A DNA stretch of 64,000 nt from Pseudomonadota bacterium (GTDB taxonomy: Bacteria; Myxococcota; JACRCW01; JAFGSX01), in contig JBDRCO010000052.1 in the NCBI GenBank assembly GCA_043821645.1, positions 64,001 through 128,000 on the forward strand, written 5' to 3'. A program made the position numbers and the translations under genes. Of the stretch, positions 1-64,000 are shown in pieces. A model generated the notes under the pieces. The model searched no databases, was not told the origin of the DNA, and was given only the letters and a program-made list of their open reading frames with translations. Numbering within the stretch: position 1 is the stretch's first letter; every line of letters begins with the position of its first letter.

Positions 1-305
1 TGGTCTATCGCGTGTCCTGGTTCTCACACCTGATCTACCGCCTGATCCTGCGCACGCCCTTCCTGTCGCTGATCAACATCATCGCGCGACGCCAGGTGAT
101 CGTGGAGTTGTGGCAGAAGGCCCTGCGTGGCGTCGAGGTGGCCGGGCAGCTGCGACGTCTGCTCGGTGGCGAGGACAGGACCAAGATGCTCGAGGCCTAC
201 GCCCAGATCCGCAACGAGCTGGGCAGGCGCGACACGGCGGCGCGCGTGGCCTCCGTCCTGATCGAGGAAGGGTCGCGCAAGACCGGGAACGTGCCCCGGA
301 CCTGA
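1..305 (+). CDS. lpxB: Lipid-A-disaccharide synthase, C-terminal fragment (5' truncated by window edge)
   Basis: Frame reads VYRVSWFSHLIYRLILRTPFLSLINIIARRQVIVELWQ...IRNELG...AARVA, matching the LpxB C-terminal pattern (VxYxV...SLxNxxA...V.xEL.Q). Confidence 0.75.
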   Translation, partial: VYRVSWFSHLIYRLILRTPFLSLINIIARRQVIVELWQKALRGVEVAGQLRRLLGGEDRTKMLEAYAQIRNELGRRDTAARVASVLIEEGSRKTGNVPRT

Positions 306-337
306 GCTTGGCTGCAGCGCCTGTCTTTCGGAAGTGC

Positions 338-2629
338 TCAGGGTGATAGCAGATCCGGCAGAGGAACCACGCCGCTGCCCAGGCGCGTGCCGTTGCGCTC
401 GAACACCGTGTCTGTTGTGACCACCACCTCCAGCGGGCCCAGGGTCCCGGGCACCGCCTCCTGCTCGCGCACCGTGCTACCATCCTGCACGTGTAGACCG
501 ACGGCATTGTCGAGGATCTCGCCCTTCGACACGGTGCCGCGGGCGGCCGCAAAGACCAGCCCCAGGCTGGCACTACGAGCGATCCGCGTGGCCACGAGAT
601 CCAGGCGTCCACTCTCGATGGCGCCCAGGCCCCAGCCGAGCTGGCCATCCACCTCCCGGGGCAGGGAATCGACGATGGTACAGCCCGTGAGCTCGGCATG
701 GCTGTCCGCCTGTCCGACGAACAGGCTGACCTCTCGGTTGCGCGCGAGCAGGCAGTCCGTGAGCAGCAAAGCGCCGCCGCTCTGCACGTTGATGCCGCGC
801 CCGAAGCTGCGGTTTCCGTCGGTCTGGGTATCCCGCACGACGCTGGCCGCCATGTTCACGACGGTCCCGGGCTCGCGCACCACCACGGCGACCTCGCGAT
901 TGAACACGATGGCGCTGTGCGAGATTTCCGCGGTCAAGCCACCGCCCAGATCGAGTCCACGGCCGAAGCTGCCGTCGACGTAGCCACGGCCCCGGGCGAT
1001 GACGGCGCCTTCCAGGGTCAGGTGCCCGGCGGGCTGGTTGTCGACGACGGAGCGGCCCGCGATCACGGCGATGCCGGCGCAGCCGATGATGGCGCTGCGG
1101 TCCAGGCTGGCCTCTGCCTGGCCTCCGAGCACCAGACCATTGCCGTCCCGGGTCGTCCCCGAGCGCCGGATGTCCGTGATCAGCGAGTCGACCAGCTGCA
1201 GGCGTGAGTTCGCATCGTAGAGCACGACGCCGTTGCCCGCGCCGCGCCCCAGCGCCGAGCGCTCGAGCTCCAGCACGCCGGTCTGCTGAACCGCCGCGCA
1301 GGTGGTTGAATCGCCGTTGGGGAAGACCTCGGTGTCAAAGACAATGCTGTCGTGCAGACGCACCACGGAACCGAGGGCGGAGACGACGGCGGCTCCGCTG
1401 GCGCGCCGGATGGAGCTGTTGTGAAGGTCGACCGTGGCATAGCCCTGGACCATGAGGTTGCGGCCAAAGTACTCGACATAGCCTCCAGGCCTGACCACAC
1501 CCACGGCGCGAGGGAGCGTGTCGCGCAGCACCGAGTCGCGCATCGTCACCTGTGTCGGCTGCGTGGCGAGCTGGCTATCCACGTAGAGCCCGCTCTCGCT
1601 GTTGCGCGCCAGCACGCAGTGGTTCAGCTCGGCGCTGGGGCCACCGCTGATGACGACGCCCATGCCAAAGGATCCGTCTCCCGCGGGAAAGGTGTCCGTG
1701 ACCACCACGCCATCGAGCGCGGCCTGCGTCCCGCCGTCCTGGATCACCACGCCAGCCTGGCGGTTGCCGACGACGGAGCTCGTCTCCATCTGCAGAGAGC
1801 CTCCCTGCTCGACGAAGACGCCGTAGCCAAAGCGGCCGCTGGCATTCGCGAGGCTGTCGCGCACCACCGACCCGCTCACCACCAGGGTGCCGCCGATCGC
1901 GCGCAAGCCGGAGATGGCGTTGCCGGTCACCACCACCTGCCGCAGCTGTAGCGTGGCGCCGGAGCGCACGATGGCGCCGTTGAAGTGCCCGCGCAGGGTC
2001 AGCCCTCGCAGCTCGCTCTGTCCGCCGAGCACCTCCACTCCTGTGATGCCGCTGTCCACGGGCGCCTGCAGGATGACCTGCTCGGCACAGCGCCCGGCCA
2101 CGGTCACGGCACCGGTGAGGCGCAAGGCCTCGACATAGGTTCCGCTCTCGACGGCGATGACGGCACCGGCGGGTGCCCGGGTCACGGCCGCGGCGATGCT
2201 CGCAAAGTGTGTGGCGTCGAGCTGCGACGCGGCATAGCTCACATCGACGAAGATCGTGGCCGCCGGGTCCAGGGGACGTTCACAGTCCCCCACCGGCTGG
2301 CACTCGATCTGACCGATGACCTCGCGGCGCGCACCGCTGCAGGGTGTTGCGGGCAACACGTCCTGGCAGCCCCAGCCGTCGCGGTCTGCGCGGGTGCCTT
2401 CGGGGCAGGATGTGGTGCCCACGGGCTGGCACTGCGCGAGGCCCAGGCGAGGCATGAAACCCGCGGGACACTCCTGGTCCGGGAGCACCGCGTCGCAGGC
2501 CAGCCCTTCCTCAACCTCGACCCAGCCCTGGGCACACCTGCTCTCGGTGGGCTCGGGTCGTGGCGGACCGGGCTGTGGACAGCTCGAGAGAAGCAGGACC
2601 GCGGGAAGCAGCAACGACAGGTCGCGCAT
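338..2629 (-). CDS. Right-handed parallel beta-helix repeat lipoprotein with Cys-rich N-terminus
   Basis: Lipobox LLLSSC, Cys-rich segment, FASIAAAV...GAVIAVESGTYVE cap, many G(R/M)G(I/L)xV..G repeats. Confidence 0.75.
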   Translation of the reverse strand: MRDLSLLLPAVLLLSSCPQPGPPRPEPTESRCAQGWVEVEEGLACDAVLPDQECPAGFMPRLGLAQCQPVGTTSCPEGTRADRDGWGCQDVLPATPCSGARREVIGQIECQPVGDCERPLDPAATIFVDVSYAASQLDATHFASIAAAVTRAPAGAVIAVESGTYVEALRLTGAVTVAGRCAEQVILQAPVDSGITGVEVLGGQSELRGLTLRGHFNGAIVRSGATLQLRQVVVTGNAISGLRAIGGTLVVSGSVVRDSLANASGRFGYGVFVEQGGSLQMETSSVVGNRQAGVVIQDGGTQAALDGVVVTDTFPAGDGSFGMGVVISGGPSAELNHCVLARNSESGLYVDSQLATQPTQVTMRDSVLRDTLPRAVGVVRPGGYVEYFGRNLMVQGYATVDLHNSSIRRASGAAVVSALGSVVRLHDSIVFDTEVFPNGDSTTCAAVQQTGVLELERSALGRGAGNGVVLYDANSRLQLVDSLITDIRRSGTTRDGNGLVLGGQAEASLDRSAIIGCAGIAVIAGRSVVDNQPAGHLTLEGAVIARGRGYVDGSFGRGLDLGGGLTAEISHSAIVFNREVAVVVREPGTVVNMAASVVRDTQTDGNRSFGRGINVQSGGALLLTDCLLARNREVSLFVGQADSHAELTGCTIVDSLPREVDGQLGWGLGAIESGRLDLVATRIARSASLGLVFAAARGTVSKGEILDNAVGLHVQDGSTVREQEAVPGTLGPLEVVVTTDTVFERNGTRLGSGVVPLPDLLSP

Positions 2630-2789
2630 CTCGACATCACCTCGCGAGCGCCGGATGCCCCATTCTCATCGAAGGCGTGTCGCCTGTCACCCGCCCGTCG
2701 AGCGCCGCGCGAAGGTCTTTCTGCGGACCGCAAAAGCAACTATCGTAGGCCGCTGCTGCGACGGGCACAGGGGCGAGGGAGCTTCGAAC

Positions 2790-3497
2790 ATGCCGCACGA
2801 TGCCGTGGTGCTGATGCCGACCTACAACGAGCGCGAGAACCTGCCGTCCATGGTGGCGGAGGTTCTGCGCACCGCACCCGTCGACATGCTGATCATCGAC
2901 GACAACTCGCCAGATGGCACAGGTTCCGTGGCCGACGCCCTGGCCGACCAGGAGCCGCGGGTGCAGGTGATGCACCGCCCGGGCAAACAGGGTCTGGGCC
3001 GCGCCTACCTCGACGGCTTTCGCTGGGCGCTGGACCAAGGCTACAAGGTCATCTTCGAGATGGATGCGGACTTCTCGCACCAGCCTCGCTACCTCCCGGA
3101 GTTCCTGCGCGAGATCAAGCACTACGACCTCGTCCTCGGCTCCCGCTATGTCCGCGACGGAGGCGTGTCCAACTGGCCTCTGCACCGCCAGGTCATCAGC
3201 CGGGGCGGCAGCCTGTATGCCCGCTCCATCCTCGGGGTGACGGTCAAGGACCTGACCGGCGGTTTCAAGTGCTTCAGGCGCGAGGTGCTCGAGAGCCTGA
3301 ACCTCGACGGTATCCGCTCCACCGGTTACGCCTTTCAGATCGAGATGACCTACCGCACGCTGCAGGCGGGCTTCAAGGTCAAGGAGATCCCCATCATCTT
3401 CTACGAGCGCAACGCGGGGAAATCCAAGATGAGCCGCAAGATCTTCGTCGAGGCCATAGGCACCGTGTGGAAGCTCAAGCTGGGCGGGCCTGTGTGA
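2790..3497 (+). CDS. Polyprenol monophosphomannose synthase (GT2, DPM1/Ppm1-like)
   Basis: LMPTYNERENL, IIDDNSPDGTG, GLGRAY, EMDADFSHQP, GSRY, DLTGGFKCFRR, GYAFQIE. ATG at 2790. Confidence 0.9.
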   Translation: MPHDAVVLMPTYNERENLPSMVAEVLRTAPVDMLIIDDNSPDGTGSVADALADQEPRVQVMHRPGKQGLGRAYLDGFRWALDQGYKVIFEMDADFSHQPRYLPEFLREIKHYDLVLGSRYVRDGGVSNWPLHRQVISRGGSLYARSILGVTVKDLTGGFKCFRREVLESLNLDGIRSTGYAFQIEMTYRTLQAGFKVKEIPIIFYERNAGKSKMSRKIFVEAIGTVWKLKLGGPV

Positions 3498-4978
3498 GTT
3501 CGACGGGGGAGGGCACCTCGGGTGCAGCGCGCGCTGGCCGCATCGCCGGTCCTCTGGGTGGCCTCGCGATTCTGCTGCTGGTTCACGTCGTCACCGGTGC
3601 GGTACCTCCGGCGGCCCGCGTCGCTGCTCTGGCGTTCACCATGGCCGTGCTGTGGATGACAGAGGCCATCCCCCTGGCTGCGACGGCCTTGTTCCCGCTG
3701 GTGGCGTTCCCTCTCCTTGGCATCACGAACACGTCGGGCGTGGCCACCGCCTACGCCGATCCCGCCATCTTTCTGTTCCTGGGAGGCTTCTTGCTCGCCC
3801 GCTGCGTCGAGGACAGCGGATTGCACCGGCGCATCGCGGTGGCGGTGCTGGGCGCCCTGGGCGATAGACCCCGACGCCAGGTCCTGGGCTTCATGATCAC
3901 CTCGGCACTGCTGTCTATGTGGATCTCAAACACTGCTACCGCCCTGGTCCTGCTTCCCGTGGCCCTGGCCGTGGCCGCGCCCGTCATCGCGAACGACGCC
4001 GAGCGGGGTCGGGTGTTCGCCACCTCGCTGCTCCTCGGAGTGGCCTACGGCGCATCCATCGGTGGAGTGGGCACTCCCGTGGGGAGCCCTCCCAACGTGA
4101 TCTTCCTGTCACAGCTCGCGGCCGCCTTCCCCGAGCAGCGCATTGGCTTTGCGCGCTGGCTCCTGGTCGGGTTGCCCTTCGTCGCCCTGTTCGTACCCGT
4201 GGCGGCCTGGTGGTTGTGCCGTCCGCTGGGCACGGATCCCTTGCCGGGTTGCCGCGAGGTGCTGGCCTCGCAGCGCGCCGGGCAGGGACGCATGGACCGC
4301 GATCAGTGGATCGTGGCTGCGCTTTTTGCGACGGCGGCCCTGGGCTGGGTGTTCCGGGCGCCCATCGTCGTGGGCAGCGTCGAGATCCCGGGGTGGTCGA
4401 GCCTGGTCGGCGGCTCAGCAGCGGTGCACGACGCGGTGGTGGCGGTGGGCGTGGCGCTGATCGCGTTCTTCGTGCCGTCGTCGCAGCGGCCTGGTCAGCG
4501 ACTGCTCACCTGGGCCAGCGCCTCGCGCATCGCCTGGGGGCTTCTGATCCTTTTCGGTGGCGGCATCGCCCTGGCGCGCGGCTTCAGCCTAAGTGGTCTG
4601 TCCTCGACCCTGGGCGGGCTGTTTGCAGGACTCCAGGGCGTACCCCTGATCCTTGTGATCGCGGCGATCACGACGCTGGTCATCTTCCTGACCGAGCTGA
4701 CCAGCAACACCGCGACGACCACGGTGATGATGCCCATCCTGGCCTCGCTGGCCCTGGCCCTGCAGGTTCCTGCGGTAGCGATCATGTTGCCGGCCGCCAT
4801 CGCCGCGAGCTGCGCCTTCATGCTGCCGGTGGCCACGCCACCCAATGCCGTGGTCTTCAGCAGCGGGCAGGTGCCACTGCGTGACATGATGCGCGCCGGC
4901 TTCTTTCTCAACCTGATCGGCGTGGTCCTCATCACCCTGCTGGCGCTGGGGCCAGGGCGCTGGCTCGTCACCCCGTAG
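3494..4978 (+). CDS. DASS/SLC13 family sodium:dicarboxylate/sulfate symporter
   Basis: WMTEAIP, LSMWISNTAT, GGVGTPVGSPPN, TELTSNTAT, AFMLPVATPPNA. GTGA start overlaps the upstream stop. Confidence 0.9.
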   Translation: MSSTGEGTSGAARAGRIAGPLGGLAILLLVHVVTGAVPPAARVAALAFTMAVLWMTEAIPLAATALFPLVAFPLLGITNTSGVATAYADPAIFLFLGGFLLARCVEDSGLHRRIAVAVLGALGDRPRRQVLGFMITSALLSMWISNTATALVLLPVALAVAAPVIANDAERGRVFATSLLLGVAYGASIGGVGTPVGSPPNVIFLSQLAAAFPEQRIGFARWLLVGLPFVALFVPVAAWWLCRPLGTDPLPGCREVLASQRAGQGRMDRDQWIVAALFATAALGWVFRAPIVVGSVEIPGWSSLVGGSAAVHDAVVAVGVALIAFFVPSSQRPGQRLLTWASASRIAWGLLILFGGGIALARGFSLSGLSSTLGGLFAGLQGVPLILVIAAITTLVIFLTELTSNTATTTVMMPILASLALALQVPAVAIMLPAAIAASCAFMLPVATPPNAVVFSSGQVPLRDMMRAGFFLNLIGVVLITLLALGPGRWLVTP

Positions 4979-5000
4979 TGGCGACGAGAGGAGAGCATCG

Positions 5001-5720
5001 ATGCGACCGTGCCTGATCCTGCGCGCCGCCCCACAGGCGCTCATGTCGTTGCTGCTGGCGCTGCCCCAGACTGCCTCCGCGAGCCCCCCGCCCAGCAGCC
5101 AGCCCGCGCGTGGCGTCGAGCTGGACCTGGCCGCGCATCCCGAGCTGGTGGACATGCAGTCGCTGATTCCGGACCTCCAGCTCGATATCAAGTACGCCAC
5201 CACCGACAACTTCACCGGCCAGAACCTATACGGAGATTTCCGGCGCTGTGTGCTGCACCGCGAGGCAGCGGATCGGCTTCTCGAGGCAGATCGCTGGCTC
5301 CGGCAGCACCACCCGGAGCTGCGCCTGCTGGTCCATGACTGTCTCAGACCGCGCTCGGTGCAGTGGCGCATGTGGAATGTGGTGAAGGGCACGCCCATGC
5401 AGGGCTACGTCGCGGATCCCAGCACGCGCACAGGATCGCTTCACAACTATGGCGTGGCGGTGGACCTGAGTCTGGCCGGGGTCGAGGGCACGCCCGTCGA
5501 CATGGGCACCCCCTATGATTTTCTGGGCAAGAAAGCCGAACCGAGACACGAGAACCGTTTTCTCGCCGACGGCACCTTGAGTCCCGAGCAGGTACGCAAC
5601 CGGCTGATCCTGCGAACGGCCATGGTGCACGCCGGTTTCCGGCCCATCAACAGTGAGTGGTGGCACTTCGAGGCGATGTCCGCACGCCAGGTCCACAAGC
5701 GCGCACGTCTCGTCGAGTGA
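5001..5720 (+). CDS. D-alanyl-D-alanine dipeptidase (peptidase M15D, VanX/DdpX family), likely exported
   Basis: KYATTDNFTG, DCLRP, SLHNYGVAVD (SxHxxGxAxD), EWWHF; N-terminal signal-like segment. Confidence 0.88.
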   Translation: MRPCLILRAAPQALMSLLLALPQTASASPPPSSQPARGVELDLAAHPELVDMQSLIPDLQLDIKYATTDNFTGQNLYGDFRRCVLHREAADRLLEADRWLRQHHPELRLLVHDCLRPRSVQWRMWNVVKGTPMQGYVADPSTRTGSLHNYGVAVDLSLAGVEGTPVDMGTPYDFLGKKAEPRHENRFLADGTLSPEQVRNRLILRTAMVHAGFRPINSEWWHFEAMSARQVHKRARLVE

Positions 5721-5753
5721 GTGGCCCCCGGGCGACAGGCCCGGTGAATCAGT

Positions 5754-6710
5754 TCAGCGCGTCGCGGCCGCCGCGACCTGGGTCAAAGCCATGTCGAGCT
5801 GTTCATAGCTTTCGAACAGTCGGGCGTCGCTCCCGGAGAGGTCGAACCAGTCGCTCGAGGGAACACCGATCCAGGTCGTCACCTGGCTCGCCATCCGGCG
5901 CAGGCTCTGGCTCAGAGCGAGCCGCTCGTCAGACCCCAGATCTCGTACCACCGACAGCAGCAACAGGTGCGCGTGTGTTGTCTCAACGGCGCGCAGGATC
6001 TCCTCCTCGGGCAGGTTGGGGCCCAGGTAGATGGGCTCGAGCCCGCGACTGGCCGCCAGAATGGCGCCGACCAGCGTACCGAACTCGTGCAGGTGTCCCG
6101 CCGGGGTGGTGACGACGATCTTGGGAGCTCCGGGCTGCGGTGTGCTCCAGTTGAGCACCGAGGTCAGCAGGCCGCGCATCTGCGCCGACACCAGGTGTTC
6201 GTGCGCGATGCTGACCTCGCGTCGGTGCCAGCGCTCCCCCACTTCGAGCAGGATGGGCCGCACCACCTGCAGGGCGAGGTCCTCTGCCCGCAGCAGCATG
6301 GCGGCGCGGCTGAGCAGATCCGCCGCGCGGCGAACATCGAAACGTTCGATGGCCTCGAGATAGTCCGAGCGCACGCGGGCGTAGCTGCGATCGGCATCTG
6401 TGGAACCGTCCGCGGCGGTCCCGCTCTCGTCGTCGAGTTCGGCAAGCAGGGCCTCGAGTCTGGCATTCTCGAGGGCCGCCACGTCCATGATGTGGTGACC
6501 GCGCAAGGTCAGTTCTCGCAGCAAGGAGAGCCGATGGATGTCCAGCGACGAGAACTTTCGCGTGTTGCCGTCGGTGCGGTGGGGCTCCACGGCGGCATAG
6601 CGCTGCTCCCATTTGCGAATTGTGTCCGCGGAGAGCCCGGTGAGTCGGGTCGCGACTCGCATCGAGTAGGTGGCTTGCTCGCCTGCCTTTTCTAGTCTCG
6701 AAGAAGACAT
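5754..6710 (-). CDS. MerR-family regulator with cobalamin-binding domain (CarH/CarA/LitR-like)
   Basis: MerR HTH (TGLSADTIRKWEQRY...RTDGNTRKFS), W-x9-EH motif (WHRREVSIAHEH), HxHEFG B12 ligand motif, YLGPNLP. Confidence 0.85.
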   Translation of the reverse strand: MSSSRLEKAGEQATYSMRVATRLTGLSADTIRKWEQRYAAVEPHRTDGNTRKFSSLDIHRLSLLRELTLRGHHIMDVAALENARLEALLAELDDESGTAADGSTDADRSYARVRSDYLEAIERFDVRRAADLLSRAAMLLRAEDLALQVVRPILLEVGERWHRREVSIAHEHLVSAQMRGLLTSVLNWSTPQPGAPKIVVTTPAGHLHEFGTLVGAILAASRGLEPIYLGPNLPEEEILRAVETTHAHLLLLSVVRDLGSDERLALSQSLRRMASQVTTWIGVPSSDWFDLSGSDARLFESYEQLDMALTQVAAAATR

Positions 6711-6854
6711 GTCAAGATCCTGTCGCGATGTTGCCCTGGAACAATATAGACAGTTTCTTGTCCCGTGCAGTCGAGATCGGACCTGACCTGAGCTGCAGGC
6801 GCCTGTCGGCTCCCGGAGAGAGGTCGCGCTGGTACCATACAGAGGGGAGGGAGC

Positions 6855-7079
6855 ATGGCCAGGATCATAGATCTCGACGAAAAGCGTCAGGAACAGCAGT
6901 TGCGGCGAAGGATGCTCGAGCACATGTCGCGACTGGTTCGCGTGACGGGGCGTGTTCGGGATGCCCTGGCTGACCACGACGCCAACGCCGGCACAGAGGC
7001 AACGTCCACTCCGGATAGCCAGGGGAACCCCGAAGAAGACCCTCCGGACCCTGAACCCTGTGGGATGTCCAGGCTCTGA
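6855..7079 (+). CDS. Small hypothetical protein (74 aa)
   Basis: Strong RBS (GAGGGGAGGGAG) before ATG; helical N-terminus MARIIDLDEKR, acidic/Pro tail; divergent from the MerR gene. Confidence 0.5.
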   Translation: MARIIDLDEKRQEQQLRRRMLEHMSRLVRVTGRVRDALADHDANAGTEATSTPDSQGNPEEDPPDPEPCGMSRL

Positions 7080-7260
7080 AGCGGAGCGTGGTGCCCTTTC
7101 CGTGAAGCCTCCCGCCTCGGGCACCGGGCCCGCAACACCACATCTTAAAGCGCAAGACACGAGGGCTCGAGCGCTCGGCTGACGTCGACGCCAGGATGCG
7201 CCAGGCGGTTGCACCAGCACCTTGTTTCTGCTGTCGTGCGGCCGCAAGGAGCAGCCCAAG

Positions 7261-8472
7261 ATGCAGCGACGACGAATCCAGACCGTGGCCCTGTGGGCGC
7301 TGACTTCACTGTGCTCCAGCCCGGGTCTGGCGGGCCCGCTCGACCCTTCGGGCCAGGTCGGGGAGGTGGCCGCCGACATGGCAGGTGCTGCAAGCCCGGC
7401 AGTCACCGAAGGCGCAGGCACCCAGGAAGAGGAGGTGCTCGATTTCGCAGCCGAGGAGGCCGCAGCGGATCAGAAGACCGCGCAGATCCTGCAGGCGGTC
7501 GCCGGGGCCGCGGGAGCCTTGAGCCAGCGTACGGGTTTCAAGCTCTACGCGGACCTGCTCGTCGACTACGGGGTGGGTCAGGAGTCTTTTGAGTTCAGGC
7601 CCAACCACATCGTGGTCATCTTGCAGATGCAGATCCTGGACAACCTGCTCTTTGCCACCCACATCAGCGATGACCCCGTGTTCTTCGAGCTCAACTGGAT
7701 GATCACACCCCGCCTCACGCTGAAGGCGGGCAAGCTGTTCATCCCCTTCGGCACCAACGAGTTTCACCACATCGTGGGCGGTCGCGTCGACGAGCTGTCG
7801 CAGTTCTTACCCGAGACCTGGAGCGACTACGGTGTGGGCTTGAGCTACCAGCTCCTCGACACGGACTGGTTCAGTGCGGACTACGATCTGTACCTGGTCA
7901 ACGGTTTTCAGGGGGAGGACAGGCCCCTGATCGGTGCGGCGACCACCAGCGACAACAACATGGCCAAGGGCTATGGCGCGCGTCTCAAGCTCACGGTGTT
8001 GAACCGGGTGCTGGTGACCGGGAGCCTGTACCACGACGTGTGGAGCCGTGATCAGCGGAACAACCTGCTGTTCTACTCGGTGGGCCTGGAACTCCGGCCA
8101 GGGCTCATTCCCCTGCCCGTGGTCGACCGCCTGCGTCTTCGCGGAGAGTGGGCGCGGGGCGAGTTCAAGCTGCCCCAGAGAAACTACCAGCAGGGTGTGC
8201 TGCGTCACGCCTACGCCCGCGCCGGTTTCTATGGCGAGGCGCTGCTGCCGCTGTGGGAGTGGGTCGGCGTGCGCTTGCGCGGTGGCCGGATCAATCCAGA
8301 TAACACCGTCACGGACGACGGCGACCTGTGGGTGCTGGAGCCCGCGGTGATCCTGGGCAAGGGCAAGGTCACCGTCCTGCTGGCATATCAGGCCCTGCTC
8401 CAGGACGGGCGGGCCTACTCACCGACGGAGCCAGCGGACATCGTCTACGGAAAGTTCTTCATACAGTTCTGA
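7261..8472 (+). CDS. Outer-membrane beta-barrel (porin-like) protein
   Basis: Signal peptide, acidic N-terminal region, alternating amphipathic strands, KAGKLFIPFG, YLVNG...DNN..KGYGAR, C-terminal aromatic signature YGKFFIQF. Confidence 0.7.
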   Translation: MQRRRIQTVALWALTSLCSSPGLAGPLDPSGQVGEVAADMAGAASPAVTEGAGTQEEEVLDFAAEEAAADQKTAQILQAVAGAAGALSQRTGFKLYADLLVDYGVGQESFEFRPNHIVVILQMQILDNLLFATHISDDPVFFELNWMITPRLTLKAGKLFIPFGTNEFHHIVGGRVDELSQFLPETWSDYGVGLSYQLLDTDWFSADYDLYLVNGFQGEDRPLIGAATTSDNNMAKGYGARLKLTVLNRVLVTGSLYHDVWSRDQRNNLLFYSVGLELRPGLIPLPVVDRLRLRGEWARGEFKLPQRNYQQGVLRHAYARAGFYGEALLPLWEWVGVRLRGGRINPDNTVTDDGDLWVLEPAVILGKGKVTVLLAYQALLQDGRAYSPTEPADIVYGKFFIQF

Positions 8473-8489
8473 TGATCCCGGGGTGTCGC

Positions 8490-9536
8490 ATGCAGAGGTG
8501 GTGGATCCTGGTCGTGCTGTCGACGTGGCTGCTCGCCTGCCCACGCCAGCAGGCCGCTCCCGAGGAGCTGCACGTGGTCACGCGCAGCGAAGAACACATG
8601 TCGACCTACGTGACCATCTCGGTGGCGGCGCCGAGGGGCGCCTCACCCGACGAGGCCATCACCGCCGCCTTTGCCGAGGTGGCGCGGCTGTCGGACACGC
8701 TCAGCGAGTGGCGTGAGCACAGTGAGATCTCCACGGTCAACGCTCAGGCCGGGGGTGCCCCGGTGGTGGTCAGCGCCGAGCTGTACCGGGTCATCCAGGC
8801 CGCGCACGCGGTCTCCGTCGACACCGAGGGCGCCTTCGATATCACCTTCAACGCCCTGTGGGGCCTGTGGGACTTCAAGGCTCCCAACCCCCGGGTGCCC
8901 ACACCCGAGGAGATCGCTCCACGCGTCGCCCTTGTCGACTATCGCCAGGTCACTCTCGACGACACCACCCACAGCGTGCGCCTCGGGAAACCTGGCATGA
9001 AAATGGGGCTCGGCGGCATCGCCAAGGGGTACATCGTGGACCGCGCCAGTGCCCTGCTCAGGGCCCGCGGCTTCACCAACCATCTCGTGAACGCCGGCGG
9101 CGATCTCTACGCCTCGGGGACCCGGGGGGACCGCAAGTGGCGGATCGGCGTCCGGGACCCCGGCACCAAGCAGATCTATGCCACGCTCGAGGTTCAGGAC
9201 CGAGGGCTTGCCACCAGCGGCAACTACGAGCGCTTCTTCATCAAGGACGGCCTGCGCTATCACCACATCCTGGACCCGAAGACGGGCATGCCCACGCGGG
9301 GCATCGCGTCGTCGACGGTGCTGGCGCCGGATGCCATGACCGCGGACGCCTATGCCACCGCGGTGTTCGTCCTGGGTGTTGACCGCTCACTGGCCCTGGC
9401 ACCCCGCAAGGGACTCGAGTTGCTGCTGTTCGACGAGGCCTTCCACACGCGCAGCACACCGGGCATGCCGGCGTTGCTCACTCTCATCGCCGAGGACGCC
9501 GGCTCGCCCGACCAGGACGAGAACAGGGCGCATTAG
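8490..9536 (+). CDS. apbE: FAD:protein FMN transferase (flavin transferase lipoprotein)
   Basis: Lipobox WLLAC; SEISTVN, GAFDIT, GLGGIAKGYIVD, NAGGD, ATSGNYER, YHHILDPKTG, ADAYAT. Confidence 0.93.
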   Translation: MQRWWILVVLSTWLLACPRQQAAPEELHVVTRSEEHMSTYVTISVAAPRGASPDEAITAAFAEVARLSDTLSEWREHSEISTVNAQAGGAPVVVSAELYRVIQAAHAVSVDTEGAFDITFNALWGLWDFKAPNPRVPTPEEIAPRVALVDYRQVTLDDTTHSVRLGKPGMKMGLGGIAKGYIVDRASALLRARGFTNHLVNAGGDLYASGTRGDRKWRIGVRDPGTKQIYATLEVQDRGLATSGNYERFFIKDGLRYHHILDPKTGMPTRGIASSTVLAPDAMTADAYATAVFVLGVDRSLALAPRKGLELLLFDEAFHTRSTPGMPALLTLIAEDAGSPDQDENRAH

Positions 9537-9572
9537 AAAACCCCTCCTCGACAATCCTCTGCGCGGCCCCGG

Positions 9573-11291
9573 GTGAGCTGCGATAAGCTCGTCGTCATGG
9601 CTGCCACCGCTCTCCCGGGCTGCTCGACACCACATGCCGATGAGGAGCGCCAGCGCTCGCCGGGCGCTGCTCCCTGGTGGCTGTGGTTGCTGGGTCTAGG
9701 TCTGGGCGCCGTGCACCTGCTGGCCCACCTCGGAGCGCAGGCCACCGAGGCTCCACCCGCGCTCGTGTATGTGGGCTTCGTGCACATGGTGCCGGATCAC
9801 GCCAGCTATCTGGGCTTCGCGGACCAGGCTCGGCGGACCGGGGACCTCGCCCTGCGGGACCCCTTCACCACCTTGCCCCAGCACGGGCGCTTCGTGATGG
9901 CCTTCTTCTGGCTGGTGGGTCTGCTGGCGCGCCTCACCGCTGGCGACGTGCTCCTGGCCTGGTATCTGCTCGTTCCCCTGTGTTCGCTGGCCCTGGTGTG
10001 GGTGCTGTGGTGGCTGACCGGCCTGCTGTTCCAGGATCCTGGCTGGCGGCGCGTGGCTGTTCTTCTGTGCAGTCTCGGCGGGGGGCTGGGCTGGCTGGGC
10101 AAGCTGCTGAGTGCCGGGCTGGCCTCCCGGGAGGTCGTGGCCTTCGAGTGGAACTGGTCGCTGTTCGGCGCGGCCCTGGTTCCCACCTGGACCCTGGCAC
10201 ACGCCCTGCTCGCTGCTGCAGCGGGGTTGGTGCTGCAGGGGTGGACAACGCCTGACGCGGGGCCGTCGACGCGGCGTGCGTTGCTGCGCTGGCTGCGCAT
10301 TCCTGTACTTCTGCTCTGTGCCTTTCTGGTTCACCCCTACACGGGGCTCGCCGGCCTCGCGATCGTGGGGACGCTAGCGCTCACCGGATGCCTGGCCACG
10401 AATCGGCAGCGCTCCTTGCTGCAACAGCTCGAACCCCTGGCTGCCGTGCTCATCGCAGGCGGATTTATCGCGGTGCTGGGGCTGTGGGCCCGCGGTGACG
10501 ACGTGTACCGCGCCACCACGGGGAATCTCTTCACCTGGACGGAACACTACTCCCCGGTCTGGTATCCCCTGATGTACGGGGTGCCGCTGCTGCTGGCGGT
10601 GCTCGGTGGGCACAGCGCGCTTTGGGATCCCACGGCGTGGACGCTTCGCGGTGTACTGGTGTGGTGCCTGGTCGCGATGGCGCTCTCCAACATGTGGTTC
10701 CTTCCCGGGGTGAAGTTCCAGTTTCTCGTATTCCTGCCTCTCGGCCTGCTGGCGACCCAGGGTCTGCGTGTCGTCGTCGGTCGCTGGCCCTGGCTGGCGA
10801 CGGGAGAACGTCGCCACGTGCTGGCTCTTGGTCTGGCGCTCGGCATCGCCGGCGGACCACTCCCCGACGCCCTGCGCGGGATCATTCCGGCGCCGGGCAT
10901 GCGCATCCACGTCAGTCAACCCCAGCTCGATCTCCTCGCAGCCTTGCAGCAGCTGCCCGACGGCGGAGTACTGGCCCCCCCCGCGGCCGCCATCCTGGTG
11001 CCCTGGAAGGCGAGTAAGCCGGTGTTCGACGGACACTGGTTCCTGAGTCCGCATCACGAGCGCAATCTCGACGACCTGCGGCGCTTCTACCAGGCCGACA
11101 CCCCTGTGGCCTGGAAGGTGGAGTTCCTGGCCCGCGCGCACGTGCGCTACCTGCTCGAAGACCCCTGGAGCACTGGTTCCATCCCGTCGCGCATCGGTCC
11201 CTACGCGGTCCGCGAGCATTTTCGCAATGCCTTCGGACGGGTGCTCGAGCTGGTGGTGGATGAAGGTTCGCACGAGGGTGTGCAACCATGA
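9573..11291 (+). CDS. Polytopic membrane protein, probable GT-C glycosyltransferase
   Basis: About 10-12 hydrophobic segments, acidic loop after TM1 (PDHASY...DPFT), HPY motif, soluble C-terminal domain. Start could be 9573 or 9597. Confidence 0.55.
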   Translation: MSCDKLVVMAATALPGCSTPHADEERQRSPGAAPWWLWLLGLGLGAVHLLAHLGAQATEAPPALVYVGFVHMVPDHASYLGFADQARRTGDLALRDPFTTLPQHGRFVMAFFWLVGLLARLTAGDVLLAWYLLVPLCSLALVWVLWWLTGLLFQDPGWRRVAVLLCSLGGGLGWLGKLLSAGLASREVVAFEWNWSLFGAALVPTWTLAHALLAAAAGLVLQGWTTPDAGPSTRRALLRWLRIPVLLLCAFLVHPYTGLAGLAIVGTLALTGCLATNRQRSLLQQLEPLAAVLIAGGFIAVLGLWARGDDVYRATTGNLFTWTEHYSPVWYPLMYGVPLLLAVLGGHSALWDPTAWTLRGVLVWCLVAMALSNMWFLPGVKFQFLVFLPLGLLATQGLRVVVGRWPWLATGERRHVLALGLALGIAGGPLPDALRGIIPAPGMRIHVSQPQLDLLAALQQLPDGGVLAPPAAAILVPWKASKPVFDGHWFLSPHHERNLDDLRRFYQADTPVAWKVEFLARAHVRYLLEDPWSTGSIPSRIGPYAVREHFRNAFGRVLELVVDEGSHEGVQP

Positions 11292-13597
11292 CGTCTTCAG
11301 CAACGCGCCCGGGTGGTGGCTGGATCCGTCGCGCACTCCTCGTTGCGGGGATAGGTCTCGCAACCAGCGCTGGCATGGCCCTCGCGCAGTGGTGGTTCGG
11401 GTGGGCTCGTCAACCGGGTGCGCTGCAGCAGAGCGTCCCTCTCGAGGCTTCGACGCTCCTTGCCCAGCCCCTGGTCCTGCCAGGGTCCGGGCTCGACAGG
11501 CTGGGTCTGGTCGTGAGCAAGCAGGGCGATCCCTGGCCTGCCACCCTGCAGCTCATCCTCCTCGACGGTGATTCCATCCCTCGCGACCAGCGGGAACTCA
11601 CCCGGCGCACCCGTGCCGAGTTCCTGCTGCGCGTCGGCGGCGATGCAGACCGTCGTCCCATCTGGCGGCCCCTGGAGAACGCCCTGAGCACGGACCTCAA
11701 CCAGCACATGCTGCTCCTCGTGGTGCGCAGGGACGCGCGGAGCTCCTCGGTGAGGCTCTGGCTGGGAGATGGCCAGCAGACCACTCCGTCGACGGCAAGC
11801 CTGCTGAGAGCCGGGCCAGGTGGCGAACTGCAAGCGACGGCGCTCGGGTCGGGCCTCGCACTGAGCGCGGGGTCTGTACCTTCGAGGGGACTGCGACAGC
11901 TGGCCTGGCTGGGCCTGTGGGTGTACGGGGCACTGGTGCTGGTGCTGGTGTGGCTGGGCAGGGCGCCGGCTGAAAAGGTGTCAGGGGCGACGGACGTGGC
12001 GTCCCCCGGGGATCGAAGGCTAGAGCGGCTGGCGGATCTGGTGGTGCTGCTTGCCCTGGTACTGGTGGTGGTGGGCACCGCCCGCACCGGTGTGGCCTGG
12101 GACGAGCAGGGGCTGGCAGCCTACGGTGGTTTCCTGGTCGAGTACTACGCGCGCTGGTTCCCCGATGCGGCCATCGTCGACCACTATCCCCTGTTCAACC
12201 TGCACCTGTACGGAGGTGCCTTCGAGCTCCTGCTCGCCGCGCTCGACCCGCAGATGCCCGGGTCGCCCTATGACATCCGTCACCTGCTGACAGGCTTGTG
12301 TGGGGTCGCCGGTCTCCTCGTCACGCGGGGCCTGGCGCGGCGCCTGGGCGGTCCTCGCGTGGCACTCTGGGCCGTGATCCTGCTGGCGATGCTGCCGTCG
12401 TGGAACGGACACTGGCTCAACAACACCAAGGATCTCCCCTTCGCCGTGGGCTGCACCTGGTCGCTGCTGGTGCTGGTCGACCTCGTGCAGAGCCTTCCCG
12501 AGGCGCCACCGCGCAGGGTCCTGCACCTCGGGCTCGCCATGGGCCTCAGCATGGGTGTGCGGGTGGCGGGGCTCATGCTCCCGGGGCTGTTGTTCCTCGT
12601 CATCCTGGGCTGGTGCCTGGTGTCCTGTTGGAAGCGGCGTGAACTGGGGTCGGCCGTCCGCCTGCTCGGTCGCCTTGCGGGGACGACCCTGCTGCCTGCC
12701 ACGCTCCTCGCCTATGCGTTGATGGTGTTTCTCTGGCCGTGGGCGCAGCAGGCAGTGCTGAGTCATCCCCTGCAGGCCCTGTTCACCTTCGGCGGCTTCT
12801 CGGACTACACCGACCGCGTGCTGGTGGCGGGGCAGTCCGTTCTCGCCACCGAGGTTCCTCGCAGCTACCAGTTGCTGTACCTGGTGGCCAAGCTGCCGGA
12901 GCTTCATCTGGCGCTGCTGGTGGCCACACTCCTCGTGGGCGGACTGGTGTTCTGGCGCGATCGAACGACTCTGGACCGTCGACATGGCGCCTGGGCGGTG
13001 GTGGCGGGTCTGGTCGTGCTCCCACTGCTCGCGGCGTGGCTGCTGCGGCCCACCATGTACGATGGCCTCCGGCAGTCGCTGTTCGTGCTTCCGGCCAGTT
13101 GCGTCCTCGCGGCGGGAACCCTGGACGGGCTGCTGGTCAGGCTGTGGAGTCGATCGAGGTCCGCATGCATTGCCCCGGCGCTGCTGCTCCTCGTCGCTGT
13201 CGGAGACCTGGGCCTGGCGACGGCGCGCTTGTTCCCCTACCAGTACATCTATTACAACCACCTCGTGGGCGGTGTGGAGGGTGCGCAGGATCGCTACGAA
13301 CTCGACTACTGGGGCCTGTGCTACCGGGAAGCCGTGCAGGACCTGCAGCAGGTTCTCGAGCAGCGCGCCGTTGCTCTCGACCCGCAGCGACCCGTGCGGG
13401 TGGCCAGCTGTGGTGAACGCAGCTCCTCGGAGGTCTTCTTCCCGACCTCCCTGGCCTGGGTTCGCACTCCGGAGTCTGCGGATTTCGTGCTCACGCACCG
13501 TCGACAGAACTGTCCGTGGCAGGACCTCGGTCACAGCGTTGGCACGGTTCAGCGCATGGGTGTGCGGCTGTGCGACCTGCGCGAGGTGACCCCGTGA
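11288..13597 (+). CDS. ArnT/PMT-like (GT39/GT83) membrane glycosyltransferase with N-terminal soluble domain
   Basis: GVAWDE motif after TM, HLYGGAFE, GHWLNNTKDLP, YDGLRQ, YQYIYYN, ELDYWG. Confidence 0.7.
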   Translation: MTSSATRPGGGWIRRALLVAGIGLATSAGMALAQWWFGWARQPGALQQSVPLEASTLLAQPLVLPGSGLDRLGLVVSKQGDPWPATLQLILLDGDSIPRDQRELTRRTRAEFLLRVGGDADRRPIWRPLENALSTDLNQHMLLLVVRRDARSSSVRLWLGDGQQTTPSTASLLRAGPGGELQATALGSGLALSAGSVPSRGLRQLAWLGLWVYGALVLVLVWLGRAPAEKVSGATDVASPGDRRLERLADLVVLLALVLVVVGTARTGVAWDEQGLAAYGGFLVEYYARWFPDAAIVDHYPLFNLHLYGGAFELLLAALDPQMPGSPYDIRHLLTGLCGVAGLLVTRGLARRLGGPRVALWAVILLAMLPSWNGHWLNNTKDLPFAVGCTWSLLVLVDLVQSLPEAPPRRVLHLGLAMGLSMGVRVAGLMLPGLLFLVILGWCLVSCWKRRELGSAVRLLGRLAGTTLLPATLLAYALMVFLWPWAQQAVLSHPLQALFTFGGFSDYTDRVLVAGQSVLATEVPRSYQLLYLVAKLPELHLALLVATLLVGGLVFWRDRTTLDRRHGAWAVVAGLVVLPLLAAWLLRPTMYDGLRQSLFVLPASCVLAAGTLDGLLVRLWSRSRSACIAPALLLLVAVGDLGLATARLFPYQYIYYNHLVGGVEGAQDRYELDYWGLCYREAVQDLQQVLEQRAVALDPQRPVRVASCGERSSSEVFFPTSLAWVRTPESADFVLTHRRQNCPWQDLGHSVGTVQRMGVRLCDLREVTP

Positions 13598-15396
13598 GCG
13601 TGGCGAACTCCGTCCTGCGGCCGAGCTGGAGCGCGCGCCTCCTGTGGTGGCTCATCCCCCTCGTCGTGGCGCTGTGGGCTGGCTGGGATCTGCTGGCACC
13701 CTGGGACGTCAACGGGCACAGCGTCTACCTCAACCACATCCGTCTGGTGGCTCTCGAGGCGACCCTGCGCGAGGGCGGTCTCTCCCTGCGCTGGCTGCCC
13801 CAGCTGTACTTCGGCCACGGCTCGCCGCTGTTCAACTACGTCGCGCCCTTGCCGACCCTGCTGGCCCTGGTCCTCGTGTGGATGGGCCTCAGCGCCAGCA
13901 TGGCCATCAAGCTCGTCTACCTCGGGGCCTTGCTCGGAGCGGCCCTCTCCACGGCCTGGCTGGCCCGCATCCTTGCTGGACCCTGGGCGGGCCTCGGTGC
14001 GGGCGTTCTCGTCGTGCTGGCTCCCTACGCGCTGGTCAACGTGTATGTCCGCGCGCAATTTGGCGAGCCCGTGGCTCTGGCACTGGCCCCACTGGCTCTC
14101 GTCGCCGTGCATCGTCTCGACGGCCCCAGACCCTGGCGCAGCGTCGCCCTGGGGGCGTGCGCGGTCGGCCTGCTCGTGCTCAGTCACAACATCGCCGCCC
14201 TCATGCTCTTCGCACTGGTTGCGGCCGCGGTGGCCGCCAAGATCTGGGCACATCCTCGTCGTGAACTCGTGCTGCGGGGGGCCGTTTTCCTGGGCCTCGG
14301 GCTCGGGCTCTCGGCCTGGCTGTGGCTTCCGGCCCTGGCGGAGACCTCGGCGGTGCAGGCCCGGGCCGCTCTCACCTCGGGACCCTTTGCCTATGACCTC
14401 CACTTCGTCACCTTCGGCCAGCTGCTCGGCGACAGCTGGGGTTACGGTGTCAGCGGACCCGGGGATCAGGACTCCATGCCCTTGCAAGCCGGGCGTGCGC
14501 TGCTCCTGCTGTGGGCTGCGGGCGCCCTGCTGACCGCGCGACGCTGGCGAGAGACGCCGGCGCTGGCACGCGTGATGGTGCTGGCGGCGCCCGTGGCGCT
14601 GTTCCTGACCACGGCGGCCTCGGCACCGTTGTGGCGCCATGTCCCCTTGCTGCCCTTCATGCAGTTTCCGTGGCGGTTTCTCCTGCTGTTCTGTCTGGCC
14701 GCGGCGGTCACCGCCGGTCTGGCGCTCGGGGATCTGGCCGGGCGTCTGCATCCCCCCTGGCGCGAGATCGTGCTTGGCCTCACGGTAGTTCTGATCGTCG
14801 TCATGAGTCAGCACCAGGTCAACGCGATGTACCTTCGCTTCAACCTGGCCACCCATGAGTCCGCCATCTTCGTCAAAAACAATGGTCCCAGCATCGACCA
14901 GGACCCAAACCTCGTTCCCATCGGCGAGGTGTACACCGCTTCGAACATCGTGCGGCTCGGAGTCTCGGCCACCATCGGTGACGACTACTTGCCGCGCGCC
15001 GTCGAGGACAAGCCCAGGGCACCTTCGTCGCAACCTGTCGAGGTGATCGCGGGTGCCTTGCAGGTCATTTCGGGGAATTCGGCGCCCCAGCGACACAGCG
15101 CGGTGCTGCGTGTCGACCAGGATGCGCGCCTGCGCTTTCCGCTGTTTTACTTCCCGGGCTGGATCGCACGTCTCGACGGCACCGAGATTCCCGTCGAGGT
15201 CGAGCCGCGCTCCGGGTGCATCGTGATCGACGTTCCCCGAGGTGAGCACGAGCTGGTGCTGCAGTTTGCGAGCACACCGCTGCGCTCGGTCTCGACGCTG
15301 CTGTCGCTGCTAGCTGGGATGGCGGTGCTGGTGCTGCTGCTGGGCTCCTGGTGGGCATGCAGGCGTCGAGCGATCACTCCCGCACCGGTGGCGTGA
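13594..15396 (+). CDS. GT-C membrane protein, 6-pyruvoyl-tetrahydropterin-synthase-related/YfhO-like family
   Basis: RWLPQLYFGHGSPLFNYVAPL, APYALVNVYVRAQFGE, LSHN, MQFPWRFL, FYFPGW..RLDG, VPRGEHELVLQF. GTGA overlap with upstream gene. Confidence 0.75.
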   Translation: MSVANSVLRPSWSARLLWWLIPLVVALWAGWDLLAPWDVNGHSVYLNHIRLVALEATLREGGLSLRWLPQLYFGHGSPLFNYVAPLPTLLALVLVWMGLSASMAIKLVYLGALLGAALSTAWLARILAGPWAGLGAGVLVVLAPYALVNVYVRAQFGEPVALALAPLALVAVHRLDGPRPWRSVALGACAVGLLVLSHNIAALMLFALVAAAVAAKIWAHPRRELVLRGAVFLGLGLGLSAWLWLPALAETSAVQARAALTSGPFAYDLHFVTFGQLLGDSWGYGVSGPGDQDSMPLQAGRALLLLWAAGALLTARRWRETPALARVMVLAAPVALFLTTAASAPLWRHVPLLPFMQFPWRFLLLFCLAAAVTAGLALGDLAGRLHPPWREIVLGLTVVLIVVMSQHQVNAMYLRFNLATHESAIFVKNNGPSIDQDPNLVPIGEVYTASNIVRLGVSATIGDDYLPRAVEDKPRAPSSQPVEVIAGALQVISGNSAPQRHSAVLRVDQDARLRFPLFYFPGWIARLDGTEIPVEVEPRSGCIVIDVPRGEHELVLQFASTPLRSVSTLLSLLAGMAVLVLLLGSWWACRRRAITPAPVA

Positions 15397-16945
15397 AGCT
15401 GGGCGTTGGCCGCTCGCGCAGCACCGTGGGCTGGCCCCGGCCATGAGCAAATGTCTTGAGCGCCGGCTCGCCGTACACGATCTTGCGGCAGGCGTTCTCG
15501 CACAGGCCACACCCCATGCAGCGCACGTAGTCCACGGCGGCAGGCCGGAGCGGGCGATCCGGGCGTGCAGCCTCGATGACGAAGGCCTTGGTCGGGCAGA
15601 TCTCGATGCACTTGCGGCAGGCCAGGTTGTCCGTGTACGAGATGCAGCGATCCTTCTCGAGAACGGCCGTGCCCATCTTGACCGACCACTTGTCGGTCTC
15701 GCGCTTGTCGAAGCGCGGGATGGCATCGCTGGGGCAGACTTCGCCGCAGGCATTGCAGTCCGCCCGGCATCCCCCCACCTCGGGTGTGATGGCAGGGGTC
15801 CACAGACCGGCCAGGCCAGCCTCCAGATGCGTGAGCTGCAGGGTCTGGGTCGGGCAGGCCTGCACACACATGCCACAGCGCACGCACTGGTCCAGGAAGG
15901 TGTCCTCGTCGAGCACGCGCGGTGGTCGCACCAGGGTGTTGGGATCCCCACGGTGGTAAGCCGCGAACGCGGTCAAGGGAGCCAGCGCCACGCCCGTGGC
16001 TCCGGCCACCAGAAAGGAGCGGCGGCCAAGCTCGAGCGGGCGGTCGACCTTGTGGCGCCCTGGACTCATCCAGTCGAAGCGGATGGCCTGCACGTGACAG
16101 AAGTCGCGGCCGCTCATGCAGCGGATGCACTCGTGGTTGAGTGTGAATTGGGGGTTCGAGGGCACCGCACCCATGCGGCATTCGCGAATGCATTGCTTGC
16201 CCGCGGCAAGCGCGTGGCATCCGTCGCAGCCCTTGACGCGCCGACGGAGCAAGGGGACGCGCGCGAGCAGGCCGTAGAAGGCCCCCAGCGGACACAGGTA
16301 GCGACAGTAGAAGCGGGGGCTGAGCGCGGTCAGGCCGAGCACGGTGAGCAGCAAGGCCAGGGGCAGGAAGGCGATGCCGTGGTACGGCGTGTGCCAGGTC
16401 CCGGGCAGCGCGTCGTCGGGCAGCACGGCAGTGAACGCTGGCCACAAGCCCCCTGCGGTGGCGCGAAAGAGCAGCACCAGCGGATCCAGCAGGTAGATCC
16501 ACTGCGACGACAGCAGGGCGCCGATCACCACGACCGTGAGCAGCACATACTTCCAGTGCTGCATGCGCTGGTGCTGGGCGAGGCTGAAGCGGGACTCGGG
16601 GGGGCGCAGGACCCTGGCCATGCCGTCGAGCAGGGTTCCCAGCGGACACAGCCAGCCGCAAAAAGCGCGACCCACGACCAGGGTCATGACGACGAGGACC
16701 AGCGAGCCCAGCAAGGTCGGGACCCACACCAGGGCCGAACCCATGGTGAGCAACGCGACCAGCGGATCGCTGATCAGAAACAGGTCTGTGCGCAGCGGCG
16801 AGGCGACGGGATCCCGCACCCAGAGGAACAGTGCGATCCACAGCAGCAGACTCAGCACTTGCGACAGGCGGCGCACCTGGCGCCATCCGGATCGGGTGGT
16901 CACCGTCGGCGGCGGATGGGGGCGGGCCTGGGCAGCAGCGGCCAT
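15374..16945 (-). CDS. Membrane polyferredoxin (NapH/MauN-like plus NapG/MauM-like domains) with internal Tat motif
   Basis: Two CxxxCP motifs (GRAFCGWLCP, RFYCRYLCP), several CxxCxxCxxxC(P) motifs, about 5 TM segments, GRRSFL before the last TM. Confidence 0.85.
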   Translation of the reverse strand: MAAAAQARPHPPPTVTTRSGWRQVRRLSQVLSLLLWIALFLWVRDPVASPLRTDLFLISDPLVALLTMGSALVWVPTLLGSLVLVVMTLVVGRAFCGWLCPLGTLLDGMARVLRPPESRFSLAQHQRMQHWKYVLLTVVVIGALLSSQWIYLLDPLVLLFRATAGGLWPAFTAVLPDDALPGTWHTPYHGIAFLPLALLLTVLGLTALSPRFYCRYLCPLGAFYGLLARVPLLRRRVKGCDGCHALAAGKQCIRECRMGAVPSNPQFTLNHECIRCMSGRDFCHVQAIRFDWMSPGRHKVDRPLELGRRSFLVAGATGVALAPLTAFAAYHRGDPNTLVRPPRVLDEDTFLDQCVRCGMCVQACPTQTLQLTHLEAGLAGLWTPAITPEVGGCRADCNACGEVCPSDAIPRFDKRETDKWSVKMGTAVLEKDRCISYTDNLACRKCIEICPTKAFVIEAARPDRPLRPAAVDYVRCMGCGLCENACRKIVYGEPALKTFAHGRGQPTVLRERPTPSFTPPVRE

Positions 16946-17632
16946 CTACTTGCCGCCGGCCTTGGCTGCCTTTTCCTCGTCGGTGAGCAGTTCTCCACTC
17001 TCGATGGCCTTCTGGATCTGGGCCTGCACGGCAGCCCTGGCCTTCCGCACATCCTCGGACACGGCCACGGGTGCACCGCCGCCAAAGAACAGGTTATGCA
17101 GTGAGACGGCCTTGCGGGTGGCTGTGGCCGTGGCTTCCGCCGAGTAGGTGGCGCCGGTGACACTGTCGACGTCGGCCTTGACGGTCAGCGGGTCCTGGTG
17201 CGTCTTCTTCCGGAACTGCTTGAGAAAGCCCTTCTTGTTGATGGGGAAGGATCGCGGGCACGACAGCTCGACGATCACCGTCTCCTGAACCACGCCCGCC
17301 GCATCCATGCCGATGGCGTACTTGTGAAAGCACGTTCCGAACACCTCGGGTACCACGAAGACGTAGGCCAGATCCTCACCGCCCGAGCTGCGTCCGACGT
17401 AGAACACGTAGCTCGGTTCCTCGGCCTTCCAGCCATAGTCCTCGAGCAGGCGTTGCCGCTGTGCCGCGCTGGGCGTCTTGGTGACCTTGACGATCTTGGA
17501 ACCCTTGGGTGTGAAGGTCTTGACGGCTTGTTCCAGTGACATGTACTTGACCGCGGCTGCCGTCGACGACAGATGCACGCCAACCAGGGCCGTGACAGCG
17601 CACAGCGCTCCGCGAAGAACGTTCGAATTCAT
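16946..17632 (-). CDS. Exported FMN-binding (flavinylated) protein, RnfG/NqrC-like FMN_bind domain
   Basis: Signal peptide; FLKQF.KK...DPL...DVDSVTGATYS carries the [S/T]GA[S/T] flavinylation motif. Confidence 0.85.
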   Translation of the reverse strand: MNSNVLRGALCAVTALVGVHLSSTAAAVKYMSLEQAVKTFTPKGSKIVKVTKTPSAAQRQRLLEDYGWKAEEPSYVFYVGRSSGGEDLAYVFVVPEVFGTCFHKYAIGMDAAGVVQETVIVELSCPRSFPINKKGFLKQFRKKTHQDPLTVKADVDSVTGATYSAEATATATRKAVSLHNLFFGGGAPVAVSEDVRKARAAVQAQIQKAIESGELLTDEEKAAKAGGK

Positions 17633-18018
17633 CTCTTCTCCTCGACCTTGCCTCGCCAGCGCACCTGGCCGGCGATGAGCACGAGACCGAGCGCGGGTAG
17701 CACCAGCAGCCAGGGCCTGGTCACGTTCTCGGGAAATCCCGCGTTCGGTCCAGCCTCCACCGGGGCCGGGTCATCGGCAAAGACGACTTCTTCCTCGCTG
17801 TCCTTGCCCGGGACCGGGTCCGCCTGACCTTGCGCCGTGCCCTCGTCGTCGAACACCGCTTCTTCTTCGACGGTCTCCTCGACGGCCTGTGCGGGAGAGG
17901 CTCCCCCCGTCGTCGCCGGCTCGGCGTCCTGGCTCCAGGCAGGTGCAGCCAGCAGGATGGCGCACAGCACGAGCCCATCGGCGGTGTAAAGGGTGGTCTG
18001 ATGACGACGAGAATTCAT
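17629..18018 (-). CDS. Small acidic exported protein with C-terminal membrane anchor
   Basis: Signal peptide (AWS-QD), Glu/Asp-rich linker, C-terminal TM with basic tail; overlaps the start of the FMN-binding gene by 4 nt. Confidence 0.6.
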   Translation of the reverse strand: MNSRRHQTTLYTADGLVLCAILLAAPAWSQDAEPATTGGASPAQAVEETVEEEAVFDDEGTAQGQADPVPGKDSEEEVVFADDPAPVEAGPNAGFPENVTRPWLLVLPALGLVLIAGQVRWRGKVEEKR

Positions 18019-18127
18019 GTTCCCACGCTACCCGCGCCTCGGTGTCCCGTCAATGTGAACACAGACCCGCTCGAACACGGGATGACACAAGTCAGACCCT
18101 GGCCGTGCCCCGGATCCCGGGAGCCCG

Positions 18128-20419
18128 CTACGGCGCCTTTACCCAGCGGAAGGTGATGCCGCCGGGGTCCAGGTAGCGCAGCTGGGAGGCGCCTCGCTCG
18201 ACGTCGGGAGCGGATTCCTCTGTGGCCTGGCCGAGAGTCACATTGAAGCCAGTGCTGCCGAGGCCCAGACGCTTGACGATGCGGTGCTGGCCGCGCGCAC
18301 TGAAGCTGGTGTCGCCCCAGCAGGTCTCGGTATCGGCCGAGGCCACCCACCCGGGGTCCCTATCCAGGCTCAGCAGGATGTGCACCAGGTATTCACCCTG
18401 GGGTATGCGCTGCAGGTTGCGATCCAGGGGCAACCACTCCAGAACCTTGAGCCCGGGCAAGGTGGTGGCCTCGGTGACACCGTCGATGAGGTCCAGGTCC
18501 TCGTTGCTGATGCGAACGCGTCCTGTGCCGTCGACCAGATCCCCGCCCTGGCTGCCACTCTGGTCATTGCGGCGGTCCGCGTTGCGGCCCAGGCCCACGC
18601 TCTCGAACACGCCACCTGTGACGAGGGCAGCGAGGTAGTCTGGAGCCCGGTAGTCCAGGTCCCAGAAGGGGTTCTGGTGACCTTGCTTCTGGCCCACGTA
18701 GTGCACCAGCGTGGCCACGTAGTCGATGCCCCTGCGTTCCTTGCTCGCTGCGTCAAAGGAGCAGCTCTCACCCGGCTGCAGCGGCCCCTCGATCCAGGCA
18801 TCCACCGCATACCTGTTGGCGCCGGTGTCGAAGCTGCTGGCCACGGGCTGTGCGGTGCTCAGATCGCGCAGATTGAACGACACGAGCAACTTGAAGCCCG
18901 CCGGCACAGGACCCTGGTAGGTCTGGGTGTAGTCCACCAGCACACGCAGGGGCTCGCTCAGGTTGCCCAGGGCATCGCGACAGCGCAGCTCCAGGTCGTT
19001 GACGCCGGGGATGAGATCCGCGTTGTAGACCCAGCTCGTGTCAGGACCGCGGGGCACCACCACCAGACCGTTGAGCAGCACCGAGGTGCTGGGGTCCCGC
19101 GTGCCCTCGAGCACCACCAGGGCTTCGTTCACGGTTGCCGGCGGGGCTGGGAACAGCGTCGGCGGTGCGGGTTGCACAGCGTCGCGCTGCACCATCAAGG
19201 TCACCGGTGCACTCGAGAAACCGTTGCGCCCGCGTGCCACGATCTCCAGATCGTTGACGCCGAGGTTGAGTGTCCAGCTCGCGTGCCAGGTGGTGCTACC
19301 GTCGATGGCAACGACCTCATTGCCGTTGATCCACACCGAGGATGGCGCGGGTTTGGTGCCGGACAGTGCCAGTTCGGTGGCGCGCGTTCGATGGCTCGAG
19401 GGGTCCACCTCGGCAGGGAGCTCCACTGTCGGGGGGAGTGGAGTGTTTCCATCCTCACCCGGGCCCGTGTCAAAGCTCCACACCCAGTCCGCCGGGGCTG
19501 GCACTGTCTGGTTCCCGGCGCTGTCCGCAAAGCGCCCGGCGTCGAGGGTCGCGGTGTAGCGCGTCCCGGGCTGCAGCGGCACCGCCAGGGACAGGGTGTG
19601 GCTGAGAGCCTGGTAGGTCAGCACGCCGCCAGGGCGCGTGCCGGCCGTATCGCGCACTACGAGAATGTCGGGATCGAGGCTATCGAACGAGAGCGCCAGG
19701 GCGTCATCGAGAGCAACCTGGATCAAAGCGTTGGTCGGCACGTCGACCTCGCCCACGGCGGGATAGCGCGAGACAAGCTGCGCAGGCACGCGATCCAGCT
19801 CCACCTCGAAGTCCACGGGCTCGCTCGACCGCCCGCGGGTGTCGCGCGCCACCAGCGAGAAGTGAAACAGACCATCGACGGCGCCCAGATCGAGCTGCGC
19901 GGTCCAGTCTGTGGATTCCCCTGCCTGCACAAACTCGGAAGAACTCAGCACGGCCCCCGTGCCATCGACGCGGCTCAGCCACAGTGCGGACCCAGTAGGT
20001 CGCGCGCCCTGCAAGTTCTGCAAGGGCTCCCGGGTGGGTGAGAGGACAGGCTGCAGCGTCGGCGCAGCCGGGAAATTAGGTTCGTAAAAAATCAGCCCCG
20101 GTGTGTGCTCGACGCTGGCGAGTCCGCTCTTGCGCTGAGAGGTCAGGTCGAGAGCGTTGTCGCCGGGTTGCAGCGCCACCTCCGCACTCCAGCCCTCCTG
20201 GGCGTCGTGGGCAACCAGGACCTCGCCGTGATTGAGCACGGCCGTGCCCGCGGGCTTGGTACCCTCGACGCGCTGCCGGGCGCGGCGCGTGGGAGACTCC
20301 ACCGGGAACAGACCAGGGGGGTCGGGCGGGACCTCGACGTCGCCCAGGCAGGCCGAGCCCAGGCCAAGCACCAGTGGCAGAGCCAGGATGCGGTAACGAG
20401 CAGAGAAAAAGACTGTCAT
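18128..20419 (-). CDS. Lipoprotein with Ig-like repeats and a C-terminal DUF2271-like domain
   Basis: Lipobox LGSAC; four PPxL.P...GT(K/R) Ig-like repeats plus a Big_5-like domain; C-terminal YAVDAWIE...YVATL...IDGVTEAT..PG...LEW...D.N...PQGEY. Confidence 0.65.
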   Translation of the reverse strand: MTVFFSARYRILALPLVLGLGSACLGDVEVPPDPPGLFPVESPTRRARQRVEGTKPAGTAVLNHGEVLVAHDAQEGWSAEVALQPGDNALDLTSQRKSGLASVEHTPGLIFYEPNFPAAPTLQPVLSPTREPLQNLQGARPTGSALWLSRVDGTGAVLSSSEFVQAGESTDWTAQLDLGAVDGLFHFSLVARDTRGRSSEPVDFEVELDRVPAQLVSRYPAVGEVDVPTNALIQVALDDALALSFDSLDPDILVVRDTAGTRPGGVLTYQALSHTLSLAVPLQPGTRYTATLDAGRFADSAGNQTVPAPADWVWSFDTGPGEDGNTPLPPTVELPAEVDPSSHRTRATELALSGTKPAPSSVWINGNEVVAIDGSTTWHASWTLNLGVNDLEIVARGRNGFSSAPVTLMVQRDAVQPAPPTLFPAPPATVNEALVVLEGTRDPSTSVLLNGLVVVPRGPDTSWVYNADLIPGVNDLELRCRDALGNLSEPLRVLVDYTQTYQGPVPAGFKLLVSFNLRDLSTAQPVASSFDTGANRYAVDAWIEGPLQPGESCSFDAASKERRGIDYVATLVHYVGQKQGHQNPFWDLDYRAPDYLAALVTGGVFESVGLGRNADRRNDQSGSQGGDLVDGTGRVRISNEDLDLIDGVTEATTLPGLKVLEWLPLDRNLQRIPQGEYLVHILLSLDRDPGWVASADTETCWGDTSFSARGQHRIVKRLGLGSTGFNVTLGQATEESAPDVERGASQLRYLDPGGITFRWVKAP

Positions 20420-20544
20420 GCAGACCTCGGCATGCGGTTCACCATCCTGGTTAGCAAGAACCGGAGGTGCTGTCAGCGCCCGTGGAAGCCACGGCCTTGA
20501 GCGAGGGCCTCGGCTACGTTAGGGTCCTGACGACGAGGTGGGGA

Positions 20545-21462
20545 GTGACCATCCATCGCCAGCGCTGTGTTGTCGTCGGAGCAGGGCCAGCGGGCCTGTC
20601 CGCGGCCCTGTGGATGGACAAACTTGGTGTGCCCTTCGTGCTCCTCGAGGCGGGTGCGCAGCTCGGCGGGGAGCTTGCGCGTATCCACCTCCCGATCCGC
20701 GATCTTCTCGGCGTGCAGGTTGGTGATGGTCGCGATTTCCTGCGCCGGGTGCAGGAACAGCTCGCAGGAAAGCGCTGGGACCTCCGCTTTGGAACGGCGG
20801 CGCGCCGCGTCGATATCCGGAACCATCGACTGGAGACCAGTACGGGATGCTTCGAGGCCGAGGCCATCCTGCTGACCATGGGTCTCCGCCGCCGCCGTCT
20901 GTCGATTCCCGGCGCAGAGGCCTTTCTGGGTCGCGGCCTTTCCTATTCCGCGACCACGGATCTCGAGGCCTTGACGGGCCAGCCTACCGTTGTGCTCGGT
21001 GGTGGCGACGGCGCCTTCGAGAATGCACTGATCCTCGCAGATCACTGTCCGCGGGTCTGGATCGCGCACCGGGGTCCGCAGGCCACCGCCAGGCTCGAGT
21101 TCGCCCGGCGTGCCAGCGCGCACCCACACATCACCATTGTGCCCGACGCCGAGCTGTCACGGCTGCTGCCCGGGCCTGGCTCGCTGTCCGGCGTTGAGCT
21201 GGCCACGCCGAGTGGTGTGACGGTCATCGACGCCAGCTGGGTGGTGGTCAAGATTGGCTTCGATCCCCGCACCGAGGCCCTCGTTGACGACGATCTGCAG
21301 CGCGATGCACACGGATATATCGTCGTGGATCGCAGGTTGCGCACGTCGGCCGACGGCGTCTTCGCCGCCGGGGACCTGTGCAACCCCCACGCGCCCAGCC
21401 TGGCCGCAGCCATCGGTGATGGTGCGGTGGCAGCAGCGTCCATTCATCGCTATCTGAGCTAG
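20545..21462 (+). CDS. Thioredoxin-reductase-fold NAD(P)/FAD oxidoreductase lacking the CxxC
   Basis: VVGAGPAGLSAA, GRGLSYSATTD, LGGGDGAFENA, TSADGVFAAGD. Start chosen at GTG 20545 (ORF track gives 20467). Confidence 0.85.
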   Translation: MTIHRQRCVVVGAGPAGLSAALWMDKLGVPFVLLEAGAQLGGELARIHLPIRDLLGVQVGDGRDFLRRVQEQLAGKRWDLRFGTAARRVDIRNHRLETSTGCFEAEAILLTMGLRRRRLSIPGAEAFLGRGLSYSATTDLEALTGQPTVVLGGGDGAFENALILADHCPRVWIAHRGPQATARLEFARRASAHPHITIVPDAELSRLLPGPGSLSGVELATPSGVTVIDASWVVVKIGFDPRTEALVDDDLQRDAHGYIVVDRRLRTSADGVFAAGDLCNPHAPSLAAAIGDGAVAAASIHRYLS

Positions 21463-21534
21463 TCAGTTTCCCGCACCGATCGTAGAAGACGGAGCGGCCA
21501 AGCGCAGGAACGTCGAGGCGGATTCGGAGGCGGC

Positions 21535-22551
21535 ATGATCTGGGATGTGGTCGTGATCGGCGCCGGGGTCAGTGGTTTGCAGTGCGCCCGTGATCTCCAG
21601 ACCGGAGGCCGTCGTGTCCGGGTGCTGGAGCGAGCGCGTGGGGTCGGAGGCCGCTGTGCCACTCGGCGCTTCGACGGTCAGTCTGTCGACTTCGGGCCGA
21701 TGTTCCTGCACGGGCATGTCGAGGCCTTCCTCGAAGCTGTCGACCGGGTCGATGGCGCCACCGTCGATGGCTGGCCCCGGCGCGTCACCGGCCAGGGACC
21801 GGTCTGCCAGCCCGATGCCTTCGCGCCCTTCGAGCGACGTGTGGCACTTGTCGACGGGCTGAGCCTGTTTCCCAAGACCCTGGCCCGCGACCTTGAGGTG
21901 GTACTCCAGACGCAGGTCCTGCGCATCGCTGGCAGCGACGAGGGCTTTGTTGTCCACGTCGAGGGTGGCGAGCCGACGCGAACGCGCGATCTGGTCCTGG
22001 CGCTCCCCATCGAGTCCTGCCTGTCCCTGCTGGCGGATCTCCCTGACGACCAGGCCTTGCGCAGTGCGCGCTCGTTGCTTGGCATGTTCGCCAGCGTGCC
22101 CTCGCTGACCGTGGTCGCGGGCTATCCTCTCGACACACCGCAGCCGGGCTGGGATCTCCGCTACCCCGAGGACTCGGATCTGATCCAGCTCATCGGCCAG
22201 GATTCGACCAAGCGCATCGATCCCCGGTGGCTGGTGATGGTGTACCAGGCCCGGCCAGCGTGGTCGCGCCAGCAGCTCGCATCGGATTCCGGGGTCTGGC
22301 AGCAGTCCATGCTCGACGAAGCCTCGCGCCTACTCGGGCCGTGGGCTGCCACGCCCAGCTGGACCCATCCCCATCGCTGGCGCCATGCTCGCGTCGACCG
22401 CGGCAATGAACTCAGCCAGCCCCTGCTATTGCAGGGACAGGGGAAGGGGCGACTCGGCCTGTGTGGAGACATCTACGCGCCTGGTGGCGGGGTTCAGGCC
22501 TCGTGGCTCTCGGGACAACGCCTGGCGCAGCGCCTGATGAAAGAGGAGTGA
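21535..22551 (+). CDS. Renalase-like FAD-dependent oxidoreductase
   Basis: VIGAGVSGL.CA, ERARGVGGRCATRR, DFGPMF, HRWRHAR, LCGD...GGVQASWLSG. Confidence 0.85.
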   Translation: MIWDVVVIGAGVSGLQCARDLQTGGRRVRVLERARGVGGRCATRRFDGQSVDFGPMFLHGHVEAFLEAVDRVDGATVDGWPRRVTGQGPVCQPDAFAPFERRVALVDGLSLFPKTLARDLEVVLQTQVLRIAGSDEGFVVHVEGGEPTRTRDLVLALPIESCLSLLADLPDDQALRSARSLLGMFASVPSLTVVAGYPLDTPQPGWDLRYPEDSDLIQLIGQDSTKRIDPRWLVMVYQARPAWSRQQLASDSGVWQQSMLDEASRLLGPWAATPSWTHPHRWRHARVDRGNELSQPLLLQGQGKGRLGLCGDIYAPGGGVQASWLSGQRLAQRLMKEE

Positions 22552-22553
22552 AA

Positions 22554-23288
22554 ATGGACGCAGCGAGCGGAACGCTGGCCGATCTGGTCGAGCGCGACAG
22601 GGAACACGAGTGCGCAGGTGTGGGGCCGTCGCAGGTCTGCGTCCGCATCGTGGCCGTCGCACAGTTGCCGAGCCGTTTCGGAGATTTTCAGATCGTCGCG
22701 TTCTGGAACAACCGCGATCAGAAGGACCACATCGCCATCGTGCACGGTGACGTGGTGGGCGCCACCGATGTGCCGACTCGGCTGCACTCCGAGTGCCTCA
22801 CCGGTGATGTGATGGGATCCCTGCGCTGTGATTGCCGTGACCAGCTCGAGGCCGCGCTGCGCAAGATCGGGAGTCTCAAGCAGGGTGTGGTGCTCTACTT
22901 GCGTCAGGAGGGTCGAGGAATAGGTCTGGCCAACAAGATTCGAGCTTATGCCCTCCAGGACCAGGGGCTGGACACCGTCGAGGCCAACCTGGCCCTTGGA
23001 TTCCGTGACGACGAGAGGGATTACGCCGTCGCCGCGCACATGCTGCACAGTCTGGGGATTGGCTCGGTGAAGTTGATGACCAACAATCCCAACAAGGTGG
23101 CGCAGCTCGAGGGCTATGGCGTCAAGGTCAGCAGCCGCCTGCCTCACCTGCTGCCCCCCAATCCTCACAATCGCTTCTATCTCGAGACCAAGGCCAAGCG
23201 CTCCGGCCACTACATCGATTTTTCGGGGAAGCCCAGGTTGCAGGAGCAAAGCGATCCCGTGGTGGTCGAGGGCATGGAAGGTCACTGA
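22554..23288 (+). CDS. ribA: GTP cyclohydrolase II
   Basis: RLHSECLTGDVMGSLRCDC, YLRQEGRGIGLANKIRAYALQDQGLDTVEAN, MTNNP.K. RBS GAGGAG before ATG 22554. Confidence 0.95.
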   Translation: MDAASGTLADLVERDREHECAGVGPSQVCVRIVAVAQLPSRFGDFQIVAFWNNRDQKDHIAIVHGDVVGATDVPTRLHSECLTGDVMGSLRCDCRDQLEAALRKIGSLKQGVVLYLRQEGRGIGLANKIRAYALQDQGLDTVEANLALGFRDDERDYAVAAHMLHSLGIGSVKLMTNNPNKVAQLEGYGVKVSSRLPHLLPPNPHNRFYLETKAKRSGHYIDFSGKPRLQEQSDPVVVEGMEGH

Positions 23289-23476
23289 TCGCCTACCCGT
23301 TTTTCTGCGCAGATCGCAGCGAAGACTCCGCCCTCGCGAAGATCTTCTCGGGCGCAGTGCGGCGCTCCTGATTGACCTCCCGCGATTTCCGATAGTTGCC
23401 CTGACACTGCAAGGGCCGCGCCGCAAAAATGAACTGTCGACGTCAGACCCTCTATCTTTTCGAGAGAGTGATCGCT

Positions 23477-23482
23477 TATACT
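23477..23482 (+). promoter_or_regulatory. Putative sigma70 -10 element for the 6S-like RNA
   Basis: TATACT ends 8 nt before the first base of the long hairpin; no convincing -35. Confidence 0.5.
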
Positions 23483-23490
23483 GACGACGA

Positions 23491-23676
23491 GCAGATGGGG
23501 TGACGGAGGTGATTGAAGGCTCGTTTCAGTAAGGCATAGAGGGGTGCTCTGCTACTCGGTGGGGAGTGTCGCTTCGCAGGCTGCCTGCGCTTGTGACCAC
23601 GAAGCCGAGACAGGGCCGAAAGCTTGGGCCAACTCCAAACGGAACGGCTTTCGATTGCCTCTGCCACCCTATCTGC
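23491..23676 (+). ncRNA. ssrS: 6S RNA-like ncRNA (long hairpin with central bubble)
   Basis: Manual pairing: GCAGATGGGGTG/CACCCTATCTGC; GAGGTGATTGAAGGC/GCTTTCGATTGCCTC; CGTTTC/GGAACG; bubble 23528-23545 opposite 23617-23640; GCTCTG/CAGGGC; CTCGGT/GCCGAG; GTCGC/GTGAC; CGCAGG/CCTGCG. Length 186 nt; G-U pairs indicate the + strand. Confidence 0.75.
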
Positions 23677-23678
23677 AT

Positions 23679-23713
23679 GAAAAGGCGCGTTCATCGCGTC
23701 TTTTCGCTTTTCT
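23679..23713 (+). terminator. Intrinsic terminator-like hairpin after the 6S-like RNA
   Basis: GAAAAGGCGCG-TTCAT-CGCGTCTTTTC stem followed by GCTTTTCT. Confidence 0.65.
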
Positions 23714-23836
23714 GGGATCAAGATTCGGTGCGGAGCATGCTTTCTTCGAGCAGACTTGCCCTGACCAGCCAATCAGCATAGGTGTCTCGGAGCAGGAAGG
23801 GCACATCGTGAGCACTCGACCCGATCAGGAGGCTCC

Positions 23837-24190
23837 ATGACAGGGCAACAGCGCCCGCCCCGATACAGTGTGGAGCGATTCAACATCGTTTACGACACTG
23901 GCGAGGGGTTTTGGTGCGGTCCAGTGATCGATGTGTCCGAGGGTGGTCTTTTTGTCGAGACCACACACGAGCTGCCAGTTGGCACTGTGGTGACCATCGT
24001 ACCCGACACCCCGGATCAGGGCGCATTGCCCTTCGAGATCCGCGCCGAGGTGGTGCGTGTGCACCAGCTGGATCTGGACGCTCACGCAGATCGCACACCG
24101 GGTCTCGCTTTTCGGTGGCAGGGGCTGAACGCCGAGCAGATTGGCCAGTTCCGGGCCTTCATCACCAGCCACGGAACCGACAAGCGCTGA
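23837..24190 (+). CDS. PilZ domain protein
   Basis: QRPPRY...IDVSEGGLFVET..LPVGT...AEVVRV...PGLAFRW; RBS AGGAGG. Confidence 0.8.
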   Translation: MTGQQRPPRYSVERFNIVYDTGEGFWCGPVIDVSEGGLFVETTHELPVGTVVTIVPDTPDQGALPFEIRAEVVRVHQLDLDAHADRTPGLAFRWQGLNAEQIGQFRAFITSHGTDKR

Positions 24191-24236
24191 TCGGTCGACG
24201 CCGTCGCTTCCCTCGCTTGGACCTTTTTTTTCTCGG

Positions 24237-24962
24237 TCAGGTTCGCCAACCCGAAAGCGCCCGAATCGCTCGGTCGCGCTGCGGTCCAGAGCCTTGCCCT
24301 GTGGCCCGCGCACTCAGGTAGGGGGCGAGTCCGTGCACCAGGGCCTCGAAGGTTGGCACCGGGCGCCGCGCCGCGCGCCGGCAGTCGCCGAGTTCCGCAC
24401 GCAGGGTGGGCTCGGCAGCTGCTCCACGCCGGATTCTATCCATCACGAAGGCCAGGCGAGCCGGTGGGATCTCTGCCAGGTGGCGGCGCCCGAACCAGAC
24501 CGCGAGCACGATCATGGGCAGGGCTGCCAGGTCGGTCGGGTCCTGGACGACGCGTGCAGACGACAGGAGACCGGTGACGTCCAGACGTTCGAGGAGCTGC
24601 AGGTAGAACCGGGCTGCGCCGGCGCTGAGCTTGATCGAGGTGAACAGAGCGGCAGTGAAGACACCCGCAGCGATCAGCTTGGCCATGCGTAGCGAGGCAT
24701 CGAGGCGATGGCGGCGCAGGATGACGTTGATGCCGTAGATCAACACGTCGCTGCAGGCCGTGAGCAGCAAGGGAAAGAAAAACAAGCCAGCGAAGTCCGA
24801 GATCTTCCCCGTGATCACCCCGGGCAGCCATCCGGATCCCTTGAACAGGTGATCGTTGACCGCAAGCACGAGCAGGGCTCCCAGCGGCAGGGGATGAACG
24901 AACTCGGTCGCCGGAAGTTCCCCACCCTCGGGCGGATCCGGATGGATCAGGCGCCAGCTCAC
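24237..24962 (-). CDS. Conserved hypothetical membrane protein
   Basis: LLVLAVNDHLFKG...TGKISDFAGLFFFP...DPTDLAAL; about 4 TM segments; start overlaps the hydrolase stop. Confidence 0.65.
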   Translation of the reverse strand: MSWRLIHPDPPEGGELPATEFVHPLPLGALLVLAVNDHLFKGSGWLPGVITGKISDFAGLFFFPLLLTACSDVLIYGINVILRRHRLDASLRMAKLIAAGVFTAALFTSIKLSAGAARFYLQLLERLDVTGLLSSARVVQDPTDLAALPMIVLAVWFGRRHLAEIPPARLAFVMDRIRRGAAAEPTLRAELGDCRRAARRPVPTFEALVHGLAPYLSARATGQGSGPQRDRAIRALSGWRT

Positions 24963-25879
24963 GGCGCGCTGGCAGCGCTGAACACGCGATCGTCGAGGAA
25001 GCGCGCCACGTGCCCGTTGATCTCGTCGGCAAATTCGATGGGTGCGTAGTGCGAGGCGGTCTCAAAGGTGAACACCTCGCAGTCCGGGATGTCGCTGGCC
25101 ATGGCCCGGGTTGCGAAACCTGGGGTGAACACGTCGCGATCGCTGGCCGTGACCATGCACGGGCACTGTATCGTCGGCAGTACATCAGCGGCGTCATGTG
25201 TGCCGAGGACCTCGAGCTGGACAAAGTACAGCTGCTGGTCCAGCTCGCCGAAGGCTTGGAGCACGCGTCCAGCTGCCTCGCGGTCGATGTTGCGGTGCAC
25301 GATGCCGAGGGTGGTGGCGAGGTCGAGGGCGTGCGACCAGCCCGTGGCGGTCTCGACCACCTTCTGGGCGACCGGATGAATGACGCGGAGGACTCGCAAC
25401 AAGGGCGTCACCCACTGCCTCGCACCTGGAAGCCCCCCGAAGACGGTGTCGTAGATCCGACCCGAGATCCCATTGAGCAAGGCCATGCCGGTCACCCGCG
25501 CGCCGATGCGCCGGTACAGCTCCAGGGCAACCTGCACGCCCATGCTCCAGGCGATGATCGGAAAGCGCCCGGTGTAGCCCTCGAGGGCAAGCAACTCCAG
25601 CCCATCGGCCGCATGCTGCTCGACCTGGAGCCGCTCCGCGCTCAGACTCGGTGGCCACGTGCCCCGGGGCGGGGCTGAGGTGAAGAGGCCGCGATAGTCC
25701 CACACCAGGAAGCGGAAGCGATCGCCCAGGTGGTTGACCAGAGGCTGGTAGGCGTGGTGGTTCCCGCCGAGGCCGTTGCACAGCAAGATCTTGGGCGCGT
25801 CGTCGGGACCCGCGACCTGGTAGCCGATGGTTGCGCCGTCGCGCGTGGTGAAGAACCGTTGCTCGAAGGCGATACCCAT
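24959..25879 (-). CDS. Alpha/beta-fold hydrolase
   Basis: LLCNGLGG, WDYRG, nucleophile elbow AWSMG, D..TP, SHY catalytic His. Confidence 0.85.
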   Translation of the reverse strand: MGIAFEQRFFTTRDGATIGYQVAGPDDAPKILLCNGLGGNHHAYQPLVNHLGDRFRFLVWDYRGLFTSAPPRGTWPPSLSAERLQVEQHAADGLELLALEGYTGRFPIIAWSMGVQVALELYRRIGARVTGMALLNGISGRIYDTVFGGLPGARQWVTPLLRVLRVIHPVAQKVVETATGWSHALDLATTLGIVHRNIDREAAGRVLQAFGELDQQLYFVQLEVLGTHDAADVLPTIQCPCMVTASDRDVFTPGFATRAMASDIPDCEVFTFETASHYAPIEFADEINGHVARFLDDRVFSAASAP

Positions 25880-25907
25880 GCTGGCTCCGTGGGGTCTGTG
25901 ATCCGTC

Positions 25908-27422
25908 TCAGTTCTGCTTGGCTGCGAGCAGATCGGCATAGGTCAAGATGGGCTGTCGGGCGGCCCGGGTCTCGTCGAGACGGGCCATGAAGGTGCGGTG
26001 CGGTGCCTGCTGCACGGTCTCCGGATCGCTCTCGACTTCGTCGGCGATGGCGAGGAAGGCCTGGCACAGCGCCTCGATGGACTCCGGACTCTCGGTCTCG
26101 GTGGGCTCGATCATCAACGCACCCTTGACGATGAGCGGGAAGGACACCGTGGGCGGATGGAATCCGTGATCGATGAGCCGCTTGGCGATGGCCATGTTAT
26201 CGACGCCGCTGCCCGCCTTCTGGTTGCGATCCGAGAACACCACCTCGTGCAGGGTCGGAGAGCTGTAGGGGAGGTGGTAGCGCTCCTGCAGGCGCGTGCG
26301 GATGTAGTTGGCGTTCAGCACGGCCAGCTCGGTGGCGCGGGACAGGCCCGGCGCACCCAGCTCGCGGAGGTAGGTGTACGCGCGCACCAGCACGCCGAAG
26401 TTCCCTGTGAACGACCGAACGCGACCTATGCTCTGCGGCCGGTCGAGATCGAGTGCGTAGCCACCACTACGCTGCACGACGAGCGGCGCAGGCAAGAAGG
26501 GCTCGAGCCCGCGCACTACAGCCACCGGTCCGGCCCCAGGACCTCCTCCTCCATGGGGGGTGGAGAAGGTCTTGTGCAGGTTGAGGTGCATGACGTCGAC
26601 GCCGAGCCGCGCTGGCTGCACCTTGCCCAGGAGGGCGTTCATGTTGGCGCCGTCGCAATACAGGTAGCTGCCGCGGGCGTGCACCAGATCTGCGATGTCG
26701 ACCAATCGCGGTTCGTACACGCCCAGGGTGTTGGGGTTGGTCAGCATGACCGCGGCCACGCTGGCGTCGATGGCCCGGGCCATGGCCTCGACGTCACAGG
26801 TGCCGTCCGCACCACTGGGCACGGACACCACCTTGTACCCATTGAGCGCCGCCGTGGCCGGATTGGTGCCGTGGGAGCTGTCGGTGACGACGATGGTGCT
26901 GCGCTGCTCGCCGCGAGCGTTCAAGGCGGCGCGGACCATCATGATACCTGTGAGTTCGCCGTGGGCACCCGCCGCGGGCTGCAAGGTGATGGCCTCGAAA
27001 CCGGTGATGGCCTTGAGGCCCTCGGCCAGGCGGTACATCAACTCGAGCGCGCCCTGGGCCAGGGTCTCCGGAGTGTAGGGATGCAGCCCCGCGAACCCGG
27101 GCAGGCGGGCCGCCCACTCGTTGATCTTGGGGTTGTACTTCATGGTGCACGAGCCCAGCGGATAGCAGGCCAGGTCGACGGCATGGTTCCACGTCGACAG
27201 GCGTGTGTAGTGTCGTGCCACCTCGACCTCGCTGACTTCGGGCAGGGCCGGGGGGGCCGTCCGTCGCAGGGCGTCTGGCCATAGCGACGCAGGATCCACG
27301 TCGTCAACGTCGAGAGGCTCCAGATCGTAGCCTCGGCGCCCGGGTGTCGAGCGCTCGCACAGCAGGGGCTCGGTCAGAACGCGGCCACTGCGACCTGGAC
27401 TCTTGAGGGGACTGCTCGGCAT
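25908..27422 (-). CDS. gcvPB: Glycine dehydrogenase (decarboxylating) subunit 2
   Basis: YPLGSCTMKYNP, QPAAGAHGE, HGTNPATA, TNPNTLG, HLNLHKTFSTPHGGGGPG, IEPTETES. Confidence 0.95.
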   Translation of the reverse strand: MPSSPLKSPGRSGRVLTEPLLCERSTPGRRGYDLEPLDVDDVDPASLWPDALRRTAPPALPEVSEVEVARHYTRLSTWNHAVDLACYPLGSCTMKYNPKINEWAARLPGFAGLHPYTPETLAQGALELMYRLAEGLKAITGFEAITLQPAAGAHGELTGIMMVRAALNARGEQRSTIVVTDSSHGTNPATAALNGYKVVSVPSGADGTCDVEAMARAIDASVAAVMLTNPNTLGVYEPRLVDIADLVHARGSYLYCDGANMNALLGKVQPARLGVDVMHLNLHKTFSTPHGGGGPGAGPVAVVRGLEPFLPAPLVVQRSGGYALDLDRPQSIGRVRSFTGNFGVLVRAYTYLRELGAPGLSRATELAVLNANYIRTRLQERYHLPYSSPTLHEVVFSDRNQKAGSGVDNMAIAKRLIDHGFHPPTVSFPLIVKGALMIEPTETESPESIEALCQAFLAIADEVESDPETVQQAPHRTFMARLDETRAARQPILTYADLLAAKQN

Positions 27423-27481
27423 GGGGTTTCCTCTTATCGGGGCGCCGTTGCCACTGCGGAGTGTCGAGCTGCGCTCGAGGC

Positions 27482-28828
27482 TCACAGCGGTTGTGCGCGC
27501 CCGGCCAGCCCGTCGACCACGAGGTCGATGAGCGAGCGTTCGTGCAGCTCGGTGGTGCAGACCAGGACCTGGCCCTGCCGCGCAGGATCGAAGCGCCCGA
27601 GGTCCAGCCCGCCGACGATGCCTCGGCGCTCGAGCTTTGCCAGGCGGTCCGTGGCGTCGGGGCCGATGTCGAGCAGGAACTCGTTGAAAGTTGGTCCGTC
27701 GTAGACCAGACGCAGTCCCGCGCCCCGGGCACGGCGCTTGGCGTGCTCGGCCTTGGCCAGGTTGTGTCGTGCCAGCTCGGCCAGGCCCCGTGGTCCCAGC
27801 AACGACAGCGCGATGGAACCGGCCAGGGCCATCAGCCCCTGGTTGGTGCAGATGTTCGACGTGGCCTTCTCGCGTCGGATGTGCTGTTCCCTCGTCGACA
27901 GGGTGAGCACGAAGCCGCGCTCGCCGCGGCGGTCGACGGTGGCCCCGGCCAGTCGCCCTGGCATCTGCCGCATGTGGTCGCGGCGGCAGGCAAAGAAGCC
28001 GAAACCCGGACCACCGAAGCTCAGGGCGCCGGTCAGACCAAGGCCCTCGCCGAAGACGATGTCCGCGCCTGCGGTTCCCGGTGCCTGCATCAGCCCCAGA
28101 GCCACGGGCTCGGGCACGGCCACGGCCACCAGAGCTCCGGCCTGGTGGGAAGCCTTGGCCACGGGGGCCGGGTCCTCGACCACGCCGAAGAAGTTGGGTG
28201 TCTGCGGCACCACGACCAGCACCGTGGCGTCGAGAAGATTTCCCAGGGCGTGCTGATCCATGGCGCCATGGCCGTCCACGGGCACGATCTCGACCGTCAG
28301 CGCGGTGGCCGCCAGATAGGTGGTCAGCACGTCGCGGTACTCGGGGTGCAGACCGGCGCTCACCAGTACGCGGGTACGCGCCTCGCGGGTCAGCCGCTGC
28401 GCCATGAGCACGGCCTCGGCGCAGGCCGTGGCACCGTCGTACATCGACGCATTGGAGACTTCGAGACCGGTGAGCTGCGTGATCAGCGTCTGGTACTCGA
28501 AGATGGCCTGGAGCGTGCCCTGGCTGACCTCTGGCTGGTAGGGAGTGTAGGCGCTGTACCATTCGGCGCGGGAGATCAGATGGTCCACCAGCGAGGGCAC
28601 GTGGTGCAGGTAGGCACCGGCTCCGACCAGGGTCTGCGGTGCTGGAGCACCCCCCAGCGCAGACAGATGCTTGCGCAGCTCGCGTTCGCTCAACGCAGGT
28701 GGCAGGTCGAGGGCACCCGTCAGGCGTTGCGCGGCCGGGATCGACGCGAACAGAGCGTCGAGGCTCTCCGCTCCGATGACGTCGAGCATGCGGCGCACAT
28801 CGGCATCCGTGTGGGGTAGATATCTCAT
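27482..28828 (-). CDS. gcvPA: Glycine dehydrogenase (decarboxylating) subunit 1
   Basis: MRYLPHT, AYTPYQPEVSQG, NASMYDGATA, TREQHIRREKATSNICTNQ. Confidence 0.95.
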   Translation of the reverse strand: MRYLPHTDADVRRMLDVIGAESLDALFASIPAAQRLTGALDLPPALSERELRKHLSALGGAPAPQTLVGAGAYLHHVPSLVDHLISRAEWYSAYTPYQPEVSQGTLQAIFEYQTLITQLTGLEVSNASMYDGATACAEAVLMAQRLTREARTRVLVSAGLHPEYRDVLTTYLAATALTVEIVPVDGHGAMDQHALGNLLDATVLVVVPQTPNFFGVVEDPAPVAKASHQAGALVAVAVPEPVALGLMQAPGTAGADIVFGEGLGLTGALSFGGPGFGFFACRRDHMRQMPGRLAGATVDRRGERGFVLTLSTREQHIRREKATSNICTNQGLMALAGSIALSLLGPRGLAELARHNLAKAEHAKRRARGAGLRLVYDGPTFNEFLLDIGPDATDRLAKLERRGIVGGLDLGRFDPARQGQVLVCTTELHERSLIDLVVDGLAGRAQPL

Positions 28829-28864
28829 CGTGGCTCCGTGGCGCAGCGCGCGCCGAACCGGGAA

Positions 28865-29254
28865 CTACTTGGCTTCTTCTGCCAGCAGCTTCTGGTAGCC
28901 CGTGACGTCGAACAAGGCGCCGATCTCGTCGGGCTTGTCGAGGGACATGCGTGCGATCCAGCCTTCACCGTAGGGGTCCTTGTTGAGGGTCTCGGGAGCG
29001 CCGTTGAGCGCCTCGTTGACCTCGCTCACGGTGCCGCTCAGGGGGGCGAACAGATCGCTCACGGCCTTGACGGACTCGACGACGCCAAAGGTCTCGCCCT
29101 GGCTCAGGGTGCGACCGACCTCCGGAAGCTCGACGAACACGATGTCGCCCAGAGCCTCCTGCGCGTGGTGCGTGATGCCTATGGTCGCCACGTCACCGTC
29201 GATGCGAGCCCACTCGTGTTCCTTGGTGTACCTGAGGTCGCTGGGAATGCTCAC
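28865..29254 (-). CDS. gcvH: Glycine cleavage system H protein
   Basis: YTKEHEW, GITHHAQEALGDIVFVELP, lipoyl motif VESVKAVSD, DPYGEGW. GTG start after AAGGAGG. Confidence 0.95.
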   Translation of the reverse strand: MSIPSDLRYTKEHEWARIDGDVATIGITHHAQEALGDIVFVELPEVGRTLSQGETFGVVESVKAVSDLFAPLSGTVSEVNEALNGAPETLNKDPYGEGWIARMSLDKPDEIGALFDVTGYQKLLAEEAK

Positions 29255-29395
29255 GGAGTCCTCCTTGTCATTGAGGGGCCATCGCGCAGCCCCACTCCCG
29301 TCGACGGGCTGGCGACGGGGCTCCATCGTGATCCGCGTTTTTTGGAAAGGCACCTCGCTCCTTGCATCGTGCACCGCCGACGGGTGTTGCCGATG

Positions 29396-30502
29396 CTAGC
29401 GCTTGTAGAATGGGGTCTTGATCACCCGAGCTGCCACGGGTTTTCCGCGAATCTCGACGCGGTGCTCGGTGCCCAGCTTGCTGAGCGCCGCGGGCACGTA
29501 ACCCAGGGCGATGGGCTTGCCCAGCGTCGGGCTCTGGGTCCCGCTGGTGATGATGCCAATGCTCTGGCCCGCCTTGTCGACGACGGGGTAGCCATGGCGT
29601 GGGATGCCGCGCTCCAGCATCTCGAAGCCGACCAGCTTGCGCGGGATGCCCTGCGTTTTCTGCGCCAGGAGGGCGGCATGGCCGCAGAACTCACCCTTGT
29701 CCCAGCTCACGATCCAGCCCAGGCTGGCCTCGAGGGGGCTGTGGTCATCGTCGATGTCATTGCCATAGAGCATCAGCTTGGATTCGAGGCGGAGGGTATC
29801 GCGCGCGCCGAGCCCGCACGGTTGCACGTCGTGGTCTCGGCCGGCCTCGAGCAGGCCACCCCAGATGGCCGGAGCATCTGCAGGTGCGCAGTAGAACTCG
29901 AAACCGTCCTCGCCGGTGTAGCCCGTGGCGGCGATCAGGGTGTCCCGTCCGCAGATCTGACCCTGCACGAAGCGGAAGAACGGAAGGTGCTCGCTGTCGA
30001 CGGGAATGCTGGCTACCCGTGCCGCGATCTCGCGAGCCCGAGGGCCCTGGAAGGCGATCTGGGCATAGGCGTCGCCCACGTCCTCGGCCCGGGCGTCGTC
30101 GCCGGCGGCATGGCGGACCTGTTCCTGGATCCAGGCCACGTCCTTGGGGCGGTTGGCAGCGTTGATCACCAGAAAGAAGCGCTCGGGCGAGTGGCGATAC
30201 ACGATGAGATCATCGACGAAGCCACCGCGCGGGTTGAGCATGCCGGTGTACAGGGCCTGACCGTCGACCACGCCGCGGACATCACCGCACACCAGCCATT
30301 GCACCGCCTCGAGCGCCCGCGAACCGCGCAGTTCGACCTCGCCCATGTGGCTCACGTCGAACAGCCCGGCGCGCTCGCGCACGCAGCGATGCTCCTCGAG
30401 GACGCCGCGATATTGCACCGGCATGTCGAAGCCCGCGAACTCGACCAGGCGGCCGCCGGCAGCCAGGTGGGCATCGTGCAAGGGAGTATGTCGTGCGCTC
30501 AT
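29396..30502 (-). CDS. gcvT: Glycine cleavage system aminomethyltransferase T
   Basis: TPLHDAH, FAGFDMPVQY, FDVSHMGE, TGYTGEDGFE, GLGARDTLRLE. Confidence 0.95.
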   Translation of the reverse strand: MSARHTPLHDAHLAAGGRLVEFAGFDMPVQYRGVLEEHRCVRERAGLFDVSHMGEVELRGSRALEAVQWLVCGDVRGVVDGQALYTGMLNPRGGFVDDLIVYRHSPERFFLVINAANRPKDVAWIQEQVRHAAGDDARAEDVGDAYAQIAFQGPRAREIAARVASIPVDSEHLPFFRFVQGQICGRDTLIAATGYTGEDGFEFYCAPADAPAIWGGLLEAGRDHDVQPCGLGARDTLRLESKLMLYGNDIDDDHSPLEASLGWIVSWDKGEFCGHAALLAQKTQGIPRKLVGFEMLERGIPRHGYPVVDKAGQSIGIITSGTQSPTLGKPIALGYVPAALSKLGTEHRVEIRGKPVAARVIKTPFYKR

Positions 30503-30762
30503 GGTGCGCTCCTCGTCAGCCAGCTCGTCCCACCCCCGAGTCCGGCGTCGCGACGATAGCGCCGCGGCGAGGGCGGTCAAGCACCGTGTGGCCTGGGTAC
30601 GGGGTCCATGGCAGGAAGTGGACGATCCGCCGTACGAGGAGGGCAGGTCCGGTGCTCTCCGGTCAGGCTCGCGCAGGGCTGCGTCCGTTCACCAGTACCT
30701 TCTCGCCAAACTGAGCAGCACGGTCCTGGCGGACGCGGGTTCCGCATCGTCGAGCGCGACGG

Positions 30763-31959
30763 TCAGGGCTGCACGTGCCGGTCTTCCCAGCTGCGGATGC
30801 GTCCGACGAGGTCCCTGTACAGGGCGAGGTGGTCAAAGCCGCTGAGCAGATGGGGCAGGAGGTCGGCGATCTGCCCCACCTCATCAAAGTGGTCCGCAGG
30901 GACGCAGCCGAGGAACTCGCCCCACACCATGCTCCCGGTCGGCACCACGCCGTCGTTGGGTATGGGGTCGAAGGGGTTCCAGCCCGAAAGGACGGCTGCC
31001 GTTGCCACCAGCAGCGGTTCCATGCTGTCGACGCGGCGCAGCGGACCCCACTCCCCTTGATCGCAGATGGAGTTGGCTCGCCGCAGGTTGGACACCGCGG
31101 CCACCGAGAAGATGGGCACACCTGGCGCATCCGGGTGCTGGTGGTTGTAGGTCTCGCGGGTGACCGAGGCCAGGCTCAGGGCCGACGCGTCCATGTCATT
31201 TCGCCAGCCTGGGTTGTCGTCGCCACCACCGGCCTGGGCATCCGGACTGTCGAGGGCGCCGATGAGCCAGGCCAGCACCACAGCCACCGGATCCAGAGAG
31301 TTTTCGGGCAGGTCGAGCACGTAGTCGGCGAGCGGAGTCCCGCGATGCGGGGTGGCCACCGTTGTCAGGGTGGCCACACGGTCGTCGTAGCCGAGCACGC
31401 TGATCACGTAACGGGCATCGAGGCCGCCCTGGGAATGGGCGATGAGATGAACCTTGGCAGCGTTGGTGCGTGCCAGGACGTCGTCGATGGCCAGGGCCAG
31501 AAAAGGCGCACGATCCTCGACGCTGTTGTAGGGCGGGATCGCAGGTGCATACACCTGCGTCTCACCCTGGTCCGCCAGGGTGTCCAGCACGCGGAAGAAG
31601 TAGTCGAGTGGCCCGAGACTGTTGAAGCCGGAGAAACCGTGCACCAGGATCACGGGCCACGGTGGTCCGAGCTTTGGCTCGGCCGAGCCTGCGTCCTCGA
31701 GGGCGTCCTCAACTCCTGCATCGACGGTGGGCGGCGGGATGAAAACCTGGGTGGCTCCGGCGTCCTCGGTGCCCAGGCGTGCCAGCGCGGCGTCGCCGTC
31801 GCAGGCGGTGCTGCAGCCGAACACCAGCAGCAGGCAAGTTGCCCAGGCCGGGGCTGTGACCCAGCGGATGGTCGGAGCTTGGTTCGACACGCGCGGCACT
31901 CCAGGCACCCCACCGACGGTGTGCCCGGGATAGCATAGCACGCTGGACGAGGCCCGCAC
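30763..31959 (-). CDS. Triacylglycerol lipase/esterase (family I-like), probably a lipoprotein; start uncertain
   Basis: PVILVHGFSG, HLIAHSQGGLDAR, TPHRGT, NDGVV, DHFDEVGQ; LLVFGC lipobox candidate. Confidence 0.85.
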   Translation of the reverse strand: MRASSSVLCYPGHTVGGVPGVPRVSNQAPTIRWVTAPAWATCLLLVFGCSTACDGDAALARLGTEDAGATQVFIPPPTVDAGVEDALEDAGSAEPKLGPPWPVILVHGFSGFNSLGPLDYFFRVLDTLADQGETQVYAPAIPPYNSVEDRAPFLALAIDDVLARTNAAKVHLIAHSQGGLDARYVISVLGYDDRVATLTTVATPHRGTPLADYVLDLPENSLDPVAVVLAWLIGALDSPDAQAGGGDDNPGWRNDMDASALSLASVTRETYNHQHPDAPGVPIFSVAAVSNLRRANSICDQGEWGPLRRVDSMEPLLVATAAVLSGWNPFDPIPNDGVVPTGSMVWGEFLGCVPADHFDEVGQIADLLPHLLSGFDHLALYRDLVGRIRSWEDRHVQP

Positions 31960-32033
31960 TCGCGTGTCCAGCGTGGCATGCTAACCTGCCCTAGGAATCC
32001 GTGACTGCGAAACCCTGGACGAGTGAGGATGGA

Positions 32034-33062
32034 ATGAGGCCTGGTCCGAGAGCACGCGCGCGCCTTGCCAGGGTGTGGGTGGTACTGGCTGGATTTCTGC
32101 TCGCCTTTGCTTGCATGGCTCCACCCGTCGTGGACGACGCGGGTCGCGATGGTGGTGGGGTCGACGTGCCGGGCTCGGATGCCGCCGTTGTCGACGCCGC
32201 GGACGCGGGGCGCGTGCCCGATGCTGCGCGCCCTGACATCTCGATCGGGCTGGATGCGGTGGGACTGGCGGGGATGCTCGAGATCGCAGCCTGGAACGTC
32301 CAGGACTTCCCGCGCAACGGCGACACCACGGTGCAGAAACTGGCAGGGGCAGTCCACGACATGCAGCTCGACCTCATCGCCGTCGAGGAGATCGCCAACA
32401 TGCGCGACTTCCAGCGCGTGCTCGATAAGCTTCCGGAGTATTCGGGTGTGCTGTGCACAGACACGTACAGCAACGGCAGCTACCAGAAGACTGGCTTGAT
32501 CTACCGCAGCTCGCAGATCGCAGTGAGCAACGCCCAAGAGCTGTTCGACCCCGACTGGTATCCCTTTCCACGTTCGCCCCTGCAGGCCGAGGTCACCGCG
32601 ACCGACCCGCAGGGTGGAGGGTCGTACAGCTTCACCATCATCGTGGTACATCTCAAGGCTGGCACGACCACCGACGACCACCAAAGACGGCTCGAGGCGA
32701 TGCAGCAGCTCAAGGAGCACATCGACTCCTTGCGCACGCTCAGTCCCGACCGCGACGTTGTGCTGCTGGGGGACTTCAATGCCCAGCTCACGGGTTCCTG
32801 GAGCGATGTGTGGGATCCCTTTCGCGACGACAGCGCCCACTACCGCATCCTGACCCAGCCTCTGGCGAATGCCGGGGAGTGGAGCCTGCCCGCATATGAG
32901 ATCCTGATCGATCACCTGGTGGTGGCCGACAACGGCGGCGCGGATTTCTCGAGCGACAGCACGCGGGTGTTGCACATCGACGAGCGCGTCAGCAACTACA
33001 CCAATGACCTGTCGGATCATCGACCCGTGGTCACTCTGATAGAGCCCTTGGTCTGGCGGTGA
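32034..33062 (+). CDS. Endonuclease/exonuclease/phosphatase (DNase I-like) lipoprotein
   Basis: Lipobox LAFAC; AWNVQDF, AVEEI, VHLKAG, LLGDFN, IDH, SDHRPV. Confidence 0.85.
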   Translation: MRPGPRARARLARVWVVLAGFLLAFACMAPPVVDDAGRDGGGVDVPGSDAAVVDAADAGRVPDAARPDISIGLDAVGLAGMLEIAAWNVQDFPRNGDTTVQKLAGAVHDMQLDLIAVEEIANMRDFQRVLDKLPEYSGVLCTDTYSNGSYQKTGLIYRSSQIAVSNAQELFDPDWYPFPRSPLQAEVTATDPQGGGSYSFTIIVVHLKAGTTTDDHQRRLEAMQQLKEHIDSLRTLSPDRDVVLLGDFNAQLTGSWSDVWDPFRDDSAHYRILTQPLANAGEWSLPAYEILIDHLVVADNGGADFSSDSTRVLHIDERVSNYTNDLSDHRPVVTLIEPLVWR

Positions 33063-33604
33063 GCGTGCGCCTCGTGGAGCCTGGCAGCGAGACCTCTTGG
33101 CGGATCAGATCGGCCGAGGATGGTGACCTGGCCGCGATCCTTGACCTGGCAGGGCAGGCCCTGAGCACGACGACGATCGAGGCGACATCCTGGATTGCGC
33201 AGTGGTGGGACTCTGACGCCGTGGGGGCCTTCGTGGCGGATCGGGACGGCCGCTTCGCGGGCTTCTTCATGCTGGGTTTTTTGCTCGGCCGCGATAGTTC
33301 CCACCTGGTGGGAGAGCTGCTGGCCATCGCCGTGCACCCCCGGGCGCAGCGTCGAGGTGCGGGTCGTCGTCTCATCGAGCACGCGGCTCGAATCGTCGCA
33401 GAAGCCGAGGTGGACGTCGCGCAGCGAAGCCTCCAGCTCAACGTGGCCCAGCACAATGTCGCGGGCCTGGCGCTGTTCGAGGCCTCGGGCTTTGTCCCGG
33501 TCGAGGGCGTTGCGGCTCCGTACCCCGATGGCAGTTCGAGTCTGCGCATGAGTCGTCTCTTGCCATCGACCGTATCGGCGCTGGAGGGATCGCTCGCTCG
33601 CTGA
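33059..33604 (+). CDS. GNAT family N-acetyltransferase
   Basis: IAVHPRAQRRGAGRRL (motif A), LNVAQHN..LALFEASGF. Confidence 0.85.
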   Translation: MSVRLVEPGSETSWRIRSAEDGDLAAILDLAGQALSTTTIEATSWIAQWWDSDAVGAFVADRDGRFAGFFMLGFLLGRDSSHLVGELLAIAVHPRAQRRGAGRRLIEHAARIVAEAEVDVAQRSLQLNVAQHNVAGLALFEASGFVPVEGVAAPYPDGSSSLRMSRLLPSTVSALEGSLAR

Positions 33605-34237
33605 TCAGGCCTGTTCGGCCCACGGCGCTGCTTCGTGGAGCGGTATCGGGGCGGCCTCTGCGTCGAGCTCGGCCAGGGCCTCGAGCTGGGCCACGAGTTC
33701 CTCGACGACCTCGCGTTCGTTCGCAGCGCCTCGTCGCTCGCCCTGGTGGCTGAAGTACAGGATCGTCAACTTTGCTTGGAGCGCGCCCAGCAGCTGCAAA
33801 CCGCGCTGGAACTCGCGTTCCCGGTGCTCGCGGAGCCCGTTCAGCGTCGGCAGTACCTCGGCGGTGGCGCCTCCCAGCTCGGCATCAAGTTCTGCCTGCA
33901 ATCCATCAAGGCAGGAAAGGTGTTGCAGCAAGCTGTCCACCGCGGCCAGGGCGCGGCGGGTGCTCGCCTCGCCCAGTCGCGCACGCGTCAGGGACCGATG
34001 CACGGCGTGGCGGAGCTGGTGCAACACCCGGGACCGGGATCCCGTCGCCACTCCCAGGTCCAGGGTCCCTGTCTCCGCCAGGAACAGCAGAGGGCCCAGG
34101 AAGGGCCACAGCAGCACCACGAAAGGGGTGGCGCGCCAGCCGACCAGCGGACCGACCTGGGACCGTCGCCACACCACCAGCACCGCGGCTCCGACGCCCA
34201 CTCCCAGATAGCAGATCAGCAGTGTCGACGGTGTCAT
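33605..34237 (-). CDS. Hypothetical protein (2 N-terminal TM segments plus coiled coil)
   Basis: Abuts the upstream gene; hydrophobic N-terminus (LLWPF), helical C-terminus. Confidence 0.6.
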   Translation of the reverse strand: MTPSTLLICYLGVGVGAAVLVVWRRSQVGPLVGWRATPFVVLLWPFLGPLLFLAETGTLDLGVATGSRSRVLHQLRHAVHRSLTRARLGEASTRRALAAVDSLLQHLSCLDGLQAELDAELGGATAEVLPTLNGLREHREREFQRGLQLLGALQAKLTILYFSHQGERRGAANEREVVEELVAQLEALAELDAEAAPIPLHEAAPWAEQA

Positions 34238-35029
34238 CTACAGCACCCCGAACCACGACCAGGTGGACACCACGAAGGCGAAGGACATGAGTAGCAACGC
34301 GACCCGGGCCAGTACCCGCACCCGCGACGACTGCGAGTGGTTCATTCCGTCGACGGCCTCGCTGCCCGCGCGGGTCACTGCGTCGCCCAGTTCGAGCAGC
34401 AGGACCCTCATGCGCGCACCTATGGTGAAGCCGGCCACCACGAAGACCGCGACCATGGAGAGTGGACCGACCCACTCCACGTCGAGTTGCCACAGCAGCT
34501 GCGGCAGCGGGGAGAGAGCGGCCAGCACCAGCACGCCGGTGGCGGTGGCGCAGAGCTGGACTGCGATCAGACGGGCCAGGGGTATGCGCACGCCGTACTG
34601 TATGGAAACGGCGTGGATGGGCCCCGCGGTGGCTGCCACCGAGGCCAGAGCGGCCAGGGGCACGGCGAGCGCGGCGTGCAGCGCCATGCGTGCACCCATC
34701 CACGACGACAGCATCAGATAGCTGGCAAAGCTACTGCCCAGCGCGATGAGGGCCAGGGCGGCGAGGACCGTGGTCGCCAGGCGCTGCGCGTCGAGCAATC
34801 GATCGATGATCGCCGCGGTGTCGCGCAGGAGCGCCACCGGAAGTGACGACGACACCTGGTCATGCTCGGCCGCAACCAGAGCTTGGAGCAGCGCATCGGC
34901 GTCGTGGTCCCGAGCCACGAAAGGAGAGATCACTTCATGGCCGGCAGGCATGGCTGGAACTGCGGTTTCCAGGTTTGCGGGCGGCGCGCAGAAAACGGTC
35001 TGCCGCAGCGTGACGTCGAGCTCGCTCAT
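34238..35029 (-). CDS. Hypothetical multi-TM membrane protein
   Basis: ATG at 35029 overlaps the upstream stop; about 5 TM segments after LLRD. Confidence 0.6.
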   Translation of the reverse strand: MSELDVTLRQTVFCAPPANLETAVPAMPAGHEVISPFVARDHDADALLQALVAAEHDQVSSSLPVALLRDTAAIIDRLLDAQRLATTVLAALALIALGSSFASYLMLSSWMGARMALHAALAVPLAALASVAATAGPIHAVSIQYGVRIPLARLIAVQLCATATGVLVLAALSPLPQLLWQLDVEWVGPLSMVAVFVVAGFTIGARMRVLLLELGDAVTRAGSEAVDGMNHSQSSRVRVLARVALLLMSFAFVVSTWSWFGVL

Positions 35030-35652
35030 GCGGGGCCCTCCCTCAGCGCCAGCGAGATGGCTGGCAGCACGCGCACAGCAAAGCCCGCGATGAGCAGCAA
35101 TGCGAAGGCCCGGGCTGCGACCCGGATCACCGGTCGCGACTCCACCGCATCGACGACGCGGCACAGCACCACACCGACCACGCCGGTGGTGACAAAGGGC
35201 AGCATCAACCACGTGCCCAGGGGCGGCGCCTGCCCGAGCCCTGCCGAGGCCCTGAGCAGGGCGACCATGGGGACCAGGGACAGGCTCGCCATGCCACCCT
35301 GCAGCAGGCCGATGGCGACGCAAGCCAGCAGCGCCCTGGGGTGCAGCGGAGCACGCACCACGGCCAGGGTGACGACGAGGGCTGGCACGGCCACGGCCAG
35401 CGCCTGCAACATGGCCAGCAAGGCATCGAGGCGCAGCCGGTTCAGCACCTCGCTTCCATGTTCGATGCTTCCTGCGACGAGGACCGCCGCCGCCACGGCG
35501 CCGAGGCCGGCCACGCCGGTGGACAGCATGCGTCCCGGGGACGTGTGCCCCAGCTCCAGGGCCGCCACCGCGGGCCTGTCGAGCATGCGCAGCACCCAGG
35601 GCATCCCGCTGTGGCATCTAGCGTCGACGCGCGGCTGAGGACTGGTGGCCAT
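35026..35652 (-). CDS. Hypothetical multi-TM membrane protein
   Basis: RBS AAGGAGGT before ATG; about 5 TM segments. Confidence 0.6.
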   Translation of the reverse strand: MATSPQPRVDARCHSGMPWVLRMLDRPAVAALELGHTSPGRMLSTGVAGLGAVAAAVLVAGSIEHGSEVLNRLRLDALLAMLQALAVAVPALVVTLAVVRAPLHPRALLACVAIGLLQGGMASLSLVPMVALLRASAGLGQAPPLGTWLMLPFVTTGVVGVVLCRVVDAVESRPVIRVAARAFALLLIAGFAVRVLPAISLALREGPA

Positions 35653-35831
35653 CGGACCTCCTTGAGGACACGGGACGTGAGCCTGAGACGGTGCCCGCCT
35701 GTGCTCGAGGCCAGGTTGTCCACGAAGCGTGCCAGGGCCACGACGGGAAATTCCGTGCGAGGTCAGCAGACCGCGATGCCGGCTGGGTCCTGGCGGGCGC
35801 TCCCCGGACGCTCAAATTGCGCGGGCTCGGA

Positions 35832-36233
35832 TCACTTGGCAGGAGGTGTGGTGGGGTCGCCAGTCTTGGCGCTCGCGTCCGGGTCGTCGAGCCGCTTCAG
35901 CACGAAGATACGGACCTCGCCGCGAGCGCCCTTCTGATAGACGTTGAAGCCGGACCATTTGGACTTGGAGCTGTGGTTCTCGTAGTGCACGTACTTGATG
36001 CCTGGCAAATTGACCTCGCGGCGGCGCACGACCTGGCGGTTGCCCACGAACAGCTTGTCGAACCACTTGATGGTATCGGCGAAGTCGCGGGGCGAGCGAA
36101 AGCGGTCCTCCTCAACCTTGGTGGCCCAGGGGATCATGGGCAGGCCGTGTACAGCCGTGTCGGCCGCCCGGGCAACCCAGGAGGTCACCAGGATCAGCGC
36201 CAGGAGGGGCAAACGCAGAGTCCAGCGTGACAT
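35832..36233 (-). CDS. Small exported hypothetical protein
   Basis: Signal peptide ending ARA-AD; EDRFRSP...VNLPGIKYVH.EN...WSGFNVY...EVRIFV. Confidence 0.7.
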   Translation of the reverse strand: MSRWTLRLPLLALILVTSWVARAADTAVHGLPMIPWATKVEEDRFRSPRDFADTIKWFDKLFVGNRQVVRRREVNLPGIKYVHYENHSSKSKWSGFNVYQKGARGEVRIFVLKRLDDPDASAKTGDPTTPPAK

Positions 36234-36386
36234 GCAGCACCTCGTCAGGGCCGCATCTCGCCAGAGCAGACCCGAGCTGTCAACGGACCGGGCACCCCTT
36301 GCCAACGCGATCCGGCGCGGCTTATGGTGCACGCGACCGGCTGACGACGTTGATGTGGCGGGCTACCCGACGCGTGGAGTCGCACA

Positions 36387-37427
36387 GTGCCATTCGAGCG
36401 CGAGATCGTGGGTGAGGCTCTTCCCGACGAGGCGGCCATTGACCTGTCGCTCAGGCCGCGGCGCTTCGAGGACTTCGTCGGACAGGATAAGGTCAAGGAT
36501 AACCTGCGGGTCTTCGTGGAGGCGGCACGGCGGCGCGAAGAGCCCGTGGACCATTTGCTGTTCTGCGGGCCACCCGGACTGGGCAAGACCTCGCTGGCGC
36601 ACATCGTCGCCAATGAGATGGGCACCGGCATTCACGTGACCTCGGGCCCGGCCCTCGAGCGCAAGGGCGATCTCGCCGGCATCCTGACCAACCTGGGGCC
36701 GGGTGAAGTCCTCTTCATCGACGAGATCCACCGCCTCAACCCGGCCATCGAGGAGATCCTCTATCCGGCGATGGAGGACTACCGCATCGACCTCGTCTAC
36801 GGCGACGGACCCCATGCTCGGACCCTGACCATGGGGATACACCGCTTCACCTTGGTGGGTGCCACCACGCGCACCGGCCTGCTGTCGAGTCCGCTGCGCG
36901 ATCGCTTCGGCTTCGTGGCGCGCCTCGACTACTACGCGCCCGGCCACCTCTCGACCATCCTGGGCCGCAGCGCCGGCATCCTGGGGATTGCCATCGATGA
37001 CGGCGGCGCGACCGAGATCGCCCGCCGCTCTCGCGGTACCCCGCGCATCGCCAATCGACTGCTGCGTCGGGTGCGAGATTTTGCCGAGGTAGATGGCGAG
37101 GGGCTCATCGACGTCGCCAATGCCTGCAGTGCCCTCAACCGCCTCGACATCGACGCCATAGGCCTGGACGTGATGGATCGTCGCTTCCTGGGCGCCATCA
37201 TCGACAAGTTCGACGGTGGGCCCGTGGGTATCGACTCCCTCGCGGCATCCTGCGGCGAGGACGGGCACACCCTCGAAGAGGTCTACGAACCCTACCTGAT
37301 CCAGCAGGGTTTCGTGCAGCGCACGCCCCGGGGTCGCATCGCCACGCCTCATGCCTATGCGCACCTGGGCCGTCGTGGAAGCGCCGCCTCCCAGGGTCGG
37401 CTTTTCAAGGACCACGCTGACGACTGA
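36387..37427 (+). CDS. ruvB: Holliday junction branch migration helicase RuvB
   Basis: [73 protein letters not shown]. Confidence 0.97.
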
Positions 37428-37456
37428 ATGACTTTGTATTGACGGGGAGATCGAAC

Positions 37457-38299
37457 ATGAACAGCAAGGTGGCCATCTTTGTCGACGGCAAGAATTTTTA
37501 TGAGGGATTGCGGGCCTCGGGAGTCCCGCGCAGCGTGGACTTCGCAGCGCTGGCTCGTTACGTCGTGAGTGCGGTCGGTGGCGGCGTTCTCACCGGCCTC
37601 CACTACTACACCGGACTCGAACCGCGAGCCGCGGAGCCTGTGACGGATGACGAGAAGCAGGGGGGCAGTCTCGAGGGATTTTTAGCCTACCTCGAGACCC
37701 AGCCTGGCTGCTTCGTGTACCGCTTTTCGCGCCGTCCACGCAGCGTGGTGTGCAGCGAGTGTGGTCACGTGCACAGCTACACCGAGGAGAAGGAGGTCGA
37801 CACCTCGCTGGTGGCGACCATGATACGGCAGGCCGCGGTGCAGGCCTTCGATGCCGCGGTTCTGTGCTCCGGCGATGCCGACCACACGCCAGCCCTCGAG
37901 GCCTTGCGCGACCTGGGCAAGCCAGCCTGGGTGGCCACCTTCTCCGGGCATGGCCTGGCTCGACGGTTGCGCCAGGCCGCCTACGGTCACATCGATTTGA
38001 CCCGCGCCCTGGGTGAGCGGGCGATCCCTGCCGCGGTTGACGACGATGACAACCTGGGCAACCGCATCGAGGACGAGACGCGCATCGACGTGGTGGGCGC
38101 GGTGAGAGAGGCCGAGGACTACTTCGGCGAGACGCGCTATGTCGGGTTCAGCATGTTCGTCAATGGTTGGCGGTCGGACAAGCTGCCGCGAGACCCCACC
38201 GAGCGACAGCGGCGTGTGCAGCTGGCCATCGACGAGGGCCTGCTCGAGGTCTACGACGCGGCCGACGGCCACAAGGCCCTGCGCGCGGCGCGGGAGTGA
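37457..38299 (+). CDS. NYN domain (PIN-like) protein with C-terminal extra domain
   Basis: IFVDGKNFY, EKEVDT, SGDADH.P, GK; CSECGH insert. Confidence 0.85.
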   Translation: MNSKVAIFVDGKNFYEGLRASGVPRSVDFAALARYVVSAVGGGVLTGLHYYTGLEPRAAEPVTDDEKQGGSLEGFLAYLETQPGCFVYRFSRRPRSVVCSECGHVHSYTEEKEVDTSLVATMIRQAAVQAFDAAVLCSGDADHTPALEALRDLGKPAWVATFSGHGLARRLRQAAYGHIDLTRALGERAIPAAVDDDDNLGNRIEDETRIDVVGAVREAEDYFGETRYVGFSMFVNGWRSDKLPRDPTERQRRVQLAIDEGLLEVYDAADGHKALRAARE

Positions 38300-39225
38300 G
38301 CGGGAGGAGACCAGCTCGAGCCTGGGTGCTGGTGGCGCTGGTCGGAGCCGCGGCGAGCTGTGGTGAATGCGCGCCGGTGGTCTTTTCCGGTGACGGGTCT
38401 GTGTTCGCGGATGCGCTGCACAGCGACGGGCGCGTGGTGGATGCACCGGGTCTGGAAGCTGCTGGGCGGGATCACGTCGCTGTCGATGTTGAAGCCCTGG
38501 ACAGGATGTCTGTCTCCGATGCCCTCGTGGCCGACCGCATCGACCGCGATCGTGAATCCGGAGAGCTGCCGGCGCAGGATGCTGTGGCCTCCCGTGATCT
38601 CGGGTCTGGCCCGGTCGACGGCGCCACCATGGATGGGCGCGCCGTTGATGCGAGCTTCTCCGACCGCACCCTCATCGACGGGAGCCTGGGCGAGGGCGGG
38701 CTCTCCGACGGGGCCAGGAGGGAGGGAGGCGGGGTTCCTGACACTGGACTGGCCACCGACGCGCTGGCGGGCCGCGACCTTGCACCGGGCAGCGACAGCG
38801 CAGCGACGACGGACAGCGCAGCGGCCATGGACAGCTCCGTGGCGGTGGACGGTGCCGTAGCGGTGGACAGTGGCACCGCGGTGGACAGCGGGAGCAACTG
38901 CCTGAGCTCATGCCAGAACTGGACCGAGTGCCCGGATCCCACCACCGGCTGTGACGAGGGCCCGGGGTGCTGCGTGCCGTGCGGGGGTCGGGGCCAACCC
39001 TGTTGCGTGGACTGGAACCAGGGTCTGTTCTACTGCGCCGATCCCGGCGACGTGTGTGGTGTCTCCATCGGTGTCAACGACAGGGTCACCTACTACTGCT
39101 GCGCCAACGCCGGCGATGGCTGCTGCCAGCAGGGGGGATGCTCGGGCAGCACCTGCTGCAAGTGCCCGCGCAACGGGCTCAATTTCTGTGTGCAACCGTC
39201 CTTTGGATGCGGCGGCTGCAACTAG
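38296..39225 (+). CDS. Exported/lipoprotein with Asp-rich linker and Cys-rich C-terminal domain
   Basis: GTGA-coupled start; AAASC lipobox candidate; xxxxDS repeats; densely Cys-rich C-terminus. Confidence 0.6.
   Translation: MSGRRPARAWVLVALVGAAASCGECAPVVFSGDGSVFADALHSDGRVVDAPGLEAAGRDHVAVDVEALDRMSVSDALVADRIDRDRESGELPAQDAVASRDLGSGPVDGATMDGRAVDASFSDRTLIDGSLGEGGLSDGARREGGGVPDTGLATDALAGRDLAPGSDSAATTDSAAAMDSSVAVDGAVAVDSGTAVDSGSNCLSSCQNWTECPDPTTGCDEGPGCCVPCGGRGQPCCVDWNQGLFYCADPGDVCGVSIGVNDRVTYYCCANAGDGCCQQGGCSGSTCCKCPRNGLNFCVQPSFGCGGCN
38790..38890 (+). repeat. Degenerate 18-nt coding tandem repeat (AATTDS/AAAMDS/SVAVDG/AVAVDS/GTAVDS)
   Basis: Recurrent (G)GAC(A/G)G core at 18-nt period. Confidence 0.55.
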
Positions 39226-39236
39226 GAGGCTGCGTC

Positions 39237-39914
39237 ATGCGCCTGATTCCTCTCGGAGTGGGGGATGCGTTCTCGACCCGCAGCTTCGCCACGGCCTTTG
39301 TCGTCGAGCACGGTGGAACGCGCCTGCTGGTGGACTGCCCGCAACCCATCTTCCGGATGCTGGCCGAGGCCACGGACCGGGGGCTCGGCGCCGACGACAT
39401 CGACCTGATCTTCGTCACCCACCTGCACCCGGACCATGCCTCGGGTCTCGAGCTTCTGGGCTGGGATCAGTGGGTGCGACAGTCGCGGCGCCTCACCGTC
39501 GTCGCCCACGCCGAGGTCGTGCGCGAGCTGCGGACCCAGGACTGGGCCAACAAGCTGTTGCACCTGGTGCCGGTTCCCGAGGCAAGCTCGGTGCAGCGGG
39601 GGCCCTTCGTGTTCAAGGTGCGCCGCACCCGGCACACGGTACCCACTGCTGCGCTGCTGCTGACTGCCGAGGGCCACAGCCTGGGCTACAGCTCGGACAC
39701 ACCCTTCGACGACGAGCTGTGCCGCTGGCTCGAGGGTGCAGATCTGGTGCTGCACGAGGCGGGCGAGGCCCCGGTGCACGCGTCGCTGGTGCAGCTGAGC
39801 CGCTTGCCCGCGTCGACGCTGCGCAAGCTGCGCCTGGTCCATCTGCCGGATCGCTACATCGAAGCCACGGCGCCCCTCGAGCAGCTCGCGGTGGGGCGCT
39901 GGTACGACATCTGA
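39237..39914 (+). CDS. MBL-fold metallo-hydrolase (RNase Z-like)
   Basis: LGVGDAFS, LLVDC, THLHPDH (HxHxDH), YSSDT, HEA, LVH. Confidence 0.85.
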   Translation: MRLIPLGVGDAFSTRSFATAFVVEHGGTRLLVDCPQPIFRMLAEATDRGLGADDIDLIFVTHLHPDHASGLELLGWDQWVRQSRRLTVVAHAEVVRELRTQDWANKLLHLVPVPEASSVQRGPFVFKVRRTRHTVPTAALLLTAEGHSLGYSSDTPFDDELCRWLEGADLVLHEAGEAPVHASLVQLSRLPASTLRKLRLVHLPDRYIEATAPLEQLAVGRWYDI

Positions 39915-39996
39915 ATCTGATCGCGCGGCCTTCGCATTCCCTCTCGACATTGCTAAGGTGCGGCCCCCGCGCCGTACCGCGGGTCCGGAGGCTCTG

Positions 39997-41772
39997 ATGA
40001 CAAACGCCCATGCCGTGTCCGCCAGTCCCGAGGAGCGCTCCCACCGCCTGAGCGAGGTGCGCGCGCGCATGCGCGATCTCGCCCTCGATGGCTACGTGGT
40101 GCGCGGGACGGACCGCTACCTCAACGAGTACGTGCCCACCGATCAGAGCCAGCGCGCCTGGCTGTCGGGTTTCACCGGCAGCATCGCGGACCTCTTCATC
40201 ACGGCCCACAAAGCCTTCATCTATGTCGACGGTCGCTACTACCTGCAGGCGGACAAGGAGACCGACCCCGCGCTGTTCTCCGTCGTCAAGGTGCCCTTTG
40301 GCCAGGGCAACGAGCAGGTCATGTATGGCACCCTGGTCGCACAGGCTGCCGAGGGAGTGCGGCGCGTTGGCTTCGAGCCAGACCGCTTCTCGGTGTCCGA
40401 GCTGGCCTCGCTGCGCCGGGCCGTCGAGGCCGGTGGTGTCGAGCTGGTGCCGGTGGCGCCCTCGCTGGTCGAGCGCGTGCGCGGTCCAGTGGCGGTCAAG
40501 CCGGGCAAGGTGCGCGCCGTGGATGTGGCCATCACCGGCACCTCGGTCGACACCAAGCTGCACACCATCCGCACGGCCATGACCGAGCACAAGCTCGACG
40601 CTCTGGTGGTGACGGCGCTCGACGACATCGCGTACCTGAGCAACCTGCGCGGCTCCGAGATCGACTTCCAGGCCACCTTCAAGGGCGTGGCCGTGGTGAC
40701 CAGCGGTGACTTCGTGGTGGCGCTGTCGGATTTCGCGCGCCGTCGCGAGCTGCCGCAGGTCTCCTCGCCGCGCTTCGTCGACGAGGCCGCCTGGACGCAG
40801 GTCTTGCAGGGTGCGCGCCGGGTGGGCTTCGACGAGGGCAGCGCCACCGAGGCCGTGCGCCAGGCCATCGCGGGAACCGGGGCCGAGGCGGTAGCCGTGC
40901 ACAGCCCCATCAAGCCCATGAAGGCCAACAAGAACGAGGCCGAGCTCGCGCACCTGGTCGACGCGTACCGCCGGGCCGACAAGGTGATCTGGGCGGTTCA
41001 GGGCTGGCTGCACCGCCGTGTCGACAACGGAGAAAAAACCACCGAGGCAGACCTGGCGCACGAGGTCGAGCGTCGCTTCAAACGCTCGGGGGGCACGGGC
41101 CTGTCCTTCGAGGTCATCGCCGCCCAGGGAGCCAATGGCGCCATCATTCACTACTCGGATCCCGACGCCACGAAGCCCATCGCTCCCGGCACCATCGTGC
41201 TGCTCGACACCGGGACCTACTACGAGGGCGGCTATGCCACGGACCTGACCCGGACCTTCGTCGCGGGCAAGAAAAACGTGGCGCCGGGCGAGCGCCAGAA
41301 GATGCTGTTCACCCTCGTGCTCAAGGGTGCCATCGCCGGCATGCAGGTGCGATTCCCCGAGGGTACCAAGGGATTTCAGCTCGACGCCATGTGCCGACGC
41401 CCGCTGTGGCAGAACGGCCTGCAGTACCTCCACGGCACCGGACACGGTGTCGGCATCAACGTGCACGAGATGCCGCCGCGCGTCGCCGCTGTCGGATCCA
41501 TGGCCCTCGAGCCCGGTCAGGTGTTCAGCATCGAGCCCGGCATCTACCTCGAGGGTGAGATCGGTATCCGCATCGAGAACCTGGTTACCGTGGTCAAGGA
41601 CCCCGAGGTCCCGGGCTTCCTGCGCGTGGTACCCATCACCTTCTCGCCCCTGGACAAGCGGCTGATCGATACCAAGCTGCTGACCCGCGAGGAGAAGGCC
41701 TTCGTGAAATGGTTCGAAGCGCAGTGGAAAAAACCGGCCCAGGGCCTGCCCGAGCTGCCACCGCTCGCCTGA
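39997..41772 (+). CDS. Xaa-Pro aminopeptidase (aminopeptidase P, M24B)
   Basis: D.YLNEY, LSGFTGS, VDGRY, GAIIHY, DTGTYY...TDLTRT, HGTGHGVG..VHE, IEPGIY, GIRIEN. Confidence 0.93.
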   Translation: MTNAHAVSASPEERSHRLSEVRARMRDLALDGYVVRGTDRYLNEYVPTDQSQRAWLSGFTGSIADLFITAHKAFIYVDGRYYLQADKETDPALFSVVKVPFGQGNEQVMYGTLVAQAAEGVRRVGFEPDRFSVSELASLRRAVEAGGVELVPVAPSLVERVRGPVAVKPGKVRAVDVAITGTSVDTKLHTIRTAMTEHKLDALVVTALDDIAYLSNLRGSEIDFQATFKGVAVVTSGDFVVALSDFARRRELPQVSSPRFVDEAAWTQVLQGARRVGFDEGSATEAVRQAIAGTGAEAVAVHSPIKPMKANKNEAELAHLVDAYRRADKVIWAVQGWLHRRVDNGEKTTEADLAHEVERRFKRSGGTGLSFEVIAAQGANGAIIHYSDPDATKPIAPGTIVLLDTGTYYEGGYATDLTRTFVAGKKNVAPGERQKMLFTLVLKGAIAGMQVRFPEGTKGFQLDAMCRRPLWQNGLQYLHGTGHGVGINVHEMPPRVAAVGSMALEPGQVFSIEPGIYLEGEIGIRIENLVTVVKDPEVPGFLRVVPITFSPLDKRLIDTKLLTREEKAFVKWFEAQWKKPAQGLPELPPLA

Positions 41773-41952
41773 TCTCCCCCCCGTTTCCAGATCCTGTCCT
41801 CTCACCACCACCTCGTCGCCCTGCGAGAGCGCTGCCCTCGACCCGAACTCGACTTCGGTGATAGGTATTACGTCTTTGCAGCTGCGGGATCAGGGGGGGG
41901 TCACGACCTTGCCAGGTGGATCGCTGCGGCCGCGCCACACGAGGGGACATCC

Positions 41953-43629
41953 ATGTCAGAACGTCAGACCCTGCTCGAGTACGCTTACCACTGGGAGAAG
42001 ACCACGCCGCAGCAGGTGTACCTGACCCAGCCGCTGGGGGGCAGCGCCAGCAACGTGCGGGACTATACCTGGGCGCAGGTCATGGACCAGGCGCGGCGCA
42101 TGGCGAGCTACCTCAAGGGTCTCGGGTTGCCCGCGGCCAGCCACATCGCCATCTGCAGCAAGAACTGCGCGCACTGGGTCATGGCCGATCTGGCGATCTG
42201 GATGGCCGGCCACGTCACCATCCCCGTGTACCCGATCCTGACCGAGGACACCACGCGCCACATCCTGTCGCACTCCGAGGCCAAGCTGCTGTTCGTGGGC
42301 AAGCTCGACCCGGTGTGGGACCAGCAGATGAAGGCCGGTGTGCCCGAGGGCGTGCGCCAGGTCGCCTTCCCGCTGGCACCCAAGAGTGACCTCGACACGT
42401 GGGACGCTATCGTGGCCGGGCAGCAGCCGCTCAAGGATCCTGTCGCGCGCAGCGCCGACGAGACCGCCACCATCATCTACACCTCGGGCAGCACCGGCGT
42501 GCCCAAGGGCGCCATGATCACGTTCGGCGGCATGCTCAAGTGCTGCTTTGGCATCGACCGGGTCATCCACGTGCACCCCGGTGACCGCTACCTGAGCTAC
42601 CTCCCCGTGGCCCATGCCATGGAGCGCTGGATCGGCGAATGCATGACCATCTACGGCGGCTACCACGTCTTCTACGCCAACAGCCTGGACAGCTTTGTGC
42701 AGGACCTGCAGCGCGCGCGGCCGACGCTCTTCTTGTCGGTGCCGCGGCTGTGGCTCAAGTTCCAGCGCGGCGTGTTCGAGAAGATGCCGCCCGCAAGGCT
42801 CGACCTGCTGCTGCGCATCCCCGTGCTCTCCGGCATCGTGCGCAAGAAAATCCTGGGCAAGCTGGGGCTGGATCAGGTGCGCTTCGCCGGCTCCGGTTCG
42901 GCGCCCATCCCCAAGGAGATCATCAGCTGGTACCGGCGCCTGGGCCTCGAGCTGCTCGAGGGCTACGGCATGACCGAGAACTTCAACTACTCGCATTTGA
43001 CCAAGCCTGGCCAGGTGCGCGCAGGCTTCATCGGAACGCCCTATCACGATGTGGACTGCCGCCTGGCCGAGGACGGAGAGGTGCAGATGAAGGGGCCGGG
43101 CCTCATGACCGGCTACTACAAGCTGCCCGAGGAGACCCGCGAGACCTTCACCGAGGACGGCTACCTGCGCACCGGCGACCGCGGCGAGCTCGACGAGATA
43201 GGCCGCCTCAAGATCACGGGCCGCACCAAGGAGATCTTCAAGACCAGCAAGGGCAAGTACGTGGCCCCCGCGCCCCTCGAGAACAAGCTGGTCAACCATC
43301 CCTACGCCGAGATGTGCTGCGTCAGTGGGTCCGGGTTCCCGCAGCCCCATGCCGTGTTCATGCTCTCGGATATCGGGCGCAATGCCGTGCGTGACACCAG
43401 TCGCGAGCAGGTGGCCGGTGAACTCAAGACGCACGTGGACAAGCTCAACGCCGGTCTCGACCCCCACGAGCGCCTGCAGTTCGTGGCCGTGGTCAGGGAT
43501 AGCTGGATGCCAGAGAATGGCTTCTTGACCCCCACCATGAAGATCCGCCGTGCCTTTGTCGAGGATGCCTACAAGCCCTATAACGAGAAGTGGTATGCCC
43601 AGAAGGACCTCATCGTCTGGCACGACTGA
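41953..43629 (+). CDS. Long-chain acyl-CoA synthetase (AMP-binding)
   Basis: IIYTSGSTGVPKG, SYLPVAH, EGYGMTE, RTGD, ITGRTKEIFKTSKGKYVAP, LTPTMK. Confidence 0.92.
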   Translation: MSERQTLLEYAYHWEKTTPQQVYLTQPLGGSASNVRDYTWAQVMDQARRMASYLKGLGLPAASHIAICSKNCAHWVMADLAIWMAGHVTIPVYPILTEDTTRHILSHSEAKLLFVGKLDPVWDQQMKAGVPEGVRQVAFPLAPKSDLDTWDAIVAGQQPLKDPVARSADETATIIYTSGSTGVPKGAMITFGGMLKCCFGIDRVIHVHPGDRYLSYLPVAHAMERWIGECMTIYGGYHVFYANSLDSFVQDLQRARPTLFLSVPRLWLKFQRGVFEKMPPARLDLLLRIPVLSGIVRKKILGKLGLDQVRFAGSGSAPIPKEIISWYRRLGLELLEGYGMTENFNYSHLTKPGQVRAGFIGTPYHDVDCRLAEDGEVQMKGPGLMTGYYKLPEETRETFTEDGYLRTGDRGELDEIGRLKITGRTKEIFKTSKGKYVAPAPLENKLVNHPYAEMCCVSGSGFPQPHAVFMLSDIGRNAVRDTSREQVAGELKTHVDKLNAGLDPHERLQFVAVVRDSWMPENGFLTPTMKIRRAFVEDAYKPYNEKWYAQKDLIVWHD

Positions 43630-43780
43630 GCTTCGCCTGCTCGTCCATCCAGGGCTTGCGACGCCGCCCAGCACAGGCACGCAGACAGCTTCCCGCGCCA
43701 CAGGCATACTGTCTGTTTGCTGACAATGGCGCTGGGTGTTTACTTAAATACTTAATATTAACGAACGACTAGCCAACTAG

Positions 43781-43794
43781 ACTGACGTGTCAGT
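43781..43794. promoter_or_regulatory. Inverted repeat ACTGAC-GT-GTCAGT, candidate TetR operator within an AT-rich promoter region
   Basis: Perfect 6-bp arms about 60 nt upstream of the operon that ends in a TetR gene; AT-rich patch at 43739-43765. Confidence 0.5.
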
Positions 43795-43857
43795 TTTGCT
43801 TGCCTGCAGGGCCTGGCTGCTGCTACTGATCCCCTCATTCGATTCGCGGGGAGTGTC

Positions 43858-45687
43858 ATGACAAGTAGTACGCAGCAGTACCGGCTCAAGCCGGAGCGGC
43901 CTTTTGTTCGCAGCGAGCGCGAGAGTGTGACCGTGCTCTCGGGAGGTCTCACCCTGGCCCACGAGCGCCTGGTGCAGGCGGGGCTGCGCGCCCTTGGCTA
44001 CCACAGCACCATGCTGCCCAACCCCGACCTCGAAAGTTATGGGCTGGGCCGCGAACACTGCTCCAACGGGCTGTGCAACCCCTCCTACTTCACCATAGGC
44101 AATCTGCTGAAGTATCTGCGGCAGGTGCAGGCCGAGCAGGGGCTGAGCGCACAGCAGGTCTGCGATCGCTACGTGATGTACACGGCCGGATCCTACGGTC
44201 CCTGCCGCTTCGGCATGTACGAAAGCGAGTATCGCCTGGCCTTAGAGAGTGCGGGCTTCAAGGACTTCAGGGTGGTCGTGTTCCAGCAGTCGAGTGGCCT
44301 GGTGCAATCGCACTCGGACACTGGCCTGGACCTCGACGCGCTGTTCTTCATGGTGCACATCAAGGCCTTCTTGCTGGGCGATGTGGTCAACGAGCTGTAC
44401 CACGCGATCAAACCCTACGAGCTGGAGCCTGGCGCCGCGGACCGCGCCCGAGTGCGCGCCCTCGACGAGCTGGAGTCCGCCATGGCGGCTCCCCCGACCT
44501 CGCGCAGCCGCGCCCTGGTCGAGCAGCTGCTGGGCCTGCCGCTGGCGCAGGGCGAGCGCGCGAGTCACCTGCTGCGCTGGGCCCAGGCCCTGATCCTGGT
44601 CGCCGAGCAGGTCCGTGGCGACGAGCCGGCAGCAACCCTGCAGCGCGCGGCGCGGCACTTCGATCAGGTGCAGTGTGATCGTTTGCGGGTCAAGCCCGTG
44701 GTCAAGATCACCGGTGAGTTCTGGGCCCAGACCACCGAGTCTGACGGCAACTTCAACATGCTGCGCGTGCTCGAGGAGAGTGGCGCCGAGGTCATCGCCG
44801 AGCCCATCGGTACCTGGATGGACTACCTGCTCAACCTGGGCCGCGAGCGCCTGCGCGGGCACGACGCGGTGCCCTCGCCGACCGCCCGAGGCCGCCTGCA
44901 GCGCGCCCTGTCGTCGGGGTTCAGCCGGGCGCGCGTGCCCCTGCAGCGGGGGCTGTTGCGCGCCGTGTCTCGCCTGGTCGAGCGCGAGTACGACCGGCTG
45001 TGCCACGCCACCAACGATGTGGTGATGCCCCTGGTCGACCAGGACGAGCTCATGGAGCTGTCGCGGCCGTTCTACGACCCGCGGCTGTACGGTGGCGAGG
45101 GTCACCTCGAGGTGGGCAAGACCATCCACTACAGCCAGGATCGGATGGCCCACATGGTGATGTCGCTCAAGCCCTTTGGCTGCATGCCGTCGACCCAGTC
45201 CGACGGTGCGCAACCCGCGGTGCTGGCGGCCTACCCCGACATCCTCTTCCTGCCCGTCGAGACCTCGTCGGATGGCGAGGGACCCGCGCTGTCGCGCGTG
45301 CAGATGATGCTCGCCGAGGCCCGCGCCCGTGCCCGCATCGAGTGGCAGCAGCTGCTCGAGGCCCAGGGTGTCGACGAGGAAGTGCTGCGCGCCTACGTCG
45401 ACCAGCACCCGGAGTTGCGGCGCGGTCTGTGGCCCCTGGACAGACACCATGGCCCGGCCACCACCGCGGTGCGCTTCGCCGGGGTGGTGCTCAAGCGGAT
45501 GCGGGCCGAGGGCTGGACCGCGGATGCCCCGCGCGGGTCTGAGGATCCTGTCGAGGATCTGTCGACGCGGGCGCGGGGCGTGCCGAACGCCCCTGTAAAA
45601 GGTGCTGCCCGGGTGAAGCCGGTCGAGACTCCGTCTCGGCTGGCGAGGGGCGTGCCGAACGCCCCTGTGGAAGGCGGTGCCGCATGA
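43858..45687 (+). CDS. 2-hydroxyacyl-CoA dehydratase/reductase-like partner of CoA activase (PlsR-like)
   Basis: GLCNPSYFTIG, GPCRFGMY, KITGEFW, GGEGHLEVG, KPFGCMPS. Confidence 0.75.
   Translation: MTSSTQQYRLKPERPFVRSERESVTVLSGGLTLAHERLVQAGLRALGYHSTMLPNPDLESYGLGREHCSNGLCNPSYFTIGNLLKYLRQVQAEQGLSAQQVCDRYVMYTAGSYGPCRFGMYESEYRLALESAGFKDFRVVVFQQSSGLVQSHSDTGLDLDALFFMVHIKAFLLGDVVNELYHAIKPYELEPGAADRARVRALDELESAMAAPPTSRSRALVEQLLGLPLAQGERASHLLRWAQALILVAEQVRGDEPAATLQRAARHFDQVQCDRLRVKPVVKITGEFWAQTTESDGNFNMLRVLEESGAEVIAEPIGTWMDYLLNLGRERLRGHDAVPSPTARGRLQRALSSGFSRARVPLQRGLLRAVSRLVEREYDRLCHATNDVVMPLVDQDELMELSRPFYDPRLYGGEGHLEVGKTIHYSQDRMAHMVMSLKPFGCMPSTQSDGAQPAVLAAYPDILFLPVETSSDGEGPALSRVQMMLAEARARARIEWQQLLEAQGVDEEVLRAYVDQHPELRRGLWPLDRHHGPATTAVRFAGVVLKRMRAEGWTADAPRGSEDPVEDLSTRARGVPNAPVKGAARVKPVETPSRLARGVPNAPVEGGAA
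45575..45668. repeat. Two direct copies (72-nt period) of a palindromic 22-mer GGGGCGTGCCGAACGCCCCTGT inside a CDS tail
   Basis: Copies start at 45575 and 45647; stem GGGGCGT/ACGCCCC; each encodes RGVPNAPV. Confidence 0.8.
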
Positions 45688-48600
45688 ACGCCGAGCGCGC
45701 GCGCCTCTGCGTGGGGCTGGATATCGGCTCGACCACGGTCAAGACCGTCGTCGTCGAACGTGCATCGCGTCAGATCCTGTGGCGGGACTACAGGCGTCAC
45801 GAGGCCCGGCAGCTCGACGTGGCTGCCGACATGATCGAGAGGCTGTGTGCCGAGATCGGCGCTCGCCCTGGCCACGACCAGCTCTTTGTCACCGGCAGCG
45901 GCGCCCAGGTCATCGCCGAGGCTGCCGGGGTCCCGCTTGTGCACGAGGTCAACGCGGTGGTGGCGGCGGCGCGATCCCTGTATCCGAGCTGTCGCAGCAT
46001 CATCGAGCTGGGCGGACAGGACGCCAAGATCATCGTATTCCGCGAGAATGGCGACGAGCTCCGCCGGCACGCCTCGATGAACGACAAGTGCGCGGGCGGC
46101 ACCGGATCGGTCATCGACAAGCTGGGCATGAAGCTCGGATTCGACGAGGCGGGTCTGAGCCAGGCGCACCACGCGGGTCTGCGTATCCATCCCGTGGCTG
46201 CCAAGTGCGGGGTGTTTGCCGAGACGGATCTGATCGGCCTGCAAAAGCAGGGCGTGCCCGAGGACGAGCTGCTGGCGTCACTGTTCGACGCCATCGTGAT
46301 GCAGAACCTGGCCGTGCTGACCCGCGGCTTCACCTTGCTGCCGGATGTGCTGCTGGTGGGTGGCCCCCACGCCTTCATCCCGGGCATGGTCGAGGCCTGG
46401 CGCGAGGCCATCCCGCGCACCTGGAGTGAACGCGAGGTCGGGATCGCCGGGGACACGGCGGCGCAACACATCCTGGTCCCGGATGGCGCACACGATTTCG
46501 CGGCCCTGGGCGCCATCCTGGCGGGCCTCGAGGACGGCGTCAGCGGAGCCCTTCTCACGCCCACGGCCATGCGGCGCCTGGTCGAGACCCAGCGCCAGGT
46601 CGCGCGTACCCAGTACCTGGGTGAGCCCCTGGTCGTCGACGACGCCGAGCTGAAGGCCTTTCATGCGGCCTATGCCACGCCGCGCTTCGAGACCGCGCGC
46701 CTGGCCCCGGGCGAGACCGTGCGCGCCTACCTCGGCATCGATGGCGGTTCGACCAGCACCAAGGCGGTGCTCATGGCCGAGGACGGATCCGTGCTGGCCA
46801 AGTGCTATCGCCTGTCCTGCGGCAACCCCATCGTCGACGTCAAGAAGCTCGCTCACAGCCTGTGTGACGACATCGGCGCCCAGGGTGCTCGGCTCGAGAT
46901 CCTGGGCTGCGCCACCACCGGCTACGCCAAGGACATCCTGCACGACGCACTGAAGGCCGACGTCGCCCTGGTCGAGACCGTGGCGCACGCCAAGAGCGCC
47001 ATCGCGCTGTTCGGTCCGGACATCGACGTCATCTGCGACGTCGGGGGTCAGGACATCAAGCTGATCTTCCTGCGCGACGGGAATGTGGTCGACTTCCGGC
47101 TCAACACGCAGTGTTCCGCTGGCAACGGCTACTTCTTGCAGGGCACGGCCATCGCCTTTGGCCTGCCGGTGGAGCAGTACGCGGAGCATGCCTTTGCCGC
47201 CCGGGTGGCGCCGCGCTTCAGCTATGGCTGCGCCGTGTTCCTGCAGACCGACATCGCCGACTTCCAGCGCCGCGGCTTTTCCCGGGACGAGATCCTGGCC
47301 GGGCTGTGCCGGGTGCTGCCCCGGAACATCTGGCTTTACATTGCCAAGATGCCCAACCTGGCACGCCTGGGACGGCGCTTCGTGCTGCAGGGGGGGACCC
47401 AGTACAACCTGGCGGCGGTCAAGGCCCAGGTCGATTACATCGTCGAGCGCTTCGAGGGCAGTGGCTCCAGCCCCGACGTGCGGGTGCACCCCCACGCCGG
47501 CGAGGGGGGTGCCATTGGTGCGGCTCTCGAGGCCCAGCGCCTGGTCGAGGCAGGCCACCGCAGCACCTTCATAGGTCTCGACGCTCTGGCTAACCTCGAG
47601 CTGCAGGTCACCCGCGACGAGACCACCCGCTGTGGTTTCTGCAACAACAACTGCATGCGCACCTTTGTCGACGTGGACGAGGGCCCGGCGGCAGAACTCG
47701 CGGAGCATCTTGGCGACCTGGCCCATGCCACCAGGCGGCTCATTGTCGCTCCCTGCGAGACCGGCATGGCGGCCAGTGCCGAGGCCATGAAGGCGGTCAA
47801 CGCCCAGGTCAAGGCGGTCAAGCATGCCACCCCGAACCTGGTGGCGGAGCAGGCCCGCGACGCCTTCAAGCCCAGCGGATTGGGGCCGGTGGCCTCGGAC
47901 CTGGTTCGCGTGCGCGGTCATCGCTGGGCACGGCACGTCGAGAAACTGTTGCCTGCCGCGGCCCTGCAGCGGGACAGGCTGCGCATCGGCATCCCGCGGG
48001 TCATGTCGAACTACTCGCTGGCGCCGTTCTGGCGCGCGTACTTCGAGAGCCTGGGTGTGCTCCCGGATCACCTCGTGTTCTCGCCACCCACGTCGGAGAA
48101 GCTGTTCAAGGACGGCACCACCCGCGGCGCCATCGATCCCTGCTTCCCGAGCAAGCTGGCCCAGGCCCACGTCCACCACCTGCTGTACCGGACGCATACA
48201 CGGCAGCCTCTGGATGCGATCTTTTTTCCCATGGTCGACGCCCTGCCGACCTTTCTCGAGGACACCGAGCGGGCCTGTGCCTGCCCCACCACCACCTCGA
48301 CCCCGACCACCGTGCGCGCCGCCTTTTGCACCGAGCGCGATGTGTTCGCCGAACTCGGCGTGCCCTTGCTGTCGCCCCTGCTGGCCATGGATCACCCGGA
48401 CCTCGTCGAGCTCGAGCTGTTCCAGTCCCTGGCTGGCCTGCTCGGGTTGCGCCGGGGCGAGAACCGGCGCGCGGTGCAGCGTGCCTTCGACCATCTGCAG
48501 CACCACGACCTGAGGTGCCGTGAGCGCGGATTGCAGGTGATCCGAGAACTCGAGCGCACCGGCCAGGTCGGCATCGTCGTGCTGTCGCGGCCCTACCACG

Positions 48601-49103
48601 CGGACCCCGGCGTCAACCACGGCATCGTCGACGAACTGCAGAAGCGCGGCTACGCGGTGCTGGCCACGGACAGTCTGCCCTTGCACGACCCGGAGCTGCT
48701 CGCGCGGGTCTTCGCCGACGACCCGGCGCATGCCCTGCGCGTCAGCGACGTGTGGAAGAACAGCTTCTCCGAGAACACCAATCGCAAGCTGTGGGCTGCC
48801 AAGTTCGTGGCGCGCCACCCCAACCTGGTGGCCCTGGAGCTGTCGTCGTTCAAGTGCGGGCACGACGCCGCGGTCAACACGGTGGTCGAGAAGATCCTGG
48901 GCCACAGTGGCACACCGCACTTCGCCTTCAAGGAGATCGACGAGAACCGTCCCGCCGGCGCCATCAAGATCCGGGTCGAGACCATCGCCTACTTCCTGGA
49001 GCGCTACAGGCAGCGCTTGCAGGGGCACGAGGGTCGGGTGGACCTCGGATTGCGTCCGTCGGCGCCGCGTCCGCTGGCTCGGGGCCAGGAGGTGCAGCCA
49101 TGA
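45684..49103 (+). CDS. Double BadF/BadG/BcrA/BcrD ATPase (CoA-enzyme activase) plus DUF2229-like domain (PlsA-like)
   Basis: GLDIGSTTVK...ELGGQDAK...MNDKCAGGTG...CGVFAE; second copy GIDGGSTSTK...DVGGQDIK...CSAGNG...CAVF; CGFCNNNC; CFPSK, RPYH.DPG.NHGI, SFKCGHDA. Confidence 0.85.
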   Translation: MNAERARLCVGLDIGSTTVKTVVVERASRQILWRDYRRHEARQLDVAADMIERLCAEIGARPGHDQLFVTGSGAQVIAEAAGVPLVHEVNAVVAAARSLYPSCRSIIELGGQDAKIIVFRENGDELRRHASMNDKCAGGTGSVIDKLGMKLGFDEAGLSQAHHAGLRIHPVAAKCGVFAETDLIGLQKQGVPEDELLASLFDAIVMQNLAVLTRGFTLLPDVLLVGGPHAFIPGMVEAWREAIPRTWSEREVGIAGDTAAQHILVPDGAHDFAALGAILAGLEDGVSGALLTPTAMRRLVETQRQVARTQYLGEPLVVDDAELKAFHAAYATPRFETARLAPGETVRAYLGIDGGSTSTKAVLMAEDGSVLAKCYRLSCGNPIVDVKKLAHSLCDDIGAQGARLEILGCATTGYAKDILHDALKADVALVETVAHAKSAIALFGPDIDVICDVGGQDIKLIFLRDGNVVDFRLNTQCSAGNGYFLQGTAIAFGLPVEQYAEHAFAARVAPRFSYGCAVFLQTDIADFQRRGFSRDEILAGLCRVLPRNIWLYIAKMPNLARLGRRFVLQGGTQYNLAAVKAQVDYIVERFEGSGSSPDVRVHPHAGEGGAIGAALEAQRLVEAGHRSTFIGLDALANLELQVTRDETTRCGFCNNNCMRTFVDVDEGPAAELAEHLGDLAHATRRLIVAPCETGMAASAEAMKAVNAQVKAVKHATPNLVAEQARDAFKPSGLGPVASDLVRVRGHRWARHVEKLLPAAALQRDRLRIGIPRVMSNYSLAPFWRAYFESLGVLPDHLVFSPPTSEKLFKDGTTRGAIDPCFPSKLAQAHVHHLLYRTHTRQPLDAIFFPMVDALPTFLEDTERACACPTTTSTPTTVRAAFCTERDVFAELGVPLLSPLLAMDHPDLVELELFQSLAGLLGLRRGENRRAVQRAFDHLQHHDLRCRERGLQVIRELERTGQVGIVVLSRPYHADPGVNHGIVDELQKRGYAVLATDSLPLHDPELLARVFADDPAHALRVSDVWKNSFSENTNRKLWAAKFVARHPNLVALELSSFKCGHDAAVNTVVEKILGHSGTPHFAFKEIDENRPAGAIKIRVETIAYFLERYRQRLQGHEGRVDLGLRPSAPRPLARGQEVQP

Positions 49104-49720
49104 AGGCCCCGGAGCGTCGAGCCCAGGTGCTGGCAGTGGCCCGGGACGTGTTCGCCGAGCGCGGCTACCACGCGGCGCGCATCGACGACATCGTGGAGCG
49201 CGCGCGCATCGCCCGCGGGACCTTCTACCTGTACTTCGAGGACAAGCGCGCGGTGTTCAGCGAGCTCCTCGACGACCTGACCCGGCGCCTGCGTCAGGCG
49301 GTCCGCCGCGTCGACCTGGCCAGCGCAGAGTCTCCGGAGCAGCAGCTGCGTGAGAACGTGCGGCGGGTGCTGGTGATCCTGCTCGAGGAACGCGCCCTCA
49401 CCAAGATCCTGATCTCGGATGCCGTGGGGCTGGACCCTGGTTTCGACGAGAAACTGCACGCCTTTTACGACCACATCGCCGTGATCATCGAGGGCAGTCT
49501 GGCCGAGGGTGAGCGCCTTGGCCTGGTGCGTCCTCAGCACCGCCAGATCGCGGCCTGCGCCGTCATCGGATCGATCAAGGAGCTGTGCTATCGCAGCATC
49601 TTCGGGCGCCTCTACATTTCCGTGGACGAGGCCCTGGATGCGTTGTTCGAGCTGCACGGCCGGGCTCTGCTGGCGGGCCCTCTGGCCAGTGCGCTGGACC
49701 CCCCAGGGCCACTTGCCTGA
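49100..49720 (+). CDS. TetR/AcrR family transcriptional regulator
   Basis: FAERGYHAARIDDIVERARIARGTFYLYFEDK HTH; ATGA overlap with upstream gene. Confidence 0.92.
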   Translation: MKAPERRAQVLAVARDVFAERGYHAARIDDIVERARIARGTFYLYFEDKRAVFSELLDDLTRRLRQAVRRVDLASAESPEQQLRENVRRVLVILLEERALTKILISDAVGLDPGFDEKLHAFYDHIAVIIEGSLAEGERLGLVRPQHRQIAACAVIGSIKELCYRSIFGRLYISVDEALDALFELHGRALLAGPLASALDPPGPLA

Positions 49721-49858
49721 ACCGCAAGGCGCGCGAAAGCACACAGACTTTTTTTTATCGGCCGTTGACTCGGGCGGCGATTCGCACTACCAATCTGCGA
49801 CCCTGACCACCGTCATTTCTCGGCGAGGCTCCTGCTCGCCCCGTTTGGAGGACATGAG

Positions 49859-52800
49859 ATGGGTGCACTACACCGTCGTCTGACCGTGAAGCCGCTTGGC
49901 CGTCTGCTGTTGGCAGGGCTGGTCGTGCTTGTTCTGGGGGCCTGCGAGACCTCGGGCTGCATCCCAGGCTCGGTGGACCCGACCGGCGTCGAGCTCACCG
50001 GTACCGTACGTGTCCCGGCGGCGCTCAACCCGCTACTGCCCGGCGAGGCCGCGCAGGGGCCGACCATCCCCGAGGTCGAGCCCAACGACTACGACGCGCC
50101 CGTGGGCAGGCCGACCTACCAGGACATCGGCGCCGTCGAGACGGACGGCCCGTCCACCACGGTGACGGGCTCGATGAGCGGCAGCGACCTGCGCGACCGC
50201 TTTGTGTTCACCCTGACCAAGACCGGCTCGGTGACCATCTGGTACCAGCACACCTGCGACAGTGGTCTCAACAACCTGTGGTTCGCCAAGGGCACAGACC
50301 TGGCCGACGACTACTCCAACGTCATCACCATCGAGCAGATCGCTGGCAAGAACGACGGCGAGGACGCCATCAAGATCAGCGCCGTGCTCAAGGCCGGCGA
50401 GCAGTACCTGATCCACAACCGCTACATGGCCGAACAAGAGTGCGGCTACAAGATCCTGCTCGCCGCACAGGGCGGCACCATCTTGGGCAACGTCTACATC
50501 GGCGCCTTTGCCAACGACGCGCCCTACATCATCGACGACCGCTGGGCCAACAGCCAGCTCGACGGCGAGAAGTCCCGCCAACCCGTCGCGGGCACCCAGG
50601 CAGGCCACTTCGAGTTTGACGCCAGCGGTGACCTGGTCGGGACCTTCAAGGGCATCTTTGTACAGCCCGATCAGGACTACTACCTCTTTGCCTACGCAGA
50701 CAACGACGGCAGCAACTCCGCCGGCAACGCAGGCCTCAACTTCACCATCAACGGCCCACCCTCTGCGGCGGACTTCATCATGCCGTCAGCCCTCAAGATC
50801 CGGGTCAAGACGGACATGGATCCCCTGGCCCTGGTCGTCGACCGAGCCGTCACAGACTCCGATTTCGACGGGCTCCCCGATGCCGACATCAACGGTGATG
50901 GCCTGGGCGACGACAACTGCCCCACCGACTACAACCCTGATCAGAATGACCGGGATGGCGACAAGGTCGGTGATGTCTGCGACAACTGCCCCGACGTGTT
51001 CAACTGGGACCAGACCAACACCGACGGTGCGGGCAAGGGCGACGCTTGCAACGACAACGCCAACGCCATGTGCCCCTTCGTCGACAATCGTGAGCTGGCA
51101 AGCTGCCCCAGTGACACCGACGGCGACGAGATCGACGACGGCTACCTGGTGTGCCCGGACGAGAAGCGCATCTGCGATCCAGCCAAGCTGATCGTCATGG
51201 CCCTGGATAACTGCCCCAGCGTGGCCAACCCCGACCAGAGCGACAACGAGGGCGATGCCTTCGACGACAAGGGGGCCCTGCGCACGGGTGCGGACCGCGG
51301 TGGCGACGCCTGCGACGATGACGACGACAATGACGGCAAGAAGGACGATGCGGACAACTGCCCGCTGCTCGGCAACGCGGATCAGAAGGACGGCGACCAG
51401 GATACGGTCGGCGACGTCTGCGACAACTGCCTCGAGGTCGCCAATACCAACCAGAGTGATATCAACGGCGACGGCGTCGGCGACGCCTGCACCATCGACG
51501 ACGACGGTGATGGCGCCTGCGATCCCGGCAGCACGCCGGACGGGACCTGCGAGGGTGTGGACAACTGCCCCACGGTTGAGAACGCGGATCAGCTGGACAG
51601 CGACGGCGATGGCGTGGGGGATGCGTGCGACCTCTGCCCCGAGAACTGGAACGCGGCGCAGAGTGGTACCGCCGAGGACAGCGACGGCGACGGCGTGGGC
51701 ACCCTGTGTGACAATTGCCCGGATCTCGCCAATCCAGACCAGGCGGATCAGGACAGCGACGATATTGGCGACCTGTGCGACGCCGACGCCGACGGTGACG
51801 GCGTGGACGACACCATCGACAACTGCCCCGCAGTTCCCAATCCTCGCCCGGCCTGCGAGACCGAGCAGGACTGCGCAGGGGCCGGCCTGAGCTGCGGTTC
51901 CGATGGTTTTTGTACACAGCAGAAGAACTCGGACCCCGACGCCCTGGGCGACGCCTGCGACAACTGCCCGTTCAGCGACAACCCCCAGCAAGCAGACCGC
52001 GACGGCGATGGCGTGGGCGATGCCTGCGACGTGTGCCCCTGGGTCGAGGACCCCAAGCCGGCCTGCGACCCCGCGGGCAACGACGACAGTGGTGTCAACC
52101 CCGAGTGCGAGGGTGCCGGGGGCGTGTGCCAGCTCGATCCCTTCGACCCGGCGGCCGGCACCTGCCGCAGCCAGCCGGATACCGACCGCGACCGTACAGG
52201 CAACGCCTGTGATCCGGACGATGACGGTGATGAGGTCTGCGATCCCGGAGTCATCAACGCAGCGGTGTGCCAGGGCAGCGACAACTGCCCCTCGGAGCGC
52301 AATCCCGACCAGGCTGACGGCGATGTCGACGGCGTGGGTGACGTCTGTGATGCAGACACGGACCGCGATGCGGACGGCGTGCCCAATCCCCAGGATAACT
52401 GCCCTGGCGACGAGAATCCCAACCAGGAGGACAGCGACGCCGATGGCGTCGGTGATGCCTGCGACAACTGCCCGACGCGGGTCAATGCGCCTCCGTCCTG
52501 CGTCGTCGCGGCCGATTGCGGTGCTTACGGCGGCGTGTGCGAGTTCTCCCGCTGCATCAGCCAGGCGGATGCGGACGGCGACGGCGTCGGCGATCTGTGC
52601 GACCTCTGCATCAATGACGAGGATGCGGACCAGACCGATACCGATGGCGATCACATCGGCGACGCCTGCGATACCGACGATGACAATGACGGTATCGTGG
52701 ACGGCCAGGACAATTGCCCGCTGCGTGCCAATGCAAGCCAGGTAGACGCCGATCGCGACAACATCGGCGACGTCTGTGACAACTGCCTCGGCCTGTACAA

Positions 52801-55636
52801 CCCGGCCCAGGCGGACCACGACAGCGACGGGATAGGCAACGCCTGCGACAACTGTCCGGCCGTCGCCAATGCGGACCAGGCCAACAGCGACTCGGATCGG
52901 TACGGCAATGCCTGTGACAACTGCCCGGCACTGGCCAACCCTGCCCCGAGCTGCACGATTCACGACGATTGCGTGGGTGCCGGCGGTATCTGTCTCGGAG
53001 GGCAGTGCAAGGAACAGGCGGACCTCGACGGTGATGGTGTCGGCGACGCCTGCACGCCGGATGACGACGGAGATGGTTACTGCGGTGCCGGAGAGGATCT
53101 GGTCACAGGCATCACCTGTGCGGTCGACTCCGGCGGTGCGATCATCGAGGACAACTGTCCCACCGTTGCCAACGCCGACCAGGCGGACGCGAACAACGAC
53201 GGCGTGGGTGATGCGTGCGATCCCGACATCGACGGCGATGGCGTGGTCAATGGCGCGGACAACTGCGTCGAGCTGCGCAACGCCTGGACCGCTGTGGGTC
53301 CCCTGATGGAAACCGAGGATATCCCCGTGGGTCCCGGCGGCGAGGATGCCGGCGAGGACGCCGGTGCCGAGGACGCCGGTGCCGCCCAGGGAACCAATGA
53401 CACCAGCCCCGAGGACATGGGGACCTTGAACCTGGGCGAATACGTCCAGGCCTACGGTACCATCCAGGACGTTCCGGGAGAGACCCAGGATCAGTTCCAG
53501 ATCACCCCGGCGGCGGACGTCGTGGGCAAGTGGCTGCAGTTCGGTCTCAACGTGGACGACATGGACACCTATACCGAGGCGGACCTCGAGTGGACCGTGC
53601 CGGGAGCGACCGTGACCTGGAGCCCGGACGACCTCGGTGGCCCGTACTGGTTCGCAGCGCTCCAGGTTGCGAACACCAATCCCATCGTCATCACCGTGCG
53701 CAAGCCCGCGACCTCGACCGCCACCGGGGACATCGTGTACCGGCTGCGCTGGAGGGCAGGTGGCCAGACTGACATCGACCTCGATGCGATGGGAGATGTC
53801 TGCGACGTGTGCCCGGCTGTCGAGGATGACGGCACCGATACCGACGACGACGGCGTGGGCGATGCCTGCGACAACTGCATCCTGGCCGCCAATGCCGGCC
53901 AGACCGACACCAACACCGACGGCATAGGCGACGCCTGTGCCGGTGTGGACAACGACAACGACGGCGTGGCCAACGCCCAGGACAACTGCCCGGATGACGC
54001 CAACCCGGATCAGGCTGACGACGACGAAGACGATGTCGGTGACGCCTGCGATGGCAACGGTGACGGCGACACGATCCTGGATATCGATGACAACTGCCCC
54101 ACGGTGGACAACGAGAACCAGCTCGACACCGACGGCGATGACATCGGCGACGCCTGTGATGTCTGCGTCAACGTTCAGGACGACGGCAGCGACACCGACG
54201 AAGATGGCGTGGGCGACTTCTGTGACAACTGCGTCATCGTCGCCAACGCAGGCCAGGAAGACACGACGAACCCGGTCGACGGCATCGGCGATGCCTGCGA
54301 CGGCACCGACAACGACAATGACACCGTGGCCAACGCCACCGACAACTGCCCGGCCGATGCCAACACGGACCAGAGCGACCTCGATGGCGATGGCGTCGGC
54401 GATGTCTGCCTGGCTGCCGCCGACGACGACGACGGTGATTTCTGGAACAACACCCTCGACAACTGCATTGACGTGGTGAACCCCGATCAGATGGACCTGG
54501 ACCTGGACGGTCTGGGCGATGCCTGCGACGAGGACTCCGACGGCGACGGAATCTGCGATCCCAACCCGGCCACCCTGGCCACCGCTGCGCACTGCCTCGG
54601 CGTGGACAACTGTCCGAGTGTTGTCAACCCGGACCAGGCAGATGCGGATAGCAACGGAGTCGGAGATGCGTGCGAGGCGAGCGACGGGCCCTACGTGGCC
54701 AGCGAGCGCGAGCCCAATGACGTCACTGCCCAGGCTCAGGGCATCGGTTTGATCTTCCCGCAGATCCCCTACCTGATAAGTGGCACGGTCGACGACGACG
54801 ATAGCTGTGCCTGGTACCCGGACGTGTTCCTGGAGTCCTTCAGCCACGATGCAGATTTCTATACCTTCACGGTCACGGCCTCTGGTCAGCTCACCATGAC
54901 GCTCGACTGGCCGGGTGCAGGCGACCTCGATGCCGTGGTCATGGATAGCCGCGGTGTGGTGGTGGGCACGACAGACTCCGTGGTGGACGATTTTGCCTTC
55001 GCCAGCGGGGACAAGCCCGAGCGCCTGAGCGGTGGCTACCATGACCTGGACTACGACGGGGTACCCGAGATCGCGTTCACCGATCTCGCGGTGCAGAAGG
55101 ATGAAACCTTCTACGTGTTCGTGGCGGACTGCGCGGCGCCCGGCGGCCAGTACCAGCTCAGCATCATGCTGCGTGAGGACGCGGGCGAGCCCAACGAGGA
55201 CTTCACCCAGGCCGAAGACCTGGGGCCGCTGCTCGATGCGCTGCCCATCAACATCACAGGTGCTGTCAGCGGGACCGGTGCCTGCGACTGGTATCCCAAC
55301 ATCTTCTTCCTCGAGGCCGTGCATGACGACGTGGATCTGTTCACGTTCACGCCGCTCGAGGACGGCACGCTGACCGCCTTCCTGGACTGGGACGACGCGG
55401 CCGGCGACCTGGATGTCGTGGTCTTCGATGAGCGCGGTGTGGTCGAGGGTTCGACGGAGACCGTGCTGTCCTTCGGCGGGGCCGGGGCCAGCAAGCCCGA
55501 GATCATTCCTTCGGCAGACGATCCCACGATCGTTCACGTGACGGCGGACACCACCTACTACGTCGGCACATTCTTCTGCGACGCGGCAGGTGACGTCATC
55601 TATCGGTTGAACCTCACCCTGGACCAGGACAACTAG
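49859..55636 (+). CDS. Giant lipoprotein (1925 aa) with thrombospondin type-3 repeats and PPC-like domains
   Basis: Lipobox VLGAC; dozens of DNCP..xN.DQ.DxDxDGxGDACD units; E(V/R)EPND-initiated beta domains. Confidence 0.88.
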   Translation: MGALHRRLTVKPLGRLLLAGLVVLVLGACETSGCIPGSVDPTGVELTGTVRVPAALNPLLPGEAAQGPTIPEVEPNDYDAPVGRPTYQDIGAVETDGPSTTVTGSMSGSDLRDRFVFTLTKTGSVTIWYQHTCDSGLNNLWFAKGTDLADDYSNVITIEQIAGKNDGEDAIKISAVLKAGEQYLIHNRYMAEQECGYKILLAAQGGTILGNVYIGAFANDAPYIIDDRWANSQLDGEKSRQPVAGTQAGHFEFDASGDLVGTFKGIFVQPDQDYYLFAYADNDGSNSAGNAGLNFTINGPPSAADFIMPSALKIRVKTDMDPLALVVDRAVTDSDFDGLPDADINGDGLGDDNCPTDYNPDQNDRDGDKVGDVCDNCPDVFNWDQTNTDGAGKGDACNDNANAMCPFVDNRELASCPSDTDGDEIDDGYLVCPDEKRICDPAKLIVMALDNCPSVANPDQSDNEGDAFDDKGALRTGADRGGDACDDDDDNDGKKDDADNCPLLGNADQKDGDQDTVGDVCDNCLEVANTNQSDINGDGVGDACTIDDDGDGACDPGSTPDGTCEGVDNCPTVENADQLDSDGDGVGDACDLCPENWNAAQSGTAEDSDGDGVGTLCDNCPDLANPDQADQDSDDIGDLCDADADGDGVDDTIDNCPAVPNPRPACETEQDCAGAGLSCGSDGFCTQQKNSDPDALGDACDNCPFSDNPQQADRDGDGVGDACDVCPWVEDPKPACDPAGNDDSGVNPECEGAGGVCQLDPFDPAAGTCRSQPDTDRDRTGNACDPDDDGDEVCDPGVINAAVCQGSDNCPSERNPDQADGDVDGVGDVCDADTDRDADGVPNPQDNCPGDENPNQEDSDADGVGDACDNCPTRVNAPPSCVVAADCGAYGGVCEFSRCISQADADGDGVGDLCDLCINDEDADQTDTDGDHIGDACDTDDDNDGIVDGQDNCPLRANASQVDADRDNIGDVCDNCLGLYNPAQADHDSDGIGNACDNCPAVANADQANSDSDRYGNACDNCPALANPAPSCTIHDDCVGAGGICLGGQCKEQADLDGDGVGDACTPDDDGDGYCGAGEDLVTGITCAVDSGGAIIEDNCPTVANADQADANNDGVGDACDPDIDGDGVVNGADNCVELRNAWTAVGPLMETEDIPVGPGGEDAGEDAGAEDAGAAQGTNDTSPEDMGTLNLGEYVQAYGTIQDVPGETQDQFQITPAADVVGKWLQFGLNVDDMDTYTEADLEWTVPGATVTWSPDDLGGPYWFAALQVANTNPIVITVRKPATSTATGDIVYRLRWRAGGQTDIDLDAMGDVCDVCPAVEDDGTDTDDDGVGDACDNCILAANAGQTDTNTDGIGDACAGVDNDNDGVANAQDNCPDDANPDQADDDEDDVGDACDGNGDGDTILDIDDNCPTVDNENQLDTDGDDIGDACDVCVNVQDDGSDTDEDGVGDFCDNCVIVANAGQEDTTNPVDGIGDACDGTDNDNDTVANATDNCPADANTDQSDLDGDGVGDVCLAAADDDDGDFWNNTLDNCIDVVNPDQMDLDLDGLGDACDEDSDGDGICDPNPATLATAAHCLGVDNCPSVVNPDQADADSNGVGDACEASDGPYVASEREPNDVTAQAQGIGLIFPQIPYLISGTVDDDDSCAWYPDVFLESFSHDADFYTFTVTASGQLTMTLDWPGAGDLDAVVMDSRGVVVGTTDSVVDDFAFASGDKPERLSGGYHDLDYDGVPEIAFTDLAVQKDETFYVFVADCAAPGGQYQLSIMLREDAGEPNEDFTQAEDLGPLLDALPINITGAVSGTGACDWYPNIFFLEAVHDDVDLFTFTPLEDGTLTAFLDWDDAAGDLDVVVFDERGVVEGSTETVLSFGGAGASKPEIIPSADDPTIVHVTADTTYYVGTFFCDAAGDVIYRLNLTLDQDN

Positions 55637-55668
55637 GCGCAGGGCTTCACCAAGCGATGGAGAGAGCG

Positions 55669-58395
55669 ATGAAGAGGCTCATTCACGGAGTGATGGTTCT
55701 GGCGCCCCTCGCGATGCTCCTGTGGAGCGCGAACGCCCAAGCAGTCACCCAGACCGGGCAGGTCACGGGCTATGTCTCCGACCAGTCCGGCATGCCGGTA
55801 CCCGACGTTCGCATCGAGGTCGCCGGCGAGAACCTCATCGGTGGCAAGCGCAGCACGACCACCAACGAGGACGGCGAGTTCCGGTTCTTGCAGCTGCCGC
55901 CAGGTATGTACAAGGTGGTGGCGACGCACGAGCTATACCGGCGCGTGACGATGGACAAGGTCGCGGTGCAGATCAACCGCACGGCCAGCGTCGACATCGT
56001 GCTCGAGCCGCCGGTGGCCGCCGAGGCCGAGGCTTACGTGGTCAAGGGCACGGTGCCGGTGGTCGATGTCGAGCGAACCACCCTGGGCAATTCAGTGTCC
56101 GCGAGTTTCACCGAGACCATCCCCACCAGCCGCGACTACCAGGGCATGGCCCAGCTGGTCCCGGGCGTGGTGGGTGGCGCCAACCCGAACGTGCATGGCG
56201 CGACCCTGTACGGCAACCAGTACTTCCTTGACGGCATCAACATCACCGACCCGGTGACCAACACCTTCAGCGCCAACTTCAACTTCGATGCCATCCAGGA
56301 AGTCGAGGTCCTCACCGGCGTGCTGGACGCCGAATATGGCAGCGCCCAGGGCGGCATCATCAACATCGTCACCAAGAGCGGCGGAAACGAGTTCACCGCC
56401 GACGCCTCGATCTACTACTCTTCCGCCTACCTGCAATGGCGTGAGAAGGGCGAGGAAGAACTCAACAACCAGATGCTTCAGCTCTCCCTCAACGTGGGCG
56501 GGCCCATCATCAAGGACAGGCTGTGGTTCTTTGTCTCCGGTGAGGTGCCCTGGGCCATCCAGACCCTTCCGCCCACCGCGGCCACCAGCGACATCTTCCC
56601 GGATCAGGCAGGCAAGCTGCACCCTTCGCGCGACTTCCGGGCCTTTTATGGTCTGGCCAAGCTGACCTGGCAGCCCTTCAGCAACCAGACCTTCAAGTTC
56701 TTGCTGCAGGGCGACCCCACCACCATCTACAACGAGGGGCAGAGTCCATCCATCCATCCCGACGCCGAGACCCAGCGCTACCAGGGTGGCGTCATCGCGT
56801 CGGTGGCCAGCGAGACCTTCGTGTTGCCCGAGCTGTTCCTGAACAACCGCCTGGCCTACACCCACGGCCGCTTGTTCATCTATCCGCAGTCCAATGACTT
56901 CGATACCCCGGGGCGCGGCAACACGGCCACCGGCACGGCCACGGTCAACGATACCACCTGGCTCGACGACAATCGCTACCGCGTGCAATTGCACTCGTCG
57001 GCCACCTATACCCTGGACAACCTCATCGGCGAGCACCAGTTCAAGGCTGGCGTCGACGCGTCCCTGACCATCAACACGGTGTTCGACTCGCTGCCCGGCG
57101 GTGGTTCCTACACCGACAATGGCCTGGACCCGACCAACCCGAACTCTGCGTCGGGCGCCGGTCTGCCGTATCAATACACGCGCCTCATCGAATCCCAGGA
57201 CACCGTCATCTATGGCGACACCGTCAGCGTGTTCGTCCAGGACAAGTGGAAGCCCTTCCCCTCGCTGACCGTGCGTCCAGGCCTGCGCATGGACTCCGCG
57301 CGCATGCGCAACTTCGAGGGCGTCGCCCAGGTCCAGATCAACACCCTGAGCCCGCGCCTCGCCGTCAGTTGGGATCCCTTCGACGACAACAAGACCGCTC
57401 TGCGCGCCGGTTACGGCCAGTACGTGGACACGGGCTACCTGGCGCTGTCGGATTTTGCCGGCGGCAAGGGCAAGCTCACCCATACCTACGAGTACAACCC
57501 CATCACGGAAGAGTACGACATCTACCTGTACGAGGAAGGTGGAGCCAACGGCGTCGAGGGCAAGGACTACCTCAAGGACATGTTCGACCAGCGCCGTCCC
57601 CGCGTGCACGAGCTCAACCTCGGCGTGAGCCGTGAACTCATCACCGACCTCGGCTTCAGCGCGGACTTCATCTATCGCTTCTACGGCAACCAGTGGGAGG
57701 ACGACGAGATCAACGCCCAGTGGAACGAGGATGGCGACGCGGTCATCGGTTTCAACAACGGCGAGCAGAAGTACATCTACAGCCTGGGTGCCCTCGACGA
57801 GGCCTTCATTCGTTACTATGGCTTCGAGTTCGCCCTGAACAAGCGCTTCAGCTCCAACTGGGAAATGATGGCCTCCTACACTTGGTCGTGGACCGAGGGG
57901 ACAGAGCCCAGCATCATCAGCGTTGCGTTCGATCGCCCGCGCCAGCGGGAATATGAGTTCGGCTTCCTGCCCCAGGATGTCCGCCACGTGCTCAAGATCT
58001 ACGGCAGCTACCGCCTGCCCTACGGCTTCGTGGTCGGCGGACGCGTGCGCTACCAGTCCGGCGGTCCGTACAACCGCTATTACTTCAACAGCTTCTACAG
58101 CGACTACGAGGACCGACGCGCACCCCGCGGCTTCGATCGCCAGGACGACGGGACACTGGTCGAGCTGCGCTACCCCGACACCTTCACGGTCAACGCGCGC
58201 GTGACGTGGCAGCTACAGGAGCTGACGGGCCAGAAGCTCGACCTGATCTGCGAGGTGTTCAACCTGCTCAACGCGCGGACACCAGCGGGCTACGAGACCC
58301 GGAACCTGCCGGCTGGCGGCGCCACCCAGTTCGGCGACGTCACGGACAAGCTCGATCCACTCAACGTGCAGCTGGGTCTCCGGTACCGTTTCTAG
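55669..58395 (+). CDS. TonB-dependent outer-membrane receptor, Oar-like (N-terminal carboxypeptidase-regulatory-like domain)
   Basis: Signal peptide, G.V.DQSG.PVP...TTNEDGEFRF..LPPG.Y, plug (NQYFLDGINITD, AEYG.AQGGIINIVTKSG.N), FVQDKW, SPRL, ends LRYRF. Alternative start 55657. Confidence 0.9.
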   Translation: MKRLIHGVMVLAPLAMLLWSANAQAVTQTGQVTGYVSDQSGMPVPDVRIEVAGENLIGGKRSTTTNEDGEFRFLQLPPGMYKVVATHELYRRVTMDKVAVQINRTASVDIVLEPPVAAEAEAYVVKGTVPVVDVERTTLGNSVSASFTETIPTSRDYQGMAQLVPGVVGGANPNVHGATLYGNQYFLDGINITDPVTNTFSANFNFDAIQEVEVLTGVLDAEYGSAQGGIINIVTKSGGNEFTADASIYYSSAYLQWREKGEEELNNQMLQLSLNVGGPIIKDRLWFFVSGEVPWAIQTLPPTAATSDIFPDQAGKLHPSRDFRAFYGLAKLTWQPFSNQTFKFLLQGDPTTIYNEGQSPSIHPDAETQRYQGGVIASVASETFVLPELFLNNRLAYTHGRLFIYPQSNDFDTPGRGNTATGTATVNDTTWLDDNRYRVQLHSSATYTLDNLIGEHQFKAGVDASLTINTVFDSLPGGGSYTDNGLDPTNPNSASGAGLPYQYTRLIESQDTVIYGDTVSVFVQDKWKPFPSLTVRPGLRMDSARMRNFEGVAQVQINTLSPRLAVSWDPFDDNKTALRAGYGQYVDTGYLALSDFAGGKGKLTHTYEYNPITEEYDIYLYEEGGANGVEGKDYLKDMFDQRRPRVHELNLGVSRELITDLGFSADFIYRFYGNQWEDDEINAQWNEDGDAVIGFNNGEQKYIYSLGALDEAFIRYYGFEFALNKRFSSNWEMMASYTWSWTEGTEPSIISVAFDRPRQREYEFGFLPQDVRHVLKIYGSYRLPYGFVVGGRVRYQSGGPYNRYYFNSFYSDYEDRRAPRGFDRQDDGTLVELRYPDTFTVNARVTWQLQELTGQKLDLICEVFNLLNARTPAGYETRNLPAGGATQFGDVTDKLDPLNVQLGLRYRF

Positions 58396-58396
58396 T

Positions 58397-58442
58397 TCTC
58401 TCCGGGCCTGGCTACGGGTCCTGCCCAGGTGCCCGATAGAGA
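58397..58442 (+). other. Imperfect intergenic hairpin (possible mRNA stabiliser or attenuator)
   Basis: TCTCT/AGAGA, CGGGC/GCCCG and CTGG/CCAG arms directly after the receptor stop; no U-tract. Confidence 0.35.
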
Positions 58443-58526
58443 CCGGTACGTGCACGACCCTTCGGGCCTGCTAGAATAGAGAAGAGGCCTGTGGCGGATG
58501 CTGCGGGGCCGTGCCGTGGGTGCAGG

Positions 58527-59285
58527 ATGTTTGAGGGCTTCGTCGAGCAGCGACACGAGACCGGCCTGTTGCGGCGGCTGGCAGCGTTCTCGCTATCGAC
58601 GGGTCTGCACATTGGCCTGGTTGCGCTGATCCTGTTTCTCTCGGTCAAGGTCGCCGAGAGTGCCGCGGACGAGGAAGTGCCGGTGCTGTTCTATGCACCA
58701 CCCCCCCCGCCACCGCCTCCTCCACCACCACCCAAGGTCACCAAGGTCAAGAAGGTCAAGACCAGGCCCACCGAGATCGTCCAGCCCAAGGTCGAGGAGA
58801 TCAGACCCGTGGAGCCCGAGCTAGAGCCCGAGCCAGAACCCGAGCCAGAACCCGAGCCGGTGAATGACGAGGACGGCGAGGAAGGTGGCGTCGAGGGCGG
58901 CGTGGTGGGTGGCGTCGTGGGAGGTGTGGTCGGTGGGGTGGTCGGTGGGGTGCTTGGTGGCCAGCTCGGTGGTCAGCTCCCGCCACCCGACGAGCCGGTG
59001 CGTCTGAAGAAGGGCATGACTCCGCCCAAGGTCGTGGCCTCCACCATGGCAGAGCCCGAGTACCCGCGTATGCTTCGAGAGGCGCGTGTCGAGGGACGCG
59101 TCATGCTGCTCATCGCGGTCAAGCGGGATGGCAGCGTCGGTGAGGTTCAGGTCCGCAGTGGCAACTCTGCCCTGGCCAAGGCTGCGGTCGAAGCGATCAA
59201 GAAATGGCGATTCAAACCCGCCATGTACAACGGGCAGCCGATTGCCGTATGGCTGCCCTATCCCTTCGTGTTCAAGCTGGAGTAA
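58527..59285 (+). CDS. tonB: Energy transducer TonB
   Basis: TM with S-x3-H (STGLH), poly-Pro, (EP)n and GGVV repeats, C-terminal PEYP...VEGRV...WRFKPA. Confidence 0.9.
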   Translation: MFEGFVEQRHETGLLRRLAAFSLSTGLHIGLVALILFLSVKVAESAADEEVPVLFYAPPPPPPPPPPPPKVTKVKKVKTRPTEIVQPKVEEIRPVEPELEPEPEPEPEPEPVNDEDGEEGGVEGGVVGGVVGGVVGGVVGGVLGGQLGGQLPPPDEPVRLKKGMTPPKVVASTMAEPEYPRMLREARVEGRVMLLIAVKRDGSVGEVQVRSGNSALAKAAVEAIKKWRFKPAMYNGQPIAVWLPYPFVFKLE

Positions 59286-59451
59286 TGTGCCGAGCGGAGA
59301 GTGAGGACGCACGGCTCGCCCGTGCGTCGACCCGTGAGCCTTCTGCCCCGCATCCCACCCGCCGAGCTTCCTCGCCGGGCTCCAGGTGTCGCAGGCAGCG
59401 CCAGATCCGGGACGTCACACTGGACGTGCCCGATCGCGTCAGGAGCGTCAG

Positions 59452-60141
59452 ATGGAATTCAGTCTGGTTCACATGTGGGAGACGATGGGCACCATCGCCA
59501 AGACGGTGGTGTATGTCCTGCTGTTCATGAGCGTGGGTACCATCGGCATCGCCATCGAGCGGCTCATTGCCTTCGTGCGAGCCTCGGGGCAGTCCACCAA
59601 GTTCGCCCTCGACATCCGCTCCGCGCTCGACGGGCGCGACTTCGCGCGGGTGGGTGAGCGCCAGGGGCTGTACAAGCAGTCTCCCCTGGCCCAGGTCGTC
59701 GGCAGCGGTGTCTCCGAGTACAACAAGGCGCTGCAGGCGCGCGGCGCGGGGGCGACTTACGAGGCCGTCGCGGCGGCGCAGAGAGCCAGCGAGCGCAGCA
59801 TCGACGTCGAGCTGACCAGGCTGCGGCGCGGACTCGGAGTCCTCGCCACGGTTGGGTCGACCGCGCCCTTCGTCGGTCTGTTTGGCACGGTGTTCGGCAT
59901 CATCAACGCGTTCCAGGCCATGGGTGAGGGGCAGGGCGATCTGGCGACCATCGGACCCGGCATCGCCGAGGCTCTGGTGACGACGGCGTTCGGCATCCTG
60001 GTGGCCATCATTGGGGTGTGGTTCTACAACGCCTACACCGCTCGTGTGGATGCCGTGGGTGGGGCTCTGATCACGGCCAAGAACGAGATCGTGGACTACT
60101 TCATCAAGGACGAGGGCAGGGCCCAGCATACGGCCGCCTAG
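59452..60141 (+). CDS. exbB: MotA/TolQ/ExbB proton channel protein
   Basis: LATVGSTAPFVGLFGTVFGIINAF, GIAEALVTTAFG. Confidence 0.9.
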   Translation: MEFSLVHMWETMGTIAKTVVYVLLFMSVGTIGIAIERLIAFVRASGQSTKFALDIRSALDGRDFARVGERQGLYKQSPLAQVVGSGVSEYNKALQARGAGATYEAVAAAQRASERSIDVELTRLRRGLGVLATVGSTAPFVGLFGTVFGIINAFQAMGEGQGDLATIGPGIAEALVTTAFGILVAIIGVWFYNAYTARVDAVGGALITAKNEIVDYFIKDEGRAQHTAA

Positions 60142-60160
60142 GTCCGAGGAGATTGCGCAG

Positions 60161-60577
<417 letters not shown>

Positions 60578-60603
60578 GCCGCCAGGAGAAGGATCCCAGG
60601 ACT

Positions 60604-61062
60604 ATGGCGATGCAGATCGGCAGCAAGGGCATTCAGTCCGAGATCAACGTCACGCCGCTCATCGACGTGGTGCTGGTGCTGCTCATCATCTTCATGGTGG
60701 TCGTGCCCCTGGTCGAGCGCCGTTTCATCCTCGCCGTTCCCGAGAAGGACCTTCCTCAGGAGGAGCTTCCCGAAGACAGCCCGAAGCCGCTGCTGGTCAT
60801 GCTGGAGGCGGACGGCTCGGTCAAGCTGAACGACCAGGTCCTGCCCATGGAGCAGCTCCTGGACAAGTTGCACACCGTGCTCAGGCGTCGCGACGAGAAG
60901 GTGGTGTTCTTCGACGCTGCGAAGAGCGCCAACTACGGACAGGCCGTGGACGTGATGGACGCCTGTCGTGGCGTCGGAGCCCGGCACATCGGCATCATCG
61001 ATCCGGCAGCTGTTGCCGGCGAGTTGCCCGAAGCCCCGGTCGAAGCTCTACCCTCACCCTGA
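60604..61062 (+). CDS. exbD: Biopolymer transport protein ExbD/TolR (second paralog)
   Basis: EINVTPLIDVVLVLLIIFMV. Confidence 0.9.
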   Translation: MAMQIGSKGIQSEINVTPLIDVVLVLLIIFMVVVPLVERRFILAVPEKDLPQEELPEDSPKPLLVMLEADGSVKLNDQVLPMEQLLDKLHTVLRRRDEKVVFFDAAKSANYGQAVDVMDACRGVGARHIGIIDPAAVAGELPEAPVEALPSP

Positions 61063-62394
61063 CGCGTGCTCGCCTGCACAGCCCATCCAGGGGTCGCGTC
61101 CACGGATGCCGCCGGAGGCCATGGCGCGGGCCCGGCACGCTCCCGCGCAGGTGACAAGATCGTCGCAGGCTGCGCAGGACGCGCCCGGTTCAAGTTGACG
61201 CCACATTGTCACCGCCGGCGACTCCGCCCAGCACTCGGTCAGGGTGTGATGGTGCAGGCTCCAGGCATTGTCCGGGCGCAGGCTTCCGCAGCCGAGCACG
61301 CGTCCGTCGTGGGTCACGGTCGCAGTGGTGGTTCCAGCGATACAGCCGAAGCCCGGCGACACCCCGAGCCAGGCCGGGGCGCGTGTCGGAATGCCGTCGG
61401 ACAGATCCGCAGGACAGCTGGTCTCGGGCCAGGCGTCGCGAACCCGTTTTACGACGCGCTGCCAGTGCCGACGCGGCACCACCAGATCGTGCGCCGCGCT
61501 CGCCTCGCCGAGCTGCGAGAAGGGCTTGAACACCACGCGGTGCACCCCCAGGCGGGTGGCCAGGGGTGCGAATTCCAGCAAGCGATTCGCGACGGCAGGT
61601 GTCACCGTGACCCGCAGCTTGACGTCGTGCGCGCCCGCCGCGATCAGGTGCGCGATGCCGCGCATGGCACGATCGAACTGACCCCGGCCGCGCAGGCGGT
61701 CATGGCTCTCGGCATCGGGCCCGTCGAGGGAAATGGAGTAGCCGCGCAGCGGACTTGCCGCGAGCTGGCGCGCCCTGGTCTCGTCGACGAGTGTGGCGTT
61801 GGTGCACAGCCAGGCATCCAGCTGGTGCTGGGCCAGGCCATCCAGAACACGTTCGAGGTCCGGTCGCAGCAGTGGCTCGCCACCGGCCAGGACCAGCAGC
61901 GGGGCGCCGAGTTGCTTCAGCTCTGCAAACAGCTCGGACCAGCGCGCGGCCGGTAACTCGTCGCGCGCAGGCGAGGCGACCACGTCCATGTAGCAGTGTG
62001 CACAGCGCAGATTGCAGGCGCGGGTCAGCTCCACGTGGGTGACCAGGGGAGCCGTGAGAGCCGGATGTGTCCGCGGTGTGTCGACGACCTGCGCCGTGCA
62101 GCGAAAGCCCGCGTCGAGCATCCCCTCCCGCCGCCAGCTCGCCACCAGAAGCGAAAAGGCCTGGTCGTCGAGCCCGGGGACGCCTCCCTGGCGCGCGTAC
62201 TGCGTCAGGATGCTCTCCTGCGTCGAGCTTGCCAGGAGGATGGCTGGACCCGGCGGGATCGCCTCGGTGCTGCAGTCGGAACGTCTGTACCACAGGGCGC
62301 CAAAACGCTCCTTGCGCAGGACGTCAGGGGCAGTCGATGGCGAGGGATGACTTGGGGTGGCCAGATCCGAGGCGCAGGTGCGGGCAGAGACCAT
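61054..62394 (-). CDS. Radical SAM/SPASM maturase with N-terminal RRE-like domain
   Basis: CNLRCAHC, GGEPLL, ISLDG; SPASM C-x12-G-x4-C...CxxC-x5-C-x3-C...C; N-terminal LRKERFGALWY resembles MftB/PqqD-type RRE. Confidence 0.88.
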   Translation of the reverse strand: MVSARTCASDLATPSHPSPSTAPDVLRKERFGALWYRRSDCSTEAIPPGPAILLASSTQESILTQYARQGGVPGLDDQAFSLLVASWRREGMLDAGFRCTAQVVDTPRTHPALTAPLVTHVELTRACNLRCAHCYMDVVASPARDELPAARWSELFAELKQLGAPLLVLAGGEPLLRPDLERVLDGLAQHQLDAWLCTNATLVDETRARQLAASPLRGYSISLDGPDAESHDRLRGRGQFDRAMRGIAHLIAAGAHDVKLRVTVTPAVANRLLEFAPLATRLGVHRVVFKPFSQLGEASAAHDLVVPRRHWQRVVKRVRDAWPETSCPADLSDGIPTRAPAWLGVSPGFGCIAGTTTATVTHDGRVLGCGSLRPDNAWSLHHHTLTECWAESPAVTMWRQLEPGASCAACDDLVTCAGACRARAMASGGIRGRDPWMGCAGEHASG

Positions 62395-63317
62395 CAGCAG
62401 CCGGAGCTCACCTTCTTGAAATCCGGATCGCCGAGCTGCTCCACACCGGGCAGGTCCTTGCCCGCGAGGTAGTGACCCTGGTACTCGCCACCCAGTCTGG
62501 CCTCGATCTCGGCCTTCTTGCGCGCGGCGAAGCCCGCCAGATCGTCCGTCCCCAGGAGCTTGCCGACCTCGCGGTCGCTCAGGTGCTGGTCTCCGGTGAC
62601 CAGGCGCGAGAACAGTGGAATGTGACGCAGGAAGTGGGTCTCGGCGTTCTTGAGGCGCTCGTCCATGTCCCAGATGTCGACGCCGGCTGGCTGGCTCGCG
62701 AGGTCCCGATAGGCCCAGGTGATCGCCTCGGCACCGGTCATCGTGGCAGCGTGCTGGCTCGCCTTGCGCGTGATGTTCACGTCCAGGTTCTTGCGCCCAT
62801 CGATGTCACGGCTCACCTTGCTGAGAGCATCGTTCCAGGCGCTCATCTCGGTGCGGAAGGACTCCAGGGAGCCATCCACCGCTGCGTCGGCGAGCTTTCC
62901 GGACAGCCCCTGCAGGCGATCCGAGGCCTCGGCCTCCTTGCGATCGAGGCGCCCGTCGCCATTCTTGTCCAGTGCGCGCACCTCCTGCTTGGCCGCAAGC
63001 AGAGCACTCATCACGTTCTGGACCTCACCTGAATCCAGCTTCTTGGGATCGACCTGCACGCTGCGCGTCGACGTTCCACCTGAACAGCCGGCAGGAACGC
63101 TTCGCTCCTCGGTGCGTGCAAAGCTGTCCTTGATGGCCTCCAGGCTCCTGTCCAGGGCCCGGTCGCCCGTCGCCTCGACCGCGTGCTCCAGCTTCTCCAC
63201 GTCGACAGAACCGTCTGCGGAGCGCGCGGTCTTGATGGCATCCCCCAGCCGGTCGAGGGTCTTGTCCAGGTCGCGGGGCACCACCGCGGGCATGTCGGGC
63301 TTGCGGATCGAGGTCAT
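62394..63317 (-). CDS. Hypothetical helical protein with EF-hand loop, ending in SSGC
   Basis: RBS AAGGAG; canonical 12-residue loop DKNGDGRLDRKE; no signal peptide; stop overlaps the rSAM start. Confidence 0.75.
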   Translation of the reverse strand: MTSIRKPDMPAVVPRDLDKTLDRLGDAIKTARSADGSVDVEKLEHAVEATGDRALDRSLEAIKDSFARTEERSVPAGCSGGTSTRSVQVDPKKLDSGEVQNVMSALLAAKQEVRALDKNGDGRLDRKEAEASDRLQGLSGKLADAAVDGSLESFRTEMSAWNDALSKVSRDIDGRKNLDVNITRKASQHAATMTGAEAITWAYRDLASQPAGVDIWDMDERLKNAETHFLRHIPLFSRLVTGDQHLSDREVGKLLGTDDLAGFAARKKAEIEARLGGEYQGHYLAGKDLPGVEQLGDPDFKKVSSGC

Positions 63318-63428
63318 TTTGGAACTCCTTGGGAAGATGAGGCGCTGCTCATCCTATCTGGAATCGTCTGAATTTGGGCGAGATCTGGCTCCAAGGTGCT
63401 TGCCGTCCTGGAGGTCCTGCCAGGCCGC

Positions 63429-63947
63429 TCACTGCCCGATGAACTTGCACCAGCCCCGGCAGCGCGCCCGGGACTTGTCGCAGTTATCAAAACAGCCAGC
63501 GCAGGTGTGGGAATCCCCGGGCGAGGTGGTGCAGGCGTCGCCGCAAGCGCTCGCCTGGCGGTCGCAATCGCGGCGGCAGTCGCTCTGGTCGGTGCCGTCG
63601 CGCTCCTGGTGCTCCCGGTTGGTGCCGTCGAGGCAGGCGCGGATGGACGCGCTATCCGAGGCCGCATCGCCCTGGCAGCTCAAGCCCGCCAGGCACTCGG
63701 CGCCCTCGGCCTTCCATTCCTGGCACTGCTCCAGGCACACGGCCAGATCCAGCTCGCGGCCAGACTCGGCGTCGCGGCAACCGCGGGGCGTTCCATCCGG
63801 TGCCTGGGCCACGCTGTCCGCGCGGAGTCCGCACGCCTCGACCACCACCTCGCAGGCCTTGTCGCAGGGGCCCGTGCAGGCCCATCCCCAGAGGCACAGG
63901 AACCCGACGCTCACGGCGACACCAAGGCTGAGCAGGCGTGCGTGCAT
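63429..63947 (-). CDS. Cys-rich lipoprotein (20 Cys in 172 aa)
   Basis: Signal with lipobox candidate WGWAC; repeated CxxxC motifs. Confidence 0.65.
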   Translation of the reverse strand: MHARLLSLGVAVSVGFLCLWGWACTGPCDKACEVVVEACGLRADSVAQAPDGTPRGCRDAESGRELDLAVCLEQCQEWKAEGAECLAGLSCQGDAASDSASIRACLDGTNREHQERDGTDQSDCRRDCDRQASACGDACTTSPGDSHTCAGCFDNCDKSRARCRGWCKFIGQ

Positions 63948-63953
63948 GTGGGC

Positions 63954-64000
63954 TCAGTCCAACAGGCCAGCGGGGTTGACGTCGACGGTGAAGGTCGTGG
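63954..64000 (-). CDS. 3' end of a gene truncated by the window; tail resembles the PriA C-terminus
   Basis: Reads ...TTFTVDVNPAGLLD*, similar to the PriA xxDVDP tail; only 15 codons visible. Confidence 0.3.
   Translation of the reverse strand, partial: TTFTVDVNPAGLLD

Follow-up and report, generated by a model that had tools for sequence, protein, structure and literature searches.

A conserved Myxococcota gene cluster for putative extracytoplasmic electron transfer through iron–sulfur clusters and ApbE-attached flavins

What might a porin-like protein, an FAD:protein FMN transferase, two candidate flavoproteins and a membrane polyferredoxin do together in a locus devoid of genes for a terminal reductase, a metal transporter or a cytochrome? 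The question was raised by the window, the whole 64,000-nucleotide stretch of DNA that was analysed, in which an earlier note had described six genes and read them as an electron-transfer chain running from the inner membrane towards the outer membrane or the cell surface, with a possible role in metal reduction or uptake or in redox repair. That interpretation was partly supported. All six genes are real open reading frames where the note had placed them, as judged by third-codon GC content, but three intervening genes had been overlooked. The porin and apbE genes do lie on the opposite strand to the other four; they do not, however, directly abut the minus-strand operon, because three plus-strand genes lie between, giving a plus-strand run of porin, apbE and three glycosyltransferase-like genes. 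The claim that the chain is heme-free held, no conserved CxxCH heme motif being found across the six proteins (the single CxxCH present is not conserved).

The three overlooked genes (9573..15396, plus strand) encode polytopic GT-C-like membrane proteins with 12-15 hydrophobic segments each: a many-TM protein of 572 aa with no Pfam match (9573-11291, plus strand), a PMT_2 protein of 769 aa (11288-13597, plus strand; PMT_2 E=1.6e-6) and a PTPS_related/YfhO protein of 626 aa (13516-15396, plus strand; PTPS_related E=2e-6, YfhO E=2e-5). Together they account for 5.8 kb, or 44%, of the interval, which spans 13.2 kb. No tblastn match to them was obtained in any of nine related Myxococcota loci (numbered L001-L009) and, being missing from all nine relatives, they look like a local insertion outside the conserved module.

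Three proteins form the conserved core of the module: an acidic protein anchored by its tail, an RnfG/NqrC-like FMN protein that is secreted, and a polyferredoxin in which NapH and NapG are fused. Their genes are translationally coupled, with the start of the FMN gene overlapping the stop of the acidic gene by 4 nt and its own stop abutting the polyferredoxin start with a 0-nt gap. The acidic protein (129 aa; 17629..18018, minus strand) has a counterpart in 8/9 loci, where its gene immediately precedes the FMN gene; the two are joined in-frame as one ORF in P0008, P0056, P0062 and P0094. It gave no Pfam match. A signal-like segment at its N-terminus is followed by an acidic region in the periplasm (net charge -18 over residues 30-98), and then by a C-terminal TM helix with a basic tail behind it.

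The FMN-binding protein (228 aa; 16946..17632, minus strand) carries an AxA signal-peptidase site ahead of VKYMSL and has a net charge of +6. Its Pfam FMN_bind score of 21.6 bits falls just short of the cut-off of 22, and PF04205 is found in most orthologs. The predicted model (pLDDT 87) has an RnfG/NqrC-like fold: the top 18 Foldseek matches in the PDB were all RnfG/NqrC, and RnfG was the sole PDB match of the A1 profile. The predicted flavinylation motif, DSVTGAT (residues 156-162, acceptor T162; 17147..17167, minus strand), was compared across 26 aligned homologs, in all of which A161 and T162 are invariant, while some carry Glu for Gly (e.g. DGVTEAT). The earlier note's reading of this protein as a candidate flavinylation target holds up.

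The polyferredoxin (523 aa; 15374..16945, minus strand; Fer4_5 E=5.5e-20) had been described as NapH/NapG-like, and NCBIfam places NapH on residues 20-167 and NapG on residues 307-496, making it a fusion of the two. Its topology comprises four TM helices that carry two CX3CP motifs, seven cytoplasmic cysteines, a twin arginine with TM5, and a periplasmic region with four groups of four cysteines. All 27 cysteines, together with R308, R309 and F311, are invariant in 7/7 orthologs. The internal twin-arginine motif RRSFL and fifth TM helix (15959..16024, minus strand) are laid out as in the dual Sec/Tat polytopic polyferredoxin described from the delta proteobacterium MLMS-1 (Tooke et al. 2017, PMC5449189), which is itself a NapH-NapG fusion. 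As published, that protein (Q1NSB0) has five TM helices; its Cys clusters on the cytoplasmic side follow TM4, the twin arginine comes just ahead of TM5, and the C-terminal domain carries four clusters. The account concerns membrane insertion only and, in its sections on this protein, discusses neither FMN nor partner proteins (PMC5449189).

A Pfam search, as the earlier note had proposed, made the identity of ApbE secure (348 aa; 8490..9536, plus strand; PF02424 E=5.4e-88, 295 bits). The protein carries a lipoprotein-type signal (..WLLAC), and its NCBIfam ApbE match of 145.6 bits is under the equivalog cut-off of 498. The second candidate target is a lipoprotein of 763 aa (18128..20419, minus strand; Big_5 E=1e-11), in which a lipobox (..GSAC) is followed by a conserved linker, CLGDVEVPP, and about five Ig-like beta-sandwich domains. 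Foldseek matches to the predicted model (pLDDT 83) were strings of Ig domains. The family is rare, with 46 matches in 1.84 billion representatives. The C-terminal domain of the window's lipoprotein, of ~270 aa (18128-18934, minus strand), scores 22-24 bits against DUF2271, under the Pfam cut-off of 27.3 as in most relatives, and the ortholog P0099 clears that cut-off at 29.3 bits. The best Atlas structure match of the domain was a DUF2271 cluster (TM 0.58 by the match's length, 0.38 by the query's), and the third was a cluster of ApbE-DUF2271 fusions. The description of the lipoprotein as DUF2271-like therefore stands for this domain, in which the acceptor Thr is conserved at the DUF2271 motif position.

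The candidate acceptor is T652, in DGVTEAT (18464..18484, minus strand), which falls on DUF2271 profile positions ~65-71. D646, G647, A651 and T652 are invariant in all 14 orthologs, and the terminal Thr is kept in 11/11 aligned members even where Ala becomes P, T or V; one family member replaces the motif Asp. Both of the flavinylation sites proposed earlier hold up by conservation, although that of the lipoprotein is non-canonical, with T-E-A-T placing Glu at the Gly of [S/T]-G-A-[S/T]. The canonical form, DG[VI]SGAT, occupies this position in P0134, P0138 and P0149, which are distant relatives. For the motif Gly, only a G->A change in other proteins is reported as tested in the part of a review that deals with it, leaving ~50% flavinylation (PMC12052999).

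The sixth protein (403 aa; 7261..8472, plus strand) is probably a porin-like outer-membrane beta-barrel, as suggested by its signal peptide, its C-terminal ..KFFIQF and language-model similarity; searches for a fold or family gave no Pfam match, no meaningful match for any of 28 family members (0/28) and no sequence relative in the PDB. Its Atlas feature similarity to porin clusters is 0.97-0.98, Porin_O_P or Porin_4 being found in 18-35% of the members of these clusters, and its nearest neighbours include anion- and siderophore-type porin clusters (one siderophore-porin). Of 34 porin-homologous clusters, 32 end in F or Y. A disordered, acidic/Ala-rich N-terminal extension precedes the barrel of ~310 residues and contains the motif EEEVLDF (7426..7446, plus strand), where an alignment of 28 family members showed E57, E58, D61 and F62 to be nearly invariant and E65 invariant.

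A new observation is that this short motif is common to the porin and the acidic protein (EEExVDF / EEVVDLD), the latter carrying EEAVFDD (17845-17865, minus strand) and EEEVVFAD (17773-17796, minus strand). The regular expression for it was post hoc, composed after the sequences had been seen, and matched 25/34 porin homologues, five of the nine misses being N-terminally truncated fragments. It was present in 6/6 porin orthologs and in eight of nine acidic proteins (the window's and those of eight loci), with three matches elsewhere in 40,766 residues of locus proteins; same-composition shuffles yielded it in 0.05-1.4% of trials.

The earlier note had held that failure of the genes to co-occur in relatives would count against it. 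They form a conserved unit: porin, ApbE, lipoprotein, FMN protein and polyferredoxin are together in four of the nine related loci, so that the linkage is more than chance. In three of these (L002, L003, L005) the order is porin-ApbE-lipoprotein-(paralog)-acidic-FMN-polyferredoxin on a single strand, and L006 has a convergent layout like the window's but lacks the three extra genes. Five of the nine loci have the porin, four have ApbE and four the lipoprotein, and the polyferredoxin lies 3' of the FMN gene in seven, the remaining two contigs stopping just past that gene. L007 reads acidic-FMN-polyferredoxin-porin, while L001 and L004 have the core with unrelated upstream genes and no ApbE, porin or lipoprotein within 10 kb. 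Comparison by eye found equally long longest contigs for eight FMN-porin and three FMN-lipoprotein cluster pairs, which suggests contigs in common. The carriers of the module are a group of soil and groundwater bacteria.

Two distant relatives revealed a second new feature, in that a small c-type cytochrome lipoprotein substitutes for the flavin lipoprotein. In L007 its place is taken by a lipoprotein of 157 aa bearing three CxxCH motifs and one Cx4CH, and in L009 by one with a single CxxCH. The swap fits an electron-carrier role for the lipoprotein and agrees with the flavin/cytochrome interchange noted by Meheust et al. 2021 (PMC8238504).

The module is a subtype of the known "NapH-like" flavinylation systems, with which it shares a membrane PF12801 (Fer4_5) protein, a separate secreted FMN-binding protein and ApbE (PMC8238504). 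The earlier note had not recognised the gene combination; this part of it is already catalogued, a NapH-like protein with a separately encoded FMN-binding protein and ApbE making up 539 of 2465 clusters in the published survey, where most NapH-like clusters are without assigned function (PMC8238504). The window differs in having its NapH-like protein fused to a periplasmic NapG-like tetra-cluster domain, and adds the DUF2271-like Ig-rod lipoprotein target, the porin and the acidic tether, for whose presence in such clusters no description was found in the literature searched. DUF2271 is described there as usually pairing with PepSY-like, not NapH-like, proteins (PMC8238504). In DUF2271/PepSY-like/ApbE clusters a beta-sandwich is flavinylated at [S/T]GA[S/T], and the window's C-terminal domain agrees in fold, profile and motif position; it is, however, twice as long, carries T-E-A-T, sits on five Ig-like domains and a lipid anchor, and has a NapH-like membrane partner rather than a PepSY-like cytochrome. 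NosR and PceC (RdhC) similarly join a flavinylated periplasmic FMN_bind domain to a NapH-like iron-sulfur protein feeding a periplasmic redox partner, but there the FMN domain is fused N-terminally and the C-terminal ferredoxin is cytoplasmic, whereas the window encodes a stand-alone, secreted FMN protein and its additional ferredoxin domain is periplasmic. The polyferredoxin matches NCBIfam NosR at 45 bits against a cut-off of 1000.

Two better known routes for exporting electrons bear comparison. In Listeria extracellular electron transfer (FmnB/PplA/EetAB/Ndh2), an ApbE-type enzyme flavinylates a surface lipoprotein and electrons move outward without heme, but the organism is Gram-positive with no outer membrane, the system uses Ndh2, DMK and EetA/B, and PplA is of FMN_bind rather than DUF2271-like type. 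MtrCAB-type porin-cytochrome conduits link an inner-membrane quinol dehydrogenase through periplasmic carriers to an outer-membrane barrel and a lipoprotein redox partner. Only this hypothesised logic is alike; the window's locus has no multiheme cytochromes and a small barrel, and a trans-barrel complex there would be hypothetical.

From these data a path can be proposed. The NapH-like membrane half of the polyferredoxin would trade electrons either with the quinone pool or with a donor in the cytoplasm, and its NapG-like half, with four [4Fe-4S] clusters placed in the periplasm by the internal twin-arginine signal and fifth TM helix, would pass them to the secreted RnfG-like flavoprotein with FMN on T162. 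From there they would flow to FMN on T652, in a DUF2271-like domain at the tip of a ~20-nm Ig-like rod on a lipoprotein that may sit in the outer membrane and may act with the dedicated porin-like protein upon a putative terminal substrate. ApbE, as a periplasmic lipoprotein, would attach FMN to both targets. The acidic inner-membrane protein and the porin extension may offer a docking site at each membrane to a basic partner, which would most likely be the FMN protein.

It could be instead that no electrons are exported and that the DUF2271-like domain is a catalytic flavoenzyme, a periplasmic terminal oxidoreductase acting on some small solute admitted by the porin; the FMN protein and the polyferredoxin would then merely link it to the quinone pool, as in NosR-NosZ or PceC-reductive dehalogenases. 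NapH-like systems are indeed modular with periplasmic reductases and oxidases (NosZ, PceA, NirS, ExaA; PMC8238504). A catalytic role for the C-terminal domain, in place of a relaying one, could be argued from its length, twice the 135 aa of DUF2271, and from its numerous invariant polar and aromatic residues (DRR 615-617, H712, R713, W542, E544, Y567 and the C553/C700 pair), and the anion- and siderophore-type neighbours of the porin would suit solute entry. Nor is there an obvious path through the outer membrane, as the small barrel is unlikely to pass an Ig domain. However, no known catalytic domain was detected in the lipoprotein, a five-domain rod is unneeded for a periplasmic enzyme, and the heme lipoproteins of L007 and L009 suit a carrier better. 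Some distant relatives of the C-terminal domain, moreover, bear type IX secretion sorting domains and are thus surface proteins. This explanation is considered possible but rather unlikely.

Reductive assimilation of iron, in which the porin would admit ferric chelates and the flavinylated domain would reduce them, a role proposed for DUF2271/PepSY-like/ApbE clusters, appears improbable. DUF2271 clusters have been tied to iron reduction and uptake (PMC8238504), one Atlas neighbour of the porin is the siderophore-porin cluster, and L003 is flanked upstream by a TonB-dependent-receptor Plug gene and downstream by one for iron-sulfur repair (ScdA/hemerythrin). Against this, those neighbours are not kept in other loci, a polyferredoxin with six clusters seems more than the task requires, and no iron transporter or reductase gene was present among the scanned neighbours in the window and related loci, PepSY-like, DUF4198, FTR1/P19, VIT1 and Feo genes being absent. 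That porin-apbE and the lipoprotein operon are chance neighbours, with ApbE serving an Rnf or Nqr elsewhere in the genome, could be argued from their opposite strands, the 5.8 kb of unrelated genes between them and the bare cores of L001 and L004, but is very hard to reconcile with three full co-directional runs and a fourth adjacent, convergent one, the specific motif common to the porin and the core's acidic protein, and the acceptor Thr retained in both candidate targets.

On balance we lean, with some reserve, towards the full proposed path, in which these genes would constitute a conserved extracytoplasmic electron-transfer module of Myxococcota that works with iron-sulfur clusters and ApbE-attached flavins and uses no hemes.

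Reading frames were chosen among the many open ones by third-codon-position G+C, since the window is 62-69% G+C. The six genes named in the earlier note were each located as it had reported. On the + strand, a porin-like secreted protein of 403 amino acids ending in KFFIQF (7261-8472) precedes ApbE (8490-9536), for which the start codon was located and whose sequence shows a lipobox (..LLAC); the ApbE call was secure, with a PF02424 match (E=5.4e-88) of 295.4 bits lying far over the cut-off of 25.6. The - strand run begins with the lipoprotein (18128-20419, 763 amino acids), followed in the direction of transcription by the acidic tail-anchored protein (17629-18018, 129 amino acids), the FMN protein (16946-17632, 228 amino acids) and the polyferredoxin (15374-16945, 523 amino acids). 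The last three genes are coupled, with a 4-nt overlap and then a zero gap. The gene list had passed over three GT-C-like genes that make up 44% of the interval. These follow apbE on the same strand (+) and encode large, polytopic membrane proteins with 12-15 hydrophobic segments apiece: one with no Pfam match (9573-11291), one matching PMT_2 (11288-13597, E=1.6e-6) and one matching PTPS_related (E=2e-6) and YfhO (E=2e-5; 13516-15396). Sequence searches of the PDB with this trio gave no useful match.

The co-occurrence of these genes in relatives was then examined by synteny, as the earlier note had proposed. An alignment of the FMN protein, built from 26 of 95 homolog clusters, was used to scan one genome per species, and nine loci were recovered (L001-L009), all from Myxococcota or 'Deltaproteobacteria' metagenome-assembled genomes. 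The loci were compared by tblastn with 16 window proteins and by reading of short open reading frames. The acidic protein lies directly upstream of the FMN gene in eight of the nine (it was not seen in L004), and the polyferredoxin follows the FMN gene in seven, the contigs of L004 and L008 stopping directly past that gene. The porin was present in five loci, and ApbE and the lipoprotein in four each. In L002, L003 and L005, the genes run on one strand in the order porin, ApbE, lipoprotein, a paralog of ~950 amino acids, acidic protein, FMN protein and polyferredoxin. L006 has the convergent layout of the window with nothing between, and L007 carries the acidic protein, FMN protein, polyferredoxin and porin in that order; L001 and L004 have unrelated upstream genes (a periplasmic-binding-domain protein and a helicase). 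The core of the module is thus the acidic protein, the FMN protein and the polyferredoxin, while the porin, ApbE and the lipoprotein are recurrent partners within the subclade of the window, and both core and partners recur among the nine loci. Contig sizes are suggestive, without being proof, of FMN, porin and lipoprotein clusters on common contigs: the longest contig of porin cluster P0170 is 102,818, equal to that of L001, and seven further FMN-porin and three FMN-lipoprotein cluster pairs likewise share their longest-contig size. Two genes were seen beside the module in L003 only, a TonB-dependent-receptor Plug gene upstream (1-1686, -) and a ScdA_N plus hemerythrin gene of the iron-sulfur repair type downstream (12771-14114, +).

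Other neighbours of the module in the window were considered as parts of it. The GT-C-like trio, a CarH-like regulator, a thioredoxin-reductase-like protein and RibA were rejected because none had a tblastn match in any of the nine loci, and the trio is probably a local insertion. Located 4 kb upstream is a GT2 polyprenyl-phosphate-sugar synthase-like gene (2313-3497, +; AglJ, PpgS and ArnC-type NCBIfam matches), which was not present in the nine loci either; together with the trio it looks like a lipid-linked glycosylation pathway inserted beside the module. The regulator (5754-6710, -), divergent from porin-apbE, has the MerR plus B12-binding architecture of CarH/LitR and hints at light or B12 control in this organism; the NCBIfam CarH model (cut-off 400) gave it 116 bits. 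Divergent from the lipoprotein operon are three genes at 20467-23288 (+). The first encodes the thioredoxin-reductase-like flavoprotein, possibly of the ferredoxin/flavodoxin-NADP reductase type because it has no CxxC; the second gave a fragmentary amine-oxidase/CrtI-like match; and the third encodes GTP cyclohydrolase II (RibA), the enzyme that opens the riboflavin pathway. These genes, unconserved in the nine loci, might provide an electron donor in the cytoplasm and a source of flavin. Further along, 49769-60577 (+) is a separate outer-membrane uptake cluster, in which a 1955-amino-acid protein with nine thrombospondin type 3 repeats comes first and a CarboxypepD_reg/Plug/beta-barrel receptor next, with ExbB and ExbD after it.

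The polyferredoxin matched Fer4_5 (PF12801) in two stretches at 71.5 bits (cut-off 22), and the NCBIfam models for NapH and NapG matched residues 20-167 and 307-496, respectively, so that its description as NapH/NapG-like was borne out for both the N- and C-terminal parts. Hydropathy indicated four transmembrane helices at 27-45, 73-91, 134-152 and 190-208 and a fifth at 311-329, with one extra hydrophobic segment at 55-73. CX3CP motifs follow the second and fourth helices, seven Cys lie at 240-283, the sequence G-R-R-S-F-L (307-312; RR at 308-309) leads into the fifth helix, and four groups of four Cys occupy 354-486. All 27 Cys, together with R308, R309 and F311, are kept in 7/7 orthologs. 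A dual Sec/Tat 'polytopic polyferredoxin', a NapH-NapG fusion, is described in PMC5449189. Its layout of five transmembrane helices, an RR pair directly before the fifth and a four-cluster C-terminal domain is present in, and matches, the window protein, and because of this likeness the four-cluster domain is predicted to be periplasmic. A profile search of the PDB matched only generic ferredoxin domains. Assignment as NosR was rejected, as the NCBIfam NosR model (cut-off 1000) gave 45 bits and the FMN domain is on a separate gene instead of being fused at the N-terminus. The six proteins contain a single CxxCH, at polyferredoxin residues 240-244 (CDGCH); heme binding there was rejected since the His is unconserved in orthologs. 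A porin-cytochrome conduit was set aside on the same ground, there being no multiheme c-type cytochrome, and the proposal of a heme-free chain stands in that no CxxCH is conserved across the six proteins.

The FMN protein scored 21.6 bits against FMN_bind (PF04205), just below the cut-off of 22, and precomputed PF04205 assignments were found on most of the 95 homolog clusters. Its AlphaFold model (pLDDT 87) was compared with the PDB using Foldseek, and the top 18 matches were all RnfG or NqrC (probability at least 0.95, E 1e-3 to 3e-2), at a modest query-normalised TM-score of 0.36-0.47. The sole PDB match of the family profile was RnfG (E=0.0025), while a single-sequence PDB search gave no useful match. 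In the DSVTGAT motif (156-162), which follows the D-x-x-[S/T]-G-A-[S/T] pattern of ApbE substrates, A161 and the candidate acceptor T162 are invariant in 26/26 aligned sequences; together with the RnfG/NqrC fold this fits the call of an FMN-binding protein with this motif. In contrast to RnfG and NqrC, the protein has an AxA signal-peptidase site and on this account should be soluble in the periplasm; it is basic, with a net charge of +6. Two Cys and a His (TCFHK and ELSCPR, residues 100-127) are also nearly invariant in the family, a feature untypical of RnfG or NqrC and missing from the most distant homolog (P0095, 31% identity). By the strand register of the model these Cys fall on adjacent antiparallel strands, and they could form a disulfide, act as a redox-active dithiol or bind a metal. 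Some orthologs carry the variant motifs DGVTEAT, DGVAEAT and DGVVEAT. These belong to one subclade (L006 9110-9832 and clusters P0073-P0091) in which Glu replaces Gly and the first Thr is at times Ala or Val; the cognate ApbE may therefore be less strict about its motif or prefer a different one. In four clusters (P0008, P0056, P0062 and P0094), the acidic and FMN proteins occupy one frame with no stop between, so that the signal peptide of the FMN protein would serve as another membrane segment. Such frames reflect either genuine fusions or read-through during gene calling.

In the PMC8238504 survey, a NapH-like flavinylation system is a PF12801 protein with several transmembrane segments and, within five genes, an ApbE, FMN-binding, DUF2271 or DUF3570 gene with a signal peptide. 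The window locus falls within this operational definition: the gene adjoining the polyferredoxin is that of the FMN protein, and ApbE lies four genes past the polyferredoxin 3' end (three to five genes separate the two in L002, L003, L005 and L006), signal peptides being read from the sequences. The gene combination had been described as unfamiliar. That holds in part, since both the class and the fusion layout are known, whereas open-access papers and preprints yielded no description of a NapH-like core paired with a DUF2271-like Ig-rod lipoprotein, of the dedicated barrel, or of an acidic tether with a common motif.

The porin call fared unevenly. The window protein had no Pfam match up to E=10, 28 family members matched no porin or outer-membrane-protein model (four chance-level matches to three unrelated families, E at least 0.0027), and a family profile found no relative in the PDB. 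On the other side, language-model features lay at 0.97-0.98 to porin clusters and a terminal aromatic residue is present in 32/34 family members. Because of these two features and a signal peptide, the 7261-8472 product is a likely, not a proven, porin-like beta-barrel. The alternative of a flavinylated DUF3570-type ApbE substrate of ~420 amino acids was rejected, there being no Pfam match and neither [S/T]GA[S/T] nor D..[ST].A[ST] in the protein.

The acidic protein begins with a signal-like segment, continues with an acidic stretch of net charge -18 and closes with a helix and a basic tail at its C-terminus. Its counterparts differ in length and some lack a signal-like start, yet all contain one or two copies of a motif of the EEVVDLDTL, EEVDLDAL or EEEVVFADD type, followed in closer relatives by a helix ending in WNV.W. 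A related sequence, EEEVLDF, lies in the N-terminal extension of the porin, and the motif is present in 6/6 porin orthologs of the window and loci; across 28 aligned porin-family members E65 is invariant, and E57, E58, D61 and F62 are nearly so. A regular expression drawn up post hoc matched 8/9 acidic proteins (window and eight loci), all six porins of the window and loci and 25/34 porin-family clusters, five of the nine misses being N-truncated fragments. Elsewhere in the locus proteins it matched at three sites in 40,766 residues, and composition-matched shuffles gave the motif in 0.05-1.4%. Complex prediction for FMN protein residues 28-228 with acidic protein residues 30-98 gave 0.31, 0.31 and 0.25 (mark 0.32; three controls 0.00), which counts neither way.

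The lipoprotein model (pLDDT 83) comprises about five beta-sandwich domains within residues 45-500 and then a mixed C-terminal domain (C-domain). Foldseek with the whole protein returned S-layer, cadherin and titin-like Ig strings and nothing specific to the C-domain. Within the latter is the heptad D646-G647-V-T-E-A651-T652, of which D, G, A and T are invariant in 14/14 sequences; the alignment held 14 of 15 homolog clusters, P0110 (556 amino acids, 20% query coverage) being left out. The whole lipoprotein scored 22.2 bits and the C-domain 24.1 against DUF2271 (PF10029), below the cut-off of 27.3, while the ortholog P0099 cleared it at 29.3 bits and five orthologs carried precomputed PF10029 assignments. 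The motif Asp aligned to DUF2271 profile position ~65 in every case. In a structure search of the Atlas the top match was a DUF2271 cluster and the third an ApbE-DUF2271 fusion cluster; in an Atlas feature search the best value of 0.76 was too low for use, and a PDB search with the C-domain profile gave no useful match. Against 1.84 billion representatives the same profile found 46 proteins only and missed the small canonical DUF2271 proteins, so the link to DUF2271 rests on the sub-threshold Pfam scores, P0099, structure and motif position. The earlier description as Ig/DUF2271-like was therefore sound for the Ig strings and the motif position, and not for the DUF2271 cut-off or the canonical motif, as T-E-A-T stands in place of the conserved [S/T]GA[S/T] of DUF2271 substrates.

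A D-x-x-[STAVC]-x-A-[ST] heptad was found in 31/46 C-domain relatives, and three distant ones have canonical DG[VI]SGAT at the matching place, several of these bearing sorting domains of type IX secretion. In some members Pro, Thr or Val replaces Ala and one has no Asp; the terminal Thr is present in 11/11 aligned members. We know of no flavinylation test with Glu at the motif Gly position. For other substitutions, the review PMC12052999 gives ~50% remaining flavinylation for each of G->A and A->V and a minor effect for D->A. The +2 residue of the lipoprotein is Leu, within a conserved C-L-G/D-D linker, and by the sorting rule of Myxococcus lipoproteins this argues against inner-membrane retention. 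The paralog in L002 (6437-9439), L003 (6762-9602) and L005 (4992-7754) is a lipoprotein of ~920-1000 amino acids lying between the lipoprotein and acidic genes, and is not in the window; it has two Big_5 domains, a C-domain akin to that of the window without D-G-x-T-x-A-T, and a Cys-rich tail. Distant C-domain relatives of ~400 amino acids (P0134 and P0136-P0139) carry Por_Secre_tail or CHU_C domains of type IX secretion sorting, which implies candidate cell-surface flavoproteins in another phylum.

In two distantly related loci the place of the flavin lipoprotein, ahead of the acidic-FMN-polyferredoxin genes, is taken by a different protein. In L007 (9156-9629) it is a 157-amino-acid lipoprotein with three CxxCH and one Cx4CH, and in L009 (9139-9612) a small lipoprotein with one CxxCH and a weak match to Cytochrome_C7 (E=0.005). 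Among the indirect evidence that the lipoprotein is a carrier, this replacement by small heme lipoproteins weighs most. In the working that we consider most likely, ApbE would flavinylate T162 of the FMN protein and T652 of the lipoprotein, the latter at a non-canonical motif with Glu for Gly. Electrons would leave the membrane half of the polyferredoxin for its periplasmic clusters, move to the soluble flavoprotein and from there reach the flavin at the lipoprotein tip, with the acidic motif marking docking sites on the inner membrane (the tether) and the outer membrane (the porin extension). In a bolder version, the secreted flavoprotein would shuttle between two stations bearing one short acidic docking peptide: an inner-membrane tether beside the Tat-inserted polyferredoxin, and a dedicated outer-membrane barrel with its extension into the periplasm. 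At this second station the flavoprotein would hand electrons to the flavin at the end of an Ig rod 20 nm long. Distant relatives would fill the role of the rod flavin with a small multiheme cytochrome. It would be the first heme-free flavin and Fe-S conduit spanning the periplasm of a two-membrane bacterium, and taken as one whole this bolder version is considered unlikely.

The C-domain is enlarged and has many invariant polar residues, as might be expected of a terminal enzyme fed by the porin, and an ordinary NapH-like respiratory or detoxifying module of this kind is possible, if rather doubtful. Iron assimilation, the usual proposal for DUF2271 clusters, is very unlikely here, no transporter or PepSY-like gene having been seen among the neighbours scanned. 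A chance neighbourhood of genes is disfavoured by the synteny and the common acidic motif.

The chief interest of the locus is that a few simple experiments could test what an orphan system class does; according to PMC8238504, most NapH-like flavinylation systems have no known function. The same source proposes an interchange of flavins and cytochromes, and the exchange of a cytochrome for a flavoprotein in relatives of the window illustrates that interchange within one locus type. Acceptance of T-E-A-T by ApbE would be useful for flavin-tagging technology, and docking of a flavoprotein on acidic peptides may be a general way of organising periplasmic electron carriers. The compact six-gene version of this clade hints at a direction, from the inner membrane through the periplasm to the outer membrane. 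If the heme-free conduit is true, didermic bacteria would build a trans-periplasmic path without hemes, which would be new, and the search space for extracellular electron transfer would widen in soils and groundwater, from which the Myxococcota genomes with the module originate.

Follow-up and report, generated by a model that had tools for sequence, protein, structure and literature searches.

Two adjoining genes in the window, by which we mean the whole stretch of 64,000 nucleotides that was analysed, probably form an enzyme-substrate cassette, in which a 446-aa radical SAM (rSAM) enzyme modifies a 307-aa partner protein at its cysteine motifs. The basis for this reading is the pairing of the two genes, the conservation of the motifs, their co-variation with the enzyme, an RRE-type fold in the enzyme and the predicted position of one motif on a hairpin of the partner. 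The cysteine motifs of the partner occur only where the enzyme gene adjoins, which points to an undescribed protein modification. A preliminary description of this DNA had proposed that the rSAM enzyme acts on a full-size protein at two such sites, and the computational evidence supports this reading of the gene pair as far as such evidence reaches. The features of the two genes are collected in Table 1.

Table 1 Features of the partner gene and the rSAM gene, with positions in the window and residue numbers in the respective protein
Feature	Position	Strand	Evidence
Partner gene (presumed substrate), 307 aa	62394..63317	-	ORF translation
RRE-rSAM-SPASM enzyme gene, 446 aa	61054..62394	-	ORF translation, Pfam/NCBIfam, AF2 model
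TGATG junction, partner stop codon / rSAM start codon	62392..62396	-	read from sequence
Radical SAM cluster motif C127-x3-C131-x2-C134	61993..62016	-	inside PF04055 match
SPASM region, seven Cys C351, C369, C407, C410, C416, C420, C439	61078..61344	-	sequence, homologue alignment
N-terminal RRE-type domain, about residues 21-105	62080..62334	-	AF2 secondary structure, SuiB superposition
Internal motif R-S-V-P-A-G-C-S-G-G, residues 72-81 (C78 codon 63084..63086)	63075..63104	-	column counts, AF2 hairpin
C-terminal motif K-K-V-S-S-G-C, residues 301-307	62397..62417	-	column counts, logos
EF-hand-type loop DKNGDGRLDRKE, residues 117-128	62934..62969	-	column counts, pattern match
Conserved N-terminal peptide M-P-x-I-x-K-P-x-F-P, residues 1-10	63288..63317	-	column counts

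At the junction of the two genes the plus strand reads 'catca', corresponding to TGATG in the coding direction; the stop codon of the partner gene and the ATG of the rSAM gene thus share one base, exactly as had been noticed before. The two genes also overlap at one related locus (L002) and are separated by a gap of 7 bases at another (L004). A scan for promoters and terminators between positions 60900 and 64000 found none. A cysteine-rich ORF upstream of the pair (63429..63947) was considered as a further component and rejected, since the other loci do not share it. The same genome carries four pairs in total, of which three are paralogous pairs with enzymes of one rSAM clade (C52, C138 and C37), while the enzyme of the fourth (C3) belongs to a sister clade.

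The enzyme matches the Pfam family Radical_SAM (PF04055) over residues 121-266 with an E-value of 4.3e-21 and 76.2 bits (cut-off 29.5), and the three cysteines of its CX3CX2C motif are invariant in 39 homologues. The seven-cysteine SPASM domain of the preliminary description can be read directly from the C-terminal part of the protein, where the cysteines are spaced as C351, C369, C407-x2-C410-x5-C416-x3-C420 and C439. Six of them are conserved: among the 39 homologues, C351, C369, C416 and C420 are invariant and C407 and C410 nearly so, and C439 is not among the conserved residues. The Pfam SPASM model aligns with residues 351-411 below its cut-off (E 0.009, 16.7 bits; cut-off 21.5). Moreover, the region can be aligned with the SPASM region of PqqE, and the predicted fold matches those of SuiB, PqqE and anSME up to about residue 439. 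By its seven-cysteine pattern and its modelled fold, the enzyme is a member of the SPASM subgroup, with predicted cluster binding.

An RRE had also been assigned to the N-terminus of the enzyme, together with an LRKERFGALWY segment. The segment is present (residues 26-36), and an RRE-type domain is supported by fold but not by sequence. In the AF2 model (pLDDT 92.6), the N-terminus has the beta3-alpha3 arrangement of a winged-helix RRE fold, with strands at residues 25-29, 32-37 and 42-46 and helices at 48-56, 62-68 and 77-89. Residues 21 to 439 of the model superimpose on residues 5 to 439 of SuiB (5v1t_A; 394 aligned, Z 31.4, rmsd 3.5), including the N-terminal domain of SuiB, which we take to be an RRE. 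Further fold matches are SkfB (6efn, Z 29.5), anSME (Z 24.6), CteB (5why_B, Z 24.0) and PqqE; the sequence identity to SuiB, SkfB and CteB is 16-18%. However, the N-terminus gave no match to the Pfam family PqqD (PF05402) at E-values up to 10, and residues 26-39 match the NCBIfam model of MftB (TIGR03967) only below its threshold (E 0.058, 13.7 bits vs 33).

As judged by family scores, the enzyme belongs to no curated family: among 71 NCBIfam matches, the best 25 all stayed below their cut-offs. The closest models by score among these best 25 are AhbD (TIGR04545; 1.9e-40, 139.3 bits, with a match limited to two stretches of residues 121-318; cut-off 500) and MftC (TIGR03962; 4.2e-38, 131.4 bits, residues 112-428; curated cut-off 265). 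NirJ and NirJ2 are also found among the top matches, and StsB (NF045574; 106.5 bits, cut-off 625) and PapB (NF047865; 56.5 bits, cut-off 340) likewise stayed below their cut-offs.

According to its sequence and an AF2 model (pLDDT 92.5), the partner is a helical protein that contains a single beta-hairpin, a single EF-hand-type loop and two cysteine motifs. It has 7 close homologues and 134 cluster representatives, and the substrate family also comprises shorter forms of about 125-220 aa. No family of Pfam or NCBIfam was matched above cut-off. A weak Pfam match to DUF7463 (E 0.01) was dropped because 11 other family members did not reproduce it; a literature search for 'DUF7463' returned 0 papers. 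For the fold, the best match of Foldseek against the PDB had an E-value of 0.063 (sorcin and other EF-hand proteins), and the best match of VIA-align among 48,161 chains had a Z-score of 6.0, which lies inside the stated noise range of the tool. A sequence-profile search of the PDB returned calmodulin-type loops alone, with E-values of 0.0024 or weaker, and the ESM Atlas contained nothing at 0.9 or above.

The EF-hand loop that had been reported for the partner follows the pattern D-x-[DN]-x-[DN]-G-x-[ILV]-x-x-x-E and is conserved in homologues, with Pfam EF-hand models matching weakly and below their cut-offs (E 0.0046-0.032, 14-18 bits; cut-offs 25-30 bits). In 48 sequences of the cysteine-containing clade, the key positions are occupied by D117 (41/48), N or D119 (39/48), D121 (41/48), G122 (36/48), I or L124 (46/48) and E128 (48/48), and the model places the loop between helices 96-116 and 126-134. 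Furthermore, the long forms begin with a conserved N-terminal peptide, in which K6 (46/48), P7 (48/48), F9 (33/48) and P10 (35/48) stand out and which is a candidate RRE-binding element. Inspection by eye revealed no signal peptide.

The partner contains two cysteines in total, and their sequence contexts are as previously described: C78 is part of RSVPAGCSGG, and the chain ends with C307 in KKVSSGC. In the AF2 model, C78 is placed at the tip of a hairpin formed by strands 68-76 and 81-89, with a pLDDT of about 89 around the site and conserved sequence on either side. C78 is present in all 48 sequences of the cysteine clade, flanked by Gly or Ser at -1 (41/48) and at +1 (46/48). At the C-terminus, C307 is found in 46 of the 48, preceded by Gly or Ser at 306 (35/48) and by Ser or Thr at 305 (34/48). 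Just before this tail lies a DPDF sequence (residues 297-300), whose residues are kept in 42, 40, 42 and 27 of the 48 sequences, respectively. Sequence logos drawn for the internal site (n=76) and for the terminal one (n=63) have in common V/Y at -4, S/T at -3, S/G/T at -2 and G/S at -1. The likeness of the two motifs is confined to the residues upstream of the cysteine, which is followed by Gly-Gly in one case and by the chain end in the other. The N-terminal module is covered by 94 family sequences, of which 61 have both cysteines, 10 the internal one only, a single one the terminal one only and 22 neither; in one family member (P0007), the terminal cysteine is present and the hairpin cysteine absent. 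Two loci (L009 and L016) combine the internal cysteine and the rSAM gene with a partner that lacks the C-terminal cysteine. The internal cysteine at the hairpin tip is the core site. In the cysteine-free homologues, the EF loop is kept and the hairpin region is degenerate or missing.

It had been suggested that homologues would show whether the motifs and the enzyme belong together. The partner profile was searched against 401 genomes that had been sampled from this phylum, of which 18 matched. Together with L004, the one locus found in a separate contig scan with the partner alignment and a duplicate of L008, these matches make up 21 distinct loci. The rSAM gene is adjacent in 12/12 loci whose partner has the hairpin-motif cysteine, and it lies within about 1.5 kb in 0/9 loci with a cysteine-free homologue, a contrast that overstates the statistical weight because related genomes are not independent. 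In the 17-18 kb context available for 12 loci, the only families that recur in at least 3 loci are the partner (12), the rSAM enzyme (11) and other-frame ORFs overlapping them. No peptidase, protease, transporter, exporter or further tailoring gene is conserved in this context, nor are mftB/D/E/F, qhp or tetrapyrrole genes. A reverse search with the rSAM profile gave a top tier (at least 390 bits) of 12 places in 9 genomes; the partner lies alongside in 11 of them, and no partner was found near the remaining one (G029:C203). The pairing of partner and rSAM enzyme is more than chance, and the pair and both motifs recur across the family. A scan of metagenome contigs with the partner alignment found no relative. 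The 80 metagenome loci retrieved with the rSAM alignment were set aside, since an identity of 25-38% marks them as other rSAM families. As far as searched, the cassette is restricted to Myxococcota. A prediction of the complex of both proteins yielded ipSAE values of 0.00 and 0.01 and a mark of 0.32, which speak neither for nor against binding.

The sister rSAM clade is associated with the same motif in another format. At 10 of 13 examined loci, its gene adjoins that of a short protein in which [RK]-x-P-V-[AS]-T-G-C-G occurs 1-5 times and which ends in TGC, and the V-x-[ST]-G-C-G contained therein is the same as the motif of the long partners. Some of these short proteins carry 2-5 near-identical V-S-T-G-C-G repeats with Pro/Lys-rich spacers between them. 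The MftC model matches a sister-clade enzyme with 1.1e-55 and 189.2 bits, which is also below the cut-off of 265.

To our knowledge, the substrates established for radical SAM/SPASM maturases are mainly short RiPP peptides, and the proven cases of full-size proteins are few, namely those of anSME, QhpD and CrpC (2026). The sulfatase-maturing anSME resembles the present enzyme in fold and in its proposed mode of action, as an rSAM/SPASM enzyme that acts on a single cysteine in a short motif of a full-size protein. However, it has no RRE, and its alignment begins at model residue 115. Its target motif is C/S-x-P/A-x-R, whereas the partner sites read S-V-P-A-G-C-S-G-G and K-V-S-S-G-C-end in a protein without a sulfatase family match. 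The solved RRE-rSAM-SPASM RiPP maturases SuiB, SkfB and CteB provide the best fold matches, in the case of SuiB including the N-terminal domain, but they are distant in sequence and their substrates are short peptides. Moreover, SuiB forms a Lys-Trp C-C link, for which no cysteine is needed. The mycofactocin system is similar to the proposed cassette in that an rSAM/SPASM enzyme and an RRE act at the extreme C-terminus of the substrate, and the curated model of MftC ranks first or second by score. MftA is a peptide of roughly 30 aa that ends in Val-Tyr, whereas the partner is a folded 307-aa protein that ends in Gly-Cys and has an additional internal site. Furthermore, the RRE-type domain is fused to the enzyme here, whereas MftB is a separate protein, and neither an MftA peptide nor the accompanying mft genes are conserved at the 12 loci. 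MftC is reported to decarboxylate the C-terminal tyrosine of MftA oxidatively with the aid of the RRE protein MftB (PMC8728441).

We class the system with protein-scale RiPP-like maturation, as represented by QhpD/QhpC and CrpC/CrpA. As is proposed for the present enzyme, QhpD is an RRE-using rSAM/SPASM enzyme for the cysteines of a protein that remains a protein; it is reported to install three Cys-to-Asp/Glu thioethers in QhpC (PMC13692751). However, no QhpD family match above cut-off is found among the best 25 of 71 NCBIfam matches, the V-x-x-G-C motif has no conserved acidic acceptor, and the partner is no dehydrogenase subunit and has no qhp genes nearby, whereas QhpC is the gamma subunit of quinohemoprotein amine dehydrogenase. 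CrpC of Methanococcus voltae is described as a SPASM rSAM enzyme with a predicted RRE that forms ranthionine links on the large, cysteine-rich protein CrpA encoded next to it (ACS Bio Med Chem Au 2026, PMC13692751). This arrangement is like that proposed for the present pair; CrpA is archaeal, whereas the partner is myxobacterial and has two cysteines in 307 residues within a defined motif.

For the cassette, a mechanism can be outlined in which the enzyme would dock on its substrate via the RRE-type domain, and the N-terminal MPxIxKPxFP peptide may serve for this docking in partners of the long form. The enzyme would then act on V/Y(-4)-x-S/T(-2)-G(-1)-C(0), a short motif of extended shape that the partner presents twice, at the tip of the beta-hairpin inserted into an EF-hand-like module of helices (C78) and at the extreme C-terminus (C307). 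Since either Gly-Gly or the end of the chain follows the cysteine, bulky residues downstream of it are probably not accepted by the active site. Hydrogen-atom abstraction by the enzyme, the nature of the product and any dependence on Ca2+ are, like the docking, what we infer. Concerning the product, we tentatively favour a thioether of the sactionine or ranthionine type between the sulphur of the motif cysteine and a carbon of an upstream motif residue, by which one small covalent ring would be closed at the hairpin tip and a second one at the tail. The rSAM/SPASM enzymes known to us that have an obligatory cysteine in their substrate motif, AlbA among them, make thioethers. The SPASM region has its seven cysteines without the extra upstream cysteine that completes auxiliary cluster I in anSME; in CteB, the corresponding open iron site binds the substrate thiolate. 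QhpD, PapB, CteB and CrpC are named as thioether makers with an obligatory-cysteine motif (PMC13692751). After its modification, the partner appears to remain an intracellular protein: no signal peptide was seen by eye, and no protease or exporter gene is conserved nearby.

A search of open-access papers, limited to their main texts, found none on this gene pair. The cassette is a clean and compact test case, which combines two genes, a two-cysteine substrate, a five-residue motif in hairpin-tip and chain-end contexts, cysteine-free paralogues as natural controls, and sister systems with the motif multiplied in short peptides. Once identified, the product would either be a post-translational modification not described before or extend this enzyme family to a new class of substrates, and it would be the first functional handle on an unannotated Myxococcota protein family with a conserved EF-hand-type loop.

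Two alternatives do not treat the partner as a lasting substrate. It is very improbable that the partner serves as a Ca2+-responsive accessory protein or regulator of a small-molecule rSAM enzyme of the AhbD/NirJ-like tetrapyrrole type. The presence of AhbD, NirJ and NirJ2 among the top NCBIfam matches and the conserved EF-hand-type loop would fit such a role, but the enzyme has a predicted peptide-docking domain of the RRE type, no tetrapyrrole genes are conserved nearby, and the cysteine motifs come and go together with the rSAM gene and are even multiplied in the sister-clade partners. The sister-clade partners with these multiplied motifs look like multi-core precursors and would, together with the resemblance of the enzyme to MftC and PqqE and a conserved DPDF that could mark a processing site, suit an oversized RiPP or cofactor precursor, whose N-terminal module would be a leader and whose modified tail or hairpin would be excised as a small peptide or redox cofactor, as in the mycofactocin and PQQ pathways. 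We consider this improbable as well: no peptidase, transporter or tailoring gene is conserved at the 12 loci, and the internal site is part of a folded domain that is modelled with confidence, with conserved sequence on both flanks of the site. Moreover, cysteine-free homologues without an rSAM gene exist, which indicates that the scaffold has a function of its own.

A different chemistry of the same enzyme-substrate pair is unlikely but deserves consideration. The C-beta hydrogen of the motif cysteine would be abstracted, and the internal site would be converted to a thioaldehyde or formylglycine-type residue as by anSME, the terminal cysteine to a decarboxylated end of the aminovinyl-thiol type as by MftC. 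Decarboxylation is impossible at the internal site, yet this is the site that tracks the rSAM gene most strictly, as the loci L009 and L016 illustrate; nor is the anSME substrate motif present. The top-scoring curated families, AhbD and MftC, are oxidative decarboxylases and not thioether synthases, and the cysteine is the last residue in 46/48 sequences, where a free carboxylate could matter as in MftC-type decarboxylation; both observations speak against a thioether. The decarboxylation of MftA by MftC and MftB (PMC8728441), the weak MftB match of the N-terminal segment and the anSME fold match point in the same direction. However, the family scores are all far below their cut-offs (for MftC, 131 vs 265 bits), and no mftD/E/F-like genes are conserved nearby. 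Going beyond the thioether that we favour, there is a modest probability of a novel cysteine chemistry for radical SAM enzymes on proteins, for instance an MftC-like oxidative decarboxylation of the terminal cysteine alongside oxidation at C-beta or closure of a ring at the hairpin cysteine. It would equip a cytoplasmic EF-hand-type protein with a cofactor or metal site of a new, protein-derived kind, and the same chemistry would extend across the myxobacterial family from multi-repeat peptides to 300-aa proteins. At a single locus (L067), the convergent neighbour of a sister-clade rSAM gene encodes NTGYG repeats with tyrosine in the position of the cysteine, a variant that would suit C-beta abstraction and is a hint that the enzyme may attack residue 0 itself.

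The two genes of the cassette overlap on the minus strand. Direct reading of the junction gives TGATG on the coding strand, and the stop codon of the 307-aa partner gene therefore overlaps the start codon of the 446-aa radical SAM (rSAM) gene, as the preliminary description, which was right in all details of the locus checked, had stated. The coordinates of the cassette and of further features are listed in the table. No published description of the cassette was found in a literature search.

Coordinates of the cassette and of features mentioned in the text (loci as genome:contig:range; G000 is the window's genome)
Feature	Location	Positions	Strand	Remark
Partner gene	Window	62394..63317	-	307 aa, ORF reading
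rSAM gene	Window	61054..62394	-	446 aa, ORF reading
Overlap of partner stop and rSAM start	Window	62392-62396		'catca' on + strand
Cys-rich ORF	Window	63429..63947	-	172 aa, 111 bases upstream of partner gene
Series of ORFs	Window	55657..61062	+	Convergent with rSAM gene
Fourth system of the window's genome	L064, G000:C3:257000-266000	3095..4977	-	Sister rSAM clade (clade 2)
Clade 1 rSAM	L065, G029:C203:11000-19237	5415..6809	+	533 bits
Cys-free helical protein	L067, G072:C53:19000-27000	4871..5905	-	Convergent with clade 2 rSAM
Second family member of G034	L033 (also L023), G034:C24:47000-64000			Cys-free, no rSAM nearby

The enzyme matches the Pfam Radical_SAM model (76 bits, cut-off 29.5) and carries the CX3CX2C motif at C127/C131/C134. 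Its C-terminal region contains the seven cysteines in SPASM pattern that had been described, with a weak match to the Pfam SPASM model. Among the best 25 of 71 NCBIfam matches, no model reached its cut-off; the best are AhbD (E 1.9e-40, 139 bits, cut-off 500) and MftC (E 4.2e-38, 131 bits, cut-off 265), the latter spanning residues 112-428. In the AlphaFold2 model, which was built from 39 homologues (pLDDT 92.6, pTM 0.91), the N-terminus is predicted to form strands 25-29, 32-37 and 42-46, followed by helices 48-56, 62-68 and 77-89, and as modelled this order of three strands and three helices is the topology of a RiPP recognition element (RRE), a type of peptide-docking domain. Using VIA-align, 394 residues were aligned with SuiB (5v1t_A, Z 31.4), and since the alignment runs from 21..439 of the model on 5..439 of the chain, the N-terminal domain of SuiB is covered. 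SkfB was also matched from the N-terminus (Z 29.5, model 22..431), whereas the alignments with PqqE (Z 25.4), anSME (Z 24.6) and CteB (Z 24.0) start at the rSAM core, at model residues 111, 115 and 111, respectively. The N-terminal RRE proposed earlier is thus favoured by the predicted fold topology and the SuiB superposition, but not by the family models, as the first 112 residues gave no Pfam match and a sub-threshold MftB match at 26-39 (E 0.058). The sole PDB relative by sequence is PqqE (E 1.5e-14), whose SPASM cysteines align with C351, C369, C407, C410, C420 and C439. Taken together, the scores against curated models, the fold and the PqqE alignment point to an rSAM-SPASM protein with a probable RRE, outside the curated families compared. 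The cassette likewise failed the membership tests of every curated family tested, and for the 38 close homologues of the enzyme (E 1e-40 or better) the named public records say only 'radical SAM protein'.

The partner contains two cysteines, both in the VxxGC context noted previously: C78 in RSVPAGC (RSVPAGCSGG) and C307, the final residue, in KKVSSGC. It could be placed in no Pfam or NCBIfam family; a weak match to DUF7463 was rejected, as it was not reproduced in 11 relatives. A word-indexed search returned only 7 proteins, the partner itself included, one of them a named record from a Myxococcota MAG. A full HMMER scan against 1.84 billion cluster representatives yielded 134 matches with E of 0.001 or lower, 99 of which reached 1e-10 or lower. 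Residues 117-128 (DKNGDGRLDRKE) agree with the EF-hand loop pattern, and the loop columns are conserved among the 48 homologues with Cys motifs (D117 41/48, N/D119 39/48, D121 41/48, G122 36/48, I/L124 46/48 and E128 48/48). An EF-hand-type loop, as suggested for this segment, is favoured by pattern and conservation, although all matches to the Pfam EF-hand models fall below their cut-offs. The same sequences share an N-terminal peptide (K6 46/48, P7 48/48, F9 33/48 and P10 35/48), and 46 of them end in Cys. The AlphaFold2 model derived from these sequences (pLDDT 92.5, pTM 0.81) consists of helices and one beta-hairpin (strands 68-76 and 81-89), with C78 in the hairpin turn and the last seven residues as coil. 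It matched no solved structure by Foldseek (best E 0.063) and none of 48,161 chains by VIA-align (best Z 6.0), and a PDB sequence profile search yielded calmodulin-type loops only.

Logos were made from 76 internal and 63 terminal sites, which are a sample because the regular expression missed some sites, the window's own PAGC among them. Upstream of the Cys, the internal and terminal logos agree (V/Y at -4, S/T at -3, S/G/T at -2 and G/S at -1), and beyond it the internal sites have G/S at both +1 and +2. In some members of the family the motif is repeated in tandem or the module is doubled. Among the 94 family sequences covering the N-terminal module, 61 have both cysteines, 10 the hairpin Cys only (some of these are short and may be fragments), one the terminal Cys only (P0007) and 22 neither. 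The Cys-free homologues keep the EF loop, and their hairpin segment is degenerate or missing.

Of the 401 genomes in the phylum sample, 18, the window's own among them, matched the partner profile. The fetched loci were scanned for partner ORFs, their cysteines and the rSAM, giving 21 distinct loci; duplicates were not counted (L022 duplicates L002, and L004, the named MAG record from a separate contig profile scan, duplicates L008). The rSAM is adjacent at all 12 loci at which the partner has the hairpin Cys (L001, L002, L003, L004, L005, L006, L007, L009, L010, L012, L014 and L016), and it is within the roughly 1.5-kb flanks at none of the nine at which the Cys is lacking (L011, L013, L015, L017-L021 and L023). 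The expectation that partner homologues carry Cys motifs and adjoin the rSAM is borne out by this contrast (12/12 vs 0/9), which, like the other co-occurrence counts, comes from related genomes and sequences and does not represent independent trials. At 10 of the 12 hairpin-Cys loci, the partner also ends in Cys, CG or CPG, the exceptions being L009 and L016. Across 12 loci with 17-18 kb of context, only the partner (12), the rSAM (11) and alternative-frame ORFs over them were common to at least three; the sole locus without the rSAM holds the Cys-free paralogue in genome G034. This genome has two family members: contig C16 encodes a Cys-bearing partner, without C-terminal Cys, together with the rSAM, and contig C24 encodes the Cys-free paralogue. 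The two contigs represent a natural control pair inside one genome.

In the reverse search, the rSAM profile gave matches with E of 1e-60 or lower in 43 of the 401 genomes. Its top tier comprises 12 places in 9 genomes with 390 bits or more, the next score being 306 bits, and the partner adjoins the rSAM at 11 of these; none was found near the rSAM on G029:C203 (L065), where neither a motif search nor a profile search of the surrounding 8 kb detected a recognisable partner gene.

The window's genome harbours four such systems, on the window contig C52 and on C138, C37 and C3. An IQ-TREE phylogeny of 33 rSAMs from the examined loci, from which L055 (partial), L059 and L062 were omitted, resolved three clades with support of 100/99 each, and no type of partner could be assigned to a Pfam or NCBIfam family. 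Clade 1 includes the window enzyme and is accompanied by long partners or by short forms of about 125-220 aa, which consist of the N-terminal module alone with a tail ...GTSC or similar. In clade 2, one enzyme of which scores 189 bits against MftC (cut-off 265), a motif-bearing partner is present at 10 of the 13 loci inspected; L043 is truncated at the contig end, and none was found at L054 and L067. These partners are either short N-modules with tails, such as the C3 protein ending RPVSSGCSGGSTPAPVRSGC, or Lys/Pro-rich proteins of roughly 75-130 aa in which [RK]-x-P-V-[AS]-T-G-C-G occurs 2-5 times and the chain ends in ...RTGC. At the C3 locus (L064), the rSAM is followed by this protein of about 150 aa, which has a VTTGCS hairpin motif and an EF-type loop (IDANQDGEIGYGE). 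In a single case, the Cys-free protein at L067, the tail (...VNTGYGIAPKPAESRINTGYGVQRTPVRDGYGS) has Tyr in place of the motif Cys; its homologue at L054 is without that tail. Clade 3 consists of RRE-rSAM-SPASM enzymes from genomes that measure about 8-12 Mb and in most cases 9-12 Mb (L052, L053 and L056-L063). Upstream of the enzyme, all 10 loci examined encode a protein of about 200 aa that has [HS]-C-E-V-P-A-G-C-G-G near the N-terminus and a C-terminal residue other than Cys.

We read the pair as an enzyme and its putative substrate; a non-substrate role of the partner is unlikely because the enzyme has a predicted RRE and the Cys motifs co-vary with the rSAM. The alternation of V(-4), S/T(-2) and C(0) suggests that the motif would bind as an extended strand that turns one face to the enzyme, and the requirement for Gly-Gly or a chain terminus behind the Cys would fit a tight pocket on its downstream side. 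Docking would occur via the RRE; in the long forms, the conserved N-terminal peptide may be the element bound. By analogy, we tentatively prefer a thioether between the Cys sulfur and an upstream carbon, at somewhat less than even confidence, because rSAM/SPASM enzymes whose substrate motif hinges on an obligatory Cys presumably make thioethers, because the SPASM domain has seven cysteines, an arrangement that in CteB leaves an open iron site for the substrate thiolate, and because the upstream residues alone are common to both motif copies. A recent report names QhpD, PapB, CteB and CrpC as such Cys-motif thioether makers and describes CrpC/CrpA (PMC13692751), to which, as to QhpD/QhpC, the cassette may be likened in its mode of working; in outline it resembles MftB/MftC.

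A less favoured reading is attack on the Cys C-beta. At the internal site the product would be of the formylglycine type, and the terminal Cys would undergo oxidative decarboxylation of the kind reported for MftC (PMC8728441). The nearest curated relatives are decarboxylases, the Cys is so often terminal, and NTGYG repeats replace TGCG in one neighbour of a clade 2 rSAM, all of which would fit such an attack. Release of a small product from the partner is less likely, as the 17-18-kb contexts show no conserved protease or exporter gene.

The product of the 172-aa ORF that precedes the partner gene is hydrophobic at its N-terminus and contains about 26 cysteines. It gave no match in Pfam or NCBIfam, and the ORF is not conserved beside the cassette at other loci. 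The ORFs convergent with the rSAM gene, judged by eye from the sequence, encode a TonB-dependent receptor-like protein (912 aa), a Pro-rich TonB-like protein (264 aa), an ExbB/TolQ-like protein (251 aa) and two ExbD-like proteins (138 and 152 aa).
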